From Squalus acanthias (taxonomy: Eukaryota), in the NCBI GenBank assembly GCA_030390025.1, contig CM059431.1, positions 127,846,001 to 127,910,000 of the forward strand: a DNA stretch of 64,000 bases, read 5' to 3'. Position 1 is the stretch's first letter. The number at the start of each line of letters is the position of its first letter. Below, piece after piece: positions 1 to 64,000 of the stretch. The notes below the pieces were generated by a model. It was not told where the DNA came from, made no database searches, and worked only from the letters and a program-made list of their open reading frames with translations. The position numbers and the translations under genes were made by a program.

Positions 1-661
1 TTTTCAGATGGTGAAGCAAAATATAGACCTGTCACATATTTAATCTATGAATTTTCCAAAATCAATTGTTATTTTGTGTGTGAAATTTAAATCTAAATGG
101 GTTATTAATTGAGAAAACATTTATTTTCCGATAACTGACCAGTTGAGATGCACAATAAAGATATTTCTATCTCACATCCTATATCCTGTGTGGGCCACAA
201 TGATAAAACTAATTTATGTCTACATAAGAATTATGTCAATATTTTGTTCCTTTATTACATATTAAAAATGCAAACTGAATATAAAGGTGGTTTTCAACAT
301 GTGAATATTAATAAGAGATCATGACTGTATATATGGGATGTTAAAATCACCATCTAATAGACTTTGGGGACAACCATTTAATGTGTGATTATGGATATAT
401 ATGGATCCCTTAAAATATTTATTTATAAACATTAGTTATTTGATATATGAAACAGGAATTCTGAGCTCACCCGTCTGGTACTTCATTAAACTCAGAAGTA
501 CATCTAATGTGAGACTGAGAACAGGCCCAAAAATGATCTTTAGTAAACTGTTACTGATATCAAATTCAAACCTTCTGTCAATAGTGGAATTATAAGTTTC
601 CTGACTGTTCATTCTGATTGTAAGCTGTTTCGATGATTGACGTTGGTAATGTAGGATCAAG

Positions 662-768
662 GGGGTAGATTTTGAAGTCAATGGAAATAAAAATCAGGAG
701 ACATGTAAAATGGGCTGTCGACTCGCTATCACCCATTTTACACTATCGCATAAGTCAAGATCCACCCC
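662..768. mobile_element. Tiny Harbinger-type MITE
   Basis: TIRs ggggtagattttga...tcaagatccacccc; 3-bp TSD AAG on both sides. Confidence 0.65.
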
Positions 769-816
769 AAGATGATGGCAGAGTGAAGAGCACACTTAAT
801 TAACTCTAAAGTAATC

Positions 817-2900
817 AGCTCTACCTCACCGCCACCTCTCTCAACCCCTCCACTGTCATTAAGTTGTCAGACTGCTTATCTCACATCCAGTACTGGATGA
901 GAAGAAATTTCCTCCAACTAAATATTGGGAAGACCAAAGTAATTGGCCGGAATTTTCTGGGGTCCGTGCGGGCGTGATTGGAGGTGGGTCAGGTGAGAAA
1001 TTTGAAAAAAGTTGGAGCGGGTCGGGAACCTGCTGTCATCCGTCCCCCATTCGTCTTTCCCTCAGCATGACTGCCAGTGCAGCAGCGACCTGACCAGCAG
1101 AGGCGAGCGGTCTAATTGATATCATTATCAGCTTGTTGTCAGACACTTAAGCACCTTTTTCTCCCTACCTTTCAAATTTCCCTGCATGCCCACGCAGCTC
1201 GGGAACCACATCTGTCAACCTGAGGCGGGAATTGCGTGACATTGCTCCAGCTGATTACTTGACAGCATCAAATATACTATTCCTCAGGCAGAAGCTGTTG
1301 CTAACTACATTGCCAGCACAGATTTATCTTTCTGCAGGCTGCAAGTGTTTTCAGCAAAGTCTCCATCCAGTGTCACCTCTCACCATTGACAGATTTCTTC
1401 TGTCAACTCAACTTGACATGCCATCAATTCCATCAGCATGGGTACCATTTATACTGTCTCACCTTGGTCTTCAGAATCTGACCACGATGAGCCCCAACAC
1501 CAGCAGCACCAGACACACCAGCAGCACCAACAACAACACCACCAACCTGCTCCGCAACCACCTGATGCTGCACAGGACAGAGAGCATCAGGACCTGAGCA
1601 CATTGCTGCCCGGGAGGCCAGGGATGGGCTCATCATGGCCAGATTTACTTACCTTTATGCTGTACACCCATATGGCTGCCACATGTTGCACCAGGTTGGC
1701 ACCACCCCACAGCAACACCATAAAGCCTCCCTACAATCACAGCACCATTGCTGGAGGTACCGTTAAGTCTCACCATTCACTGCAACTCACTAAGCCACTT
1801 CCAAAGATGCACACAAATTTCTCCAAGAACGGAAAGTGGTGAAAATAAAGATTTTTATTTTTGAGATCACATTAACGGAAACTTGACATTAACACTGAAT
1901 AAAACACTCAAGTGGCTACCCTTGTGAATCTACTTGTGTGTCATCTCTCTTTTTTACGAGGTGCTACCCCTCATGGATGACGTCATCAGACGCGCACCAT
2001 TTAATTGGGCCAGGTAACCCGCTGGGCAGGCTTAATAGGCCAATTAGTGCAAAGTTGTTTTCTGGAGTGGGATGGAAGCAGCAATGGGGTCATGAAAGGC
2101 CACCTGCACCCGACCCACCCAGGTACAGAAAATTCTGCCCATTGTCTTTGGTTCCTGACACAAACTCCATTCTCTAGCCATTGACTCCAACTCTCTCCGT
2201 GCCAATGTCTGAGGCTGAACCAGACTGTTCACAACCTTGGTGTTGAGATGAGCTTCTGACTACATATATGTGCCATCACTAAGACCGCCTACTCCCACCT
2301 CCATAACAGCGCCCAACTCCGCCCCTGCCTCAGCTCATCTGTGGTTTAAACCCTCATCCATGCCTTTGCTACCACTAGACTTGAATATCCCAATGCACTC
2401 CTGACCAGCCTCCCATCTTCCACCTTCTATATATTTAAGCTCATCCAAAACTCTGCTGCCCATATCCTAACTCGCACCAATTCCCGTTCACCCATCACTG
2501 ACCTACATTGGCTCCCGGTCGAGCAATGCTTCGATTTTAAAATTTTCATCCTCGTTTTCAAATCCATCCATGGCTTCATCCCTCCCTATCTTTGTAACGT
2601 CCTCCTGCCCTACAATTCTCCAAGATATCTGCACTCCTCCAATTCTGCCCTCTTGCGCATCCCCAATTTTAATCTCTCCACCATTGGCAGCCGTGCCTTC
2701 AGCTGCCGAAGCCCTAGACTCTGAACTTCCCTCCCTAACCCTCTCCGCCTCTCTGCTTCGCTTTCCTCCTTTAAGACGCTCCTTAAAACCTACCTCTCAT
2801 CTGCCCTAATATCTCCTCATGTGGCTCGGTGTCAAATTTTGTTTGATAATTCTCCTGTGATGTGCCTTGGGACATTTTACTATGTTGTTGTTGTTGTTGT
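817..2900 (+). mobile_element. L2 LINE 3' fragment, interrupted by a Harbinger element at 945-2140
   Basis: Degenerate RT C-terminus (…WMRRNFLQLNIGKTK…, LHWLPV..RFDFKI); (gtt)n tail at ~2884-2900; sequence is continuous across the insertion. Confidence 0.75.
945..2140. mobile_element. Non-autonomous PIF/Harbinger element
   Basis: TIRs ggccggaattttctg / cagaaaattctgccc; TSD ATT; internal cagcaccaacaac-rich segment shared in reverse orientation with 47660-49468. Confidence 0.8.
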
Positions 2901-2997
2901 TTTAAAATCTTCTCATCTATTACAGGTCGGCATGCAATAACATTATAGCTAGTGTGTGTGTGGTACAGAGGTCTGAATAAAGTTAAAGAAGAACTAT

Positions 2998-3184
2998 AGG
3001 GTAGATTTGAACTTTCACCCCTGGGCTGTAATCTCAGCATTGCAGATTGGCTGAGCATTATACACGCTGCTGAGTTTCCTTTCTATTGTCTTCAATGGAA
3101 AGGAAAATTGTGCGGTGTGTATAATGGGCGGCCAATCCACTACTGCCAGTTTCCTGCCTCGCAGTGGGCATTAAAATCCACCCC
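2998..3184. mobile_element. Short Harbinger-type MITE
   Basis: Ends gggtagatttgaa / ttaaaatccacccc, similar to 662-768; TSD not clear. Confidence 0.5.
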
Positions 3185-3734
3185 GTACACCTATTTTACC
3201 AAATTACTGCGGCTGTTTTTTTTCTTTCTTAGTTTACCATTTCAGCAGCAACATAGTTCTAATTCAATTGTTTTAAATCTTTGGAGTAATGGTTGACATC
3301 TTTGTGTCACAACTAGTGAATGAATCACATCTGATTAAGTCAGCCAGAATCATGATTAAACTTTACGCTCAATTTTCAATAACCCACTGGGAGGAATTTA
3401 AATAAAATCACAGACCGCACCGATGATTTTCCCAGTTTACAAGATTGACAATAGCCAAGTCTGCCCCTGCCAGGCGTGGGTGGAGCATTCTTTGGCAGGG
3501 CCCTCATGGGCTCCCTAACCCAGAGGATGTCGGCCAAGAGCAACTCAACAGTCGGAGCAGGGATCTGAGCAGCCTGCCTCTACCTTTGCTGAAGCCACAG
3601 GGGTTTCACCACGTAGGAGTTGTACAAAAGGAAGAGTAAGGCTTTGTATTCGCAGACGGGTATGCACAATGGTGTATGAGAAAATGTTGTGTTGATAAGT
3701 TTCTGTTGTTTATTTAGGTCACATACATATTAAT

Positions 3735-4466
3735 GGAACTGAATTTGCGGTCGGAAGCTTCCTGCAGGCAAATGCCTCCGAACCACAAGAAAAGTATGAA
3801 CCTACCTGGTGGTCCCAGAGGTTCGAACAATCTGCTCCTGGGCCTCTACGCGTACACATACATAAAGGCCCACATATCCCAGGGGAGCAGGCGGGTCACA
3901 AGTGTCCCTGGGATCATGTGGCCCAGGCCAAGCAATCAAAAAGGGGATCCCCATTATGCTTATGAAGATTCCATTTACATTAAGAATCCCCATAAGCATG
4001 AATAGGAATCCCCTAAAAAAACACAATTAAACACCAGATAAATAAAAATAAATCATTACATGTTCAAAATTAATTCAAATACAATTAAATTAAACATTTA
4101 AAACAAAAATGTAATTTTTTGAAAAATAAATTTATATGTTTTAAAGGAGCTAAAAATAACCAACTAATTTTAAAGGTTTTTTTAAGTTTAAATAATTTTG
4201 AAAAATTCTTTTAATATTTATTTAAACTCTTAAAGAAGGCCTTACGCCTGCTTTTACCAGGTGTAAGGGTTTCGTGGGCATTCGCTGGGCAGTAGTTGGT
4301 CTCCTCCAGTGAATGTCCATTTCCCGGGGATGGGGTGGATCAGTCAAGCTGAAACTCGACAGATCGCAAGTTCCGGGATTTCGCGCATGCGCAGCACACA
4401 CGAAAAGCCGGAAATTGCGGGGCACTTACGCCCATGTATGCACCATGTACGCAGTCATCGGCCCCG
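3735..4466. mobile_element. MITE with GC-rich ends and AT-rich core, related to 56215-56724
   Basis: Left end gaatttgcggtcggaagcttcctgcagg is similar to 56215 onward; same AT-rich core architecture. Confidence 0.6.
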
Positions 4467-4739
4467 GAAAAGCCAGGCCATTATTTTGCACCATTTTCCT
4501 GTCATGTCCATTCCTGTATGCTGGGTGGTAAGTTGCCTTTTAACTTGTTTGATGATGAATGGGAAGACATGAATTGATGTGGACTAATGGCGGGATGTTC
4601 AAAGGTGGTTGGTTGTTTGCAGGACTGCTTTGTGTCAGTGTCATTGCGGGGGGGTTGGTGGGGTAGTGGTAAGAGTGGCCATTGCATTTTCCTGTGACAT
4701 GGGTCCACTGGTGCAACCTAAGTTAACTTTGCATTAATA

Positions 4740-5680
4740 AGGGTGCCCCTGGCATCCCAGGCAGCAATGTGAGCAGCTGGGGATGCAATGCCCTCATCGC
4801 TATCCTCCACCTCATCTTTTTCCTCCTCCTCCTCCCTCTCTGTATCATTCAAAGAGGATCTGAGCTCTTCGCCTATTCCTCCTGCAGGTCTAAGCCTCGC
4901 TGCTGAGCAATATTGTACAGAACACAGCAAGCCGCATCCCTGGCTGGTGCATACTGAATGATGCCTCCAGATCTGTCTAGGCACCTGAAGCACTTCTCCA
5001 GCCTGCCGATGGCTTGTTCAATCAAGGTGGTCGTATGGCATTCATTGTAGCACTTTTAGGCTTCATTGGTCAGGTTTCTGACAGATACCATCAGCCAAAA
5101 CCGAAGTGGGTATCCTATGCCTCCTAGCAGCCACCTTTGAAGTCTGCTTGCAGGTCCGAAGACGTCAGGGAGCTTGAATTGCTGCAGAATCATGGCAGCT
5201 CCCCGGGAATCTTGTGCACACCTACATAAAGATCTTTCTGTGGTTGCATACCAGCTGCACATTGATGGCGTGGCAGCCCTTGCAGTTGGCAAATACTCCT
5301 GAATGATCTGGGGGGGTGCCCTGATTGCCACGTCTGTGCAGTTGATGATGCCTTGCACCGCAAACCCGAAAGCCCGCTCATGCTGATTGGCATCATCACA
5401 GGCGAAGTTGACATAATTGCCGGCCCTGTCTTATGCATTTGTGGGCCGCCAACTGGGAGATCCTGGAAATGTCTCCGGCAGAGCCCTGGAAGGATCCGAA
5501 GGCTAAAAAGTTGAGGGCGGTGATGACTTTGACAGCCACTAGTAAAGCAGGACCACCAGGTGCAGAAGGGAGCAGGTCTTCTTCTAGGAGGCTACAGATA
5601 TCTGCCACCACGTGACGTGACTACCTGAGCCTCCTGAGACACTGCTGTTTAGACATGTCAAGGAAACTGAGCATTCAGCC
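4740..5680 (-). pseudogene. Harbinger (HARBI1-like DDE) transposase remnant
   Basis: Frameshifted peptides VAVKVITALNFLAFGSFQGSAGDI, QGIINCTDVAIRAP, WLLGGIGYPL and an acidic C-terminus. Confidence 0.85.
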
Positions 5681-6622
5681 TAACATGCTCGATTTAAATG
5701 TGCTTCCCGTTGCGCTGTCAATTCCTTGGTTTGTAACCCCACCCGTACCCAAACTCACACGTTCTTCAATGTTAAAATTTCCCCCCAATATATCCTCCGT
5801 TTCTAAGATGTATATCCCAAAAAATCTTTTCTTCTAAATTGATACATGAAATATTCTCGGTGATTCCTGTTCTTCCTGTTTTCAGTATTGCTAGTGGTTA
5901 ATTTCTTCATTGTTTGTTTTAATCTAGAATCTCCGATCATCAGCAGTTATATCATTATTGCATGCCGAGGGGTGACATTCCATTGTGTAACTTGAGCAAC
6001 TTGTTGACTAAAATTAGCAGCGTCAGGAACTTCATACCTGGATCATAATAATAATAATGACTTAAAGCATTGCTCACTGTTACAAAAAACCTTTCTGTTA
6101 CACAGCGTAAAATCTGACTTGATCAGTCAATGCAATTGTAAAACTCTGCACACAAATAACTATGCCTATAGATTATAAAACTGTTGACTATCCTATCATA
6201 ATATTCATAATTAACTTCACAAGAAAAAAACAAATGTTGTTCATTAATGTTAGCTTAAGGTCATGGTCAATTTATGAGGCAGAATTATTTAAATTTAAAA
6301 AGACTATAAGGAACTTTACAATAAAAGTTATAAGGTTAGAAATTTGAGTTGGCAATATCAGTACTTAACATGCTGACTGGACAGTCCTCTATCTAATATT
6401 TCAATGTGATTTAATCTGTTTATTTTAAATGGGTTAACCACAGTGGATAGAGGAATGCCATACAAATGCATTAAACTAACAGTAATTTCTAAACTAAAAT
6501 TGATGAAATTAAGAGTTACGAATAGACAAATAAACAAACACACAAATAGATAGGAATCACCAAAGTAAGTAGATTTTATAAATTGATGCTTTTGTACTAA
6601 TGAAATGGTAACTTTTCTTACT

Positions 6623-7860
6623 GTGTCAGCTGTGGCTCAGTGGGTAAGACTCTCGCCTCTGAGTCAGAAGGTTGTGGGTTCACAGTCCCACTCCAGGGAC
6701 TTGAGCACATAAATCTAGGCTGACACTCCAGTGCAGTGTTGCGGGAGTGCTGCACTGTTGGAGGTGCCATCTTTCGGATGAGACATTAAACCGAGGCCCC
6801 GTCTGCTCTCTCAAGTGGACGTAAAAGATTCCATGGTACTATTTCGAAGAAGAGCAGGGGAGATATCCCCGGTGTCCTGGCCAATATTTATCCCACAATC
6901 AACATCACTAAAACAGATTGGGCCAGAAATTCGGCTCTTGTCGGGTGAGTACGCGCTGTGTACTCACCCGTAAGGCCACCTGAAGTGCCAGTTTCACGCA
7001 TGCACTGCGCAAGCGCAGGAAAACAGAACTTCCGTTCCCCTGAAGGAAGGGGTTCAGAAGTCGAACGCATGCGCGGGAGAGGCAGCGTGCATGCAGCGAA
7101 CTTCGGTTTTTTTTCAGGTTTCTCCGTGAGGCTAAGTATGGAGAAGCTGCACTTTTAAAAAGGAGGTGCAAGGCCTGTTTTTAACAAGGTAAGTGGTTAA
7201 TTAATTACAATTTAAACATTTTTTCAACAGGTTTATCTTTTTTACATACTTTAAAGAAAGGTAAGTTTATTTTTAGCACCGTTAAAAAGTGTAATTAATT
7301 TTTTCAAAAATTAAAATTTTTCTTTAATGTAGTTAATTTATGTAATTTATAGTTATTTTAAAAATGTGATGTTTTTTTAAAATTTATTTGAATTTTTAGT
7401 GTGGCTTTGGGGCCGATCTCTATTCATAGATTTGACAGGTCTTCCTGTCAAATCTATGAATGAAAATTCCCTGCTAGGATTGGCTCTCCATGGCCCACGT
7501 GATCCCAGGGAACGCTTCGAACTAACTGCGCCCCTGGGACACGCAAGCACTGCGCGCCGGCAGCTGCAGGAGGCCCAGGACCCGAATTCCTCGTGGGCCC
7601 GAAGCACAACGGCAGACGCGGTAGGTAAGTACGCGTGCGATGCTTACACCTGCAGGAAGCCGGAGAGCTGAATTTCTGGCCCATTATCTGGTCATTATCA
7701 CATTTTTTGTTTCTGGGAGCTTGCTGTGCACAAATTGGCTGCTGCATTTCCCACCATCATATTACAACAGTGACTACACTCCAAAAGTATTTCATTTGCT
7801 ATAAAGTACTTTGAGATGTCCGGTGGTCATGGAAGGCGCTATATAAATGCATGTCTGTCT
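6623..7860 (+). mobile_element. tRNA-derived Deu-domain SINE (SacSINE1/AmnSINE-like), split by a MITE
   Basis: tRNA head (tggctcagtggg A box, ggttca B-box-like); Deu-like core ggaggtgccatctttcggatgagacattaaaccgaggcccc; L2-type tail aaggcgctatataaatgca. Confidence 0.8.
6920..7682 (+). mobile_element. Harbinger MITE family A, copy 1
   Basis: TIR gggccagaaattc / gaatttctggccc; TSD ATT; five homologous copies in the window. Confidence 0.9.
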
Positions 7861-8560
7861 TTTTGATAAAGGTGCAGATTGCTATTCCAGTTGAATTCAT
7901 AATACATGAATGTGTTTGTTTACACCATTGGTGAACTGGTTTGACAATTGAACTAATAAGCTATACCACATCCAGACAGTAAATTTAAAGTGTTATTGTG
8001 CAAAGCTATTCGGCATTACACCCAGGAGACACTGCACAGATGAGACCACACATTTATAACATTTTTTAACAACTATGCAATCCCACAAGATTACATTAAC
8101 ATTCACCTCAGCTAAATACACTGATAATGTTCAACAGCTCAGCTGCTGACAGGTGAAAGTTCTGAAGTAAATTGGGTTACTCTATTTTTATGGCCACAAT
8201 TGATTATGTCTTTTGCAATGAGATACTCTGGCTTGTTCATGATGTGACTAGTAAATGAGAGTAAAACAGTTACTTTACGAGTGTCAGTAATTTTTATACT
8301 GATTAGCATCAGTATAAAATTTTTAAAAGGCTCAAAAATGAACTTGTATGTTCTTAGTCCTAATTTTATTAAATGTTTAACACAGCATGAAACATTTCCT
8401 CCAATAATTTGAATATACAAGTTTAGCTAATCATCAGCAGGATTAGAAGGATCAACTTAAGTAACATGCTATCTTTAGCTGTTATAAAAGGATAGTAATG
8501 ACACTAACATTTACTTCCAACAGCAGAATAGGGAACATGATAGAATTTGCAGCAGTAATG

Positions 8561-8720
8561 GGGGGCATTTTAACCCCCAAAAACGGGTGGGTTTGGGTCG
8601 GGTAGGATATGAAGATTTTAAAAATCTCAAACCTAACCCCAACTCGTCCACTTCCAGTTATAACAGAGGTGAGGAGGGCAACCAACCTGCTCCCAGTAGG
8701 CAGGTTTGTCATTTAAATAT
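8561..8720. mobile_element. MITE terminal fragment, related to 54664-55353
   Basis: ggggcattttaacccc…gggtgggtttgggtcgggt is the reverse complement of the right end of the 54.7-55.35 kb MITE. Confidence 0.5.
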
Positions 8721-9247
8721 TATAAAAAGGCCGTGTACCTCAATTTTAGGCTGTGTTTATTTGCAACACCAGTGGGTTGGACAAGACTTATGATTGGTCC
8801 CCTTGGAGAACAAGACACACCAAACAGTTTGTCTGGGATGTGGATTTTTTATCCTGCCTGCTGTAGACAACCCTGCAATGTAAAACTTGATCCAGTCTTA
8901 TCAGACAGCCTATAAAAAGTGAAACTTTAGTTAGCTTTGTGAAGATCCTCTGTTATCAAGTGTTCTGTAATTGTAATTATAGTTGTCTTTGGCTGTTCAA
9001 TTAAAAAACTTTATACTCTAATTAATGGACTACTTACTTCTTTGGAGATTTTTTTGTTTCCTTCTGGAAGTGATAAAAATTATTTAATTCAGAATGAAGG
9101 GACCAAGGTCATGATGACAACTTTAAGAAATGCTCATTAAAATAGGAAATGGTAAAAATAAAGTGCAAATACTCAATGGCCTCCGGATCTCAGGTAGTGC
9201 TACTGTAGCAGGAAGATAGTGAAGTTTTGCCAAAAAATAAACCAATA

Positions 9248-9352
9248 GGTGTGGGTGTGCGGGTGCATGTGTGGGGTGCATGTGTGTGGGGTGCGTGTGT
9301 TGCATATTTGTGGGTGCTTGTGTGGGGTGTCTATGTGTGGGGTGCATGTGTG
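9248..9352. repeat. GT-rich degenerate microsatellite
   Basis: Repeated tgtgtggggtgca units. Confidence 0.8.
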
Positions 9353-9354
9353 TA

Positions 9355-9523
9355 TCTAACCTTCTGACACACCAGAAAGTTCACACTGGGGAGAGGCCAT
9401 TCACCTGCTCCGTGTGTGGGAAGGGATTGACTTAGTCATCCAACCTACTGATACACCAGCGAGTTCACACTGGGGAGAGGTCTTTCAGTGCTCAGTGTGT
9501 GAGAAAGGATTCACTAATTCATC
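9355..9523 (+). pseudogene. C2H2 zinc-finger array fragment (~2 fingers)
   Basis: Translates [42 protein letters not shown]…CSVCEKGFTNSS; TGERPF-type linkers; one stop and one frameshift. Confidence 0.85.
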
Positions 9524-9694
9524 CGGTTGGAAGAACGTGATCCATGTATAACAGAAGAGGGAGAACGTGATCCATCTTCCCATCTGGATCACCTTCTCAC
9601 TCTCATCCCCGCCCGCCCCCCCCCCCCACCCATTAGACCTGGATCACATTCTTTCGCCATCCCCACTGTTGTCTCCGTACTCTAACCCACCTCC

Positions 9695-9900
9695 ACCCCT
9701 GAGTTCCAGACCTTCTCCTCACCCTTTGAATTCCTAATCTTCATCCCCCAAATACTTGACCTTCTCCCCCAAGTTCCTGACCTTCTCCCCATCCCGAGTT
9801 CTTGACCTACTCCCCCCATGAGTTCCTGACCTCCCCCCGCAACGAGTTCCTGGCCATCTGCCCCTGAGTTCCTGACCTAACCACCTCTGAGCTCCTCTCC
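9695..9900. repeat. C-rich minisatellite-like repeat
   Basis: Repeated gagttcctgacct(t)ctcccc units. Confidence 0.6.
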
Positions 9901-10712
9901 TCTCCCCCCAGCTCCTCTTTTTTAATTAATTCATGCAATGTGGGCGTCGCTGGCAAGGCCAGCATTTATTGCCCATCCCTAATTGCCCTTGAGAAGGTGG
10001 TGGTGAGCCGCCTTCTTGAACCACTGCACTCCGTGTAGAGAAGGTACTCCCATAGTGCTGTTAGGGAGTGTGTTCTAGGATTTTGACCCAGCGACGATGA
10101 AGGAATGACAATATATTTCCAAGTCAGGATGGTGTGTGACTTGGAGGGAAACTTGGATGTGATGGTGCTCCCATGGTCTTGCTGCCCTTGTCCTTCTAGG
10201 TGGTAGAGGTCAGGATTTGGGAGGTGCTGTCGAAGAAGCCTTGGCAAGTTGATGCAGTGCATCTTGTAGATGGTAAACACTGCAGCCACTGTGCGCTGGT
10301 GGTGGAGGTAGTGAATGTTTAAGGTGGTGGATGGGGTGCCGATCAAGTGGGCTGCTTTGTCCTGGATGGTATCGAGCTTCTTGAGTGAAGCGGCACTATC
10401 CAAGCAAGTGGACAGTATTCCATCACACTCCTGACTTGTGCCTTGTAGATTGTGGAAAGGCTTTGGGGAGTCAGGAGGTGAGACACTCGCTGCAGAATAC
10501 CCAGCCTCTGACCTGCTCTTGTAGCCACAGTATTTATATGGCTGGTCCAGTTAAGTTTCTGGTCAATGCTTACCCCCAGGATGTTGATGGTGGGGGATTT
10601 GACGATTGTAATGCCGTTGAATGTCAAGGGGCAATGGTTAGAGTCTCTCTTGTTGGAGATAGTCATCGCCTGGTACTTGTGTGGTGTGAATGTTACTTGC
10701 CACTTGTCACCC

Positions 10713-13684
10713 TTGTAACAAACCGCGAAGAAACACAATAATAAGAATGAAACTGGACGGACCATCCGGCATCAACCTCTGCACCGGCTATGGACACGGC
10801 AACGGCACACCCAGCCCAGTCGACCTTGCAAAGTCCTCCTCACCAACATCTGGGGACTTGTGCCAAAATTGGGAGAACAGTCCCACAGACTAGTCAAGCA
10901 ACAGCCTGACATATTCATACTCACAGAATCATACCTTTCAGCCAATGTCCCAAACTTTTCCATCACCATCCCTGGCTAGGTCCTGTCCCACCGGCAGGAC
11001 AAAACCACCAGTGGTGGCGGCACAGTGGTATACAGTTGGGAAGGAGTGGCCCTGGGAGTCCTGAGCATTGACTTCGGACCCCATGAAGTCTCATGGCTTC
11101 AGGTCAGGCATGGGCAAGGAAACCTCCTGCTGATTACCACCTACTGCCCTCCCTCAGCTGATGAATCAGTACTCCTCCATGTTGAACACCACTTGGAAGA
11201 AGCACTGAGAGTAGCAAAGGCACAGAATGTACTCTGGGTGGGGGACTTCAATGTCCATCACCAAGAGTGGCTTGGTAGCACCACTACTGACCGAGCTGGC
11301 CGAGTCCTGAAGGACATAGCTGCCAGTCTGGGCCAGCGACAGGTGATGAGAGAACCAACACTAGGGAAAAACCTACTTGACCTCATCCTCACCAATCTAA
11401 CTCTCGCAGACGCATCTGTCCATGACAGTATTGGTAGCAGCGACCACCGTACAGTCATTGTGGAGACAAGGTCCCGTCTTCATACTGAAGACACCCTCCA
11501 TCATGTTGTGTGGCACTACCACCGTGCTAAATGGGATAGATTCACAACAGATCAAGCAGCTCAAAATTGGGCATCCATGAGGCGCTGTGGGCCATCAGCA
11601 GCAGCAGAAATGTATTCCACCACAACCTGTAACCTCATGGCCTGGCATATTCCCTCACTCTACCATTACCATCAATGCTGGGGACCAACTCTGGTTCAAT
11701 AAGGAGTGTAGAAGAGCATGCGAGGAGCAGCACCAGGCGTACCTAAAAATGAGGTGCCAACCTGGGGAAGCTGCAACACAAGACTACATGCATGCTAAAA
11801 AGCGGAAGCAGCATGCTATAGACAGGGCTAAGCAATCCAACAATCAACGGATCAGATCAAAGCTCTGCAGTCCTGCCACATCCAGTCGTGAATGGTGATG
11901 GACCATTAAGCAACTAATGGGAGGAGGAGGCTCCATGAATAACCCCACCCTCAATGATGGTGGAGCCCAGCACTTGAGTGCAAAAGACAAGGCTGAAGCG
12001 TTTGCAACTATCTTCAGCCAGAAGTGCCGAGTGAATGATCCATATCGGCCTCCTCCTGAGGTCCCCACCATCACAGAAGCCAGTCTTCAGCCAATTCCAT
12101 TCACTCCACGTGATATCAAGTAACGGCTGAGCGCACTGGAAACAGCAAATGCTATGGGCCCTGACAACATCCCGGCTGTCGTGTTGAAGACTTGTGCCCC
12201 AGACCTAGCCGCGCCTCTAGCCAAACTGTTCCAGTACAGCTACAACACTGGCATCTATCCGACAATGTGGAAAACTGCCCAGGTATGTCCTGTCCACAAA
12301 AAGCAGGACAAATCCAACCTGGCTAATTACCGCCCCATCAGTCTCCTCTCAATCATCAGCAAAGTCATGGAAGGTGTCATTGAAAGTGCTATCAAGCGGC
12401 ATTTACTCACCAATAACCTGCTCATTGATGCCCAGTTTGGGTTCCGCCAAGGTCACTCGGCTCCCGACCTCATTACAGCCTTGGTCCAAACATGGACAAA
12501 GGAGCTGAATTCCAGAGATGAGGGGAGAGTGACTGCCATTGGCATCAATGCAGCATTTGACCGAGTGTGGCATCAAGGAGCCCTAGTAAAAGGAATCGGG
12601 GGGAAAATGCTCCACTGGCTGCAGTCATACGTAGCACAAAGGAAGATGGTTGTGGTGGTTGAAGGTCAGTCATCAAAGCTCCAGGACATCGCTGCAGGAG
12701 TTCCTCAGGGCAGTGTCCTAGGCCCAACCATCTTCAGCTGCTTCATCAATGACCTTCCCTCCAACATAAGGTCAGAAATGGGGATGTTCGCTGATGACTG
12801 CACAGTGTTCAGCGCTATTCACAACTCCTCAGATAACAAAGCAGTCCATGCCCACGTGCAACAAGACCTGGACGACGTTCAGGCTTGGACTAAGTGGCAG
12901 GTAACATTTGCGCCACAGAAGTGCCAGGCAATGATTGTCTCCAACAAGCGAGAGTCTAACCACCTCCCCTTGACATTCAACAGCATTACCATTGCCGAAT
13001 TCCCCACCATCAACATCCTGGTGGTCACCATTGTCCAGAAACTTTACTGGACCAGCCACATAAGTGGCAACAAGAGCAGGTCAGAGGCTAGATATTCTGC
13101 AGTGAGTGTCTCACTTCCTGACTCCCCAAAGCCTTTCCACCATCTACAAGGCACAAGTAAGGAGTGTGATAGAATACTCTCCACTTGCCTGGATGAGTGC
13201 AGCTCCAACAACACTCAAGAAGCTCGACACTATCCAGGACAAAGCAGCCCGTTTGATTGGCACCCTATCCACCACCTTAAACATTCACTCCCTCCACCAC
13301 CACCGCACTATGGCTGCAGTGTGTACCATCTACAAGATGCACTGCAGCAACGCATCAAGGCTTCTTCGGCAGCACCTCCCAAACCCGCGACCTCTTCCAC
13401 CTAGAAGGACAAGGGCAGCAGGCGCATGGGAACACCACCACCTCCAAGTTCCCCTCCAAGTCACATACCATCCTAACTTAGAAATATATCGCCGATCCTT
13501 CATCGTCGCTTGGTCAATATCCTGGAACTCCCTACCTAACAGCATTGTGGGAGTACCTTCACCACACGGACTGCAGCGGTGCAAGAAGGCAGCTCACCAC
13601 CACCTTTTCAAGGGCAATTAGGAATGGGCAATAAATGCTGGTCTTGCTAGTGATGCCCACATCAAATAAGCGAATAAAAAAAAA
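10713..13684 (+). mobile_element. CR1/Zenon-like LINE, near-complete APE-RT ORF (disrupted)
   Basis: ORFs 11025-11702 (endonuclease: GDFNVHH, SDH), 12154-13404 (RT: YRPISLL, QFGFR, QGSVLGP, FADD) and 13106-13621; poly-A at 13676-13684. Confidence 0.92.
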
Positions 13685-14782
13685 AGCCCAAGCCTGAATG
13701 TCGTCCAGGTCTTGCTTCATGCGGGCATGGACTGCTTCATTATCTGAGGAGTTGCGAATGGAACGGAACATTGTGCAATAATCAACGAACATCCCTATTT
13801 CTGACCTTATGTTGGAGGGAAGGTCATTGATGAAGCAGCTGAAGATGGTTGGACCTAGGACACTGCCCTGAGGAACTGCTGCAGCGATGTCCTGGGGCTG
13901 AGATGATTGGCCTCCAACAACTGCAAACATCTTCCTTTGTGCTCGGTATGACTCCAGCCAGTGAGAGTTTTTCCCCTGCGTCCCATTGACTTCAGTTTCA
14001 AAAGGCTCCTTTATGCCACTGTCGGTAAATTGCTGCCAGTTGATGTCAAGGGCAGTCACTCTCACCTCACTTCTAGAATTCAGCTCTTTTCTCCATGTTT
14101 GGACCAAGGCTGTAATAAGGTCTGGAGTCGAGAAGTCCTGGCAGCACCCAAACTGGGCATCAGTGAGCAGGTTATTGGTGAGTAAGTGCCGCTTGATAGC
14201 ACTGTTGACAAAACCTTAAATGAGAGTTTACTAATGGGGTGGTAATTGGCCTGATTGGATTTGTCCTGCTTCTTGTGGACAGGACATACCTGGGCAGTTT
14301 TCCACATTATCGGGTAGATGCCAGTGTTGTAGCTGTACTGGAGCAACTTGGCTAGAAGCGCGGCTAATTCTGGAGCACAAGTCTTCAGCACGACAGCCGG
14401 AATGCTGTCGGGGCCCATAGCCTTTGCTGTATCCAGTGTGCTCAGCCATTTTTTAATATCAGGTGGAGTGAATTGAATTGGCTGAAGACTGGCTTCTGTG
14501 ATGGTGGGGTCCTCAGGAGGAGGCTGAGATGGATCATTCACTTGGCACAACTGGCTGAAGATGTTTGCAAATGCTTCAATCTTGTCTTTTGCACTTGCAT
14601 GCTGGGCTCTGCCATCATTGAGGATGGGGATATTGATGGAGCCTCCTCCTCCTGTTAGTTGTTTAATTGTCCACCACCATTCACGACTGGATGTGGCAGA
14701 TCTGCAGAGCTGTGATCTGATTTGTTGGTTGTGGGATTGCTTAGCCCTGCTTAGCTGCTTCTGCTGTTTAGCATTCCTGTAG

Positions 14783-14915
14783 TCATAGAAACATAGAAAA
14801 ATAGAAGCTGGAGTAGGCCATTTGGCCCTTCGAGCCTGCTCCGCCATTCAATATGATCATGGCTGATCCTCTATCTCAATACCATATTCCCACTCTCTCC
14901 CCATACCCCTTGATG
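14783..14915 (-). mobile_element. CR1 3'-end fragment
   Basis: catagaaacatagaaaaatag…ggcccttcgagcctgctccgccattcaat matches the CR1 tail at ~45460-45546. Confidence 0.75.
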
Positions 14916-15840
14916 CCTAGTCCTGTGTTGCAGCTTCCCCAGGTTGGCACCTAATTTTACGTATGCCTGGTGCTGTTCCTGGCATGCACTTCTCCACTCC
15001 TCATTGAACCAGGGTTGGTCCCATGGCTTGATATTAACGGTAGAGTGAGAGATATGCCTGGCTATGATTGTGGTGGAATACAATTCTGCTGCTGCTGATG
15101 GCCCACAGCGCCTCATGGATGCCCAGGGTTGAGCTGCTCAATCTGTTCTAAATCTATCCCATTTAGCATGATGATTGTGCCACACAACAGGTTGGAGGGT
15201 GTCCTCAGTGTAAAGACGGGACTTCATCTCCACAAGGACTATGGTCACTACTTCCAATACTGTCATGGACAGATGCATCTGCGACAGGTAAATTGGTGAG
15301 GACGAGGTCAAGTCAGTTTTTCCCCTGTGTTCGTTTTCTGACCAGCTGCTGCAGGCCCAGTCTGGCAGCTATGTTCTTCAGGACTTAGCCAGCTTGGTCA
15401 ATAGTGGTGCTACCGGGCCACTCTTGGTGATGGACATTGAAGTCCCCCACCCAGAGTACATTCTGTGCCCTTGTTATCCTCAGTGCTTTTTCAAAGAGGT
15501 GTTCAACATGGAGGAGCACTGATTCATCAGCTGAGGGAGGGCGGTAGGTGGTAATCAGCAGGAGGTTTCCTTGCCCATGCTTGACCTGAACCATGAGACT
15601 TCATGGGGTCCGGAGTCAATGTTGAAGACTCCTAGGGACACTCCTTCCCGACTGTATAAGACTGTGCCGACACCCCTGGTGGGTCTGTCCTGCCAGTGGG
15701 ATAGGACACACCCAGGGTTGGTGATGGAGGTGTCTGGGGTGTTGGCTGAAATGTGTGATTCTGTGAGTATCATTATGTCAGGATGTTGCTTGACTGGTCT
15801 GTGGGACAGCTCTCCCAATTTTGGCACAAGTCCCCAGAAT

Positions 15841-18252
15841 CTTTTTTTTATTCGTATATGGGATATGGGTGTCGCTGGCAATGCCAGCATTTATTGCCTA
15901 TTCCTAATTGCCCTCGAGAATGTGGTGGTGAGCCGCCTTCTTGAACCGCTGCAGTCCGTGTGGTGAAGGTACTCCCACAGTGCTGTTAGGGAGGGAGTTC
16001 CAGGAATTTGACCCAGCGACGATGAAGGATCGGCGATATACTTCTAAGTCAGGATGGTGTGAGACTTGGAGGGGAACTTGGAGGTGGTGGTGTTCCCATG
16101 TGCCTGCTGCCTTTGTCCTTCTATGTGGTAGAGGTCGCGGGTTTGGGAGGTGCTGCCGAAGAAGCCTTGGCGAGTTGCTGCAGTGCATCTTGTAGATGGT
16201 ACACACTGCAGCCACGATACGCTGGTGGTGGAGGGAGTGAATGTTTAAGGTGGTGGATGGGGTGCCAACCAAGCGGGTTGCTTTGTCCTGGATGGTGTCG
16301 AGCTTCTTGAGTGTTGTTGGAGCTGCACTCATCCAGGCAAGTGGAGAGTATTCCATCACACTCCTTACTTGTGCCTTGTAGATTGTGGAAAGGCTTTGGG
16401 GAGTCAGGAGGTGAGACACTCGCTGCAGAATATCAAGCCTCTGACCTGCTCTTGTTGCCACTGTATTTATGTGGCTGGTCCAGTTAAGCTTCTGGTCAAT
16501 GGTGACCCCCAGGATGTTGACGATGGGGGATTCGGCGATGGTAATGCCGTTGAATGTCAAGGGGCGGTGGTTAGACTCCCGCTTGTTGGAGATAGTCATT
16601 GCCTGGCACTTCTGTGGCGCGAATGTTACCTGCCACTTATTAGCCCAAGCCTGAACGTCATCCAGGTCTTGTTGCATGCGGGCATGGACTTCTTCATATA
16701 TGAGGAGTTGTGAATGGCGCTGAACACTGTGCAGTCATCAGTGAACATTCCCACTTCTGACCTTATGTTGCAGGGAAGGTCATTGATGAAGCAGCTGAAG
16801 ATGGTTGGGCCTAGGACACTGCCCTGAGGAACTCCTGCAGCGATGTCCTGGGGCTGTGATGATTGACCTTCAACCACCACAACCATCTTCCTTTGTGCTA
16901 GGTATGACTCCAGCCAGTGGAGAGTTTTCCCCCTGATTCCCATTGACTTCAGTTTAACTAGGGCTCCTTGATGCCACACTCGGTCAAATGCTGCCTTGAT
17001 GTCAAGGGCAGTCACTCTCACCTCACTTCTGGAATTCAGCTCCTTTGTTCATGTTTGGACCAAGGCTGTAATGAGGTCGGGAGCTGAGTGGTCTTGGCGG
17101 AACCCAAACTGGGCATCTGTGAACAGGTTATTGGTGAGTAAGTGCTGCTTGACAGCACTGTCAATTACACCTTCCATAGACTGATGGGGCAGTAATTGGC
17201 CGGGTTGGATTTGTCCTGCTTTTTGTGAACAGGACATACCTAGGCAGTTTTCCACATTGTCGGATAGATGCCAGTGTTGTAGCTGTACTGGAACAGCTTG
17301 GCTAGAGGCGCGGCTAGTTCTGTAACACAAGTCTTCAGCATGACAGCCGAGATCTTATCGGGGCCCATAGCCTTTGCTTTATCTAGTGCGCTCAGCCGTT
17401 TCTTGATATCACGTGGAGTGAATCGAATTGGCTGAAGACCGGCTTCTGTGATGGTGGGGACCTCAGGAGTAGGCCGATATGTGTCATCTACTTGGCACTT
17501 CTGGCTGAAGATGGTTGCAAACACTTCAGCCTTGTCTTTTACATTCACCTGCTGGGCTCCACCATCTTTGAGGCTGGGGATATTCATGGAGCCTCCTCCT
17601 CCTGTTAGTTGTTTAATAGTCCACCGCCATTCACGACTGGATTTGGCAGGACTGCAGAGCTTTGATCTGATCCATTGATTGTGGGATCGCTTAGCCCTGT
17701 CTATAGCATGCTGCTTCCTGCTTTTTAGCATGCATGTAGTCCTGTGTTGCAGCTTCCCCAGGCTGGCACCTCATTTTTCGGTACGCCTGGTGCTGTTCCT
17801 GGCATGCTCCTTATTGATCCAGGGTTGGCCCCCTGGCTTGATGGTAATGGTAGAGTGAAGGATATGCCGGGCCATGAGGTTACAGATTGTGGTGGAATAC
17901 AATTCTGCTGCTGCTGATGGCCCACAGTGCCTCATGGTTGCCCAGTTTTGTGCTGCTAGATCTGTTCTGAATCTATCCCATTTAGCACGGTGGTACTGCC
18001 ATGCAACACGATGGAGACTGTCCTCAGTGTGAAGATGGGACTTCGTCTCCACAATGACTGTGCAGTGGTCACTGCTACCAATGCTGTCATGGACAGATGC
18101 ATCTGCGACAGGTAGATTGGTGAGGATGAGGTCAAGAAGGTTTTTCCCTTGTGTTGGTTCTCACTACCTGTCGCAGGCCCAGACTGGCAGTTATGTCCTT
18201 CAGGACTCGGCCAGCTCGGTCAGCAGTGGTGCTTCCAAGCCACTCTTGGTGA
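15841..18252 (-). mobile_element. 5'-truncated CR1/Zenon-like LINE
   Basis: ORFs 15904-16677, 16626-17021 (AFDRVWH, QGSVLGP) and 17240-17731; poly-T at ~15842. Confidence 0.9.
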
Positions 18253-18624
18253 AGAGTTAGTGAAGAGGACTTTGCAGGGTCGACTGGGCTGGGTGTGCCG
18301 TTGCCATGTCCGTATCCGGTGCCGAGGTCGATGCCGGGCGGTCCGTCCGTTTTTTTTCTTATTTTTCGTAACGGTTTGGTACAACTGAGTGGCTTGCTGG
18401 GCCATTTCAGAGGGCAGTTAAGAGTCAACCATATTGCTGTGGGTCTGGAATCACATATAAGCCAGGACCAGGTAAGGACGGCAGATTTCCTTCCCTAAAG
18501 GGGATTAGTGAACCAGCTGGGATTTTAGACAATCCGGTAGTTTCATGGTCACCATTGCTGATAATGGCTTCTTTATTCCAGATTTACTTAATTAACTGAA
18601 TTTACATTCCCCAGTTGCCGTGGT

Positions 18625-18708
18625 GGGATTTGAACTCACGTCTCTGGATCAATAGTCCAGGCCTCTGGATTACTAGTACAGTGACTTTACCACTATGCTA
18701 ACGTTCCC
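18625..18708 (-). promoter_or_regulatory. tRNA-derived Pol III internal promoter (A and B boxes) at the LINE 5' end
   Basis: Minus strand reads gggaacgtTAGCATAGTGGT…gaGTTCAAATCCcaccac. Confidence 0.7.
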
Positions 18709-18738
18709 ATTCTCCTCTCCACACCCCCCCACCCCCTC

Positions 18739-20459
18739 TGTAGAATTCGCAATATATCGCGATTTTATTAATAAGGAGAAAAACACATAGTTTCGTTCAA
18801 ACAGCTTTTATTTCAGCAGAATGCTGTCAGGTTTTCAAAGTGGACACAAGCAGCTGTAAAATGGCCGCCGCACCTCGTGGCAGAACATTCTAGACTTTTC
18901 AACAGGCAGACAAGATGGCGTTCCAGTAAACATTTGTGCAAGATCGATTAAGACTCAGCACATTGAAGATAATACACGAGACATCATGGGTTTACAGTAT
19001 ACACATAAATACTGAAATCGGTCTCCCAGGTGCGAATAAGAGCTATTGTACCAAGTAATCAAGAATCCATCCAAAGACATTAATATGTAAAATCCCAACG
19101 ACTCTACGATGAGAGAGCCGTTAGCGGGTAGTTACAGAAAACACTTGGAAGCCCCAAAACCCCTCCGGGGAGAACACCGACCGATTAAACAATGGGAGAA
19201 ATATTAACAGGTACTCAGACATTTACGAGTAGCCCCGAAACCCATTAAAACGAAGATCACCCTATACAAGACATTTGAGCGCCAAACCCTAACAAAAGAA
19301 AAGACATTAAGGTTGGGCGGGAAACGGAAGATTTTGCACTATAATTGCAAGCTCCAAACCGTCCATCTTTCTCTTGACTCTTGACTCTTGACTCTTGACT
19401 CGTATCCTCGTGGCTGCTCTTGACTCGCCGTCTTGTTCCTGCTTGCCTTGTGTCTCTTTTCAAAAAGACTGTTGAATTTTTACGATCCGCTCGAATCTAC
19501 CTCGTGTCGTGTCGCGAAGACCTGTGTAGAACTGGGCTCTGAAGCCTTGAAGCGGGCGCTCCATTCCGATAAGTCGGTAAACGGTGTTGGAACCGAAGGC
19601 CCGAGATGAGATGAGATGAGATGAGATGAGATGAGATGAGATGAGAAGAGAAGAAGACCATACTTATCGCCACGGTCAGTAAGCCCCGACCACGCCTGTA
19701 GGTCGAATAGACATTTTCCTTGCCAGGAAGACTTCTTTGAGTTCTACAGAACTGACACAGGAAGACTCTTCTTCGAATTTTATCGCATCAGTGCGAGGGC
19801 ACAGGAAGACTCTTTTTTTGAGTAGAGTCGGAACTCCGAGGACAACACAGATCTTCATGACAGCAGACGTTCCAGCCTGCTAGCCGGAGCAGAAACGAGT
19901 AAACAAGTGGGGCCAGGAGACCCCCTGATCGACACGTGGGCGCTGCGGTGAAAAACATCCGATCAGAGTTTTCGGAATTCTCCGAGTTATCACGAGTGGT
20001 GAGCATGAGTCTCGAATCCTACGAATCTAGCTTAGGACAGATATTGATAGGGGTGGGTTTCAAGTATTAAGGATAATTGTAATGTGTGCCCCCATTTACG
20101 ATGTGTCGTTCGTTCCTCGTTTCCCCGAAATTAGTTACATAACTGCGTGTAAGATTGTACTGTCATTAATCTGTGCTTATGACATGTATTTCGTAATCTT
20201 AAGTATTATGCAATAAAGATTTTCCATTTCGTACCATTCAACCGAGTCTACCTGAGTTTCATCTCCATTACTGCTCTCGCATCTAAGTCCAGTGTCTAGA
20301 ACCGTAAGGGCGAGTGGGTCGAACCACTCACAGGTGTGTCTAGTGCTCCCAGACTGGCTGGAGACCAGAACAGGCAACAAGGCCTAAACCCGCACTAGCA
20401 CCCGGGCTGAGCACAGAGCCACACGAATCTCACAGGCTGAGAGCCAAAAAACCCTTACA
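18739..20459 (+). repeat. 5' LTR (~1.72 kb)
   Basis: tgtagaattcgc…cccttaca; homologous over its whole length to 30929-32596; AATAAA at ~20212; internal (gagat)n at ~19603-19645. Confidence 0.92.
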
Positions 20460-20463
20460 GAAA

Positions 20464-22271
20464 ATGGCGACCGCGGCAGGACACTGGCAGCGAGAGGGTA
20501 GTGTGTTAGATTTTGGTGTGAATGTACGAAATGTTATGCAGGAAAAGATAGCAGATTATGTGTTCGGATAGGTAAATCTAACTAAGAAATGGATAAGTGA
20601 CCTGTTAGCAGATAAGAGTCCACTAGAGGCAGCCGAGAGGTGGACAGATAGTAAGGAACATAAAAAGACAGTCGAGAAAGCAGTCTGGTTAATGTGTTAC
20701 AAAAGGCAGGTCCAGATTTCAAACCAGGTCATTACAGCGCAAACAGCTCGGATCAGGCATTTAGAGGAGGAAATGGATGAGAAAGTCTCTGGAGGGGAGT
20801 TGCTCATTAGGAATTTAAGTGTGCTGCACCGAGAACGCCAGGAAATCACCAGTCACCACAAAGCAAAAATGGATTACCTCGAGTGCCAAGTCACTGAGGC
20901 AAAGTTAAGTGAGGGCAGACTAAAGGAACGATGTGCCCGCCAAGCTGCCCAAATAAGAGCCCAGGAAGAGAGCTTAACGGGGGTTAGGGCGGCATATAAG
21001 ATGGCCCTTGAGGATAAATTTCAGGGGGCCGATCATAGCGCCTGCCAAAAGAGATAGAGCACCTTAAAAGGGCCGTGAACAAAGCGCACGGCATGGTGTG
21101 CCTTATCAGTCCGTCAGCACACCAGCCGCTAGTAGATGAGGAGTTTCAGAAATTCCCACCAAGTAAAGCAAAGGACGTATTAGCCACTACGCCCTCCGCG
21201 CCACCCAGCTATTCGGAAACCTGGGTAAGGGAGGAAGTAGTAGAAGAAACAAAAGAGCCCACTGAGGGAGAAGTGGAAAAGGGACCGTTGTGTCCAGTTA
21301 CGGGTATAAAAAGGGGCCCAAACAGAAACGGTGGGGAGGAACCAGGGGATCTCCTCAACCAGCTTGTGTTGCCTCACAGCTCACACCAGCTGAGAGATAT
21401 GATAAATCACGTACGGAAGCTGACCGAGTCAGACGACCCTTCCGTACATTTCAGAGAAGTTGAGCAAACCGCAGCCATTAACGGCTGCGATGATGGGGAA
21501 ACAGCAAAAATGCTGTTATTTTCGTTAGGCAGTTCAATCCTTCAGTGTCTCTCGGACGAGAGCAAGAGGGGAACCAAGACATATGAGGCATTAAAAAATG
21601 AAGTCCTAGAAGTGTTGGGGACGGACGATGAAGGTCCGTTTGCTAGAGTGGGACAGACAGTGCAGATGGAGGGAGAACCCCCGAAGGTTTTTGCCGACAG
21701 GCTGTGGCCAGTATATCAACGCAGCTGTCCAGGTGCGCCAGAGCGCGATGATGTGGACGGCGTCGGTTTAACTCATTGGCTCAGGTGTATAGTAGCCAAC
21801 AGTTTGCCAGCCGTCAGAGAGCAGGCAAAAGCGTGGTTTGATCCCACTGACCCCAACATTACGGAAGAGTCGGTCTTAAATCGACTCACGGTAGGATACC
21901 GCAATATAAGGGGTATGGGAACACGTCCCCTTAAGGGAAAAGTACATGAGGTACGACCCGCAGCCCCGGCTCAAAAGGAGTGGCATCAGGAGGGTAACCG
22001 CGCCCCGCATGCAAGTAATGCTTGTTACGGGTGTGGGAGGACAGGACACTGGCGCAAGAACTGCAGGAACCCTTGGAAGGATTCCAGGGATAAAAATCCC
22101 GCAGCCCGAGCCCAGATGCCTGTCTCGGTTAGGGAAGCTAGTGCACCCACCCCTCCCGACGACCTCGAAACAGTGTTGGGAGCCATGCGCAACTTCATGA
22201 GTGCACATGGAAAGGTGGCGGTTGCTACCGGCCCCGCAGGTGCCACAGCCCCGTCCAATAGTACCCAATGA
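20464..22271 (+). pseudogene. gag: gag (~600 aa; in-frame TAG at 20569, 1-nt frameshift at ~21050)
   Basis: ATG 20464 is in frame with ORF 20692-21057; N-terminal coiled coil, PSAPPSY, MHR-like QMEGEPPKVFADRL, zinc knuckle CYGCGRTGHWRKNC (22023-22064). Confidence 0.88.
20465..20482 (+). promoter_or_regulatory. Primer-binding site, tRNA-Arg(UCG)
   Basis: TGGCGACCGCGGCAGGAC is complementary to the 3' end of vertebrate tRNA-Arg-TCG (…GTCCTGCCGCGGTCG-CCA, recalled sequence); it lies 5 nt after the LTR. Confidence 0.85.
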
Positions 22272-23417
22272 CTAGAGCCCACGCAGCCTGCCTACCTGTG
22301 TCCTTTTAAAAGACACGCACAGGAGGGCGTCTCCTGTGAGGAGGCCAGGTTAAAAGAGCAGGCCTTGCGGGAGGAGAACGCCCACTTAATAGGGAAAATA
22401 GATGGGCTAGAAGAGCAGCTTAGAGAGCAGGCCCTGCGGGAGGAGAACGCCCGCTTAATGGGAAAGTTAGACGTGCTCAGGCTAGAAGGGCAGCTTAGAG
22501 AAATAAAAGCAGCCTACCAGGTAGCCAGAAGCAGGGATTTAAATCAGTGCAAACTGTACAAGCCAGGTGCACAAGGGAAAACCACAGGGGCAAACCCTGC
22601 GAGTGGGGACTCGCAGCCCCAGGTAGGACCACAAGGCACACAGGCAGGCAAAGCAGCCTGCATCAGGGAAGGAGGCATCCTGGAAAATTGTGAAACATTT
22701 TTGTGGGGTTGGCAGTCAGATGAGGGAGAGTTCCAGGAACTCGAGTCAGATGAGGATAGTGATGAGGACGAGTGGGAATCGGGGAACGCAAGGGTCGCCC
22801 CCGATTCAGGTATAGGGAGGACAGGGGCTGCAGATAGAGATCCACACAGGGTGGACACCCAGGCTGCAGGTCCCGAACACAGGAGGGAGGAGCTAGGGGA
22901 GGCGGAGCCAGCCACTGTGGGACCACAGGGCGGGACGGCGGAAACCTCAGAGCCCGAGCCGCCCGCCTTGAACGTCCTGCCCTCGGGGGAGGTAGGGACT
23001 GCGAGTGAAGGGCCGCCTGCTGGGCCGAGCAGGGCGGTGCCACAAGCTGCAGGTCCCGAGGTCAGGGAGGCGGAGTCAGGGGAGGCGGAGCCAGCGACTG
23101 TGGTGGGACCACAGGTCGTCCCGGTGGAAGTCTCGGAACCCGGTCCGTCGGTCCTGGGATTCCTGCCCCCGACAACTCCTCGTAGGTCAAGTAGAGCACC
23201 CCAGCCCAGGAAGATGTGGTCATGGCCCCAGACTGCCCCAAGGCGTAGACTCAAGGTTAAGGCAGCCCAGGTAGGGCCCGGTCCCATCGCAGCAGCAACA
23301 GGCTGCGGCAGATCAAAGGAAGGGGTCAGTGCAGCCACAGGCTGCGGCAGATCAAAGGAAGGGGTCAGTGCCCTCCCAACGTCGGGAAGAGCTCGCAGCA
23401 GCCTTCTCAGAATTTAA
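22272..23417 (+). CDS. ORF2: uninterrupted ~381-codon frame after the gag TGA-CTAG; coiled-coil, acidic and Pro/Glu-rich; no pol motifs
   Basis: Same frame as gag with no stop between 22272 and 23414; internal repeats EQALREENA x2, QAAGPE…GEAEPATV x2, AATGCGRSKEGVS x2. Confidence 0.65.
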   Translation, partial: LEPTQPAYLCPFKRHAQEGVSCEEARLKEQALREENAHLIGKIDGLEEQLREQALREENARLMGKLDVLRLEGQLREIKAAYQVARSRDLNQCKLYKPGAQGKTTGANPASGDSQPQVGPQGTQAGKAACIREGGILENCETFLWGWQSDEGEFQELESDEDSDEDEWESGNARVAPDSGIGRTGAADRDPHRVDTQAAGPEHRREELGEAEPATVGPQGGTAETSEPEPPALNVLPSGEVGTASEGPPAGPSRAVPQAAGPEVREAESGEAEPATVVGPQVVPVEVSEPGPSVLGFLPPTTPRRSSRAPQPRKMWSWPQTAPRRRLKVKAAQVGPGPIAAATGCGRSKEGVSAATGCGRSKEGVSALPTSGRARSSLLRI

Positions 23418-23723
23418 AGGGGCCGCCCTGGGAACGGGCGGCGCTGTACAGTAATAAGTTTAAGTTTAGGATAAGTTTCTAGGTTTATAGCTTAAGGTTA
23501 AGAATAAGTTTATAGTTTTAAATAAGGTTAAGTTTGTAGTTTAATTTTAACAGAAAATGGTAAAATGATGGGAGCTTTAGAGATAGGTCTAGTTAAAGTT
23601 TATTCAGTGAACATTGAAGTTTACGTGAGGCGAGGTCAGGGGACCCGCTCACCCTTCACAAAAGCCAGAGACTCTTGCGAGGCTGGCTACCTCATTCTAT
23701 CTGATCACAGGAACCAAGGAAGG

Positions 23724-25030
23724 ATGGAACGAATTCTAGTATTGCTCGCGGCAATCGGATGTGGATTGGCCTATCGAGGCCGCACCAAGGATGTCGTGGT
23801 GTTTGGATGCTCCGGGGACACGGCCCCCATCGCGGTGGATGGGACCGGAAGACGGGAGGCTGAGGAGACCACCACCTATTTCCACAAGGGAAGGTGGCCA
23901 GGATGGCTGGGAACAAACTCAACGGAGTATTCTAGCACATCGGGGTTTGCCTACCAAGAGACTTCTTTAATGTGCCCCAAAGTAAGGATCATCGCACCCA
24001 GAATCAGCGTCACTGTCGGCAAACGGATTTGTTTGACTTGTAATGGGAATGTCCCATTGAGCCGATGGTGGTGGCTGCGAAAGCTGAGCAAAAACATGAG
24101 GAACTCTTCGGTCGAGTGGGAACGACTGGGTAATAATACCCATCGGACAATTACGGGGACAAACGGACAAGTGAGAGTCTGTTGGGACAAATGGTGGGAA
24201 CCGGATGAGGGAATTTAGGTATGCATGTGGGGGTCAAAGTACGCTTGCCCCAAAGGCATCTCCATATTTTTCATTAACGAATGGCAGGATAACGGACAGG
24301 GGATGAGGTGGGATGCGAGCACCAGGGGGTGCGGAGCCCCATACTCTTCGATCCCGGTAAATGCCACTGAGCTCATTACGCGCTCACGCAAAGCCCCGCC
24401 CACGATTCCGGTGGTTCTAGCTGAAGAGGAAGGGTGCCCTAAAACTAGTAAGGGACCCGGGAATGGTTTGGTACTGGTCCCCACAGACCAGATACTATTT
24501 CAGGGGGTACATTACGCGGTGGCCTCGGTGATTTTAAATCTCACCGAGGTACGGTTACCAGAGTGGTGCCCCAAAAAGACGGAACAGTTGTATCAGGTCC
24601 TGTTGACCAAGATGTTCAGACAATTTTACGAATTCGATTTCGCGGAAATTGATAAAACAAGTTTGTACACCGCACCACATGAAGTTTTGGATCAAGTAGG
24701 GAGGCAAAGAAGGGGTGTAGTGAACGACGCGTTCACTGCTTTTAACACGGGTACATCTGTGGTCAACGCTCTAGACAGTGTGGAGCTGCAGACCCAGATT
24801 AATGGTTTAAAGACGCAATTAAAAGACATTCTAACAGATGAGAATAAAGTGGTTGGGTCGGGTTTACACGAGGACCAAGCCATGACTCTCCATTTAAAGG
24901 AAATTATAGCAGAGTTAGAGAAACATGCGAAGACGGTAAATGCCCTGATTAGAGAAGATCGGAATGCATCCGATCAAGCTGCGCAGAATGAGGTGTGTGT
25001 GCTTTACGGGGCGTGGTTACTGGGCATTTG
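23724..25030 (+). pseudogene. env: env: signal peptide + Ig-like domain + class I fusion protein (paramyxo/pneumovirus-F-like); one in-frame TAG at 24216; C-terminally truncated
   Basis: Signal peptide MERILVLLAAIGCGLA; ORFs 23565-24218 and 24225-25160 share a frame; furin site RQRR (24702-24713) followed by GVVNDAFTAFNTGTSVVNAL and a heptad repeat; candidate splice acceptor ttctatctgatcacag ending at 23710. Confidence 0.8.
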
Positions 25031-25279
25031 GAACCTCCGGTGCACACGCATAGCCGCAACATTGGGTGCGTTGCGCGGTTCCGGTGGGGGCGGGACAGGG
25101 TTTAGGCTCCGCCCTCATGCAGTGTGCGTGCCCAGAAGGACGCAGAAGACCCCTTGCTAATAATCACTGTGCATATTTTATCTCTTCCAGGTTTAACCCT
25201 GGCCAGTCAAGTTTACTGAGCCTTGGGAAACCCGGCAGCTAAAGGGAGGCAAGGACGGCTGCGTGGAAGAGATGAATGG

Positions 25280-26670
25280 CCTTTATTACAAGAGGATTTG
25301 AGTATCAGAGTAAAGACATCTTACTGCAATTATATAGGGCCCTGGTGAGACCACACCTGGAGTATTGTGTACAGTTTTGGTCTCTTTGGCCCAGAAATTA
25401 AACATCGATGGTTCCCGCGGGGGTAAGGATTCCCTGCGATATTGCACTCCGCGCCTACCTTTTTGTTTCGGGCCCACACGAACTTCAGTTTCAGGGCCTC
25501 TCCCTGTTGCCAGCGTGCAGTGCTTGCGTGTCCCAGAGGCGCAATTAGTTCATGCGAGCTCTGGGATCACGTGATTCAGTTAGAGCCAATGGCAGCACAC
25601 CATCTTTCATTCATAGTTTTGACAGCAAGGGCTGTCAAAGCTATGAATACTACAAGCCCCCAAAATAACAGCTAAACCTCAGTCAAATTATAAAAAAAAG
25701 CCATCACATTAATGAAATAACTATAGTTAAATAAATTAACCACTTTAAACAAAAAATATAATTTTTGAAAAAATTTAAAATCTTTTTAAAAGTTATAAAA
25801 ATAAACTTACCTTTCTTTAAAGTCTCTAAAAAAGATAAACCTGTTGAAAAAAAATTAAAATAACACTTAATTAACTACTTACCTTGTTAAAAGGGGGTCC
25901 TACGCCTGCTTTCTTTATGTGTAAAATCTTTACCACTTACCTGCGCGTTCAAACCTGAAAAAAAAACTAAGTGCACTGCGTGCGCGCAGCCTGTAGCGCG
26001 CACGCGGTTCACTTAGGAACCATCCCCTTTGCAATACACGAAGTGCCGGTTTCCCGCGCATGCACAGTGCATGCAGGAAACCGGCAATTCTGGAACTAAT
26101 ACGCGAGAGTACACAGTGCGTACTCTCGCGTATTAGGTCTAATTTTCGGGCCATTACCTAAGGAAGGATATACTTGCCATAGAGGGAGTGCAATGAAGGT
26201 TCACCAGACTGGTTCCTTGGATGTCCTATGAGGAGAGATTGAATAGACTCGTCCTATATTCTCTAGAGTTTAGAAGAATGAGAGGTGATCTCATTGAAAC
26301 ATACAAAATTCTTACAGGGCTTGATGGGGTAGATGCAGGGAGGATGTTTCCCCTGGCTGGGGGGTCTATAACCAGGGGTCACAGTCTCAGAATAAGGGGT
26401 CGGCCATTTAGGACTGAGATGAGGAGAAATTTCTTCACTCAGAGGGTGGTGAATCTTTGGAATTCTTTACCCCAGAGAACTGTGGAGGCTCAGTCGTTGA
26501 GTATATTCAAGACAGAGATCAATAGATTTTTGAATATTAAGGGAATCAAGGGATATAGGGATAGTGCGGGAAAGCGGAGATGAGGTAGAATATCAGCCAG
26601 GATCTTATTGAATGGCGGGGCAGGCTTGAAGGGCCAAATGGCCTACTCCTGCACCTATTTCTTATGTACT
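25280..26670 (+). mobile_element. CR1 3' fragment split by a MITE
   Basis: [13 protein letters not shown]… and ORF 26221-26583 (LYSLEFRRMRGDLIETYKI); CR1 tail. Confidence 0.88.
25388..26152 (-). mobile_element. Harbinger MITE family A, copy 2
   Basis: TIRs ggcccagaaatt / aattttcgggcc; nearly identical to 61517-62277. Confidence 0.9.
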
Positions 26671-27211
26671 TAAATGCTTTTTCAGCACTGCTTGTGGGCC
26701 AGGAGGAGCAGGAGTGCTTGCCCCCCAAGCAAACTTACTACCATCATTCCATGATTGGATCACCCTGCCAGAATCGCCGAACTCTCCTCCCACAAGATCG
26801 CCGACCCCCCTCCCGATATTGAGTTAAAACACCACAGCGTGTGGGGATACCCGGATTTCTGAGTTTCCCGACCACAACTCCCTGCCCTGCCCTCTCCCCC
26901 AGGCTCTGAAAACCCACCCCAGTCAAGATCAGGGCCAATGGCTTTAAATCTGCTACGAAAGTAAATTGTTACTTAACTAATATTATCCCATTTTACACCA
27001 GCTATCTGTAAATGTTTAGAAACAGGGATCTTTGTTTGGAGGCCTCTCCCCTCAATTCAGGACACAATCTTTGGATGTTTCTTCTTTCAGTAGGTCTGGA
27101 GCATGCTTGCTCTCCAGTTGGATAGCTAGCTGTATTTATTCTTTTTTGAATAATGCAAAGTTCTGCCAACCTAGACAGTCTTATCTGATCTTGCTTAGAG
27201 CAGATGTATAA

Positions 27212-29330
27212 AGGGAGAAATTGGTCCTGGTGACAGTCATTTCCTAGAAGGAAACCATGGGCAAATAGCACTAATTTGGGGGCGAAACAACCCCAAGGGC
27301 ACCGGAAAAATATCCAAGCCCATTCAAGCGACATTCAGGTATACCTGGGGTGGCAGGTAAAATAATAATGATAATAACCATCCCTCAACGTGCAGCTGGT
27401 GTGTAACCACAAGAAGGAAATTTTGTATGTTTGCGCCAAGTACCCTGGCAGTTGCCATGACTCGTTCATCCTGCGGCAGTCTAGTGTGCCTCCGCTCTTC
27501 AGTCCGCCAAACCAACTTTGCGGATGGCTAGTTGGAGACAAGGGCTATCCCCTGAAGACGTGGCTAATGACACCATTCAGGAGGCCATTCAACGAAGCTG
27601 AGGAGCGCTACAACTCCAGCCACATTTCGACCAGATCCATTATCGAGCAAATCATCGGCTTGCTGAAGATGCAATTCAGATGCTTTGATAGATCAGGTGG
27701 AGCCCTGCAGAACTCAGCAGCCAAGGTATCCAGAATCGTCGTGGTCTGCTGTGCACTTCACAACATGGCACAGCATCGTGGCTTGCAGCTGCCTGAGGGA
27801 CAAGTGGCTCAGTGCATAGCCTCCTCAGATGAGGAGGAGGAGGATGAGGAGGAGAGTGAGAACGAAGACCTTGCGGAGGCGCATCAACCAGCGGCAGTAG
27901 CACGCGAGAACATTGCTGCCCGGGATGCAAGGGATGCACTGATCTTGGCCAGATTTGCTTAGGCTGCCCAATCAAACACATTTGGCTCGCACCTTCTTAC
28001 CACACCATCGACAATGGACAAGAACCTGTGGCTTCCTATCACTCTGACCACCATACTGACAAATCCAAGTCGTCCTGAGCCCTCAATGTGGAATTTCCAT
28101 TTGCGAAATGACACAGCCCACAACTTCAACAGTTTGCCATCACTTCATTTTATAACATTCAGTAAAGGATGGCATTTCACAATTAAACACAACAGAACAC
28201 TCAAGTAACTACCCTTGTGACTACTTGTGCTTTATCTTCCTCTTACGCGTGCTCCTACATGGTGCTTCCACTGTGGCTTCAACAGATGTGGAGGCCCCTT
28301 GCTCACTTTCATGCTGCTTCTGCCGCGACACCTTTGGCGGGTGTCCTCTGGGGTTGCGAGCCTGTGAGGGCTCGCCAACAGTCTGCTGCTCCTGCGGCTG
28401 TGCAGGGGCTGAGATGCCCATCTCAGTCGGTTGAGGACTCTGGTGGGGCTCTGACCGAGGGCTCCGCAGTGGCATGCGAGTGTGAGGGCTTGGAGAGGAG
28501 CCCCCACTTCCTTGTTGTCTGCCACCAACATCCCTCTATTGGGTCAGACCGACTTCAGAGCTAGCAAGTGGCTTGACAGCACCTTGCTGCACTTCAGGGG
28601 GGCCATGAGGACCCATTTCTGAACTGGCAGTCCTACTCCAGAGGACTTCCATGAAGCTCTGGTTTCTCTGCTCAATAGCTGCAGAGATGTCAGTCCAATC
28701 TGAACAATTACCATGTTTTCAAGACCTTGGCGACTTAGCTCCTCCATGACCGTAGCCATTCTCTCCTCTACCGTAGCCATCCTTTCCACGGAGGTTGCCA
28801 TCCTTTCCGTGGTGATGCATTCAAGCGCCAATGCCTCTACAAAGGCTCTGCTCATGTTAGCGATGGATTCCTCCATCCTCTCCACACTCGCAGTGACCCT
28901 GGAGACAAAACCTGCCAGAGACTCCTGCACCTGTTCCTGGAGTTCCATCACCGCTCTCCTCCTGGATGGACCCAGAGGCACAGGGTCGACATGCAGCTGA
29001 GCCGAGCTGGGAGCACCCTGCGGCCTCCGACGAGGACTCTCCACTGCTGTCCCTGTCTCCACCATCTGCTGATGCTCACTTGTGAGCTGTGATACACCAG
29101 TTGACAACACTACTCTATGTCCCGAAGGTTCCACCGAAGTTTGAGTGTCTGCGCTGGTGCTGGGTGCGCTTAATTCTGATGACGCTGCACCCTCAGAGGT
29201 TGTAGCTTCCTCTGAGGAGTCTGGGGGCTCAGGCTCTTCTTCCTGGACAGTGGGGAGGGTGGCTGTCGATGGTCCTGTGGGGGAGTAAAGGAAAGAGTTA
29301 GACATGTGATATAAACGTCTAATTGCCTGC
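27212..29330. mobile_element. Internally deleted Harbinger: transposase C-terminus (+, ~27380-27962) and last Myb-gene exon (-, ~28221-29275)
   Basis: SLNVQLVC…[11 protein letters not shown]…[10 protein letters not shown]…CCALHN; convergent low-complexity/coiled-coil ORF ending RSTRKRKIKHK; TIR-like gggagaaattgg at ~27212. Confidence 0.85.
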
Positions 29331-30519
29331 CAGAATGGGTAGGGATTAGAATTCACAGTGGGAAATCTATAGAACTACTCTACAAATGCCTTCTAATCCA
29401 AGTATCACCAGTTTGATGGAGATTGAAGTTAATAGAAGAATCAATTTAGTATGATTACTTTGATTTCCTTTAGCTATTCTTGCTGTGATACACCCCAGTT
29501 TCCCATTGCAGGTTTTTGATCTCCACTTCGTTTCAATTTCCAGAATTATAGTCTATCGTTTTTGCAGTTACTTGAATCCTACATCAAACAGTAACTGTAA
29601 ACGTTTGATATGGTATTAGTTAGTTGTGTATTATTTTCCTGCTATTCCCCTTTTGATTACCAAATAGAATACCAAATGGAAATGAGTGACTATTGCAAAA
29701 GTTAGAGTAAAAGCAAGATGGGGGCTGAATTTCCATGATGGTTTTCCCACTCGACCTCCATAACTTTGCAAGAAGAGCAGAGGTAACCCTGGAAAAAACA
29801 ACATAAATACCATTTACACCGTTTTCCCAGGGTTTATGTGACTCTTCAAAGCCTCCATCGAAGATATAGCGGTCACGCAGAGGAACCCCTGTGGATATTC
29901 ACCTCCAATATATCATCATTCCACAGCAGCAATCAATGGCAGGGATTACAGTTTGGTAGTCCTTGCTGAATGGAGGGCAGCACATTATGCTGAAAGTCCT
30001 CAGGAAAGCTTTTCCTCACATCACCCTCTGATGTCAATTATTATAAAATAGTGAAAGTATTTTCTCGCATGCAGCATGAGACGGGAGTGCTGCAGTCTGG
30101 GACCGTTAGTACAGGGAGTCACGACATGTGGGATCAAGGCATTGGTTGCATATTGTGGAGTTCTGGAGGTACACTGGTCTGGGTTGATTGGGGAGAGGTG
30201 TCTTAGTTTCCTGGATGATTGAGGGGGTTAGGGTGTGGAACTATTGGGCTGCAGCGATGTGGTAGTGCTGGGGAAGGTCTGGAGACTGGTAGCATTTTGG
30301 GGGGAGTGAAAAAGAATGAAGGATATACAACTTCATGAATTCCTCTCTGCAGAGTGTGCAAAAGTGCTTTACCATCTTAGTGCTGGAACAGCCTTTGTGA
30401 AACACTAACTCCACCAGAGAAAAGGCTTTTCCAGGAATGATCCAAGAACCTGCTTAACGGTTTGTAAGCAATTATTGTTTTTAAGTTCTTTAGAGTGGGG
30501 GAAAGGCACAGGCGATCGG

Positions 30520-30870
30520 GATGAGAGAGAGGAAAGAGCTAGGTGGTGGAGAAGGCCTTGGTGAGTTACTGCAGTGCATTCTGTAGATAGCACACACTGC
30601 AGCCATGGTACGCTGCTGGCGGAGGGGGTAGATGTTTAGGCTAGTGAATGAAGTGCCAGACTAGCAGACTGCTTTGTCCTGGATGGTCTCGAGCTTCTTG
30701 AGTGCTGTTGCAGCTACACCCATCCAGGGAAGTGGACGGTATTCCATCACAATCCAGACTTGTGCCTTGTAGGTGATGGAGAGGCTTTGAAGAGTCAGGA
30801 GGTGAGCCATTTGCTGCAGAATACCCAGCCTCTGACCTGCTCTAGTATCCACGGCATTTATGTGGTTGAT
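30520..30870 (-). mobile_element. CR1/Zenon-like LINE fragment
   Basis: RAGQRLGILQQ…YKAQV…LKKLETIQDKA. Confidence 0.8.
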
Positions 30871-30928
30871 CCCGCTGACCTCATTGACCAGAAACACTAA
30901 TTTTAAAATAACAAATATTGAGAACAAT

Positions 30929-32596
30929 TGTAGAATTCGCAATATTATCGCGATTTTATAAATAAGGAGGAGACACATAGTTTCGTACAAACAGCTTTAT
31001 TTGAGCAGAATGCTGTCAGGTTTTCAAAGTGGACACAAGCAGCCTGTGAAATGGCCGCCACGCCTCGTGGCAGAACGTTCTAGACTTTTCGATAAGCAGA
31101 CAAGATGGCGTTCCAATAAACATTTGTGTGAGATCGGACAAGACTCAGCACATTTGAGATAAATCACAAGACATAATGGGTTTGCATTTTACACATAAAT
31201 ACTGGAATCGGTCTCCCAGGTGCGAATAAGGGCTATTGTACCGAGCGATCAAGAACCCATCCAAAGACATTAATATGCAAAATCCCCACGACTCTACGAT
31301 GAGAGAGCCGTTTGCGGGTAGTTACAGAAACATTTGGAAGCCCCAAAAGCCCTCCAGGGAGAATACTGACCGGTTACACAATGGGAGAAGTATTAACGGG
31401 TACTCAGGCAGTTACAAGTATCACCGAAACCCATTAAACGGAGATCACCCTATACAAGAAGTTTGGGCGCCAAAACCCTGACAAAAGAAAAGACATTAAG
31501 ATTGGGCGGGAAAAGAGGAATTACAGCACTATAACTGTAAGGTACAACCGTCCATCTGTCTCTTGACTCTTGCATCTGCCTCTTGACTCTTGGATCCTGA
31601 CTCTTGCTGCTCGACTTGCTAGAAGACTTTTGAACTTTCTGATCCGCCAGGATCAACCTCGTGGCTTGCCGCGAAGATCTGTGAAGAACTGGGCTGTGAG
31701 GCCTTGAAACGGGCACACCATCCCGAGAAGTCGGTAAACGGTGTTGGAACCGAAGGCCCGAGATGAGATGAGATGAGATGAGATGAGATGAGAAGAGAAG
31801 AAGACGACCATACGTATCGCCACGGTCAGTAAGCCCCGACCGCGCCTGTAGGTCGAATAAACACTTTCCTTGCCCAGGAAGACTATTCTTTGAGTTTTAC
31901 AAACTGGCGTGAGGGCACAGGAAGACCATTCTTCGAGTTTTATCGCATCGGGGCGAGGGCACAGGAAGACTATTTTTCGAGTCGTGTCGGAACTCCGAGG
32001 ACAACACAGATCTTCATGACAGCAGACGGTCCAGCCTGCTAGCCGGAGCAGAAACGAGTAAACAAGTGGGGTACAGAGACCCCTGATCAACACATGGGTG
32101 GTCAGGTGCTGCAGGAAAAACATCCGAGCAGAGTTTCGGAATTCTCCGAGTTATCACGAGTGGTGAGCATGAGTCTCGATCCTACAAATCTAGTTTAGGT
32201 CAGGTATTGATAGGGGAGGGTTTAAGTTTTAAGGATAATTATAATGTGTGTCCCCTTTTACGATGTGTCGTGCGCTCCTCGTTTCCCTAAAATTAGTTAC
32301 ATAACTGCGTGTAAGATTGTACTGTCATTAATCTGTGCTTATGACATGTATTTCGTAATCTTGAATAATATGCAATAAAGATTTTCCATTTCGCACTATT
32401 CAACCGGGTCTACCTGAGTTTTCTCTGCATTATTGCTCTCGCACCTAAGTCCAGTGTCAGAACCGTAAGGGCAAGTGGGTCGAACCACTCACAGGTGTCT
32501 AGTGCTACCAGGCTGGCTGGAGACCAGAACAGGCAACAAGGCCTAACCCCGCACTAGCACCCAGGCTACGCACAGAGCCGCAGGTCACCCCTTACA
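30929..32596 (+). repeat. Solo LTR, same family as 18739-20459
   Basis: TG…CA ends; 4-bp TSD CAAT on both sides (30925-30928 and 32597-32600); no PBS after it and no PPT before it. Confidence 0.92.
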
Positions 32597-32884
32597 CAAT
32601 GATAGTCGATATCAAAGGCATTGTAGGAAAACTCTGAAAAAGCATGAAAAGTCACAGCTTTTCTCTAAAGATTGAAGTGTGATGAGAACACAGCCACCTC
32701 TTCCGTGACAAATTTGTAATATTGCGCTTGCTTTTCATGAGTCCAACAGTGTGCTTGATGTGCTTTAATGTAGTATACATTTGTTTTCACAGGGCATGTA
32801 AGTTACTGTATGGGTTATTCGGTTCCTCAACGACCTATCAAATATTTGTGGCTCTCCAATAAAATAGAATATTGCACATTCAAT

Positions 32885-34343
32885 GATTTTCATAATATTA
32901 CCAACTTGTCTCAGAAGAGGTAGTGTTCTCATCACACTTCACCTCACCCCCTTGGAGGAGACGGTGCAGGCCAATCTTGGCAGGGGCATGGCTGAGCCCT
33001 TGGCCAGTGGCGGGGCTGAAAGGATACAAGATGTTGGTATCCTCATACGTTATGCTCCTTCTGGCATGCACCTCATGCTTTCCTGCCCTCCCCTCACCAT
33101 GACTCCACCCTTGTGCCTTCCTCATTTCACACCCCCAAGAAATGCAGCCTGCCCAGCCAGTGATTGATTAAGAAGAGGGAGAGGAGAGTGAAGAAGAGGA
33201 AGAAACACTATCACTCGATTTCATACTCCAAGCCACCAGCTCCTCAAGGTCGACCAGCAAGGCCATTTGCTGTGCCCCCATTGAAAGTCAGCAGCCTTCC
33301 ACCAGCCATACTCCAGCCACTGAGGTACATCAGGAGGATAGGCAAAGGCACACACAAAACAGTCACTAAGGGAATGCATATGGGTGATTAGTTGATTTGG
33401 TGATGTCATATTGGATGGATAGATTTATAAATTTGGATTAGAAAGTTTGCTTTGTGGTGGCTTTTATTATAGCATTGTGGCCAAGAGGACACTGTGATGG
33501 TCAGTAACAGAGGGAAGGTAAGATGTGAACAAAAGTTTAAGAGGTAATTGGGGTTGTGTTCACTGGTACCGCAGGTGGATGATCTCATCCAAGATATCCC
33601 AGCAGAAAGGGACTGTCTGGTTTGCATCCTTCCTTCTGCCAGCTCCTCTGCGGCTTCCTCCTCTTTGGCTTCCTCCTCTTCTACTTCCTCCTCTTCTGTG
33701 TCTTCCTCTTCTGTGCCTTCCTCTTCCCTCTGTGAGCAGATGCTGTAAATCTGAAATAAAAGCAGAAATTGCTGTAAATACTCAGCAGGTCAGGCAGCAT
33801 CTCGACCTGAGAGGTGAACTCTGTTTCTTGCTCCACAGAGGCTGCCTGGCCTTCTGAGTATTTGCAGCATTTTCTGTCTTCCCTGAGTCCATCCTTTATC
33901 ATCCGAGGCCTTGCAAGCATCCAGCAGCACTCCCTGCACACTTTAAAAGCTTTTAACATGTATTGCACCAAACCCTTACCTCAATAAAATATAAAAAATC
34001 TAATCCAAAAGCTTAAACGCAAATTTACCTGAAAGATGTGTGTGTCCCTTTAAGAAGCGCTGACAGCGTTTTTGTCAGTCTGCTGCATGCTCGCTTTTCA
34101 AACTCAGCGCAAAGTTCCAAATTCGCAGAGTGTAATGTTTTGTTGGCGTTGCACGCTGACTGACATCACACTCTCCATATTTGCATGTCCAGGTCCAGCC
34201 CTGCTATTGGCAGCGCTAAGGCCCTCACCAAAATGGCGGTCACCAAGTCCCGCACCAGAGGCGGAATTTAGAGTGGCGGCCGCCATTTTTTTCCCAGGAT
34301 TGCGGTGCAAATGGGTGGCTGTAAGTAGCCCAATTTCTGGGCC
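32885..34343. mobile_element. Decayed non-autonomous Harbinger element
   Basis: Myb-exon-like remnants, an acidic tract on the - strand, right TIR caatttctgggcc; contains a Penelope-type palindrome at 33735-33880. Confidence 0.5.
33735..33880. repeat. Penelope-like palindromic terminal repeat remnant
   Basis: gctgtaaatactcagcaggtcaggcagc … gctgcctggccttctgagtatttgcagc inverted repeat, homologous to 56113-56825. Confidence 0.55.
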
Positions 34344-34509
34344 AACATTCCTGTAGAATGACAATGATTTCATTCTTTCCTGGTTGATTGCAAGAGGATA
34401 GCCATCCTATTGACCGTATGGTTGTTTGTTAGGCCAAAATAGCAACTTTCTAAATGCCCTCTGTCATTATCGATAACAATAAGGATAGTTGGCTCATTAA
34501 TACATTAAG

Positions 34510-35194
34510 GGGGAGAAATTCCCCTCGAGGGCCATTTGGGGCACTAACCTTTTCAAACATTTGAAAATTTCCATGTTTTGCTCCAAGAGGGAAGTGGAGC
34601 GCTAAATCAAGCGTTCCACTTGCCTCTTGGAGCGCAAGAGGCTGGGAATGTCCTGATCCAGGGCGATGTGCTCAGTAGCACCATGTGTGGCGCTGCCGCG
34701 TTGCAGGGGCTCTTTCCTCAATTAAAGCTCCCTGCTGCGAGCTCCGCATTTTTTCTGGCATCTGCTGGAGCACGTGGGTGTGAGAGTGCTGCGCGATGAG
34801 TGTCGGGCTGACCGATCGCAGCACTCAGCCCATGTCCGGTTCTCAGAAAAAGTGTTTAAAAAAAAATCGGCAATTTTATTCATGTTGGTCAGCCACCACG
34901 CCTTTAAATGGCGTTCCGCGAGCGGCCTGGCCTCACTGTTCGCGACCCCTGCAGCAGTCGGTAACATCGCCCGGCGCTGCTGCGGGGCGTGAGGGGGAAT
35001 TTTTCTCCCGAGGCGCTACCGGCGCGCTGCGTCCGGAGATGACGTCGTCATCTCCAGGCGCAGAAGATCGGGGCGATACTCGGTAGCTCCGCCGCTAACT
35101 TCCCACGGAATTTCGCGGGAGGCGCGGGTCGAGGGGGGCGAAAAGCCATTTGTGCACCGTTAGCGCCTCCCACTAATGATGGGAATTTCGCCCC
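34510..35194. mobile_element. GC-rich Harbinger MITE related to the autonomous element at 38561
   Basis: TIR ggggagaaatt / aatttcgcccc; agtggagcgctaaatcaagcg is the reverse complement of a near-identical stretch at ~42589-42609. Confidence 0.75.
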
Positions 35195-35504
35195 TCAGCC
35201 TCCTCTCTCATCACTGCGGCCTGCTGTATCCCTGCTGCACCCCATGGTTTACATTTAATGATTGTGCTTGAACAGAATGTGAACCCCTGAGGAGCATTCA
35301 CGTTGTTTTAAAACACAACCGTTAAACATAACTCATTCTCAAATTCTCTCAGTGTGAAAAAAATGATGAAAAATTCCACAACATAGCACCATCTAATATC
35401 CTTTTACAAAAATGAATGGTCTCTGTTTCACCAACAGTTTGTGGCAGAGATTTGACTCTGAACTTCTGCAGAATTCTCCTGATCTTCTGCCTTACTTTTG
35501 GAAG

Positions 35505-35672
35505 AAAATGAGAAGTCGCACAACACCAGGTTATAGTCCAACAGATTTATTTAAAATTACAAGCTTTCGGAGCTATCGCCCCTTCCTCAGGTAGAGTTAC
35601 AATGGAAAGATACAGGTAGAGTGCGACTTCTCATTTTTGTCCACCACAGTCCAACGCCGGCATCTCCGCATC
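35505..35672 (-). repeat. Penelope-like terminal repeat with minimal hammerhead motif (35557-35594, - strand)
   Basis: Homologous to 51583-51810; minus strand reads ctac CTGAGGA a ggggc gata gctcc GAAA gctt gtaa. Confidence 0.7.
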
Positions 35673-36008
35673 ATTACTTTTGGAAGAACAGCATAAAGGC
35701 TGTTTACACCGTTTCTCTGGGGGTTCCATTGATCTTTCGCCAGAGAACCCCTCCAGAATTCCAGGCATTTGCTTCTAATTTTTCTTTTAATTCTTTTTTG
35801 GATTATCTTAAATTTATGCCATCTTGGTACAATCTTGCAGATCACGATTGACCTTGACATCACCCTTCATAATCTGGAAGACCTCTACAAAGTCATCCCT
35901 TAATTTCCTCAGCTCTCATGAACAAATCATAACTTCATAACTGTAACCACATATCCCTAGTAACATCCTACTGAATCTAAACTGCACCGTTTCCAATCCT
36001 TTATTAAA

Positions 36009-36727
36009 GGGCCAGAGTTTGCTATAGCAGGACATTAGTTAGACTTGCCCCTGCACCATTCAGCTAAAAAAAAATTGCCCACAAAATTGCTGAAAGTACG
36101 AGCTGATAACAGCGCAACAAGGGAAACAGGGCATCTGGACTCTGAGTTAACAGGGCAACCAACAGGGTATCTCCTCAACCAGAGATTTAAGAATTGGGAA
36201 ATAAACACAGGGAGGGTGAATTAAAGGGGGTGAATGTAATATTAAATCAGGTACAGAAAGAAAAATAAAGAGAGGAAAAGAAAGATTGGATTAAAAGGGA
36301 GTAAAAAAAATGAGACAAAAAAGAAAAGTAACAAAAAAACTTAAAATTTCACATTTTTTAAATCTCCCTGAAAAATTCAGGAAGGAATGAGACTCCACAC
36401 ATAATAGTTAATTTTCAGTGCCAGTGAGGTTGATTGGCAGCCATTAACACTTATCACATCAATTAAAGGGAATTTACACTTGTAAGGACAATACTTAACC
36501 TTCTCTGGCGAGTTTAATAGGCAATTAATGGGCAAATACAACAAGTTCCTAAAAAAAAAGAAGGCTATCGCGAAGCTAATGGCAAAGTGTCACAACTTGG
36601 ACAGCAACTTTTCGATAATCACATTTAACCGCACATCTGCTTCTCGCCTGAAATTGCTGCAACATTTACGCATAAAAAACATGAGCACCATTAGCCTTGC
36701 CGCTATTTTAACAGCAGATTCTGGCCC
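36009..36727. mobile_element. Harbinger-type MITE with purine-rich core
   Basis: TIR gggccagagtttgct / agcagattctggccc. Confidence 0.7.
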
Positions 36728-37504
36728 ATTGTTTCGTTAACAAAGTGCCCAAAACTGAACCTTTCTAAAGTCTTGTATAAGTTCAACATTAACTTCTTGC
36801 TTTTGCACTGTGTGCCTCCAGATACAAAGCCAAGGATTTGTTTTTCTTTTTTATGGCGCTATCTACTTGCACTGCCACTTTAAATGACCTTTAAGTGATA
36901 CCAAGATCTTTCTGTGTCTATTCCATTTAAAATCTTGTCACTTAAGGTGTATTTCCTTCCCCTACATGAACCTGCAGCTATGCCCTCAGCGATAGAGGAT
37001 GCAATGTGCAGAAAGCCAGCATGTATCTGGAGAACCTCTGCTTCATAGTTCTAGCCACTTGGCTTATATTGATTTGCATTTTGGGTCCTGTATTCCTTCA
37101 GAGCACCTCAATGTGTCCTCAAATTGTGCTCTATAGACCCAAGTAATCTTTCTGTTCCCACAATATGTTCAAACTGCAGCGGCGGTGCGGACCTAGGAGG
37201 AGCGGCGGTGGCAGGGTATAAAGGCGAGCCCAAGGAGCAGGTAGGTTTACCAATCTCAGAACGGGAGACAGAAGTAAAAAGTAATCCAAGTGTGACGTCA
37301 CCAGAAAGCAGGTAAGTGATTGGTTGGTGAGTATTTCTCTCTCCTTTTTTCATACTTAAATTCTGTGGTTTATAGTTTCTAGAGTCTCTGTGGTGTAGCG
37401 GGGACTGCTGTTAAACAAGGGCCCTTGAGTATATCATTTAATAGTGGTGTAATTGGTGGGATTGATTTGATTTAATTTAATTTGAATTCATTAAAGGGTA
37501 AGTC

Positions 37505-38453
37505 ATGGCAGGACAGCTCGGCGCCATGTTATGCTCCTCCTGCGCTATGTGGGAAATCAGGGACACTTCCTGTGTCCCTGACGACCATGTGTGCGGGAAG
37601 TGTATCCAGCTGCAGCTACTGGCAGACCACATTGCGGCGCTGGAGCTGCGAGTGGATGCATACTGGAGCGTTCGCGATGCTGAGGACGTCGTGGATAGCA
37701 CATTTAGTGAGTTGGTCACACCACAGGTAAAGGCTGCACAGGCATGAAAGGAATGTGTGACCACCAGGCAGAGCAGTAGGCGCAGGCAGGTAGTGCAGGG
37801 GTCCCCTGTGGCCATCCCCCTCTCAAACAGATATACCGCTTTGGATATTGTTGGGGAGGATGGCTTACCGGGGGAAGGCAGCAGCAGCCAACTTCCTGGC
37901 ACCGAGGGTGTTTCTGCTGCACAGGACGGGAGGAAAAAGAGTGGGAGAGCTATAGTGATAGGGGATCTATTGTAAGGGGAATAGATAGGCGTTTCTGCGG
38001 CCGCAAACGAGACTCCAGGATAGTATGTTGCCTCCCTGGTGCAAGGGTCAAGGATGTCTCAGAGCGGCTGCAGAACATTCTGGAGGGGGAGGTTGAACAG
38101 CCAGTTGTCGTGGTGCATATAGGTACCAACGATATAGGTAAAAAACGGAATGAGGTCCTAAAATCTGAATATAGGGAGTTAGGAGGTAAATTAAAAAATA
38201 GGACCTCAAAGGTAGTAATCTCAGGATTATTACCAGTGCCACGTGCTAGTCAGAGTAGAAATAGAAGGATATTTCAGATGAATATGTGGCTAGAGAATGG
38301 TGCACAGGGGAGTGATTCAAATTCCTGGGACATTGGAACCGGTTCTGGGGGAGGGGGGACCAGTACAAACTGGATGGTCTGCACCTGGGCAGGACCGGGA
38401 CTGATGTCCTAGGGGGAGTGTTTGCTAGTGCTTTGGGGGAGGATTTAAACTAA
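37505..38453 (+). pseudogene. CR1 ORF1 (zinc finger/leucine zipper + SGNH esterase), disrupted
   Basis: CSSC…CGKC QLQLL; IVIGD; VHIGTND; DGLHL; contains stops and frameshifts. Confidence 0.85.
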
Positions 38454-39071
38454 AATGGCAGGGGGTTGGGAACCTGAGCAGGGAGACAGAGAAAAGGGAA
38501 ACAAGGATAGAAGCAAAAGACAGGAAGGAGAAAATCAAAGGTGGCAGTCAGAGAAATCAAGGGGTAAAAATTCAGTTGGTTGCGCCTCTCGTTAGCGCCT
38601 TAAGAGGGCGCTAATGGGGCGCAAAGCCGCTAGCGCCTGGGCGCAGCGATGTTTGCGCCGCTCGGGAACTTAACTAGACATTGTGCGGCGGCGCTAAACC
38701 TTACCGCTGCGACCACCTGCGCGCGCAGATTGTGACGTCATTCCATGGTGCAACGCCCTTGTGGCGCCCCGGAGCGGAAATTGAGTGGCGCCCCCTGCCT
38801 TACCGCCTGGCGCATCCAACGACCGGAAGACTGGAACGCTATCAATCGCTGTGGGGCTGGGGGGGGCGCTATTTAAAGGGGGCCTCTTCCTGTCTTTTTC
38901 TGTGGTTGACATTTTTGCACCACTCGTTCTGAGAGAGAGAGAGAGATTCGGAGAGAGAGAAAGAGAGACTTCTGCATTGAGTCAACGCTTTGTGAGGTAG
39001 TTTTGCCTACTGATCCTAACTTCGCTGCTACTTTGGTTGCTGTCCTTCATAACTTTGCTTGCAAAGAGACT

Positions 39072-40235
39072 ATGGGGGCTGCACTGAATGGGGGCGTCGT
39101 CCTGCTCCAGCTGAATCGGAGGACACAGAGACGCAGAGAGAGAGTGGCAATGATGGCCAGACGGAGGAGGGCCAACAGGCGTATGTACAGGAGAGCTTAC
39201 CCTCCCAGGGAGGGTATATCGTGAACAGCTCTCCTACATTCATTTGTCTGAGGAGCTGTGTTTGCGAAGGCTGCGATTCAGCAAGGAGGTGGTCACTGAG
39301 CTCTGCCACCTGCTGCAGCCAGATCTGCAGCCTCAACTGAGGTCCAGGACGTCTCTGTCGGTGGCAGTGAAGGTCACAGTGGCTCTCAACTTCTATGCTA
39401 CTGGCTCATTTCAAGCTGCTGCTGGGGACCTCGCCAATATCTCCCAGTTCGCGGTGCATTGCTGCATCCAGCAGGTCACAAATGCCCTCTTTAAAAGGAG
39501 ACGAGAGTTCATCTCTTTCCCCATGACCCCAGACAAGCAGCGTGACAGCGCTCTGGGCTTTGCGAGGATAGCGGGCTTCCCCATGGTGCAGGGCGCCATT
39601 GACTGCAAGCATGTGGCTTTGCGTGCTCCACATGAGAATGCCGAGGAATTCCGGAACAGAAAGCGGTTCCATTCCTTGAATGTTCAGTTGGTCTGTGACC
39701 ACAGACAGCTGATACTCGCTGTCAATGCCCACTATCCTGGCAGCTGCCACGATGCTTTCATCCTGCGCCAGACTACTGTGGCAGAACTTTTCGAGGCACC
39801 GCATCAGCCAGTTGGTTGGCTTCTCGGGGACAAGGGGTATCCATTGAGCACCTGGCTGATGACACCGCTCCGTACGCCCAACACCCCGCTGAGCTGCGGT
39901 ACAATGAGAGCCATCAAGCTACCAGGAACATCATTGAGCGCACAATCGGCGTGCTGAAGCAACGGTTCCGCTGTCTCGACCATTCTGGAGGAGCCCTGCA
40001 GTACTCGCCTGAGCGAGTATCCAACTTCGTAGTTGTGTGCTGCATGTTGCATAACATGGCAATCGTCAGGACCCAGCCAATGCCACCAGGCCTTGGAGCA
40101 CCACCAGAGGAGGAGGAGGAAGAGGAGGAAGAGGACGAGGAGGCTGATCATCAGCAGCACCAAGGCGGGAGGGCGGCCCACAATGGTGAAACTGCAAGGG
40201 CCGTCCGTCAACGGCTAATAGCAAGCCGCTTCTAG
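39072..40235 (+). pseudogene. Harbinger DDE transposase (frameshifts at ~39208 and ~39888)
   Basis: CLRRLRF, QGAIDCKHV, YPGSCHDAFIL, LLGDKGYP, IERTIGVLKQRFRCL, CCMLHN. Confidence 0.92.
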
Positions 40236-40547
40236 GGCCCCAGCTGTGGAAATGGCTTCTGCCATTGCTAACAACATCAATGAACCCAGCACACAACCCC
40301 TAAGCCGGCCAAGGCACCAATGATTGCAAACACCAAACATGTATATTTTGAATACAAAAACTTATTTATTTTACAAACTCTGTGAGTGTCATTTCCTCAT
40401 GACAAACTCATAGAAATAAACACAAAAAAACAGTCATTAACATAACTGGTTCTCACAACCTGGAGATAATGTCCAAAACACTAAACAAAAGTTGGACCAC
40501 GAACCTCGGCCTTTAATAAAAAAATGACCAGCATTTTGTCACACCTC

Positions 40548-42367
40548 CTACTTTTTGCCCTTCGAGGGTGATCTCCTTCCCTTGCGCACTTCCCCCCTTC
40601 TAACCCTACTGCTCCTCCGTAATGGGACCTCAGTGGCTGCAGCAAGGCTGGTGGAAGGCTGCTGATCGTCAGACCCTGACACTGCAGATGCCCCTGAAGG
40701 ACGGCCTCGACCAGTTCTGGGCCTGGAGGGCCCGGCTGCAGACTGCACCAACTCTGCATGGGCGGCAGCAGTCTGTCCTACAGGCGGTGGCAAGTGCAGT
40801 GGAGAAGTGACAGTGTTGGCAGCAGGAATGCTGTCATCGTGAGAGAGGACAGCAACTCCCTGCTCGCCCAACACACTGGCACTCCCACGGGGCAGCACTT
40901 CAGCATCCGGAGCAATCTGCTGGAGCACAGATTGCTGGCCTGCTGCGGCGCGGTGAGAGCCCCGGGGACATGTGAACGAACCATCGAGGTTGGCAGCAGT
41001 CAGTGCTCGCGTGGCCTCAATCTGAGTCTGCATGAGAGCAGTCAGAGATGGGATCACGGCAGTCAGTGACTGAATTGCAGCACTAAGCGTTAGTGTGGCA
41101 TCCGCCTGTGCTACAGCGAAGTGCTCCACACTCCTTGCCAGTGACTCAATGCATTCGGGCACCCTTCCCACTGCACCCATGAGCTCAGTGTGCATGCCCA
41201 CCGCCTGGGTGTTCATTTCTGCGATCAGCCGCTCCTCCTCTGCGTCCATTGCAGTAGGAGTCTCTGGCATACTCTCCCTCTGGGGAGAAGGCCCCCGTTC
41301 TTCCCTACCCCCATGGCGTTGCTGCAGCCCGCTGGGTCCTGGAGCTTCACCCTCATCAGACCCTTCCCCCCTGCTCCCCTCCAGGGAAGGCGTGTTCCCA
41401 GTGTGGGCATGGGCTTCCTCGGGAGAGGGTGGCACTGATGATCCGGCTTCCTCTTCCTCCTCGGCTGCAGCTTCACTCCCACTGGCAGCTTCAGGGCCCG
41501 TCTCCTCAGCTGGTGAATCACCATCTGAAAGCAGGGAGGTACAAGAGTGGCTTTAGCGTGAGGACAGGGTGGCAGCAAGGGAGGAATAAGTGCAGCGAGT
41601 TAGCAAGTTGGATTGAAAGTGTCAAAGGCTGGTGTTGTGAGGGACAAGTGGAATGACAGAGGACAAAAAGGTGATGAACTTACCATTGCTGTCCAGAACG
41701 GGGTCGGCGTCTCCAGTGGCGATGGGACCGATCACCCGGCTTGCCACAATCCTGTGGACGCGCTCCTCAAGATCGCTGAGGGGTTGCAGCTGAGGCCGCC
41801 CTCCACCTGTCCGTTGCTGCTGTCTCCTATTATGCGCCAGCTTGGCCTGCAAGAAAAAGGACAGCATCTGAGTAAATATACAGCCATGGTCTTGCCTGAT
41901 GTGCCTCCCATAGGTGAATAGCCCTTACTGTATGCAGCCATGGTCTTGCCTGATGTACCTCCCATAGGTGAATAGCCCTTACTGTATGCAAAGTGTGGAA
42001 TGTGTGTGTGTGTTTCATGAAAGGGCCATAGGTGTTGGATGAGTGTTGTGCATTGGGGTTTTAAGACCCTCTGGCCATAGAGTGAGGTTGAGATGGAGGG
42101 ATGGAGAGGTATTGAGAAAAAGCCACTCACCCTGACGACCCGAGTGAGGTCGTTGAACTTTTTGCAGCATTGAACATGGGTCCTGGGCACCATGCTCCTG
42201 GAGGAGACGCTCTGAGCCACCTCCCTCCACACTCTTCTGTACTCGCATGGCAAAGGCCTCCTGCCACTCTCAGGGAAGAGTATACATCTTCTGCGCTCCA
42301 CCGCGCCAACCAGAGCATCCAAGGCACGCTCGGTGAAGCGCTGAGCTCGTTCTCTCACCCTCTCCAT
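40548..42367 (-). CDS. Harbinger Myb/SANT-like DNA-binding protein; 3 exons (42367-42131, 41846-41684, 41524-40548), ~458 aa
   Basis: RFTERALDALV…W.EVA…RTHVQCCKKFNDL; canonical GTGAGT/GTAAGT donors and YAG acceptors; exon phases join into one open frame. Confidence 0.85.
41880..41990. repeat. ~57-bp tandem duplication in Myb-gene intron 1
   Basis: cagccatggtcttgcctgatgt(g/a)cctcccataggtgaatagcccttactgtatg occurs twice. Confidence 0.9.
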
Positions 42368-42706
42368 CCTTGGCAGCAAAATGGATTCACAGGTCTCTCC
42401 AGGCCGAGATTCAAGGCTGCAATGAGCAGGGTGTGGCTGGGGAGCAAGTTGCCCCCCCCCCCCGCTTTAAGAAGTGGCCGGCGCCAGTGTTTCTGTGTTC
42501 CCTCGCTAACTGGCAGCACCTGCACTGCGCTCGCGCGCTGAGTTAGCGCCTCACTGCTCGGCCTTTGCGCCTTAAGACAGGTGTGCAGCGCCTGATTTAG
42601 CGCTCCACTCACCTCCCGGGGCGGTAAAAGTGAAGTTTCCAGTCAGTGGCGATAATTAGCGCCAGGCGCTAATTTTTGCGTCCAGACGATATTTGCGCCC
42701 CAAACG

Positions 42707-45455
42707 GTGGATGAATTAGCTGCGCAAATAGAGGTAAACGAAAATGATATGATTGGGATTACGGAAACATGGCTCCAGGGTGACCAAGGCTGGGAACTCA
42801 ACATCCAGGGGTATTCAATATTCAGGAAAGATAGGCAAAAAGGAAAAGGAGGTGGGGTAGCATTGCTGGTTAAAGAGGGGATAAACACAATTGTAAGGAA
42901 GGATTTTAGTTCTGTTGATGTGGAATCTGTATGGGTAGAACTGAGAAATACCATGGGGCAGAAAACGTTAGTGGGAGTGGTATACAGACCCCCAAACAGT
43001 AATGCAGAGGTTGGGGATGGCATTAAAAGGGAAATTAGAGAAGCGTGCAATAATGGCATAGCAGTTATCATGGGTGACTTTAATTTACATATAGATTGGG
43101 CTAACCAAATTAGTAACAGTACTGTGGAGGAGGAATTCCTGTAGTGTATACGGGATGGTTTCCTGGACCAATATGTCGAGGAACCAACGAGAGATCAGGC
43201 CATCTTAGACTGGGTATTATGTAATGAGAAAGGATTAATTAGCAATCTTGTTGTGCGAGGCCACTTGGGTTGGAGCGATCATAATATGATAGAATTCTTC
43301 ATTAAAATGGAGAGTGAAGTAGTTGACTCGGAGACTAAGGGTCCTGAATTTAAATAAAGGAAACTATGATGGTATGAGGCGCGAGTTGGGTAGGATTGAT
43401 TGGGGAATGTTACTCAAAAGGCTGACGATAGATAGGCAATGGCAAACATTCAAAGATCGCATGGATGAACTGCAGAATTTGTTCATCCCAGTTTGGCATA
43501 AAAATAAAACAAAAAAGGTGACGCAACCGTGGCTAACAAGGGAAATTAGGAATAGCATAAGATCCAAGGAGAGGACATAAAAATTGGCCAGAAAAAGCAG
43601 TAAACCTGAGGATTGGGAGCAGTTTAGGATTCAGCAAAGGAGGACAAAGGGATTAATTAAGAGGGGGATAATAGAGTATGAGAGTAAACTTGCAGGGAAC
43701 ATAAAAACTGACTGTAAAAGCTTTTATAGATATGTGAAGAGAAAAAGATTGGTGAAGTCAAACATAGGTCCCTTGCAGTCAGAATCAGGGGTATTTATAA
43801 TGGGGAACAAAGAAATGGCAGACCAATTAAATACATACTTTGGTTCTGTCTTCACAAAGGAGGACATAAATAACCTCCCAGAGATGTCGGGGAACATAGG
43901 GTCTAATGAGAGGGAGGAACTGAAAGAAATCAGTATTTGTAGGGAAATGGTGTTAGAGAAATTGACGGGATTGAAGGCCGATAAATCCCCAGGGCCTGAT
44001 AATTTACATCCTAGGGTACTTAAGGAAGTGGCCCTAGAAATAGTAGATACATTGCTGGTCATCTACCAAAATTCGATAGATTCTGGAACAGTACCCATGG
44101 ATTGGAGGGTAGCTAATGTTACCCCACTATTCAAAAAAGGTGGTAGAGAGAAAACGGGGAATTATAGACCGATAAGCCTGACATCGGTAGTGGGGAAAAT
44201 GCTGGAGTCCATTATAAAAGATGTAATAGCAGAGCACTTGGAAAACAGTAACAGGATTGGGCAAAGTCAACATGGATTTACAAAAGGTAAATCATGCTTG
44301 ACTAATCTACTGGAATTTTTTGAGGATGTAACTGGTAGAATAGATAAGGGAGAATCAGTGGATGTGGTGTATTTGGACTTTCAGAAGGCTTTCGATAAGG
44401 TCCCGCATAAGAGATTAGCGTGTAAAGTTAAGGCACATGGGATTGGGGTCAAGGTATTGACTTGGATAGAGAACTGGTTGGCAGACAGAAGGCAAAGAGT
44501 TGTAATAAACGGGTCTTTTTCCAAGTGGCAGGCAGTGACTAGTGGGGTACCGCAGGGATCGGTCCTAGGACCCCAGCTATTCACAATATATATTAATGAT
44601 CCAGACGAGGGAACGAGATGTAATATCTCCAAGTTTGCAGATGACACAAAGCTGGGTGGGCGTGTGTGCTGTGAGGAGTGTGCCGAAAAACTCCAGTATG
44701 ATTTGGACAGGTTGGGTGATTGGGCAGAATCATGGCAGATGCATTATAATGTGGATAAATGCGAGGTTATCCACTTTGGTGTCAAAAACGGGAAGGCAGA
44801 TTATTATCTGAATGGCAATAGATTGGGAGAAGGGGAAGTGCAACGAGACCTGGGTGTCCTTGTGCACCAGTCGCTGAAGGTAAGCATGCAGGTACAGCAG
44901 ACGGTTAAGAAGGCAAATGGTATGTTGGCCTTCGTAGCGAAAGGGTTCGAATACAGGAACAAGGATGTCTTGCTGCAGTTGTACAGGGCCTTGGTGAGAC
45001 CACACCTTGAGTATTGTGTGAAGTTTTGGTTGCCTTATCTGAGGAAGGATGGTCTTGCCATGGAGGGAGTGCAGCGAAGATTCACCAGGCTGATACCTGG
45101 GATGGCAGGAATGACGTATGAGGTTAGATTGGGTCGATTGGGCTTATACTCGCTGGAGTTTAGAAGAATGAGAGGGGATCTCATTGAAACTTATAAAATT
45201 CTAACAGGACTAGACAGACTAGATGCAGGAAGGATGTCCAGAACCAGGGGTCACAGTCTCAAGATAAGGAGTAAGTCATTTAGGATAGCGATGAGGAGGA
45301 ATTTCTTCACCCAGAGAGTGGTGAACCTGTGGAATTCTCTACCACAGAAGGCAGTGGAGGCCAAGTCATTAAATATATTCAAGAAGGAGTTAGATATATT
45401 TCTTAAGGCTAAAGGGATCAAGGAATATGGGGAAAAAGCAGGGACAGGGTACTGA
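42707..45455 (+). pseudogene. CR1 ORF2 (APE endonuclease + reverse transcriptase); last 623 codons open
   Basis: GITETW, MGDFN, SDH, YRPISLTS, DFQKAFDKV, QGSVLGP, FADDTK. Confidence 0.95.
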
Positions 45456-46829
45456 ATTTGGATGATCAGCCACGATCTCATTGAATGGCGGAGCAGGCTC
45501 GAGGGTCTGAATGGCCTGCTTCTGCTCCTATCTTCTATGTTTCTATTTCAAGATGTCTTCATTTCAATGCAACAAGGGAATGGCAGTAGAGACATGGACC
45601 TCTGCAAAGAGGCTGTTACTGTTTCTGAAGACAGCCCTGAATATACCACTGATTTTGTGCTGTGCTACCATCACTGAATAAAGTCTGCTCTTGCTGAGAA
45701 ATTGAAGTATCCATGCTTCTAAGAACTGCTCTGTGAAAAAAACAGTGGGGGTGAAAGTGCTTGTGGAAAATGCCTGTCCCTTCAGTTCCAGCCTACTGTG
45801 GCACCTTGTTCTGCCTTCATCTACTTAGAGATTGCACTGTAGAAGCTACGCTGTAGCAAACATTTTGGAATGTACTTGCAGTCATAGCATTACAATTGAT
45901 GTAGTGAGAGGCCTTTGTACTTCTAAAGGTTGAATAGACCCAACTGTCCAGTTATCAGACACTAGTGCTGCACACATACCTCATTGTGGGATCAATTCCT
46001 GTGGGCTCTGCCAAGTCTATTAAATTCAAATATGTGCTCTTTCCAGGGTTAAAAGGAATTCTCATGGTAAAGATCTATGTTCTTTCATTGTGGACAACCG
46101 AGTCAGAAAGAAGAAAAATGACATCAAAATCATTAAATTATATATGGAACCTCGGAGCAGGGTTTCCATGTAATTAATTTGGTTGGAAAATCACAGGCAG
46201 GAAGTGCCAAAATGCAAAATCTCCCTATAAGTTACGCATTGTATACATTTACTTACTTGTCTACTGTCTTGGCTAACTGTCCTGCAACTGATCACATGGG
46301 TCCATTTTAAAACTTACACCAATCATTTTCACAAGGTTCTCCCAGTTGTCCATTGAGACTTTGGTGAAGACCCGCGGAAACCCCTGTTGTTCCTGCAGGG
46401 TTTCTGTGGATCTTCCGCTGAAGTTATGGCAGATGATTGGAAGAAACCCCATGGAAATTTGACACCTTAGAATTCAGCACAAGCCACCTAGGAATAAAAA
46501 GTTTGGTTGGTCTTCCCTAATTTTATCATTAAATTTTGGTCCCGTATATCATGAAGTGCCCAGCAGTTCCATGCTACATCTGCCCATTCATTTAAATGCT
46601 AAACATTCCTTTTTATGTAGTATGATTTTGAGATAATATCTTTACTTATTTTTCTCCCTTGAGAAGTAGAACTTACAATTATAGAATGTCTTTCATGTCC
46701 TCAGGACTCCTCAAAATACTTCACAGCTAATTACTCTTGAAGTGTAGTCACTGATGATCTTTTGCATAGATACATGTTTCTGCCCCACTCCATGACATGA
46801 AAATATAGGGCTCTAGGGTTCTTACATAT

Positions 46830-47520
46830 TACAGGCTTCCCCCAAGTCCAGGACATCACTAACTGTACACACATCACAATGTGGCCACCTGTAATTGAGT
46901 CCAATGGCTTCACGAACTGCATGGGCTTCCATTCCCTTAATGTGCAACTGCTGTGTAACCACCAGCGGTGCATCATGCAGGTCTGTGCCTGCTTTCCTGG
47001 CAACTGCCATGATGCTTTTATATTGCACTAATTCTCCAGCAAATTCACCTCTCCCACCTCGCCCACCCTCCCACCCCGACACACACACTTTCTGCCCCTG
47101 CATAGCAAGTCAGAAGCTGACTGCTTGGCAACAAGAGCTATCCCCTGCATACATGGTTGATGACTATTCTAAGGAACTCACGCTCGATGGCTGAATTGCA
47201 CTGCAACCAGATCCACGGGTCAACTCGAGCACTCATTGAATCGGGAATTGGAGTGCGCTACTTCTGCTGCTTGGCCAAGTCAGGTGACTTCCTCCAATAC
47301 AGCCCAGAGTGTCCCATATCATTGTAGTTTGCTGCATGCTGAACAACTTTGTCCTGCAACAGGGACATTGCATAGAGCCACCATTGGATGAGGACCTTCA
47401 ACCAGATGAGAATGATAACACAGATGACATAGAGGATAGTGAAGAAGCAGGAGAGCACCAACACCAGTCTACAGGCAGAACTCTTTGGCAGTAGCTCATT
47501 GAGCAGCACTTCAGCTGAAC
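46830..47520 (+). pseudogene. Old Harbinger transposase remnant
   Basis: GFHSLNVQLLC, FPGNCHDAFIL, IIVVCCMLNN and an acidic tail. Confidence 0.75.
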
Positions 47521-47659
47521 AATTCCTGACCCCACCACCCCAATATGCTCAATATTTTTCACAGTCCTTCCACACTCCAATAAACTGTTTTTGCCCAAAA
47601 ATCAACATTGATATACATTGTATGGTCATCAGTTACTACAGGAACCCTCTGCACACAAA

Positions 47660-49468
47660 GGGCTGGATTTTTCCAACCTCGACGGGTCCGTGGCGGGCAA
47701 TACCCAGGGCGTGTGGGGACCCTGCATCTGTCTCGATCCCAGCCTCCAACAAGATTTTACATTGATTGGGCTTGTTAAGCCCGCCCGGCGAGATTCTCAG
47801 CCAATAAAGAGAAAGCGGGTCTGATGACGTCATTTGATGATGCGTCATCAGCCGGTTTTCTTAAAGGGGCCATGTCCACAATCATTTTGACAGTTGTGCT
47901 GTCAGTGTTCTGCGGCATTGAGGTGCTGAAAACACAGACAAGCACTGCACAAAGGTGCAGGGCTGCACCCAGGCTCTCCAATGACCCCCTCCATATGCTT
48001 ATGGAGGGCGTCACAGTACGCAGGGAGGTTCTCTTCCCTTCCCATGGGCGGAAGAGACCTCCCCAGAAGACCAATGCAGCCTGGTTGCACATTGTACAGG
48101 AGGACACAAGCAGGGATGTGGTCAGGAGGGCCTGGCTGCAGTGGCACAAACCTTTCAATTATCTCAGTAGATCATAAAACGTTACTGCAAAGCCATACTC
48201 AACCTCATCCTGCTGTGCCACTCATCACATCCCCATCACTCTGCCTTCCCGACCCTACTCCTGCACATCCTTGCTCACACCAACTTACCTTGCACCTCCA
48301 CCCATCCCTCTCTAGCTCCATTATCACTTCTCCATCTCACTAGCCACCCCTCACACTCACCCTCATCCTTGTCCAATCATTCCAACTAACAACACACAAG
48401 GGTAGGCAGTTGGGTGTTATTGCCAATGTTGATGTAAAGTTTCTGTTAATGTGTTGTCAAACATTGAAATCTTTATTTTCAACACTTTGCCATCTTGGAA
48501 AGATCTGTGTGTACATTTGGAAGTGGCTTAGTGAGTTGCAGTGAATGGTGAGACATAACGGTACCCCGCCCCGCAATGGTGATAAGTGTGAAAGGAATGA
48601 CTTGGACATTGTAGGGATGCTTTATGGTGTTGGTGTGGGGTGGTCCCAACATGGCGCATCATAAGGCAGCCAGGGTGTACAACATCAGGTTAAGTAAATC
48701 TGTCCATGGTGAGGCCATCCCTGGCCTCCCGGGCAGCAAAGTGCTCAGGTGCTGATGCCCTGTGTCCTGTGCAGCATCAGGCGATTGCCGAGAAGATTGG
48801 TGTTGTTGTTGGTGCTGCTGGTGTGCCTGGTGATGCTGGTGTGCCTGGTGATGTTGGTGTTGGGGGTGATCGTGGTGGGATTCTGAGGACCAAGGTGAGA
48901 TTTTTTCAAGGGCACCGATGCTGATGGAATAGATGGCAGGTGAGGTTGAGATGACAGAAGCAATCTGTCAATGGTGAGAGAGGTTGCTCCAAGGAGGTGA
49001 CATTGGATAGATAGTTTGCTCCAAACACTTCAAACCTCCATAAAGCTGAAAAGTGTATTCCAAATCCTGAAGACTCCAGCTCCTAACATTGGAAATTGAA
49101 CAGCTGTGAAATGGTAGCTTTTATACCACTTTTGCAGCTGTCAACTATTCACAGCAATGCAGTCACTGAGAACCCGACACACTTACCTGACGTGATCCCC
49201 GAGCACCGGGAACCTCATAAAAAACATGGAAAAATTGTTAGGACTTGGTAAAAAGCTACTTAAATACCTTTTAGCAGCTGCTTAAGTATCTCAATTGCCT
49301 GACCCGTCGCTTAGTGCCGAGTCTGCAAACCGTAGGCAGAGCCGACACTTGGGAAATTAACAAGGAGGCGGGTTCAGAGCGGACTTCCACCCCGCTGTCA
49401 ATCACTGCCATTTTGACAGCGGACCCTGCCTCCGAACCTGCCCTCTGAGCGCTGGCAAAATTCAGCCC
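47660..49468. mobile_element. Non-autonomous Harbinger with Myb exon-1 remnant (~47950-48170, +)
   Basis: TIR gggctggatttt / aaaattcagccc; TSD AAA; AAPRLSNDPLHMLMEGV..RREVLFP…W. Confidence 0.85.
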
Positions 49469-49599
49469 AAAGATTTGAAAACGGTTTATAATTTTTCTGA
49501 GTTACACAAATGCCATCAAAATAATTATCACCCATGTATTAGCCCATAGGGCCTTTTTAAGTGACTGCTTTCCTACCATACTACTGCTCTCCCTCAAAG

Positions 49600-50500
49600 G
49601 CTTCAGCATGGGAGGTGGAAAGCTGCTGTGGCCTAGGACAGTTCTCTTAAAATACTTGTTGTCAGCAAGCTCTCAGGCCTGAGAGTGCCTGGTTGTAGAT
49701 TGTAATATCTTGATGGCTGCTGGGGAAGTCTGGCCAGCTGGCTTTCCATCAATGGGAGACCATTGGTTGAGGGGGCCGCACTGATCCAGATGGGTTTTCA
49801 TCCTGAGAGATAGAAATATGTTCCGTTCTTATTGCTCAACTGCTCCTGCTCGAGCTCTGGCTCTGCAGTCTTACTGATCTTCAGGAGAGTAGATATTCAT
49901 GATCTGACAAAACCTCTTATCCATTCAGTCTCCCAGCCTGTCCAAGATGGAGAAGATGGTTGAGCCCAGAACCTGTATTGCCCCAGTATGAGCAACCCTG
50001 ATAAATACTATTACTGGTGCCAGTGAATCATGCAGACAGGGCACTGCTGCAATATCCATTGTTGTGACCAGACGCTGCATGGTGGACTTCAGAATGTTGA
50101 TGCCATGCACCAGAACCCTACCCAAATTGGTTGCGGACTTCTCCGCCATCTCCAACATGGGGCAGTACCTCCCTGGCAGACAGACAATGCACTGAGCAAT
50201 GTCTTGTGCACATGAAGCATTTTTTTTGAAGGCTGGGCTCCTGAAATCTGCATCCTCTTTAGTAGAGCTAGGACCAGAGCTTGCCCTCTATCAAGCCCTT
50301 GAGCTGTCCTTTCCACTTGTATCAACTCCTTTTCGCCAGTGTTGTCTGAATTACCCTGTAGAGACCCCTTTGATTTCATCACCTAGTCCACCCGAAGTGC
50401 CAATCTTTGTGTTGGTGCCAAAGAAAGTTTGAGTGAGTGATGGTACATCTTCGGGAGGGTAGTGCCAGCTCTATTTCTGTGTGGTTGCAGGATCTGAGTT
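49600..50500 (-). pseudogene. Decayed Harbinger Myb-gene last exon
   Basis: Composition resembles 40548-41524 and 28221-29275; convergent with the transposase remnant at 46.8 kb. Confidence 0.45.
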
Positions 50501-50544
50501 ATTGGAAGGACCTAGAAATAGGGCAGAGTGGCAAGTGTTAAGTC

Positions 50545-51580
50545 GTAAAAACAGAAAATGCTGGAGTTAATGGCCCAAAAATTCGGCCGAATACGGGTGA
50601 GTACGCACTGTGTACTCACCCGTATTCGATCCCGAAGTGCCGGTTTCCTGCATGTATGGCGAAGGGGGCGGTTCCTAGGTGAACCGCGTGTGCACTACAG
50701 GCTGTGCGCACGCAGCACACTTAGGTTTTTTTTCAGGTTTCAACGCAAGGGTAAGTATGGAAGATTTTACACAAGTAAAAAGGAGGCGTAAGACCCCTTT
50801 TGAACAAGGTAAGTAGTTAATTAAGTATAATTTTAAATTTTTTTCAACAGGTTTATCTTTTTTAGAGACTTTAAAGAAAGGTAAGTTTATTTTTATAACT
50901 TGTAAAAAGAATTAAAAATTTTCAAAAATTTAAATTTTTGTTTAAAGTGGTAATTTATTTAACTTTAGTTATTTTATTAATGTGATGGGTTTAAAAACAA
51001 AATTATTTGAGGTTTAGCTGTTCTTTTGGGGGCGATTTGTATTCATAGATTTGACAGGTCTCCTGTCAAATCTATGAATGAAAGATGGTCTGCTGCCATT
51101 GGCTCTCCATGGCCCACGTGATCCTAGGAGTCACATCGCACTAACTGCGCCCCTGAGACACGCAAGCACTGCGCGCCGGCACCAGGGAGAGGCCCAGGAC
51201 CCGATGTTCCTGTGGGCCCGAAACACAACGGCAGGCGCGATAGGTAAGATCGCGCGCGATCCTTACCCCCGCGGCAAGCCAGCCACCCAAATTTCTAGGC
51301 CAATGTTTCAGGTCGATGGCCTTTGATCAGAACTGAAAAATGTTAGAGGTGTAACAGGTTTTAAGCAAGTACAGAGGCAGAGAAAGGGGGGAGGGGAGGA
51401 AAGAACAAACGAGAAGGTCTGTGATAGGGTGGAAGGCAGGAGAGATTAAATGACAAAAGGGATGATGGTGCAAGGCAAAAAGGATGTTAATGGGACAAGT
51501 AAAGAAACAAAAGATGGGTCTAGAGGAGGTGTATATGACAATATCAGAATTATTACCAACAGCTGCTGTCCGATAAAATG
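50545..51580 (-). mobile_element. Penelope-like element terminal fragment split by a MITE
   Basis: aaaacagaaaatgctgg…gtttcaggtcgatggcctttgatcagaact (degenerate hammerhead on the - strand) followed by a purine-rich tract. Confidence 0.6.
50572..51301 (+). mobile_element. Harbinger MITE family A, copy 3
   Basis: TIR ggcccaaaaattcggc / aatttctaggcc; TSD AAT. Confidence 0.9.
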
Positions 51581-51582
51581 GG

Positions 51583-51810
51583 CAAAAATGAGAAGTTGCA
51601 CAACACCAGGTTATAGTCCAACAGATTTATTTTAAATTACAAGCGTTCGGAGCTGTCGCCCCTTCCTCAGGTAAAGTTACAACTTTACCTGAGGAAGGGG
51701 CGACAGCTCCGAAAGCTTGTAATTTTAAATAAATCTGTTGGACTATAACCTGGTGTTGTGCGACTTCTCATTTTTGTCCACCCCAGTCCAACGCCGGCAT
51801 CTCCTCATCA
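51583..51810. repeat. Near-perfect ~190-bp palindrome (Penelope-like inverted pLTR)
   Basis: Arms 51583-51678 and 51681-51776 are reverse complements with few mismatches. Confidence 0.9.
51684..51722 (+). ncRNA. Minimal type I hammerhead ribozyme motif
   Basis: ttac-CTGAGGA-a-ggggc(gaca)gctcc-GAAA-gc-tt-gtaa: core boxes, stem II, palindromic stem III and stem I ttac/gtaa. Confidence 0.7.
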
Positions 51811-51844
51811 CGATAAAATTGAAGCAGTGGTTATGATCTGAAAT

Positions 51845-52275
51845 CCAATTAAATATTGGGAAGACCAAAGCCATTGTTTTTGGTCCCCGCCACAAACTCC
51901 GTTCCCTAGTCACTGACTCCATCCCTCTCCCTAACATCTGTCTGAGGCTGAACCACACTGTTCGCAACCTTGGTGTCATATTTGACCCTGAAATGAGCTC
52001 TCGACCACATATCCACAGCATAACTAAGACCACCTATTTCCACCTCTGTAACATCCCTAAGCTTGCGAATTCCCTGCCTAAACCTCTCCGCCTCTCTACC
52101 TCTCTTTCCTTCTTTAAGATGCTCCTTAAAACCTATCTCCTTGACCAAGCTATTGGTTACCTGCCCTAATTCCTCCTTATGTGGCTCGGTGTCAAATTTT
52201 TTGTCTTATACTCCTGTGTAAAGCAGTGGGACTTTTTACTACATTAAAGGCGCTATATAAATGCAAGTTGTTGTT
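51845..52275 (+). mobile_element. L2 LINE 3' fragment
   Basis: Homologous to 2141-2900; tail aaaggcgctatataaatgcaagttgttgttg. Confidence 0.8.
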
Positions 52276-52279
52276 GCTG

Positions 52280-52373
52280 TGCCTCCTGCTTGGGGCGCTA
52301 CTACTGAATTTACTAAAATTAGCGCCCCGGCGACGTTAGCGCCCCAAAGGGGGCGCCACCGAATTTTTCCCCC
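52280..52373. mobile_element. Harbinger terminal fragment
   Basis: ttagcgcccc motifs and gaatttttccccc end. Confidence 0.5.
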
Positions 52374-52538
52374 ATGAATGACCTGTTTCTGAGAAAAAGT
52401 CCCAATAGAGATAAACTAAATAAAAGCATGAGAGTTCTCAATTTGAAAGTTTAGTGCACATTGTAAATTAAAACTCACTGCAGTCTGATTCCACTTCCAT
52501 GTTATTCGGTTAGCAATTTATTAAAAAAAAAACACATG

Positions 52539-53299
52539 GGGCCAGAAATTCGGCTCCCTGGCTTCCCGCGGGTGCAAGGATCGCGCGCGCACCTACCTAC
52601 CGCGCCTGCCGTTGACCTCTGGGCCCACGGGGACTTCGGCTCCTGGGCCTCCTCCAACTGCCGGCGCGCAGTGCTTGTGTATCCCAGGGGCGTAGTTAGT
52701 GCGATGCGTCTCCTGGGATCACGTGGGCCATGGAGAGCCAATGGCAGCAGACCATCTTTCATTCATAGATTTGACAGGACCTGTCAAATCTATGAATACA
52801 GATTGGCCCCAAAACATCCCTAAAACTACAAATAAATTAAAAAAAAAAATCACATTTTTAAAATAACTATAAATTACATTAATTAACTATTTTAAACAAA
52901 AATTTAAATTTTTGAAAAAATTAATTATATTTTTTAACAGGGCTAAAACTAAACTTACCTTTCTTTAAAGTAATTAAAAAAGATAAATCTGTGAAAAAAA
53001 TGTTTAAATTTTAATAAAATCAACACTTACCTTGTTAAAAGAAGGCCTTGCGCCTCCTTTTTAAAAGTGTATCTTCTCCGTGCTTACCTTCACGGAGGAA
53101 CCTGTAAAAAAATCCGAAGTGCGAGGCAAACGCGCTGGCCCTCCGGCGTGCGCGTTCGACCCCTGAACCCCTTTCCTCAGGGGAACGGAAGTGCCGGTTT
53201 CCCGCGCATGCGCATTGCATGCAAGAAACCGCGCTTTCGTTCCGTCCACGGGTGAGTACACAGTGCGTACTCACCCGACAACAGCCGAATTTCTGCCCC
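52539..53299 (-). mobile_element. Harbinger MITE family A, copy 4
   Basis: TIR gggccagaaattcggc / gccgaatttctgcccc; TSD ATG. Confidence 0.9.
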
Positions 53300-53407
53300 A
53301 TGATTCTCCAATCTGTTTTGCCTGATAAGTGGGCAGAAAGTGGGCATGTAGTCTCTTCCAGAGAACAGCACAGTAAGCCTCCTACAAGCAAAACCGGAGA
53401 CAAATAA

Positions 53408-54041
53408 GAACATAAGAAATAGGAGCAGGAGTAAGCCAATCGGCCCTTCGAGCCTGCTCCGCCATTCAATAAGATCATGGCTGATCTGATCCTCACCTCA
53501 AATCTAAAGAACACAAGAAGTAGGAGCAGGACCCGGCCACTCAGCCCCTGGGCCCGCTACGCCACCCACAGGGCCTCGACCGATCCGAACTCAGCCTCAT
53601 GTCCAATTTCCTGCCCGCTCCCCGTAACCCCTAATTCCCTTTACTTCTAGGAAACTGTCTATTTCTGTTTTAAATTTATTTAATGATGTAGCTTCCACAG
53701 CTTCCTGGGGCAGCAAATTCCACAGACCTACTACCCTCTGAGTGAAGAAGTTTCTCCTCATCTCAGTTTTGAAAGAGCAGCCCCTTATTCTAAGATTATG
53801 CCCCCTAGTTCTAGTTTCACCCATCCTTGGGAACATCCTTACCGCATCCACCCGATCAAGCCCCTTCACAATCTTATATGTTTCAATAAGATCGCCTCAA
53901 ACTCTTCTGAACTCCAATGAGTAGAGTCCCAATCTACTCAACCTCTCCTCGTATGTCCACCCCCTCATCCCGGGGATTAACCGAGTGAACCTTCTTTGTA
54001 CTGCCTCGAGAGCAAGTATGTCTTTTCTTAAGCATGTACAC
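53408..54041 (-). mobile_element. CR1 3' fragments (two tails in tandem)
   Basis: LRKDILALEAVQRRFTRLIPG…; RRNFFTQRVV; two gaaca(t/c)aagaa tails. Confidence 0.85.
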
Positions 54042-54329
54042 CAAAACACCAAATACATCAGTACTACCTGTAAGTGAATGGTGTCTTGCCATGTGATGAA
54101 ACACTGACAAGACATTAACTTCAGCGGAGCAGCATACCATAACTGTACACTGCAGAGCAGCATTAGCACTACAGACTACGAGCAGAAGTAATAGCCATTA
54201 ATACTCCCATAATAGTGAAACTGTGCCAGCGTTCGAGTTCAGATAGAAAATGTGGCAATTAATTGCTGATGCTACAGGCTCCTTGCTTGAGATGCTATAG
54301 TTCATTGGTGTTGTGTGTTTTATCTTTTT

Positions 54330-55750
54330 AGATGATGTTGTCATGCAGAATGAGCATATCGATACACAACTTCTTTCAGGAAATACCCAATCCCCACATC
54401 CCCAGTGATTCAGGCATGGAATTGTTGCTTCAAAACTCCAAAGCACACTTCAAGTAGCAGCCTGCTGTTTGGGTAAGGCCTCTTTATAGTATTCCTGCAC
54501 CCTGTTGTTTCTCTCAGCAACTGTTGTTATTAGCTACAATCAAAGAGGATAGCTGGCCAGCAGCTTTCTCTCTTTGAGGATGAGATCTTGAAGGTTGGAT
54601 TGTTTCAGAATATATGAATCACTGCAACTTCATGAATTATTGTTCAAGTCAACATCACATCCAGGGGCAAACTTTCGTCTTAAGTGCCAAGCTCTGCACA
54701 GCAGGAGCTCATAACATGAATTCAGATACATGGTAGGCTGCCTGCCTATCGGACAGGAAAGCCTGTGGCACAAGGCCACAGCTGTGGTCACAGAAGAGGG
54801 AGGAAGAGATTGTGAGGAGGCGGGGTGGGGGGGGGGGGGGGCGGGATCGCGGTCGGGGTGGAGAGATTGTAGTGCGGCGGATCGTGGTTGGAAGGGAGAG
54901 ATTGTAGTGGGGGGCGAGCGTGAGGGGGGGAATCGGAGATCATGGGGGGTGTCGGGAGGGAGATTGGGGGGGGTGTTGGAGATCGTGGCGCTGGGGGACA
55001 ACTGGTTGCGGGGAGGGAAGCAGTTAAGCTTGTTTGGCCTGGAGGAACCACTCCTGCTCCTCCTGGCTCACAAGCTGTGTTATAAAGGCACTTACCTTAT
55101 GGATCCAGCCCTTCTCACTTCCTTTTACTGTTGGGTTTCCCGAGGCCAAGAAAACCCGGCCGAAATGGGTGAAAAATAAAAATCCAGTTAAAATGGAGGC
55201 ACGCAGCCTCCTGGGAATGGATTGGTCGCTCACGCCGCGACCCGCTTCCATTAAAACCAGAAGTGGGCGGGTTGGAATCAGGTTTGAGATTTTTTACATT
55301 TTTACTTCTCACCCGTACACAACCCACCTGTTCCAGGGGTTTAAAATTACCCCCAGTTACTCTCTGAACACAACGCTGCATTGAGGAATGGGCCACTCCT
55401 AACATGTCTCCTTTGGCAGGCTGGAATGATGTTGGAGTATAAGCATTTAGGACTGTGGTCACTTTGATTGCTACAGGTAAGAGCTAATCTTCTGATGAAT
55501 TGCTGCTTCAGTTTGCGTCCCAGTGGGATGGCACAAATCAGTAACTTATCTCCATGGATAACCAAATAGTTCCACATAGTGCTTTGCAGTCATAACAGGT
55601 AGTTAGTCCTGTGGTGGTAGGTGCGTTCCTGTGGGCGTCTGAAACCAGGAGTTGTCAGAGGTCTCTGCAGTCTGTATTCCCTCTGCCTCTTGTGCCTATG
55701 CAACAAGTACAAACATGATCAATGTTGCTCACCCTGTAAACTGTGTAGCC
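54330..55750 (-). pseudogene. Very old Harbinger transposase remnant split by a MITE
   Basis: TVLNAYTPTSFQPAKGDMLGVAHSSMQRCV; FGVLKQQF.CLNHWG. Confidence 0.6.
54664..55353. mobile_element. Harbinger-type MITE with G-rich internal minisatellite
   Basis: Ends ggggcaaacttt / taaaattacccc; flanking cca/cag duplication; internal segment related to ~26690-26935. Confidence 0.65.
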
Positions 55751-56112
55751 GTTGCTGCACTGCCGTTGTTTCAACTTTAATTGAAACTAATGGCATGGAA
55801 CAATGAAAGCACCTTGGTAAAGATAACTCCAGGGCAGCACTAGTGCAAGTGATGGAATGCTTTAATTGACCTTCGTCAGTTGGTTGTTTTATATAAATAA
55901 ACTGCTAAAGATTTCTGCTGCAATTTAGAGGCTCCAGAGATCTATGACTCCTGTGCACAAGAGGGCTGTTAGATCAAATGTTACCGTTCTCTGCCAGATT
56001 GGCAGTGATTGCTAGTGTGAAATTGAAGAGGAGAATATGTACCTAATTACAAAACCAAAGAGCCTTAAATTTGGTAATTTGTGGTAAATTACAAACACTG
56101 AAATGCCTTTAA

Positions 56113-56825
56113 TTTCTGGAAATACTCAGCAGGTCAGGCAGCATCTGTGGAGAGAGAAACAGAGTAAACCTTTCAAGACGATGACCTTTGGAAACATCAT
56201 CGACCTGAAACATCGGCCCTGAATTTCCAATGGGAGGCTTCCTGCAGGCGGATGCCTCCAATCAGCAAAAAATCTGCGAACCTACCTGCTGGTTCCGATC
56301 CTGGGCCTCTACTCTTGGAAATGCGCAGAGGCCCACGTATCCCAGGGGTGCATACGGTTCGCAAGGGCCCCTGAGATCACGTGGGCCAGCTCAACCAATG
56401 GAAGAAGGGAATCCCCCTTCATACTTTTGACAGTTCCGTACACACAGAACTAACAAAAGTATGAATGGGGATGACGGCAAAAATGCACCAACACACTGAA
56501 ATAAATAAAGAAAAACCATTACACATATAAAATTAATTAAAATGGCATTTAATTAAATATGTTAAACAAAAATGTAATTAAAATAAATGTTTTATATGTT
56601 TTAACGGGGCTTAATATAAACTTACCTTATTTATAAGTGAGTGATAAAATCTTATTTTTCTATTTTTTTAAACTCTTATGCTGGTAAAAGCAGGCCTTAC
56701 GTGGGGGGTCGCAAAATATGGGCCGTTAACTCTGTTTCTCTCTCCACAGATGCTGCCTGACCTGCTGAGTAATTCCAGCATTTTCTGTTTTTATTTCAGA
56801 TTTCCAGCATCTGCAGTATTTAGCT
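56113..56825. repeat. Penelope-like palindromic repeat split by a MITE (56215-56724)
   Basis: ctcagcaggtcaggcagcatctgtggagagagaaacagag … ctctgtttctctctccacagatgctgcctgacctgctgag. Confidence 0.75.
56215..56724. mobile_element. MITE, family of 3735-4466
   Basis: TIR ggccctgaattt / aaaatatgggcc. Confidence 0.75.
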
Positions 56826-58341
56826 TTTGCCTTTAATTTCTGTTTTGTTTAATCTAGGCTGATATAGGTTGGCTTATCTCTTTAAAGATGGTGTACAGCA
56901 AGGAGAAAAAGTCACTCTATGCAGAACAAGTGGTTATCCTTTGTGGCTAGATCTAAAGCAACAAATGCAGTTAAAAATATTTTTCATTATCCCAAAATCC
57001 CTTACCAGATTCCTGCTGTCGGAACACAAATAACAAGTGGGAATAAAACTACTAATCATAAAAGTTCAAAAACTACAAATCAAAAATAGGTAATTTCAAA
57101 GAGAAGCAGAATCAATTAATTTGTTGAAAGTACTTTTTGATTTTTTCCCCCAATACGAGCTTGCTTAGTACTAGAAATTATGTTTGTTAAATAATAATGA
57201 CATTAAAAATGACTGAACTCACAGAAATAATTAAATTTGCCTATACCACAGCATTTTGTGTATTTAAAAAGTTTGTATCAGATGTCTATGCATCTCTGAG
57301 AAACATGGGGCATCAGGTTAATGAGGTTTCCCAGAGCTACCACTGTCACAGACTCAACAAGGTGGCAAGCAGTCACAGACTCAACAGTATGCATCTGTTA
57401 CAACTCCCTGAGTATGTTTTATGATTGAAAGCAAGACGAGCCATTTGCAAAGCATGCTAGGAATCGTTATTTGTAAGCCTACCCTCTCCTCTAGTCCTGT
57501 TCATCGATTGAAAATTATTGAGGAAATAAAAATCCCAGCGATACCATTTTGTGGAACAGTGAAAATAAGCAGAATTTGGGTTGTTTTGGTATGGGACTTC
57601 AAAATAATGTAAAACATAAAAATTTCTTGAGGTAACATTGATAAGAAAAACAAGGTCATATTTTCAAGTGATGAATTAGCAGTTACAGCATGTTACATGT
57701 GTTACAAATGAATCATTGCTATTTGGAATTTGGCCATTTTTTAGGAATTATTTAATGTATTCTAACTAGTTAGAGCAGCTGAATTTCTTTTATTTATGTG
57801 TATTTGAAAGAGAAGTCAGCACAATCAACAGGAAGAAAACAATATAGGTGGCAAATTATAGAAGTTTTCTTTAATTCAAGTTTGGAGGGAGATTCTGAAT
57901 AAAATCCTCAATTTAAACTTGCTTAATTAAACAGAACCCTTCAGTGATGCTAAGTATTGTTGCAAAGAGATTTGGTAAGCATCTGCACTTCAAATGGGTG
58001 GGACATACTCATTTGAGATTATAGGTATTAAGTTTCTCCCCTCCCCCCATACATATACAGATTTATTTATTTATGTAACTGTGGTATATGATGGGTTAAA
58101 TAAGTAATTATTTCCATGAATAAATCAAATGCATTTACTTCATTGCCTCTAAGCAGCTCTCTTACAAACTTCTTCTGAAATTCATTCAGGAGAAATGTGC
58201 ACCCAATCCCTATATCTCAGCATACTTCTACTGCTCCTGTCCCCAAACAGCATAACCTTTGATTCTCTTTGTGCAATGCCATGGAAGGCCTGTTAGTATA
58301 AATACATGCTTGTAATGTGCTATTTTCAGTCAATTTCAAGT

Positions 58342-58610
58342 CATTTAGGACTGAGATGAGGTGAAATTTCTTCACTCAGAGGGTGGTGAACCTGCAGAAT
58401 TCTCTACCACAGAAGGCTGTAGAGGCCAATTTACTGAATATATTTAAGAAGGAGATAGATAGATTTCTAGACACAAATGGCATCAAGGGGTATGGGGAGA
58501 GCGCGGGAATATGGTATTGAGATAGAGGATCAGCCATGATCATATTGAATGGCGGAGCAGGCTCGAAGGGCCGAATGGCCTACTCCTTTTTCTATGTTTC
58601 TATATTTCTA
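58342..58610 (+). mobile_element. CR1 3' fragment
   Basis: tttaggactgagatgagg…aatttcttcactcagagggtggtgaa…ggcctactcct tail. Confidence 0.85.
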
Positions 58611-60069
58611 TTTTACCAACCTTCTCATTCTTTGAACTGCTCTAACGCTTAGTCCTGATCAAACTTCATATCTGACTTTTCTGTTAAAAGTTAACCATTT
58701 GGAATTGGGTGAACCCCTCCAATTGTTCTTTAACAAGTTCTGACCAATTGAAAATGCTGGTAGCATGGGCTCCTTGTATATTACACTTGTTTACTTCCAG
58801 GAGTAAATTTTAGAGCATGGACAGAATCTAGCAATGGCTCTGTTAACTCTAACACACAAGATGACTAGTCCACAGTGCAGAAATGGTGTGTGCACTAGCT
58901 CTAACATACAGAGCAATTTTACCCTCCCTCACCCAGGTATGGTCCAGATGTTGTATCAGTAAGAAAACACATTTATGGGCTGAAAATTTGCCTATGTCCT
59001 ATTTGTAACAAATTAGTTAACGGTTTCTGATGAAATTTTTTTTAAAACAGGTTAACAGTTCATTAGAATGTTGAACAGAGGAATCCTTATCCTTTAGTGT
59101 GTAAAATTAGTACAGAGATTTCATTAAATATTCTGAGATACTGATGAATTTTGCCAATAAAGTTTTACTAAAATTTACCACAGATTGCTATTGATCTTGA
59201 TTTTACTTGTTTATGCAAAAATCAGAAAAAACAAAGTACCAGAAAAAAACACAGATATGAGCACTACAGTGATAGTAATAATTAACATTTAATGTCTCAA
59301 AACTTTCTGCTCCGAACGTTTGAATCATTTCTGAACTGCACTTGTCCGCAGTATGATATGCCAGCTTGTTCAGAACATAAGGTTATGTTCATAAGGGAGC
59401 ATAAGGAAACAACTGTATTATTTCTTGAATCGTGAAAATTGCTTAGGTGCTAAAACATGAGCTGGTTGGTTAACCACTTGCCTTAAGTCTGAAATGTTAA
59501 ATTAATTAAAGCTTGGAACAGTTGCATACATGTGAATTGTGGAATACATGTACAGTTCAGGAAGTACATAGATGTTAGTACATCGATTAAAGTTGATTAA
59601 TGGAAATATTAGCTTATTAAATGTAATATTTATCTCTGTGATGTGCTATAAATTTTTCAATAACTTGCAATGTTTACAGCTTTTATATTTAATTGACAGA
59701 GAAACCACGTCAAACATTGTGCCCCTTGCTAAAGCACACCTTTTATATAGTTCCAAGAAACAGAGTGAATTGTGCTCATTTTGTTTGAGAACATAAAATA
59801 AAGGCTATTTATGGTGACATCTTTAGACACCCTACATTGGAATTCTGGAAAAGCAGGTTTCCCACATTAATACTGAATAAGCATCAAAGCTTCTAGACAC
59901 AAATGCTTCACCAGCCACAAGTGATAAATTCCAGATTCTTTGAATGATTCATAAGTCCCAGTCCGTGGATCTAGACTTTGTCCCTATAGGCAATCCACAA
60001 GATCACAGCTCCAGGTTGCACCCATGATGATCCCGGTCCTCAGATTGACTTCTTCAAGCTTCACCACCA

Positions 60070-60575
60070 CCACAACAACAACAATTTGTATTTATAAAGG
60101 GGCTTTAACATAGTAAAACGTCCCAAGGCACTGCACAGGAGTATTATAAGACAAAAAATTTGACACTGAGCCATATAAGGAGAAATTAGGGCAGATGAGC
60201 AAAAGCTTGGTCAAAGAGGTAGGTTTTAAGGAGCGTCTTAAAGGAGGAAAGAGAGGTAGCGAGGCGGAGAGGTTTAGGCAGGGAATTCCAGAGCTTAGGG
60301 CCTAGGCAACAGAAGGCTCGACGGGCCAAATGGCCTACTCCTGCTCCTAGATTCTATGTTTCTATGTAAGGCATAGCCACCAACGGTTGAGCGATTATAA
60401 TCAGGGATGCTCAAGAGGGCAGAATTAGAGGAGTGCAGATATCTCGGGGGGTTGTGGGGCTGGAGGAGATTACAGAGATAGGGAGGGGTGAGGCCATGGA
60501 GGGATTTGAAAACAAGGATGAGAATTTTGAAATCGAGGCGCTGCTTAACTGGGAGCCAATGTAGGTCAGTGAGCA
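60070..60575 (-). mobile_element. L2 3' fragment with an inserted CR1 tail (~60310-60366)
   Basis: LTDLHWLPVKQRLDFKILILVFKSLHGLTPPYL; (aac)n tail. Confidence 0.85.
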
Positions 60576-61516
60576 CCACACATTGGTGCTGCCTGGTATA
60601 AAACAACCACACTTCTGTTTCACTGCAATGTTGGTAGAACATGTGGTGATCTTGTGATTTAGGCTAGTGTCGTAAAAATATACAAGTACAAAGGGGATTT
60701 TTTTAAATACTTTGCAATTTAAAGGTTATCTGTATTATTTCAAATGCTGCAATCTCTCTTGGCACCATTGTTAAACCAAAGGGCTGTTGTTAACAGAGTC
60801 GCTTTCAACATTTCATGCTTGGGTTAATTCCCATTACTTTCAATTTTTCACACTCCTCCTTCTATCTCACTGTGATCTAATTCACATGCAATACTTATCC
60901 ATGTTCTATCTGCTGTAAGAAATTCCTGAATTTGAATACAGCTTTTTTTTTGCCGTAGCTACTTCAGCTGTTCCCCAGGAAAACTTCTGCTTGGTACTAT
61001 TTTTTGAAAGGGGTTGGCGGGGTGTGGGGGTGAGTCCTAAGTTTAACAACAACATATTGAATTTATAGAATCATAGAATCATAGAAAGTTACAGCACGGA
61101 AGGAGGCCATTTCGGCCCATTGTGTCTGCGCCGGCCAACAAAGAGCTTTCGACATAAAGAATTTTCCAAAGCACACACAGATATGAGTAAGGAAAATGGA
61201 CACTGAGCCAGGAAGGAAGAGATTAAGAGGAGCGACCAAAATCTCTGTTCATGAGATGGGTTTTAAGGAGGGTTTTAAAGGAGGTGAGGAAGTTGGAGAT
61301 GCAGACAACTTTAGGGAGCGAATCTGAAAGTGGGGCCCAGCTTGTTGAAGGCTCTGCCATCAATTGAGGGTGAGGGGGTGGGGCGGAGGGATTGGTTTGC
61401 ATAAAACGAATGGAGGAATTGGGTGTGGGGGGAATATAGCGTAGAGATTTCAGAGATAGAGTGGGATGAGGCCAATGGTGGGATTTAAAGCTGAAGACAA
61501 GGATTTTAAATTTAAT

Positions 61517-62277
61517 GGCCCAGAAATTAAACAGTGAGGGTTCCCGCGGGGTAAGGATTCCCCGCGATATCGCACTCCGCGCCTACCTTTTTGCTCCGGG
61601 CCCACACGAACTTTAGTTTGAATGGCTCTGTCTCTTGGAACCGTGCAGTGCTTGCGTGACCCAGAGACGCAATTAGTTTGTGCGAGCTCTGGGATCACGT
61701 GATTCAGTTAGAGCCAATGGCAGCACACCATCTTTCATTCATAATTTTGACAGGAAGACCTGTCAAAGATATGAATACTGCACACCCCCAAAAGAACAGC
61801 TAAACCTCAATTAAATTTAAAAAAAAGCCATCACATTAATAAAATAAGTATAGTTAAATAAATTAACCACTTTAAACAAAATATTAAATTTTTGAATTTT
61901 TTAAAATCTTTTTAAAAGTTATAAAAATAAACTTACCTTTCTTTAAAGTCTCTAAAAAAGATAAACCTGTTGAAAAAAAATTAAAATAACACTTAATTAA
62001 CTACTTACCTTGTTAAAGGGGTGTCATACGCCTGCTTTTTTTATGTGTAAAATCTTCACCACTTACCTGCGCGTTCAAAGCTGAAAAAAAACTAAGTGCA
62101 CTGCGTGCGCACAGCCTGTAGCGCGCACGCAGTTCACTTAGGAACCGCCCCCTTTTGAATTCACGAAGTGCCGGTTTCCCACGCATGCGCAGTGCATGCA
62201 GGAAACCGGCAATTGGAGACCTAATACGCGAGAGTACACAGTGCGTACTCTCGCGTATTAGGTCTAATTTTCGGGCC
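61517..62277 (-). mobile_element. Harbinger MITE family A, copy 5
   Basis: TIR ggcccagaaatt / aattttcgggcc; TSD AAT. Confidence 0.9.
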
Positions 62278-62989
62278 AATGTGTTGGGGGATAGGGAGCT
62301 AACATTGATCATTATTAAATTTAATATTTAATGAATTAAATCTAAAGTGCATCATTCATTTTAAAATTTTCACATTTGGTGGAGTTCAATTTCTGAAATT
62401 ACCCATTAGATTACAAGACCACCTTGTGATTGTCATGTATTCTGCCATCAGATAATTTAGTTCAGATTTTCATAGTGAGTCGCAGACATTCTACTGCCAG
62501 CATGCTGTCCCAAATTCATTGAAAATAGTAAGCTTACCAAAGATTTCATCTTTGTTGCTCCATAGTTAGAACTGTGGGAAAACTCTGGCACTTTTTGATA
62601 AGTGAGCCACTGAACCTGAGCTGTTGCAGCATGCAGCAAGACATCCTGCCCATCAAGTCTGCACCAGTGCTTTTATCCACATGATGTACCTAGTCTAATC
62701 CCAGTCCCCTGCTTCCTTCCATGACCCTTTAATATTCCTCTTTTTCAAGCAACTATCTAATTCCCTTCTAAAATAATTTATGGACTCTACTTCAACAATA
62801 GTTTCTTTCAGAGAATGTTGCATTCTAACTACCCTCTATGCAATTAAAATTTTCGAATCTCTCTTTTATATTGTTTTGTGATCATCTCAAATATATTTCA
62901 TTACAGACTTGCTGATCAGTGAAGTGCCGCTTTATTCACCCTACCACAAAAACATAGATAAAATGGAGTTCACATAAAAGGGACAAGGA

Positions 62990-63470
62990 TGATTCCAGCC
63001 TTAATCACCATAGAAGACCATCATGTATGTGCCAACTTACAGCTAGAGCAATCCGAACCATTGCTATTGCTTTCCTCTCCTTATAGCCTTGTATCTTCCG
63101 CTGCTTCAAATATCCAACTTTTCCTTAAAATATACAAAATTCTCTGCCTCAACTAATCTCTGTGGCAAAGCATTCCATCTTCCAATAATTCTAGGCTTAA
63201 ATAAATTTCTCCTAACTTCAGTGGCTGACTGGCATCCTTCTGTATTGCAAATGGCTATAGTTCTCCTCCTCATATCAGCACATGGAAAATAAGACACATC
63301 ACTGTTTCTTCCTCCAACACCTTCTTTCAAAACTCTGAATATGCACAGCCTTTTAAACCCTAAGCTTAGCATCAAATAATCACTATTGCTTAGATTTATC
63401 TAATCTATCCAATTCAGAGTTCTGAATTCTGGGACAATCCTTGTTGCTATTCTGTGAACCCTCTGTAATT
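62990..63470 (-). mobile_element. Old CR1 3' fragment
   Basis: TEVRRNLFKPRIIGRWNALPQRLVEAENFVYFKEKLD. Confidence 0.7.
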
Positions 63471-63480
63471 CAACACTATG

Positions 63481-63945
63481 GGCCCGATTTTCCCAATGGA
63501 GGCGGGTTTCGGTTTGGGTGGGTTCCAAACCCGCCTCCACTGTGAGGTGGGAAACATTTGCGATTTTCCCCTAATTGGCCAGTTAATTTCAGAGATGTGG
63601 GTTCCCCTGGCCCAGTTAGTCTTTTGGGACTGAAACTCGCCTCTGCTGACGTCACTTATCCAGCTTCATTTAAGGGCTGCTTGCTGCCTTGGCTCATTCC
63701 ACTGGTTTTTGGTCGATGGTGCACCACCTCCAAACTTTTATCTCCTTGAAGAATGGCCAACTCCAAGGCAAGGGCCTCTCCGAGGTTCTCGGATGAGGCG
63801 CTAGGTATGCTGGTTGAGGGGGCGAGAGCTAGCAGGAAGGTGCTTTTCCCGTCATCTGGGAAAAAGAAGCCTCTCAAAGAAACCAAGGCTGTGTGGGTCC
63901 AGCTGGCAATGGATATAACCTCCAGATCTGTGTGCAGATCGGGTG
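63481..63945 (+). mobile_element. Harbinger left end with Myb exon-1 remnant (ATG 63753)
   Basis: TIR gggcccgattttccc; MANSKARASPRFSDEALGMLVEG…VLFP…KAVWVQLA. Confidence 0.75.
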
Positions 63946-64000
63946 AATGTTTCTGTTTATTGATGAAATGCCATTCCTGTGTGAATGCATTAAAATTAGG

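Follow-up and report, generated by a model that had tools for sequence, protein, structure and literature searches.

Mammalian genomes are known to harbour defective endogenous retroviruses (ERVs) that depend on competent relatives, usually without working genes. Several described systems come close to the locus reported below. In cattle, the D-type elements of ERVK[2-1-LTR] are, relative to the C-type elements, trans-complemented deletion derivatives, for which ETn/MusD, IAP I-delta-1 and recombinant KoRV are given as parallels (PMC10924933). The zebrafish BHIKHARI elements, Bik-1 and Bik-2, are nonautonomous endogenous lokiretroviruses (bioRxiv 10.1101/2024.03.25.586437), and EAV-HP of chicken is a defective relative of the alpharetroviruses (PMC3554524).

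A 64,000-nt stretch of the Squalus acanthias genome (GCA_030390025.1 CM059431.1:127846001-127910000; the window) contains a pol-less ERV on the plus strand at 18739-25025, in which an LTR is followed by a primer-binding site (PBS), gag, a UGA stop, an in-frame ORF2, an AT-rich spacer and, at the 3' end, an env of which only the 5' part is present. All elements of the LTR-PBS-gag-ORF2-env layout proposed in an earlier note on this DNA were found. The start suggested there, 18739, also stands, but the end at 25030 does not, as homology to other copies runs exactly to 25025; in contigs holding other copies env sequence extends beyond this position. The window copy is thus truncated at its 3' end and has no 3' LTR, hence its own target duplication is unreadable, and both its gag and its env are interrupted. 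The earlier account was therefore right about the architecture but needs correcting as to the copy itself, which is very probably a dead, 3'-truncated member of a non-autonomous ERV lineage.

Like the bovine D-type elements, the pol-less element has exchanged a central coding part for a short unrelated segment while keeping its LTRs and the flanking gag and env regions, and it occurs at high copy number beside an autonomous partner, with the same 'parasite of a parasite' logic. The D-type elements, however, are described as having no intact gene, whereas the Squalus lineage has lost pol alone, its gag and env frames being complete and subject to purifying selection; its host is a cartilaginous fish, and its Env is F-like, not canonical retroviral. 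EAV-HP likewise lacks the whole of pol and retains gag and env sequences together with LTRs, although the described insertion is also without parts of gag and env, and no evidence of selection on its own genes is seen in the passage of PMC3554524 that describes it. BHIKHARI shares with the pol-less element the character of a nonautonomous, recently active fish ERV whose relatives have an F-like Env, and in the respective Gags (617 aa and 602 aa) a CA domain comes after a coiled coil at the N terminus. By description, Bik-2 contains gag and neither pol nor env and Bik-1 consists of a single long ORF, whereas the pol-less element keeps env; its Gag has a CCHC knuckle at the C-terminal end, in contrast to the glycine-rich patch described for Bik-1.

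The 5' LTR (18739..20459, plus strand), located by self-BLAST and reading of the sequence, belongs to the pol-less ('A') subfamily and is 1,721 bp long, in agreement with the 1.7 kb proposed. It has TG...CA ends, beginning with TGTAGAATTC and finishing with CCCTTACA, and is 90-97% identical to the LTRs of 10 other copies. Five nucleotides (gaaaa) downstream lies an 18-nt PBS (20465..20482, plus strand), which overlaps with the gag ATG (20464) and is complementary to the 3' end of host tRNA-Arg(UCG). The 15 non-CCA bases of the PBS plus the T-loop motif matched 462 genomic sites, in 1.6-kb tandem arrays, and ARAGORN identified the one fetched site of the 462 as a tRNA-Arg gene with the anticodon TCG, which bears out the suggested tRNA-Arg primer. 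A purine-rich tract, acaggagggac, is found immediately 5' of the 3' LTR in 8/8 complete copies.

The proposed diverged solo LTR elsewhere in the window (30929-32596; 30925..32600 with its duplications, plus strand) is a true solo LTR, because CAAT flanks it on both sides. It is 86% (BLAST) or 85% (MAFFT) identical to the window 5' LTR, but it has to be reassigned to the subfamily of a pol-bearing family ('B'): it matches 39 other places at 96-98% identity, and among these are three pairs, spaced 11.08 kb apart, with pol between the two members. This full-length family, the helper, is organized as LTR-PBS(Arg)-gag-UGA-pol-env-LTR, with LTR starts 11.08 kb apart. One copy, L041, contains a single open 1,279-codon Pol frame with RVP, RVT_1, RT_RNaseH_2, RNase_H, Integrase_H2C2, rve and SH3 domains; matches to RT_RNaseH_2/RT_RNaseH at residues 470-602 and to RNase_H at 650-792 represent a retrovirus-type dual RNase H (tether and RNase H). 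The helper RT scores 247 bits against Ty3, 244 against XMRV RT, 216/202 against foamy virus PR-RT and ∼55-62 against HIV RT. Another 39 full-length pol copies match L041 at 98-99% identity, and the helper gag-protease junction occurs at 2,185 genomic sites. The PBS is identical to that of the pol-less element (18/18), as are the LTR termini, and a helper copy is flanked by a 4-bp target duplication (TAGC/TAGC). An autonomous partner, whose PR-RT-RNase H-IN frame is open and whose cis elements match, is thus present in the same genome, the kind of helper that the earlier note advised looking for. The two lineages split long ago, since their LTRs share only ∼85-86% identity and dS in env is 0.20.

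The gag gene (20464..22271, plus strand) comprises ∼602 codons in open copies, and its product consists of an N-terminal helical/coiled-coil region, PSAP and PPSY motifs, a helical CA-like region and a CCHC knuckle that falls below the Pfam threshold (18.9 bits vs a cut-off of 20.8). In a language-model look-up Gag neighbours retrotransposon Gag clusters (0.91, 172 shared features). Two lesions interrupt the window gag, a stop (20569-20571) and a frame shift near 21049, where contigs of other copies have one additional base (21049/21050). An in-frame gag-stop-pol readthrough organization is found in gamma- and epsilonretroviruses. The gag terminator is TGA followed by CTAG (22269..22275, plus strand), beyond which the same frame continues into ORF2 or, in the helper, into pol. 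TGA ends gag in 20/20 pol-less loci, all of which keep TGA CTAG, and the context CAA TGA CTA GAG is common to the pol-less and helper forms. This single in-frame stop, in a putatively readthrough-prone context (a UGA CUAG readthrough consensus is described in bioRxiv 10.1101/2021.04.18.440353), gives a gag-stop-pol organization, in which ORF2 would be expressed solely by readthrough, as an extension of Gag.

No protease, RT, RNase H or integrase domain was detected in the pol-less element by Pfam at E≤1, in keeping with the reported lack of these enzymes between gag and env. Because the four are absent here and present in the helper, the element is a derivative and not an autonomous member of the family. 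ORF2 (22272-23417), in frame past the TGA, had been described as an open, non-enzymatic frame; this holds, but comparison with the helper shows a pol remnant plus a filler and not a new gene. The first 32 nt (22272..22303, plus strand; codons LEPTQPAYLCP) are the start of pol, kept from the full-length form. A 236-bp filler follows (22304..22539, plus strand) in place of the 3,617 bp of the helper that encode PR-RT-RNase H-IN, and the remainder (22540..23417, plus strand) corresponds to the acidic, proline-rich C-terminal tail of Pol, past the integrase SH3-like domain. ORF2 thus comprises 11 pol codons, a coiled-coil filler and the Pol tail. The flanks of the deletion align between a pol-less copy, L021, and the helper L041, on the left at 4709-4904 vs 1-196 (89% identity) and on the right at 5141-5326 vs 3814-3999 (91% identity). 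The filler encodes a heptad-like coiled coil and holds an internal tandem duplication of ∼70 bp. Between ORF2 and env is a spacer (23418..23723, plus strand) with degenerate TAAGTTTA-like repeats in its core, where GC is 20-35% (23440-23600), consistent with its earlier description as AT-rich.

Complete pol-less copies are ∼9.5 kb in length. The left-breakpoint 28-mer occurs at 1,107 sites in the 3.7-Gb genome with ≤2 mismatches (reversed control, 0), 513 on one strand and 594 on the other, spread over many contigs; the junction is therefore not unique to this locus. A unique junction is what the earlier note would have taken as evidence of rearrangement after insertion. The entire 1,701-bp gag-ORF2-spacer stretch is present, at 92-97% identity, in 37 of 39 other scored genomic places, and the pol-less structure is thus far beyond chance. 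Paired LTRs with a constant spacing of 7.77 kb were found in 8 of 10 fetched copies. In seven of these eight the two LTRs are 98.8-99.9% identical, the LTRs of one copy being far more alike than those of different copies, and five of the eight display clean, mutually different 4-bp target duplications. These data provide the many independent insertions sharing one internal deletion that were to be expected of a trans-complemented ERV. Of the 10 long copies, 7 have an open gag, 10 an open ORF2 and 5 an open full-length env; in 3 copies all three are open. The right-breakpoint 28-mer matched only 178 sites, and the right junction of the one other copy examined differs by 9 bp; the 1,107 copies therefore comprise several sub-variants. 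Tandem arrays with a period of ∼7.7 kb exist on contigs C1, C2, C1725 and C3295, showing that some copies derive from recombination and not integration.

The window env comprises the 5' 434 codons of the gene (23724..25025, plus strand), covering the signal peptide, N-terminal domain, RQRR cleavage site, fusion peptide and first heptad repeat, with an in-frame stop at 24216-24218. The Env sequence contains MERILVLLAAIGCG, then RQRR/GVVNDVFTAF and later a C-terminal hydrophobic stretch, and homologues were found in frogs and sharks. No sequence-level match to Env was found in Pfam or PDB; PF00523 (F0) gave none at E≤1 for this Env and none at E≤0.1 among 11 homologues. In a model built from a complete copy, residues 235-650 mostly have a pLDDT of 60-90. 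Foldseek matched residues 245-755 to hPIV3 F (1ztm; E 6e-12, probability 1.0), and all matches listed among ranks 1-50 are paramyxo- or pneumovirus F proteins. VIA-align returned NDV F (Z 12.1, rmsd 13.2, 379 aligned), PIV5 F (Z 11.2), hMPV F (Z 10.6, rmsd 6.0, 278 aligned) and foamy virus Env (Z 8.6-8.7), its best 16 matches being either paramyxo-/pneumovirus F or foamy virus Env. The fold of residues 245-755 resembles these proteins at an identity of 7-15%, while an extra N-terminal region of ∼220 residues, poorly modelled, sets this Env apart. The predicted fold is clearly paramyxovirus-F-like, and Env has the build of a class I fusion glycoprotein of this type. The earlier note gives an Env related to Mononegavirales F proteins as a trait of fish lokiretroviruses; the fold agrees with such an Env, and PF00523 gave no match at the sequence level.

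Lokiretroviruses are similar in being vertebrate LTR retroviruses with gag, a pol encoding PR, RT, tether, RNase H and IN, and an Env of Mononegavirales-F build with a basic cleavage site, fusion peptide, coiled coil and TM segment (PMC7947760). The Env of Loki-Str, however, matches PF00523 at 2e-7, in contrast to the pol-less family's Env, which gives no match at E≤1, and a search of the text of PMC7947760 for terms denoting cartilaginous fishes found none. Membership of the lokiretroviruses is plausible, judged by Env fold and Pol domain order only.

Both gag and env are under purifying selection. Comparison of the pol-less and helper env, a single pair over 1.19 kb, revealed 9 nonsynonymous and 48 synonymous differences (dN 0.010, dS 0.20, ratio 0.05). 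Within the pol-less lineage, in a sample biased towards the window in that it comprises the 20 loci most similar to its junction, substitutions common to at least two loci show nonsynonymous:synonymous (N:S) counts of 76:67 in gag (neutral 3.5; binomial p ∼1e-10) and 27:38 in env (neutral 3.4; binomial p ∼7e-10), compared with 49:15 in ORF2 (neutral 3.07; p = 1.0). In pairwise comparisons the median dN/dS reaches 0.30 in gag, 0.135 in env and 0.70 in ORF2; pooled values are above these medians (gag 0.45, env 0.38), and the singleton counts contain some alignment error. ORF2 evolves neutrally as a protein, with no sign that it is needed.

We assign a probability of about 0.85 to the explanation that this is a real non-autonomous satellite lineage, born of one pol deletion and moved by the enzymes of the full-length family. 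The lineage would have a single origin in a full-length provirus, from which an internal deletion took 3,617 bp and left the 236-bp filler instead. The deleted genome retains all cis elements (LTR ends, PBS, polypurine tract and leader) together with complete gag and env. In cells co-expressing the full-length family its RNA would be packaged into particles, to be reverse transcribed and integrated by that family's Pol, whose protease would cleave the pol-less Gag. Continued purifying selection on gag and env since pol was lost suggests that the element's own Gag and Env help it to spread. The earlier proposal of an env-bearing satellite that borrows Pol in trans gains support from the observed structure, copy numbers, target duplications, helper identity, selection patterns and Env fold; from these we infer co-packaging, trans-complementation and infection-like spread.

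The tandem arrays are consistent with multiplication mainly at the DNA level, by segmental duplication or unequal crossing-over, which, like recurrent independent deletion, would dispense with a replicating pol-less lineage. Such an origin is highly improbable. The matches are distributed over many contigs in near-equal numbers on the two strands, target duplications differ among insertions and LTR pairs are far more alike within than between copies, while a left breakpoint and filler identical across copies argue against recurrent deletion. It is also unlikely, if less so, that Pol was supplied by something other than the B subfamily, either an extinct or rare pol-bearing element with an A-type LTR or an unrelated retrovirus. 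Such a source would fit the ∼15% distance between A and B LTRs and the env dS of 0.20, and the pol-less copies, 92-97% alike vs 98-99% for the helper burst, have a history that is in part older than that burst. The helper, however, shares its PBS, LTR termini and 4-bp length of target duplication with the pol-less element; it is abundant, with an open Pol frame in the one copy read; and the young insertions of the pol-less form, in which LTR pairs reach 99.9% identity, overlap in age with helper copies that differ by 1-2%.

A further proposal assigns a function to the filler, to the Gag-ORF2 readthrough product or to both. The filler might be a cis-acting RNA element or a new coiled-coil adapter fused to Gag, and in either case the deleted genome would gain a packaging or competitive advantage over its helper. 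This reading is compatible with the main explanation. Two diverged sub-variants differ at 6/227 filler sites vs 37/212 in the adjoining tail (Fisher p = 9e-8), and the left junction and filler are common to sub-variants whose right junctions differ. ORF2 is open in 19/20 loci, TGA CTAG is conserved throughout, and pairwise dN/dS is 0.42 in the first 100 codons compared with 0.84 in the remainder. Nevertheless, shared substitutions have an N:S of 7:2 in the filler and, across the whole of ORF2, the neutral ratio; low filler divergence could come from recombination between co-packaged RNAs; long open frames are expected from a composition of 60% GC; and a search for a filler homologue found none. 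As most filler differences between the two sub-variants alter an amino acid (5 of ∼6-7, in an alignment read by eye), any constraint would be on nucleotides and not protein. A function for the filler or the readthrough product is thus doubtful. Only slightly less tentative is the wider idea of a long-lived satellite retrovirus, a pol-less lineage with an evolution of its own, as seen in its env dS of 0.20 from the helper, its several sub-variants and its ∼1,100 copies. It would spread in an infection-like manner by its own Gag and F-like Env with stolen PR, RT and IN, and its unusually conserved filler would be a cis-acting RNA element by which it outcompetes the helper for packaging.

The non-autonomous satellite lineage is real and is a variant of the known trans-complemented ERV derivatives, with gag and env retained and its enzymes probably borrowed. 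In contrast to the defective ERVs of mammals, only the enzymes are missing, and the capsid and envelope genes are under strong purifying selection at around a thousand copies. Counted by junction, ∼3,300 internal regions are present, which would amount to ∼1% of the genome if each were a complete copy. A retrovirus family that is young, very abundant and equipped with an F-like Env is thereby documented for a cartilaginous fish. The two lineages offer a natural system for asking which retroviral functions have to be supplied in cis and which can come from another element, and whether envelope-dependent spread can sustain high copy number. If the satellite reading is true, the pol-less lineage, through its dependence on env, would run counter to the rule that env is lost from ERVs of high copy number.

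The pol-less ERV copy in the window begins with an LTR of 1,721 bp (18739-20459, forward strand), delimited by stop-to-stop frames and self-comparison, that starts with TGTAGAATTC and ends with CCCTTACA. Five bases past the LTR, reading of the sequence places an 18-nt primer-binding site (PBS; 20465-20482, forward strand), which is overlapped by the ATG of the gag frame; the gag terminator is a TGA at 22269-22271. Stop-to-stop analysis of the same strand also identified ORF2 (22272-23417; 381 codons), in phase with gag, and an env-like frame from 23724. ORF2 and env are separated by a forward-strand spacer of 306 bp. Its AT-rich core (23440-23600, 20-35% GC) carries degenerate TAAGTTTA-like repeats, is common to the family and may serve as a signal for env splicing or transport. 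Pfam searches of 20572-25160 at E≤1 detected no protease, RT, RNase H or integrase, which bears out the earlier note's description of an LTR-PBS-gag-ORF2-env element without pol. This copy is damaged: a stop (20569-20571) breaks gag, whose frame also shifts near 21049; env contains a stop at 24216-24218; and similarity to other copies stops at 25025. Contigs of four sequencing runs (kind unrecorded) span the junction between gag and the 236-bp filler within ORF2, for example at 21649-22488, and run beyond 25025. Just past the truncation point is a different, unrelated repeat (25387-26153) that recurs with 92% identity at 61516-62278 and more weakly at 50565-51303, 6947-7683 and 52539-53272. 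The ERV copy is flanked upstream by a LINE reverse transcriptase fragment (15904-18160, reverse strand; RVT_1, E 1e-20) and downstream by a Harbinger/PIF-type DDE_Tnp_4 transposase fragment (27378-27962, forward strand; E 1e-29).

The 3.7-Gb assembly was searched with a 1,701-bp stretch running from the gag end through ORF2 to the spacer. Among the 40 candidates scored there were 39 other places, 37 of them complete, at 92-97% identity. Ten pol-less copies were taken with 20 kb each. All ten match the window collinearly, beginning at the LTR start and reaching the counterpart of 25025 (24616 in one), beyond which the fetched copies extend for a further ∼1.5 kb. A second LTR is located 7.77 kb past the first in eight of the ten, giving a complete element of ∼9.5 kb in which the ∼6.06 kb between the LTRs leaves no room for a pol gene. 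The paired LTRs are 98.8-99.9% identical in seven of these eight copies and 90.8% identical in the other, and a purine-rich tract directly precedes each 3′ LTR (8/8). Clean 4-bp target duplications, all different (CAAC, ATGC, GGTC, CTTT and ATTA), flank five of the eight; in two more the duplication is alike at three of four positions with a one-base offset. Genome-wide, a 28-mer across the left breakpoint has 1,107 sites at ≤2 mismatches (513 of them forward and 594 reverse; none for the reversed control), demonstrating that the pol-less structure replicated as such. The many independent pol-less insertions that the earlier note called for as evidence of replication are thus documented.

The right-breakpoint 28-mer of the window type, by comparison, has only 178 sites. 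A second pol-less sub-variant, represented by one additional copy (L047, G000:C1:20947208-20947707), was compared with positions 4893-5362 of the fetched copy L021. The left junction and filler are common to both, with 6 differences in 227 filler positions, while L047 has 9 bp more at the right junction and a tail diverged by 17.5%. Judged from these sequences, the pol-less lineage contains old sub-variants, because the right junction differs and the tail has diverged to this extent; the filler would have been kept alike either by nucleotide-level constraint or by recombination spread. On several contigs, pol-less elements, or else their LTRs, are spaced at regular intervals of ∼7.7 kb (C1:143657922/143665645/143673363; C2:133593990/133601709; C1725:262486/270188/277903; C3295:86889-118340, where part of the array has a period of 8.07 kb). 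The spacing suggests head-to-tail, LTR-sharing arrays; the arrays show that some copies were also made by DNA-level recombination.

A second LTR in the window (30929-32596), which the earlier note took for a diverged solo LTR of the same family, does have its own CAAT duplication, but it is of the helper type rather than the A-type and matches 39 other places among those scored at 96-98% identity. It is ruled out as the 3′ LTR of the window provirus, since it has its own duplication and is of helper type, and the remaining 3′ part of env is absent from the whole window. Three pairs of LTRs of this type are spaced 11.08 kb apart, compared with 7.77 kb in the pol-less form. A stretch of 4 kb (L041) taken from inside one such pair contains the gag end and TGA of the pol-less form, immediately followed by one open frame (≥1,279 codons) that encodes RVP, RVT_1, RT_RNaseH_2, RNase_H, Integrase_H2C2, rve and SH3-like domains. 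The helper copy shares its LTR ends and gaaaa spacer with the pol-less form, its PBS is identical at 18/18 positions, and it is flanked by a TAGC/TAGC duplication. The 26-mer of the helper gag-protease junction has 2,185 sites (control, 0), and the 3.6 kb missing from the pol-less form occurs at full length and 98-99% identity at 39 other places among those scored. These data show that a pol-competent, abundant and matching relative exists, the helper that the earlier note had anticipated.

Comparison with the helper also reveals the origin of ORF2. The first 196 bases of L041 are 89% identical to the pol-less form, as are bases 3814-3999 (91%), and the 3,617 helper bases lying between these two segments are swapped in the pol-less form for 236 unrelated bases (window 22304-22539). 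As the ends of helper pol align at both flanks of the filler, ORF2 consists of eleven pol codons, the filler and the C-terminal tail of Pol. The filler encodes a coiled coil and has an internal duplication of ∼70 bp; no source for it was found in the element, the window, the helper, proteins of 216-688 amino acids or the protein atlas. The pol-less family arose through a single ancestral deletion and was amplified by integration.

Selection was assessed in 20 pol-less loci. Median pairwise dN/dS was 0.30 for gag (pooled, 0.45), 0.135 for the first 428 codons of env (pooled, 0.38) and 0.70 for ORF2 (pooled, 0.70), compared with 0.88-1.41 in five of six off-frame controls. The sixth control, frame +1 of ORF2 (window 22272-23417), gave a pooled ratio of 0.50, and contains an open stretch of 92-152 codons in all ten long copies; the low value may be a composition artefact. 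Substitutions were then split into singletons and those common to at least two copies. Shared substitutions gave nonsynonymous to synonymous counts of 76:67 in gag (neutral expectation 3.5; binomial p about 1e-10) and 27:38 in env (3.4; p about 7e-10), in contrast to 49:15 in ORF2 (3.07; p = 1.0), with singletons nearer neutral (gag, 258:90; env, 142:73). When a pol-less copy was compared with the helper over 1,190 bases of env, 9 changes were nonsynonymous and 48 synonymous (dN 0.010, dS 0.20), and the resulting ratio of 0.05 indicates that env did not drift freely in the pol-less lineage. The gag frame is open in 13 of the 20 loci, the env part in 13 and ORF2 in 19, with the TGA retained in all 20; gag, ORF2 and env are all open in three of the ten long copies. 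Thus gag and env are constrained and ORF2 is not. ORF2 is open and lacks an enzymatic domain, as first described, but its collinearity with the ends of helper pol and its neutral substitution ratio rule out a new gene: it is a pol remnant plus filler.

The PBS had been assigned to tRNA-Arg, an assignment that holds. A pattern of its 15 non-CCA bases and a generic T-loop motif has 462 genomic matches (control, 0), mostly in tandem arrays with a period of 1,623 bp, and ARAGORN predicts an 85-nt tRNA-Arg gene with anticodon TCG at one fetched site (L046), identifying the element's site, at the sequence level, as a tRNA-Arg PBS. A pattern anchored on the acceptor stem gave no match because the 85-nt gene exceeds the gap allowed. 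Nearly all of the first 100 matches in the list of 462 fall on contig C26 (38996704-42219716), where the predicted tRNA-Arg(TCG) gene copies number hundreds. No tRNA genes were found in the window or in the 20 loci.

Gag of complete copies comprises 602 residues with a CCHC knuckle scoring 17-19 bits, against a Pfam cut-off of 20.8. A single-sequence model of low confidence (pLDDT 41.6) predicts that the N-terminal part is long and helical and that a CA-sized region is helical too, and in a language-model look-up the protein adjoins retrotransposon Gag clusters (0.91); searches against longer proteins gave no match. PSAP and PPSY, the two classical retroviral late-budding motifs, lie side by side at residues ∼240-252 of the Gag protein P0001 (window ∼21190-21230). 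The gag terminator belongs to the sequence UGA CUAG, which the text of bioRxiv 10.1101/2021.04.18.440353 describes as a mammalian consensus that favours readthrough, and UGA readthrough would yield Gag-Pol from the helper and Gag-ORF2 from the satellite.

Counted from its signal peptide, Env is 783 residues long; a hydrophobic peptide comes after RQRR, and the C-terminus carries a membrane anchor. Among 1.84 billion representatives, 50 relatives were found at E≤0.001 in skate, sharks and frogs, the closest being skate and shark gene models (54-76% identity), which makes a cartilaginous fish the probable host. Homologues from skate, several sharks and three frogs (P0004, P0005-P0015, P0021, P0049 and P0069) are labelled uncharacterised or are fused in host gene models (Niban-like, zinc finger, cadherin-related), so the Env lineage is widespread and contaminates gene annotations. 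Sequence and profile searches of PDB sequences returned chance-level matches only, and Pfam gave no match, F0 included. An AlphaFold model built from a 22-sequence alignment (mean pLDDT 55.8; residues 235-650 mostly 60-90) matched hPIV3 F best in Foldseek (E 6e-12, probability 1.0), and the listed rows through rank 50 were all paramyxovirus or pneumovirus F proteins. VIA-align gave Z scores of 12.1 for NDV F, 11.2 for PIV5 F and 10.6 for hMPV F (rmsd 6.0, 278 residues), with foamy virus Env next (8.6-8.7); the difference between pre- and post-fusion shapes keeps TM-scores low (0.2-0.5). The N-terminal ∼220-235 residues (window 23724-24430), which precede the F-like core, are poorly modelled (pLDDT <50) and give weak Ig hints (Ig_3, E 0.075-0.3), one shark homologue being named ‘Ig-like domain-containing'; the region may be a receptor-binding domain.

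The satellite reading of the earlier note is thus essentially right, with the helper now identified and ORF2 demoted to a pol remnant. We propose that pol-less RNA would be co-packaged with helper RNA, or enter particles holding helper Gag-Pol, where helper RT would prime from tRNA-Arg at the common PBS and helper integrase would recognise the common LTR ends, leaving a 4-bp duplication as in helper insertions. Gag and Env encoded by the satellite itself would raise its transmission, which would imply infection-like spread from cell to cell as opposed to purely intracellular retrotransposition.

The Env fold and Pol domain order of the family resemble those of lokiretroviruses, which have an F-like Env and dual RNase H and are reported from lampreys, bony fishes, amphibians and reptiles; the text of that report makes no mention of sharks or cartilaginous fishes (0 matches; PMC7947760). 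Helper RT gives similar scores against the enzymes of Ty3, XMRV and foamy virus, as would suit a deeply branching lineage. Env here, however, has no Pfam F0 match, and the family is a candidate lokiretrovirus. It is established that deletion derivatives can exploit competent ERVs and come to outnumber them, as described for the bovine ERVK C and D types, for which ETn/MusD, IAP I-delta-1 and recombinant KoRV are named as parallels in the text of PMC10924933. Zebrafish BHIKHARI elements are nonautonomous lokiretrovirus relatives, of which Bik-2 has gag and neither pol nor env (text of bioRxiv 10.1101/2024.03.25.586437), and chicken EAV-HP is reported in PMC3554524 to lack all of pol. In contrast to bovine ERVK, BHIKHARI and EAV-HP, only pol has been lost here, with gag and env complete and under selection in ∼1,100 copies. 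The literature listings and passages covered describe no ERV family of cartilaginous fishes that lacks pol but retains env. The finding is of solid interest for retrovirus evolution, yet it does not constitute a new category.

Follow-up and report, generated by a model that had tools for sequence, protein, structure and literature searches.

An LTR element in the window (the whole stretch of DNA analysed, 64,000 nt) has a gag gene that ends in TGA followed by CTAG, and the same frame stays open behind the stop as a second frame, ORF2. This arrangement raises the question of whether ribosomes could read through the gag stop and, if so, what they would attach to Gag. A sequence-only reading of the locus had proposed that a UGA-CUAG signal fuses Gag to a non-Pol protein. 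We examined the element, its relatives and its other copies with respect to this proposal.

The element and its gag stop

Behind its LTR, the element carries gag and ORF2; an A+T-rich spacer separates these from the 5' part of env (Table 1). Protease, RT, RNase H and the integrase core are absent between gag and env. A second LTR of the same family lies downstream, and it was rejected as the 3' LTR of the element since it is a solo LTR with a 4-bp duplication of its own. The 3' end of the element is therefore lost, and dating by LTR-LTR comparison is impossible.

Table 1. Features of the element and of the neighbouring LTR, with positions in the window
Feature	Positions	Strand	Evidence or remarks
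5' LTR, TG...CA, 1721 nt, AATAAA at 20212	18739..20459	+	Matches the LTR copy at 30929-32596 with 86% identity (1.7 kb)
gag, coding for an N-terminal coiled coil, a capsid region and a single CCHC knuckle	20464..22271	+	47-57% identity to three proteins; Pfam zf-CCHC, E 0.0015
TGA-CTAG: gag stop, type II readthrough context	22269..22275	+	Sequence; stop position common to relatives; motif at the gag end of published lokiretroviruses
ORF2 part 1: ~13 codons, likely leftover start of the pre-protease linker	22272..22310	+	Adjoins the stop; by-eye likeness to the Loki-Sau and Loki-Pyo linker
ORF2 part 2: a single long helix predicted for residues 22-93, with a 69-nt duplication	22335..22550	+	AlphaFold; weak likeness to Gag coiled coil
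ORF2 part 3: C-terminal tail of Pol (integrase) starting with the last SH3 strand, disordered, with 183-nt and 39-nt duplications	22539..23417	+	Homology to P0007
env, 5' part: signal peptide, possible Ig-like domain, start of an F-type ectodomain, RQRR cleavage motif	23724..25025	+	Translation; weak Atlas look-alikes; motifs by eye
Solo LTR of the same family, separate from the element	30929..32596	+	Own 4-bp duplication CAAT; left flank of the 5' LTR differs

Three of 6165 candidate proteins matched the translated Gag, one from a skate (P0001) and two unnamed. These matches suggest that the host is a cartilaginous fish. P0001 had Retrotrans_gag and Ty3_capsid as look-alikes in the Atlas, and matches of the coiled-coil type, below the Pfam cut-off, were found on residues ~80-190 of the Gag relatives. 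In a PDB search with the Gag profile, the matches were restricted to zinc knuckles. The identity of a foamy-like ERV was disfavoured, as the fish foamy-like Gags described in the accessible part of PMC5210030 are without Cys-His boxes. By eye, Env has a signal-like N terminus, an RQRR site and a motif likeness to the Env of lokiretroviruses. Its top Atlas matches were Baculo_F and Fusion_gly (0.93-0.94, low recognition), no Pfam F match and no meaningful PDB sequence match were obtained, and the structure model had a pLDDT of 35. By its motifs and these weak Atlas matches, Env looks F-type.

The window's copy is damaged. The first ATG of gag overlaps the position of the primer-binding site, and gag is interrupted twice, by an in-frame stop (20569-20571) and by a frameshift near 21050. 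Because gag is broken upstream, this copy cannot yield a fusion from the first ATG. In env, a stop is present at 24216-24218, and the frame is truncated at about 25025, where the match to other copies ends and the TM part is missing; copies continued beyond 25025 in three of four sequencing runs, among the rows listed.

The gag frame that opens at 21039 runs into the TGA at 22269-22271 (+), and CTAG comes directly after this stop. The sequence-only reading was correct in that about 381 codons behind it are open: the same frame is free of stops up to the TAA at 23415-23417. When the 1143 nt were shuffled by base or simulated with a first-order Markov model, 5000 times each, no sequence was stop-free (mean, 12 to 13 stops). 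The remaining two plus-strand frames of this region contain 18 and 16 stops, and one antisense frame contains merely 3. TGACTAG occurs once in the element, at 1 of the 55 TGA trinucleotides between 20464 and 25025, and base composition predicts CTAG after 0.4% of them. In the alignment, the window's Gag and all four full-length Gag relatives share their last residue, a Gln (a fifth relative is a fragment). Therefore, the TGA is the true gag stop of the family and not a mutation private to the window's copy. From this position and from the TGA-CTA at the end of gag in published lokiretrovirus sequences (see below), TGA-CTAG is probably an inherited gag-pol readthrough signal.

The frame was also said to lack an ATG near its start, and indeed the only Met codons of ORF2 are codons 63 and 315. 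ORF2 could instead be translated alone, as an accessory protein that starts at Met63 or comes from a spliced RNA, with UGA-CUAG left as a relic. Accessory frames are frequent in fish retroviruses, and Met63 has a G at +4. However, it has a T at -3, and it belongs to the second repeat of the 69-nt duplication, whose first repeat reads ATA at the same place. No pyrimidine-tract acceptor was found in 22201-23760, a weak test given that the pattern also missed the env acceptor candidates, and no high-depth splice-like joint led into ORF2 among the 15 listed of 17 joints. We consider independent translation improbable.

Gag-pol junctions in lokiretroviruses

The junctions of lokiretroviruses were read by eye in 24 consensus sequences from the supplement of PMC7947760 (Wang and Han), and the counts given here are lower bounds. 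TGACTAG was found at least 17 times in this supplement, four times at the end of gag. In these four sequences (Loki-Ofa, Loki-Cne, Loki-Pyo and Loki-Sau), the protease motif LLD[ST]GS follows TGA-CTA-G in the same frame. In Loki-Lro and Loki-Dcl, the annotated pol shares its frame with a TGA-CTA-A, Loki-Tfu has an ambiguous TG-N-CTA-A at the gag end, and in Loki-Lch the heptamer is present but out of frame. At least 6 of the 24 sequences thus clearly have TGA-CTA at the end of gag in frame with pol, Loki-Tfu being ambiguous; 10 of the 24 are annotated as continuous gag-pol frames. The sequence-only reading had suggested looking for autonomous relatives with TGA-CTAG followed by protease; relatives with TGA-CTA in frame with protease or pol are found by eye and at a distance, in the broader group.

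The words "readthrough," "stop codon" and "frameshift" are absent from the main text of the lokiretrovirus paper as far as it was accessible (PMC7947760), and TGA-CTA(G) had no match in the 10 files of the Odin supplement. In the literature searched, which was mostly open access and included few Repbase reports, we came across no retrovirus or LTR element reported to use UGA-CUA(G) for readthrough. A keyword search of the text and supplements of PMC9040795 gave no match. The retroviral readthrough contexts listed in a 2026 review are UAG-GGA, UAG-GGC, UGA-AGA, UGA-CGA and UGA-AGU, and the accessible sections of that review contain neither "lokiretro" nor a retrovirus with UGA-CUA (PMC13517186). 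Gag-pol stop suppression is also known from gamma- and epsilonretroviruses and from XtERV-S, where, as in the element, the stop is in frame and comes after the zinc knuckle, between gag and pro. MuLV uses UAG and a pseudoknot, whereas the element has UGA-CUAG and a downstream product free of enzymes.

Several other traits were compared with those of lokiretroviruses. The element has the Gag capsid fold and the N-terminal coiled coil ahead of the capsid that characterize their Gag, a combination not exclusive to them. Lokiretrovirus Env resembles the F protein of paramyxoviruses and pneumoviruses, with a signal peptide, an RxKR site, a fusion peptide, a coiled coil and a TM segment. By eye, the candidate F-type Env of the element may match it in its basic cleavage site and in the start motif GP-x-x-G-[ILV]-x-L; lokiretrovirus Env is without the extra N-terminal domain of the element, and its hydrophobic fusion peptide is longer. 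At the end of lokiretrovirus integrases stands H[IRAV]NQ[IL] followed by K or R (17 matches, with 14 distinct protein ends among the matches listed). By eye, P0007, the relative of ORF2 (see below), carries this C-terminal motif and ORF2 retains its NQCK; other families may share the motif. The group is further characterized by an RT that is sister to those of other retroviruses and by a dual RNase H (tether plus RH), and both regions are deleted in the element. Among the rows listed in the accessible part of PMC7947760, lokiretroviruses were recorded in 0 of 3 and 0 of 1 genomes of cartilaginous fish. In this element, which has no RT, the Gag layout and the integrase end motif fit a possible membership in the lokiretroviruses.

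Composition of ORF2 and its state across copies

A word-indexed protein search with ORF2 gave no match. An exhaustive search of 1.84 billion representatives returned a single one, P0007. Over 265 alignment columns, it is 37% identical to residues 90-351 of ORF2 (E 1e-27; none of 300 shuffles reached the score). In Pfam, residues 12-49 of P0007 had two matches that fall short of the curated cut-offs, SH3_Tf2-1 at E 0.0022 and Integrase_p58_C at E 0.1; a PDB sequence search with P0007 gave no meaningful match. P0007 contains GPY...DK.SP...KWFHINQCK, and by eye it shares the pattern GP-x-x-I-x-DK-x-SP ... KW-x-H-x-NQ-x-K with the ends of lokiretrovirus integrases. Its N-terminal 49 residues are absent from ORF2 except for the last few; the alignment starts at the NQCK motif, which ORF2 retains. 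Since P0007 begins in an integrase SH3 domain and aligns with residues 90-351, about three quarters of ORF2 would be Pol tail; together with NQCK, the alignment places the joint with Pol in the last strand of the SH3 domain, with the whole disordered tail kept. We are highly confident, on this homology, that the last ~290 of the 381 residues are the C-terminal tail of Pol.

Upstream of the tail, the first dozen residues of ORF2 (P-T-x3-Y-L-x2-aromatic) resemble by eye the stop-to-protease linker of Loki-Sau and Loki-Pyo, and part 1 is likely a remnant of the start of such a linker. For part 2, AlphaFold predicted a helix at residues 22-93, with block means of pLDDT of 89 to 98 over residues 21-80; the remainder of ORF2 was disordered with low pLDDT. 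In comparisons of this helix with Gag coiled coils, 1000 shuffles were made for each Gag; 2 of them reached the score for P0002, 59 that for the Gag encoded in the window and 232 that for P0001. No significant DNA-level source was found in the window's own gag, LTR or env. Derivation of the helix from a Gag coiled coil is probable on these scores.

Judged by these homologies, then, ORF2 is a chimeric remnant of pol, and the "non-Pol protein" of the sequence-only reading has to be given up. It follows that a captured, unrelated non-Pol gene under the handed-over signal is very improbable: Pfam found no enzyme domain in ORF2 itself and residues ~14-89 are not Pol, as such a capture would have it, but the homology of residues 90-351 to the integrase tail contradicts it.

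The composition of ORF2 bears on a different possibility, that the fusion protein itself is selected. Its helix could pair with the Gag coiled coil that a helper provides in Gag or Gag-Pol, or trafficking or chromatin targeting in particles could be served by the long acidic/basic Pol tail. The well-predicted 72-residue helix was gained, not merely left behind, and was extended by an in-frame duplication; the tail has blocks conserved with P0007 (including residues 90-137 and 302-351), and it is far longer than the short integrase tails of lokiretroviruses. On the other side, the likeness between helix and Gag is weak in the shuffles, and coiled coils match by composition. In addition, three quarters of ORF2 are predicted to be disordered and tolerate large duplications, and the conservation with P0007 may date from an autonomous ancestor. 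We give selection of the protein itself perhaps a minor chance.

The element stretch, whole or in part, was present in 20 of 23 listed sequencing runs from 9 studies. Copies were compared in four runs from three organisms (A, A, B and C), and ORF2 was covered in all four, in all 30 bins. In one DNA run, 6019 contigs matched the element, with pieces 4 to 18% different, depth not being equal to copy number. The element is amplified as a family, and ORF2 is a family trait. Two contigs (X12 records 11 and 12) span the gag stop and continue into the helix region. Two runs tentatively labelled as RNA also cover the element, in contigs without strand or level, and the run search had no RNA run on record as carrying it. 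Loose ends at 22272-22330, where a protease-bearing relative would diverge, were not seen among 24 listed of 462.

The net reading frame of ORF2 was preserved across the listed pieces of copies, as the sequence-only reading would have it. Among 32 pieces listed of ~7500, which were compared in length, 12 overlapped ORF2, and all 12 had a net length change divisible by three; 5 were gapped, and 3.7 to 18.5% of their letters differed. Pieces that cover just the tail of ORF2 possibly originate in autonomous copies. Records 14 and 28 have two gaps each with a net change of 0, maybe short local frameshifts, and three low-depth joints inside ORF2 skip lengths that are not multiples of three (113, 211 with 2 letters between, and 88). 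Both gag lesion sites differ between the window's copy and other copies, and the lesions are therefore private to the window's copy.

The sequence-only reading had also counted lesions (two in gag, one in env and none in ORF2). The counts stand, but they are no evidence of selection. At this copy's own rate of 3 lesions per 1035 gag and env codons, a lesion-free stretch of 381 codons is expected with a P of ~0.33, and the intact ORF2 of the window's copy therefore carries little weight. Its other observation, that the internal duplications keep the frame, was confirmed: their periods of 69, 183 and 39 nt are all multiples of three (chance, 0.037).

The open frame might also be a neutral leftover. 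A deletion that kept the frame would have left it open behind a leaky stop, and rapid copying of a few masters would then have spread both, with ORF2 free of selection. This would agree with the nonsignificant lesion test, with a G+C content of 60% and a low T content, which reduce the rate of stops (hence the antisense frame with 3), and with a 3' structure that is not outstanding (see below). It is at odds with the net frame kept in pieces 14 to 17% different in or into the helix (records 2 and 11), with the three duplications in frame and with the intact TGA-CTAG motif. We regard a purely neutral origin as unlikely, and we think it rather probable that the open frame of ORF2 is under selection.

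Probable readthrough and a possible benefit to the element's own RNA

UGA-CUAG was put forward as a known readthrough context, and it is indeed the motif of type II readthrough. The heptamer is identical to that of alphaviruses and of OPRL1, OPRK1, AQP4 and MAPK10, whose type II readthrough involves UGA-CUA or UGA-CGG (PMC3159437, PMC4132726). UGA-CUA alone is reported to give 1.5% readthrough and UGA-CUAG genes up to ~31%, with four vertebrate UGA-CUAG genes being read through efficiently (PMC4132726). In the element, UGA plus CUA(G) precedes a long ORF in the same frame. Unlike the type II cases, in which a stimulatory 3' stem-loop is conditional for UGA-CUA, it has no clear 3' stem-loop: a 3' hairpin gave z values of -1.17, -2.51 and -3.33 in three windows, and its pairings change in longer context. 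Over the background of the element, a stimulator hairpin was unsupported (rank 17 of 74 windows). From these reports and from the junctions of the lokiretroviruses, readthrough at roughly 1% or more is quite likely.

In the mechanism that we propose, the LTR would drive a genomic RNA translated into Gag, and at the UGA a few percent of the ribosomes would incorporate a residue and continue for 381 codons. An intact copy would then make a fusion of about 980 residues, composed of Gag, the helix and the integrase tail, with zero enzymes. The region from protease to integrase would have been replaced in frame by the ~75-codon helix of probable Gag origin, and reverse transcription and integration would be supplied by helper enzymes. 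Finally, and this is the least certain step, translating ORF2 may favour the element's own RNA, by shielding it from nonsense-mediated decay (NMD), by promoting its own packaging, or both. We favour such a benefit in cis because env and the LTR place kilobases behind the gag stop, because readthrough of 1 to 5% can inhibit NMD (PMC5360307), and because of the precedent of mouse IAP 1-delta-1, whose deleted gag-pol fusion is reported to support, in cis, the retrotransposition of its own element (PMC6466679). That this benefit is the main reason for the open frame is an idea that we hold tentatively. The reading as a whole, of a helper-dependent, pol-deleted element with an inherited leaky stop whose ORF2 is kept open for the benefit of its own RNA, seems to us to fall slightly short of an even chance.

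By comparison with known systems, the architecture of the element resembles that of IAP 1-delta-1, and its signal resembles that of alphaviruses and OPRL1-type genes. IAP 1-delta-1 is likewise nonautonomous and abundant, with an internally deleted pol and an open gag-pol fusion frame (PMC6466679); in the element, too, the pol enzymes are deleted with the frame kept, in copies amplified as a family. In IAP 1-delta-1, however, the deletion takes part of gag and gives a direct fusion, whereas in the element gag is whole, readthrough is needed, a helix is inserted and env is kept. IAPs are betaretrovirus-like, and the element is not an IAP by any sequence evidence. Zebrafish BHIKHARI, related to lokiretroviruses and without pol, has a Gag with an N-terminal coiled coil like that of the element, but it has a single gag ORF, whereas the element keeps a pol remnant and env (bioRxiv 2024.03.25.586437). 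An alignment of Gag against proteins of 1085 to 3095 aa, in which an annotated Gag-Pol was sought, gave no match, which is weak evidence, and metagenome scans with the Gag alignment and a 19-nt junction pattern gave none either. Because pol-deleted elements with fusion frames are known from IAP 1-delta-1, the element is a variant and not a new category.

A bolder version would hold that F-enveloped fish retroviruses make Gag-Pol through the host-type UGA-CUA(G), and that a pol-less shark lineage uses it to dose a particle protein (Gag, a second coiled coil and the integrase tail) that recruits helper Gag-Pol or steers the helper machinery to its own RNA; we see only a small chance of this. If confirmed, a UGA-CUA(G) gag-pol junction would add a readthrough class for retroviruses, with the same motif as vertebrate host genes. 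It would also correct the lokiretrovirus pol annotations made from downstream start codons, in at least 6 of 24 sequences. A high-copy, helper-dependent family with a leaky stop and an enzyme-free pol frame would offer a natural test of the reason for which defective retroelements go on translating such frames, be it RNA protection, packaging in cis or a new protein.

Gag-pol junction in published lokiretroviruses

The published lokiretrovirus consensus sequences (n=24) were compared at the junction at which the gag of our truncated retrovirus copy ends in TGA-CTAG. In the PMC7947760 supplement, a continuous gag-pol frame is annotated in 10 of the 24 sequences. TGA-CTA, a leaky stop context, ends gag in frame with pol in Loki-Ofa, -Cne, -Pyo, -Sau, -Lro and -Dcl, and Loki-Tfu shares this gag-end position with an ambiguous third base of the stop. 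Loki-Lch carries the heptamer TGACTAG out of frame. In the remaining sequences, the junction was absent or not seen.

Start of gag and a predicted RNA structure

At 20464-20482, the position of the primer-binding site, 5 nt past the LTR, and the first ATG of gag overlap; the first Gag residues are thus encoded by this site, which we presume to be one for tRNA-Arg. The N terminus, MATT, is also that of the skate protein matching this Gag. Further into gag, where the capsid region begins, the top predicted RNA structure of the element was found at 21372-21491 (z -5.96; rank 1 of 74 windows), and this predicted fold may be a cis element.

Flanking sequence and the Env N terminus

The solo LTR follows the truncated element at a distance of 6 kb. 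The interval from the truncated env to this LTR contains a transposase fragment, which we take to be Harbinger-like by its motifs, and a partner frame on the opposite strand.

Features downstream of the truncated element
Feature	Position	Details
Solo LTR, same family as the element's 5' LTR	30929-32596	86% identity to 5' LTR; 4-bp target duplication
Transposase fragment and partner frame on opposite strand	27378-27962 and 28221-29374	

Within the element, ORF2, the 381-codon pol remnant, is separated from env by an A+T-rich TAAGTT-type array (23420-23560), which terminates in TTTTAACAG, an acceptor-like sequence; the env ATG is directly preceded by another candidate acceptor. In published lokiretrovirus Envs, the F-type start motif immediately follows the signal peptide, whereas about 220 additional residues separate the two here (23775-24440). 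This extra segment gave a weak Pfam match to Ig_3 (E 0.075) and contained beta strands in a low-confidence structure model.

Follow-up and report, generated by a model that had tools for sequence, protein, structure and literature searches.

A defective endogenous retrovirus and its env gene

The window, by which we mean the whole 64,000-nucleotide stretch of Squalus acanthias contig CM059431.1 that was analysed, contains at 23724–25025 the front 434 residues of an env gene, which belongs to a defective copy of a young, abundant endogenous retrovirus (ERV) of a cartilaginous fish. The parts of this copy, together with a further LTR-like stretch, are the following:

18739..20460, + strand: 5′ LTR of the ERV copy, 94.5–95.6% identical (blastn) to both LTRs of the intact C17 copy
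20494..22268, + strand: gag, with a coiled-coil N-terminus, a capsid-like part and a CCHC zinc knuckle; the frame changes near 21048–21069
22304..22536, + strand: filler at the pol deletion, a short coiled-coil-coding stretch in place of ~3.6 kb of pol
22537..23414, + strand: ORF remnant of the integrase C-terminal tail, 86% identical to Pol residues 1217–1495 (tblastn)
23724..25025, + strand: env, residues 1–434 of a 783-residue protein, with one TAG; the gene breaks off at 25025, without its C-terminal 349 residues
30929..32579, + strand: second LTR-like stretch, related to the 5′ LTR and of a different lineage

The ERV family is very young and present in high copy number; in the intact C17 copy, each LTR measures 1683 bp and the pair is 99.47% identical. 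The window copy has had its pol deleted and its gag frameshifted, and its env carries one private stop and has lost its back half. Searching with the 591-residue Gag of the intact copy (tblastn), we observed that the window gag falls into two pieces in different frames, with identities of 93.8% and 94.8%; the zinc knuckle matches Pfam zf-CCHC with an E-value of 0.0015, under the cut-off. The pol part that is lost comprises PR, RT, RNase H and most of IN (positions 5409..9024 of an intact copy, L021, are absent by blastn), and the junction of this deletion recurs at 39 other places in the genome with 97–98% identity. The filler has a weak Pfam match to Rab11-FIP3 (E 2.3e-4, under the cut-off), and the integrase tail part of the intact copy has a Tf2-1-like SH3 match. 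We considered 30929..32579 as the partner of the 5′ LTR at 18739–20460 and rejected it, the two being only 86.8% identical.

Compared with an intact Env (P0010), the window gene is 99.1% identical at the amino acid level over residues 1–434, with nothing further of the protein in the window (tblastn), and 97.8% identical to an intact copy at the nucleotide level, the match ending at 25025 (blastn). We distinguish these features within it:

23724..23771, + strand: putative signal peptide, residues 1–16, hydrophobic, MERILVLLAAIGCGLA
23973..24293, + strand: region that very probably forms an immunoglobulin-like domain, Env residues ~84–190; it encloses 23985–24230, the extent given in the original prediction
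24039..24041, + strand: B-strand Cys, residue 106, the Cys of 'LTC'; Cys in 17 of the 19 rows of the N-terminal alignment A4
24072..24074, + strand: C-strand Trp, residue 117, shared by 17 of the 19 A4 rows
24216..24218, + strand: private TAG in the F-strand motif, residue 165 of the window translation (P0001)
24222..24224, + strand: F-strand Cys, residue 167, shared by 15 of the 19 A4 rows
24456..25025, + strand: start of a paramyxovirus/pneumovirus F-like part, with an F2-like sheet/helix, cleavage site, fusion-peptide region and the start of heptad repeat A
24702..24713, + strand: multibasic (furin-type) site RQRR, residues 327–330, with cleavage predicted from the sequence

The frame opens at the ATG at 23724 with MERILVLLAAIGCGLA, which is hydrophobic and signal-like by eye and is modelled by AlphaFold2 (AF2) as a helix over residues 2–14; downstream it contains ISVTVGKRICLTCNGNVPLSRWWWLRKL and, further on, QVRVCWDKWWEPDEGI, directly followed by the TAG and VCMWGS. 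The TAG at 24216–24218 is a lesion private to the window copy and no ORF boundary. Among 88 other scored genomic copies, which are 98–99% identical over residues 1–435, 85 have no stop in that region and the remaining three have one TAA or TGA each, elsewhere than at the TAG position. At this position a sense codon, for one residue throughout, stands in all 19 further copies that were fetched; an uninterrupted 783-codon env frame is found in 15 of them, and annotated orthologous proteins of another species (P0002) read through the site. Since the TAG is absent from other copies, the upstream and 'fusion' ORFs form one env gene; this agrees with the original prediction, which had the stop interrupting a single env frame at the tyrosine of an Ig-type motif, and which had allowed that other copies might keep the stop, as they do not. 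Although the TAG does split the window frame into 23532–24218 and 24219–25160, the stop-free copies, the intact 783-codon frames and the read-through orthologues leave practically no chance that there are two genes here, an accessory ORF upstream of the TAG and an env that begins after it.

A probable immunoglobulin-like domain at the N-terminus

We find that Env residues ~84–190 are very probably an immunoglobulin-like domain. As marks of the immunoglobulin superfamily (IgSF) we took B- and F-strand cysteines ~55–75 residues apart, a tryptophan ~10–15 residues past the first cysteine and a D/E-x-G-x-Y-x-C motif. In the Env domain, Cys 167 lies 61 residues past Cys 106, Trp 115–117 stand 9–11 residues past Cys 106 (W117 at +11), and the F-strand motif is present; it reads D161-x-G163-x-(stop 165)-x-C167 in the window (D at 24204–24206, G at 24210–24212), where the TAG interrupts it, and is complete as D-x-G-x-Y-x-C in intact copies and relatives. 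The coordinates and spacings of the original prediction (first Cys at 24039, Trp at +9–11, second Cys at +61, TAG at 24216) were all correct. In A4, an alignment of 19 diverse Env N-terminal regions in which two clades are pooled, the F-strand columns hold Gly in 16 and Tyr in 13 of the 19 rows, and Trp 117 is invariant in the 17-row alignment A3. The composite pattern C-x(9–15)-W-x(30–60)-D-x-G-x-(Y or stop)-x-C is found at a single place when all six frames of the 64-kb window are read, the env site; because at least one occurrence also turned up in each of 8 windows out of 200 shuffled by mononucleotide, the pattern alone is only modestly unlikely, and the family profile gives stronger statistics. 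The module also has extra cysteines (87, 137, 159 and 187 in region numbering), the invariant Trp-rich motifs RWWWLRKL and CWDKWW, a W-x-x-[FW]-W ahead of the F strand and, within or adjoining it, three N-glycosylation sequons (NST 64–66, NSS 127–129, NNT 137–139).

Searched against 177,635 PDB sequences, the A4 profile gave seven matches with E<0.001, all of them IgSF: JAM (9.8e-8), JAM1 (2e-5) and JAM-A (3e-5) were the best, and the others were DIP-alpha, VEGFR1, CG32791 and OBCAM. The matches span profile positions ~70–160, and 59 of the 60 PDB matches listed for this profile are IgSF by name. We stress that the significant result depends on the pooling of two clades in A4: the close-clade profile (A6) had no significant PDB match, only a CRTAM Ig-V domain with E-values of 0.43 and 0.68, and the distant-clade profile (A7) had none at E≤0.01. 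Both JAM domains of the best matches (JAM-A structures 1f97, 1nbq and 6gsi, E 9.8e-8 to 3e-5) can be aligned to the module at its B-strand Cys, its C-strand Trp and the G-x-Y-x-C of its F strand; however, the scores are low (27–35 bits), there is no sign of specific JAM descent, and the viral module differs from JAM in its extra cysteines and family-specific Trp-rich motifs. A phmmer search of the PDB with the window frame and the intact Env returned only non-significant antibody light-chain V domains (E 1.2–1.4), and a full-length profile of ten sequences (A1) had an obscurin Ig domain as its best PDB match (E 0.18) and no F protein. No Pfam Ig model reached its gathering score in the window frame, the intact Env or the 19 members, and the window frame with X at the stop had no Ig family at E≤1. 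Ig_3 was the only recurring family: at E≤1 it turned up in 11 of the 19 members, none of which reached the 30-bit cut-off (best E 5.8e-4); on the intact Env it covers residues 88–167 with an E-value of 0.31 and 12–14 bits against the cut-off of 30.

A sandwich of seven strands is predicted in both AlphaFold models, and its structural neighbours are V and I domains of Ig type. The AF2 strands of the domain are 87–97, 102–107, 116–121, 141–146, 149–154, 163–171 and 180–186, and judged as a two-sheet Greek-key sandwich, with sheets A-B-E-D and C-F-G, the seven are placed correctly, but with pLDDT of 45–81. The model of the N-terminal region is poor (mean pLDDT 44.9); the full-length model, with a mean pLDDT of 67.4, repeats these strands at block pLDDT of 50–81. 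For the N-terminal model, the top 50 Foldseek matches are antibody-, TCR- and nanobody-type chains at E 5e-3 to 1.3e-2 (best 5.4e-3), with none at E≤0.001, and VIA-align against 48,161 chains gave Z 6.6 (rmsd 3.2, 90 aligned), a value that, the tool warns, can reflect merely a common arrangement; its neighbour list over Env 84–178 is filled by V-set and I-set domains. In language-model features, residues 82–192 lie nearest to the clusters ig, V-set, I-set and Ig_3, at 0.88–0.90, and one relative (P0018) bears the source name 'Ig-like domain-containing protein', an automatic database label.

The A4 profile and the Ig V/I structural neighbours thus support the original prediction of an IgSF-type domain N-terminal to the fusion machinery, and the Ig-fold prediction and profile match that it called for exist, in the form of the JAM match at E 9.8e-8, the sub-threshold Ig_3 and the Ig-type neighbours of the AF2 models. 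We consider it improbable that the domain is a generic two-sheet β-sandwich which came by convergence to an Ig-like placement of Cys, Trp and Gly-x-aromatic-x-Cys and is no true IgSF member. Such a sandwich would fit the Pfam Ig thresholds that are not passed, the single-clade profiles that lack significance, a Z of 6.6 that the tool terms 'middling', the low to moderate pLDDT and the appearance of the pattern in shuffled sequence; but all seven matches of the pooled profile below E 0.001 are IgSF, Ig_3 recurs in 11 of 19 members, and the Foldseek and VIA-align neighbours, the language-model features and the relative's annotation agree on superfamily and register.

The F-type fusion part and related elements

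As modelled, the fusion part of Env has the paramyxovirus/pneumovirus F fold, with no classical retroviral TM. For the full-length model, Foldseek returned 242 matches at E≤0.001, with hPIV3 F at 2.4e-11, and VIA-align gave Z 12.8 for Nipah postfusion F (rmsd 5.2, 293 aligned) and 219 chains at Z≥8; the F-type core has pLDDT of 83–96. Comparison with classical retroviral Env, against which the original prediction had set this arrangement, is therefore misplaced, the predicted fusion part being of F type, as in the published lokiretrovirus Env. Modelled helices cover residues 355–444 and 681–714, the latter being the second heptad repeat before the TM, and a TM helix covers 730–766; the segment after the cleavage site (GVVNDVFTAFNTGTSVV) is only moderately hydrophobic and is modelled with low confidence. 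R-x-[KR]-R aligns between the clades (alignment A1). Pfam PF00523 (Fusion_gly) has no match in the intact Env at E≤1, and on one clade-2 copy (the L038 ORF) it scores 12.8 bits (E 0.036) against a cut-off of 29.8 bits.

The F chains align from Env model residue 243–245 and from their own residues ~23–34, that is, from their mature N-terminus. Since F homology begins at Env ~245, residues 17–244 are an N-terminal add-on to F2, and the intact Env of 783 residues would consist of a signal peptide, this add-on of ~228 residues and a complete F-type class I fusion protein in the order F2-like part, RQRR, heptad repeat A, β-rich head, heptad repeat B, anchor and short tail; from the window copy, the remainder of the F-like part is missing. 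Paramyxovirus and pneumovirus F proteins (hPIV3 1ztm, Nipah 8dmj, RSV 3rki, PIV5 2b9b) share the fold over Env 245–~715, and paramyxovirus F has the same order of F2, multibasic site, heptad repeat A, head, heptad repeat B and TM; however, identity is 6–16%, there is no sequence-level match, and the 228-residue Ig-bearing add-on is without counterpart in F.

The lokiretrovirus Env is described as F-like, unlike the canonical retroviral TM, and as having a signal peptide, a multibasic site, a fusion peptide, a coiled coil and a TM; the same source gives a layout of gag, pol with a tether and a new RNase H, env and LTRs, and names frogs and coelacanth among the host groups (Wang & Han 2020, PMC7947760). 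The shark element has the same Env architecture, as there described, and the same gag–pol–env–LTR layout, and relatives of the shark Env are found in frogs and coelacanth. In its Pol we found a dual RNase H, the lokiretroviral pattern of a degraded tether and a newly gained RNase H, with Pfam RT_RNaseH_2/RT_RNaseH at 470–602 followed by RNase_H (PF00075) at 650–792. By virtue of its gag, dual-RNase H pol and F-like env, the element resembles a lokiretrovirus in gene content and predicted Env fold. By phmmer, Pol is about equally near to Ty3 (8.7e-72), gammaretroviral RT (1.3e-69) and foamy virus PR-RT (9.1e-64), near-equal matches that appear to fit a deep position without placing it. Unlike in the lokiretrovirus Env, the F kinship of the shark Env rests on predicted structure, PF00523 being without a match in the intact Env, and neither an immunoglobulin domain nor cartilaginous fishes are mentioned in the main text of the lokiretrovirus paper (PMC7947760). 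The errantivirus/baculovirus F-type Env is the single env of invertebrate Ty3/gypsy LTR elements, with no homologous intact elements reported in vertebrates, according to a second source, which mentions no immunoglobulin domain (bioRxiv 10.1101/2023.10.26.564294). In errantiviruses so described, as in the shark element, an F-type fusion protein is the sole env of an LTR retroelement.

Age, constraint and proposed role of the module

The module is an old, common part of the Env family in shark genomes and no recent capture. A second Env clade in the same genome has it at the same position and in the same register, with a fusion core only ~24–28% identical; at least five sublineages carry it, with 47–60% identity, and the second clade does so with 14–21%, always at the same position. 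Aligned with hhalign, the two clades stay in register over 72 columns, which begin at the B strand and end at the F-strand Cys, with marginal support (E 0.0087, HH probability 4.6%). A search with the intact Env against 1.84 billion representatives listed 50 matches; those reaching residues 1–230 were Envs of ERVs or chimeric gene models that include such an Env, with no IgSF protein of cellular origin among them; identity of the module to any solved Ig domain is 10–19%. The module being common to two deeply diverged clades, with no cellular donor found, recent capture does not account for it. Of the captured Ig domain that the original prediction described, the Ig type and the place N-terminal to the fusion part therefore stand and a recent capture does not, as the second clade shares the module. 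That the ERV lineage recently fused a host IgSF exon to its env is on this evidence very unlikely, even though the domain bears the cellular IgSF signature, absent from paramyxovirus/pneumovirus F, and has cellular adhesion molecules (JAM) as its closest solved relatives. Because F lacks the Ig signature and F homology starts at ~245, the module must once have joined an F-type protein.

We do not call the module ancestral to the whole family, because the A4 HMM did not reach the frog or unassigned relatives P0022, P0051 and P0037, or P0017, and a profile of the frog and unassigned clades (A8) matched no Ig chain, its best match being an unrelated helical protein (E 0.013). Of P0022, P0051 and P0037, the last alone shows a V-set match, a weak one (E 0.045). 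Ig-like motifs picked out by eye in frog proteins were set aside as unsupported, since the A4 HMM does not reach those proteins. A word-indexed search with the N-terminal 216 residues gave three matches, all already known, and no new relatives; alignment A2 was dropped because the C-terminal parts of distant full-length proteins were misaligned onto the query region.

Strong purifying selection acts on env among the copies, the Ig part included. Across the 15 of 19 fetched copies that keep an intact 783-codon frame, pairwise comparison gives a pN/pS of 0.06 over env and of 0.07 over the Ig part, pS being 0.03–0.06; the copies are the best protein scorers, which biases pN downward, but this bias alone cannot yield the 16-fold excess of pS. 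Between two lineages the N-terminal region is 52–60% identical and the core 70–72%, and in comparison with the distant clade the values are 14–21% and 24–28%. The N-terminal region thus diverges faster than the core between lineages, as would be expected for a receptor-binding subunit.

In paramyxoviruses, binding of the receptor and triggering of F fall to an attachment protein separate from F. Given that separate protein in paramyxoviruses and the single env of a retrovirus, the Ig module would be an in-built attachment part, and we hypothesize that it probably binds a receptor. Carried on F2, the equivalent of SU, it would serve as a built-in attachment and receptor-binding part; after cleavage, the module-bearing F2 would stay joined to F1, and engagement of a receptor by the module would release the F-type refolding. 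Ig-like sandwiches serve as receptor-binding elements in other viruses, as in the V-like core of herpes simplex gD and the β-sandwich of the gammaretroviral RBD. The element there sits in a separate protein or in an SU domain of a canonical retroviral Env, and the gammaretroviral RBD is not known to have the canonical Cys-Trp-DxGxYxC signature; we know of none that is fused to an F-type fusion protein.

A less probable but credible alternative is that the Ig module is real and serves as an immune decoy or mimic, as a shield of the F head or as a prefusion clamp, receptor contact being made elsewhere. Some F proteins, such as that of pneumoviruses, can engage cells without an appended domain, three sequons lie in or beside the module, and RWWWLRKL and CWDKWW could face the F head rather than a receptor. 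Fast divergence between lineages combined with strong constraint within them is, however, the usual signature of a receptor subunit, although it fits an immune target too. Taking all of this together, we think it likely that an old Ig-type module placed before an F-type Env acts as its built-in receptor binder, here preserved in a defective copy.

To our knowledge, the F-like Env of lokiretrovirus-type elements has been known from sequence similarity only, and we found no mention of an immunoglobulin domain in such Envs in the literature searched. A canonical IgSF-type module ahead of F2 is a concrete, testable candidate for the attachment function of a lone F-type protein, one that is kept by strong purifying selection in a very recently amplified family. 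The fusion is also a case in which, at some time in the history of the family, a viral fusion protein came to carry a cell-type adhesion domain, and the finding extends this type of Env to sharks and skates, whose intact, near-identical copies are unusual structural and evolutionary material. More tentatively, and as somewhat short of an even bet, we propose that an F-type fusion protein gained a cellular-type Ig domain at the N-terminus of F2 and so came to attach and fuse in one protein, and that this underlies the recent germline expansion of a retrovirus lineage to thousands of copies in cartilaginous fishes, hosts that the lokiretrovirus literature consulted does not name. If so, the Ig module would be the determinant of receptor specificity, and these Envs would offer a natural model of F triggering by a binder in cis.

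The env frame of the window copy and its counterparts in the genome

The env frame in the window opens at ATG 23724 with a hydrophobic, signal-like N-terminus, as judged from translation of the window, and the string quoted in the original prediction is found exactly, directly after this start. The first cysteine (LTC) is residue 106 (24039-24041), three tryptophans lie 9-11 residues C-terminal of it, and the stretch D-E-G-I-[TAG]-V-C places the TAG at 24216-24218 and the second cysteine at 24222-24224, 61 residues from the first. With the stop permitted, this composite Ig pattern occurs once in the six frames of the 64-kb window; at least one occurrence is also seen in 8 of 200 shuffles of the window, and taken alone the pattern is suggestive, not decisive, for an Ig assignment.

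Reading the TAG as X in all work with the window frame (P0001, residues 1-435), we searched the 3.7-Gb assembly from which the window comes and scored 89 places from 8,702 first-look candidates. Apart from the window, 85 of the 88 scored copies are stop-free across residues 1-435, at 98-99% identity, and the remaining three carry one TAA or TGA apiece. In all 19 copies that were fetched (loci L002-L020) the TAG site is a sense codon specifying the identical residue, and in 15 of them the 783-codon env frame is uninterrupted; annotated skate proteins (P0002, 75-76% identical) also read through this position. The TAG is private to the window copy and env is therefore a single gene, which refutes the alternative that the frame upstream of the stop is a separate ORF.

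As a reference for the window copy we used an intact provirus on contig C17, whose two LTRs (L021:1890-3567 and L022:467-2149; 1683 bp) are 99.47% identical to each other, so that the insertion is young. It encodes Gag (591 aa), Pol (1495 aa) and Env (783 aa), and its gag and pol share one frame with a single stop between them, a readthrough layout.

Features of the window copy
18739-20460: 5' LTR
near 21048-21069: gag frame change (residues 1-192 of Gag match in one frame, 186-591 in another)
22304-22536: 233-nt coiled-coil filler in place of a 3.6-kb pol deletion
22537-23414: integrase tail
to 25025: env, ending at residue 434, with unrelated sequence beyond

No partner 3' LTR is found in the window; an LTR-like stretch at 30929-32579 has just 86.8% identity to the 5' LTR and probably belongs to another sublineage, as a solo LTR or one of a pair. 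The TAG in the Ig motif is one of several lesions, and no single change would restore function of the window copy. The filler encodes a repeat, ...LKEQALREENAHL..., twice, gives a weak Rab11-FIP3-like Pfam match below cut-off (E 2.3e-4) and, by eye only, resembles the N-terminal coiled coil of related Gags. Two direct repeats of ~70 nt at 22847-23171 (spacing 183-186 nt, 71-80% identity) reflect the duplication, within the acidic/proline-rich integrase-tail ORF, of a low-complexity segment. Also by eye, LINE-type reverse-transcriptase ORFs lie immediately upstream of the ERV (15904-18160, minus strand), and a LINE-like 3' ORF (26197-26583) and a Harbinger-like ORF (27378-27962) lie within 25026-30928.

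Of 2,839 first-look candidates for the pol-deletion junction (22230-22620), 39 scored places besides the window have exactly this junction (97-98% identity), and many of these lie ~1.5 kb upstream of open env copies, for example on contigs C471, C6, C1 and C3330. The pol-deleted form, consisting of gag, coiled-coil filler, integrase tail and env, is thus a high-copy subfamily and not a one-off; it is a non-autonomous derivative in which gag and env are kept and pol is gone. Five same-strand junction copies on contig C3295 (86821-118634), spaced at 7.6-8.1 kb, suggest a tandem array of the element.

Identity of the N-terminal module

Tests on single sequences speak only weakly to Ig identity: Pfam Ig_3 matches residues 88-167 of the intact protein below cut-off (E 0.31), and the phmmer matches in the PDB are V domains of antibody light chains (E 1.2-1.4). 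We therefore gathered a varied set of natural sequences related to this N-terminal region, from shark and skate database fragments and from diverged sublineages of the same genome (queries P0015 and P0018), into an alignment of 19 rows. The B-strand Cys and the C-strand Trp are each conserved in 17 of the 19; in the F strand, Gly is conserved in 16, Tyr in 13 and Cys in 15. Against 177,635 distinct PDB sequences, the profile of this alignment matches JAM best (E 9.8e-8, a significance that depends on pooling both Env clades), followed below E 0.001 by JAM1, JAM-A, DIP-alpha, VEGFR1, CG32791 and OBCAM; among the matches listed, 59 of 60 are IgSF or antibody by name (the exception is ArfGAP1), and all cover profile positions ~70-160. 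We stress that the close clade alone matches only the Ig-V domain of CRTAM (E 0.43 and 0.68), that the distant, P0018-like clade alone matches nothing in the PDB at E<=0.01, and that hhalign between the two clade profiles is marginal (E 0.0087, probability 4.6%); the 72 matched columns keep the register, beginning at the B strand and ending at the Cys of the F strand. Ig_3 is the sole Pfam family that recurs among the 19 members (11 at E<=1, best 5.8e-4), and in none of them does an Ig model of Pfam score above its cut-off.

Modelled on their own by AlphaFold2, the N-terminal 221 residues yield a poor structure (mean pLDDT 44.9). Foldseek gives no match to it at E<=0.001, and its best 50 are antibody, TCR or nanobody-type chains (E 5e-3 to 1.3e-2). 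When 48,161 chains were scanned independently of Foldseek, V-set and I-set domains filled the list, the best at Z 6.6 (rmsd 3.2 Å, 90 residues aligned, Env 84-178), a value within the range where, as the tool warns, no more than a common arrangement may be reflected. The full-length model repeats the same seven strands (block pLDDT 50-81), and protein-language-model features of residues 82-192 lie closest to the clusters ig, V-set, I-set and Ig_3 (0.88-0.90, lead level). Because the pooled profile, the sub-threshold Ig_3 matches, the model neighbours and the language-model features all agree on superfamily, residues and register, we consider it highly probable that the module is an Ig-like domain, as the original prediction had it.

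Two Trp-rich motifs, RWWWLRKL in the C strand (Env 114-121, window ~24063-24086; unchanged in all 12 rows of the close clade) and CWDKWW preceding the F strand (Env 153-158, window ~24180-24197; distant-clade counterpart LNWP[QS]FW), form a family-specific signature that is atypical of cellular Ig domains.

The fusion core and the type of element

In the full-length model, built from 50 rows (mean pLDDT 67.4, core 83-96), Foldseek finds hPIV3 F (1ztm, E 2.4e-11) and 242 matches at E<=0.001, with RSV, Langya, PIV5, NDV, Nipah, Hendra, mumps and other F proteins among its further matches; VIA-align gives Z 12.8 with Nipah postfusion F (rmsd 5.2 Å, 293 aligned) and 219 chains at Z>=8. All F chains begin aligning at Env 243-245 and at their own residue ~23-34, the mature F2 N-terminus; as modelled, the Env therefore comprises an entire class I fusion protein of the F type. 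The F proteins of paramyxoviruses and pneumoviruses have no counterpart to the N-terminal extension (residues 17-244), the core of which is the putative Ig-like domain. Sequence methods applied to this Env (Pfam, phmmer and a family profile against the PDB) did not detect the F relationship; one copy of the second clade has a sub-threshold PF00523 match (E 0.036).

Pol contains PR, RT, a Ty3-type RNase H-like tether, a second RNase H (PF00075) and an integrase with H2C2 finger, core and SH3-like tail; by phmmer, Ty3, gammaretroviral and foamy-virus enzymes are about equally close. Dual RNase H and an F-like Env, described as lokiretrovirus hallmarks in PMC7947760 and PMC9040795, are common to those viruses and this element, and on this reasoning we tentatively place it as lokiretrovirus-like. 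Relatives of the Env are present in many sharks, one skate, frogs and coelacanth. Three database gene models (P0005, P0013 and P0043) join Env pieces to parts of the host's own genes (Niban 1-like, fbxo15 and one for a zinc-finger protein) and are probably annotation chimeras from ERV insertions.

Age, selection and proposed role of the module

Among 1.84 billion representatives, the N-terminal 220 residues of the intact Env match only ERV Envs or gene models chimeric with them, and no cellular donor was found. In the same genome, five or more sublineages carry the module (47-60% identity), as does the second clade (14-21% identity, the fusion core there being ~24-28%), and it invariably lies directly upstream of a conserved C-P-x4-G-P-x-N-G-L motif. 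It is therefore unlikely that this element captured the module recently; what stands of the original prediction is the probable Ig-like domain N-terminal to the fusion part. The HMM of the 19-row alignment does not reach the frog and unassigned relatives, whose own profile found no Ig chain; among them only P0037 gives a weak V-set match (E 0.045), and Ig-like motifs in this group are an impression by eye only.

The word 'immunoglobulin' is absent from the main text of the lokiretrovirus paper (PMC7947760) and from the searched text of the Odin-element paper (PMC9040795) and the Troyka paper (PMC12440569); both it and 'Ig-like' are absent from the searched text of a paper on env-carrying retrotransposons (10.1101/2023.10.26.564294) and from one on anamniote Env diversity (10.1101/2021.11.23.469661). 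A library-wide search found no literature joining lokiretroviruses with immunoglobulin, and broader searching yielded nothing pertinent. The only prior trace of an Ig domain here comes from a database, where one relative, from a bamboo shark, is automatically labelled 'Ig-like domain-containing protein'.

Between sublineages the module diverges faster than the fusion core. Among the 15 uninterrupted env copies, pairwise pN/pS is 0.07 for the module, with env as a whole at 0.06 (pS 0.055, pN 0.0033) and pS values spanning 0.03-0.06, in a sample of best protein scorers that leans toward well-conserved copies and somewhat lowers pN. The module and env are shown to be under strong purifying selection among copies; the differences between copies are mostly synonymous, which is to be expected if they were produced by replication cycles requiring a working Env.

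The module belongs to the mature Env and sits N-terminal of a multibasic site, RQRR 327-330, within the F2 (SU-equivalent) part. It could alternatively serve as an immune decoy or shield, or as a prefusion clamp, and the RWWWLRKL and CWDKWW motifs may make up the surface through which the module acts, or may contact the F head. We favour an attachment or receptor-binding part, which would provide in cis what a separate attachment protein provides in paramyxoviruses and would link receptor engagement with F-type refolding.
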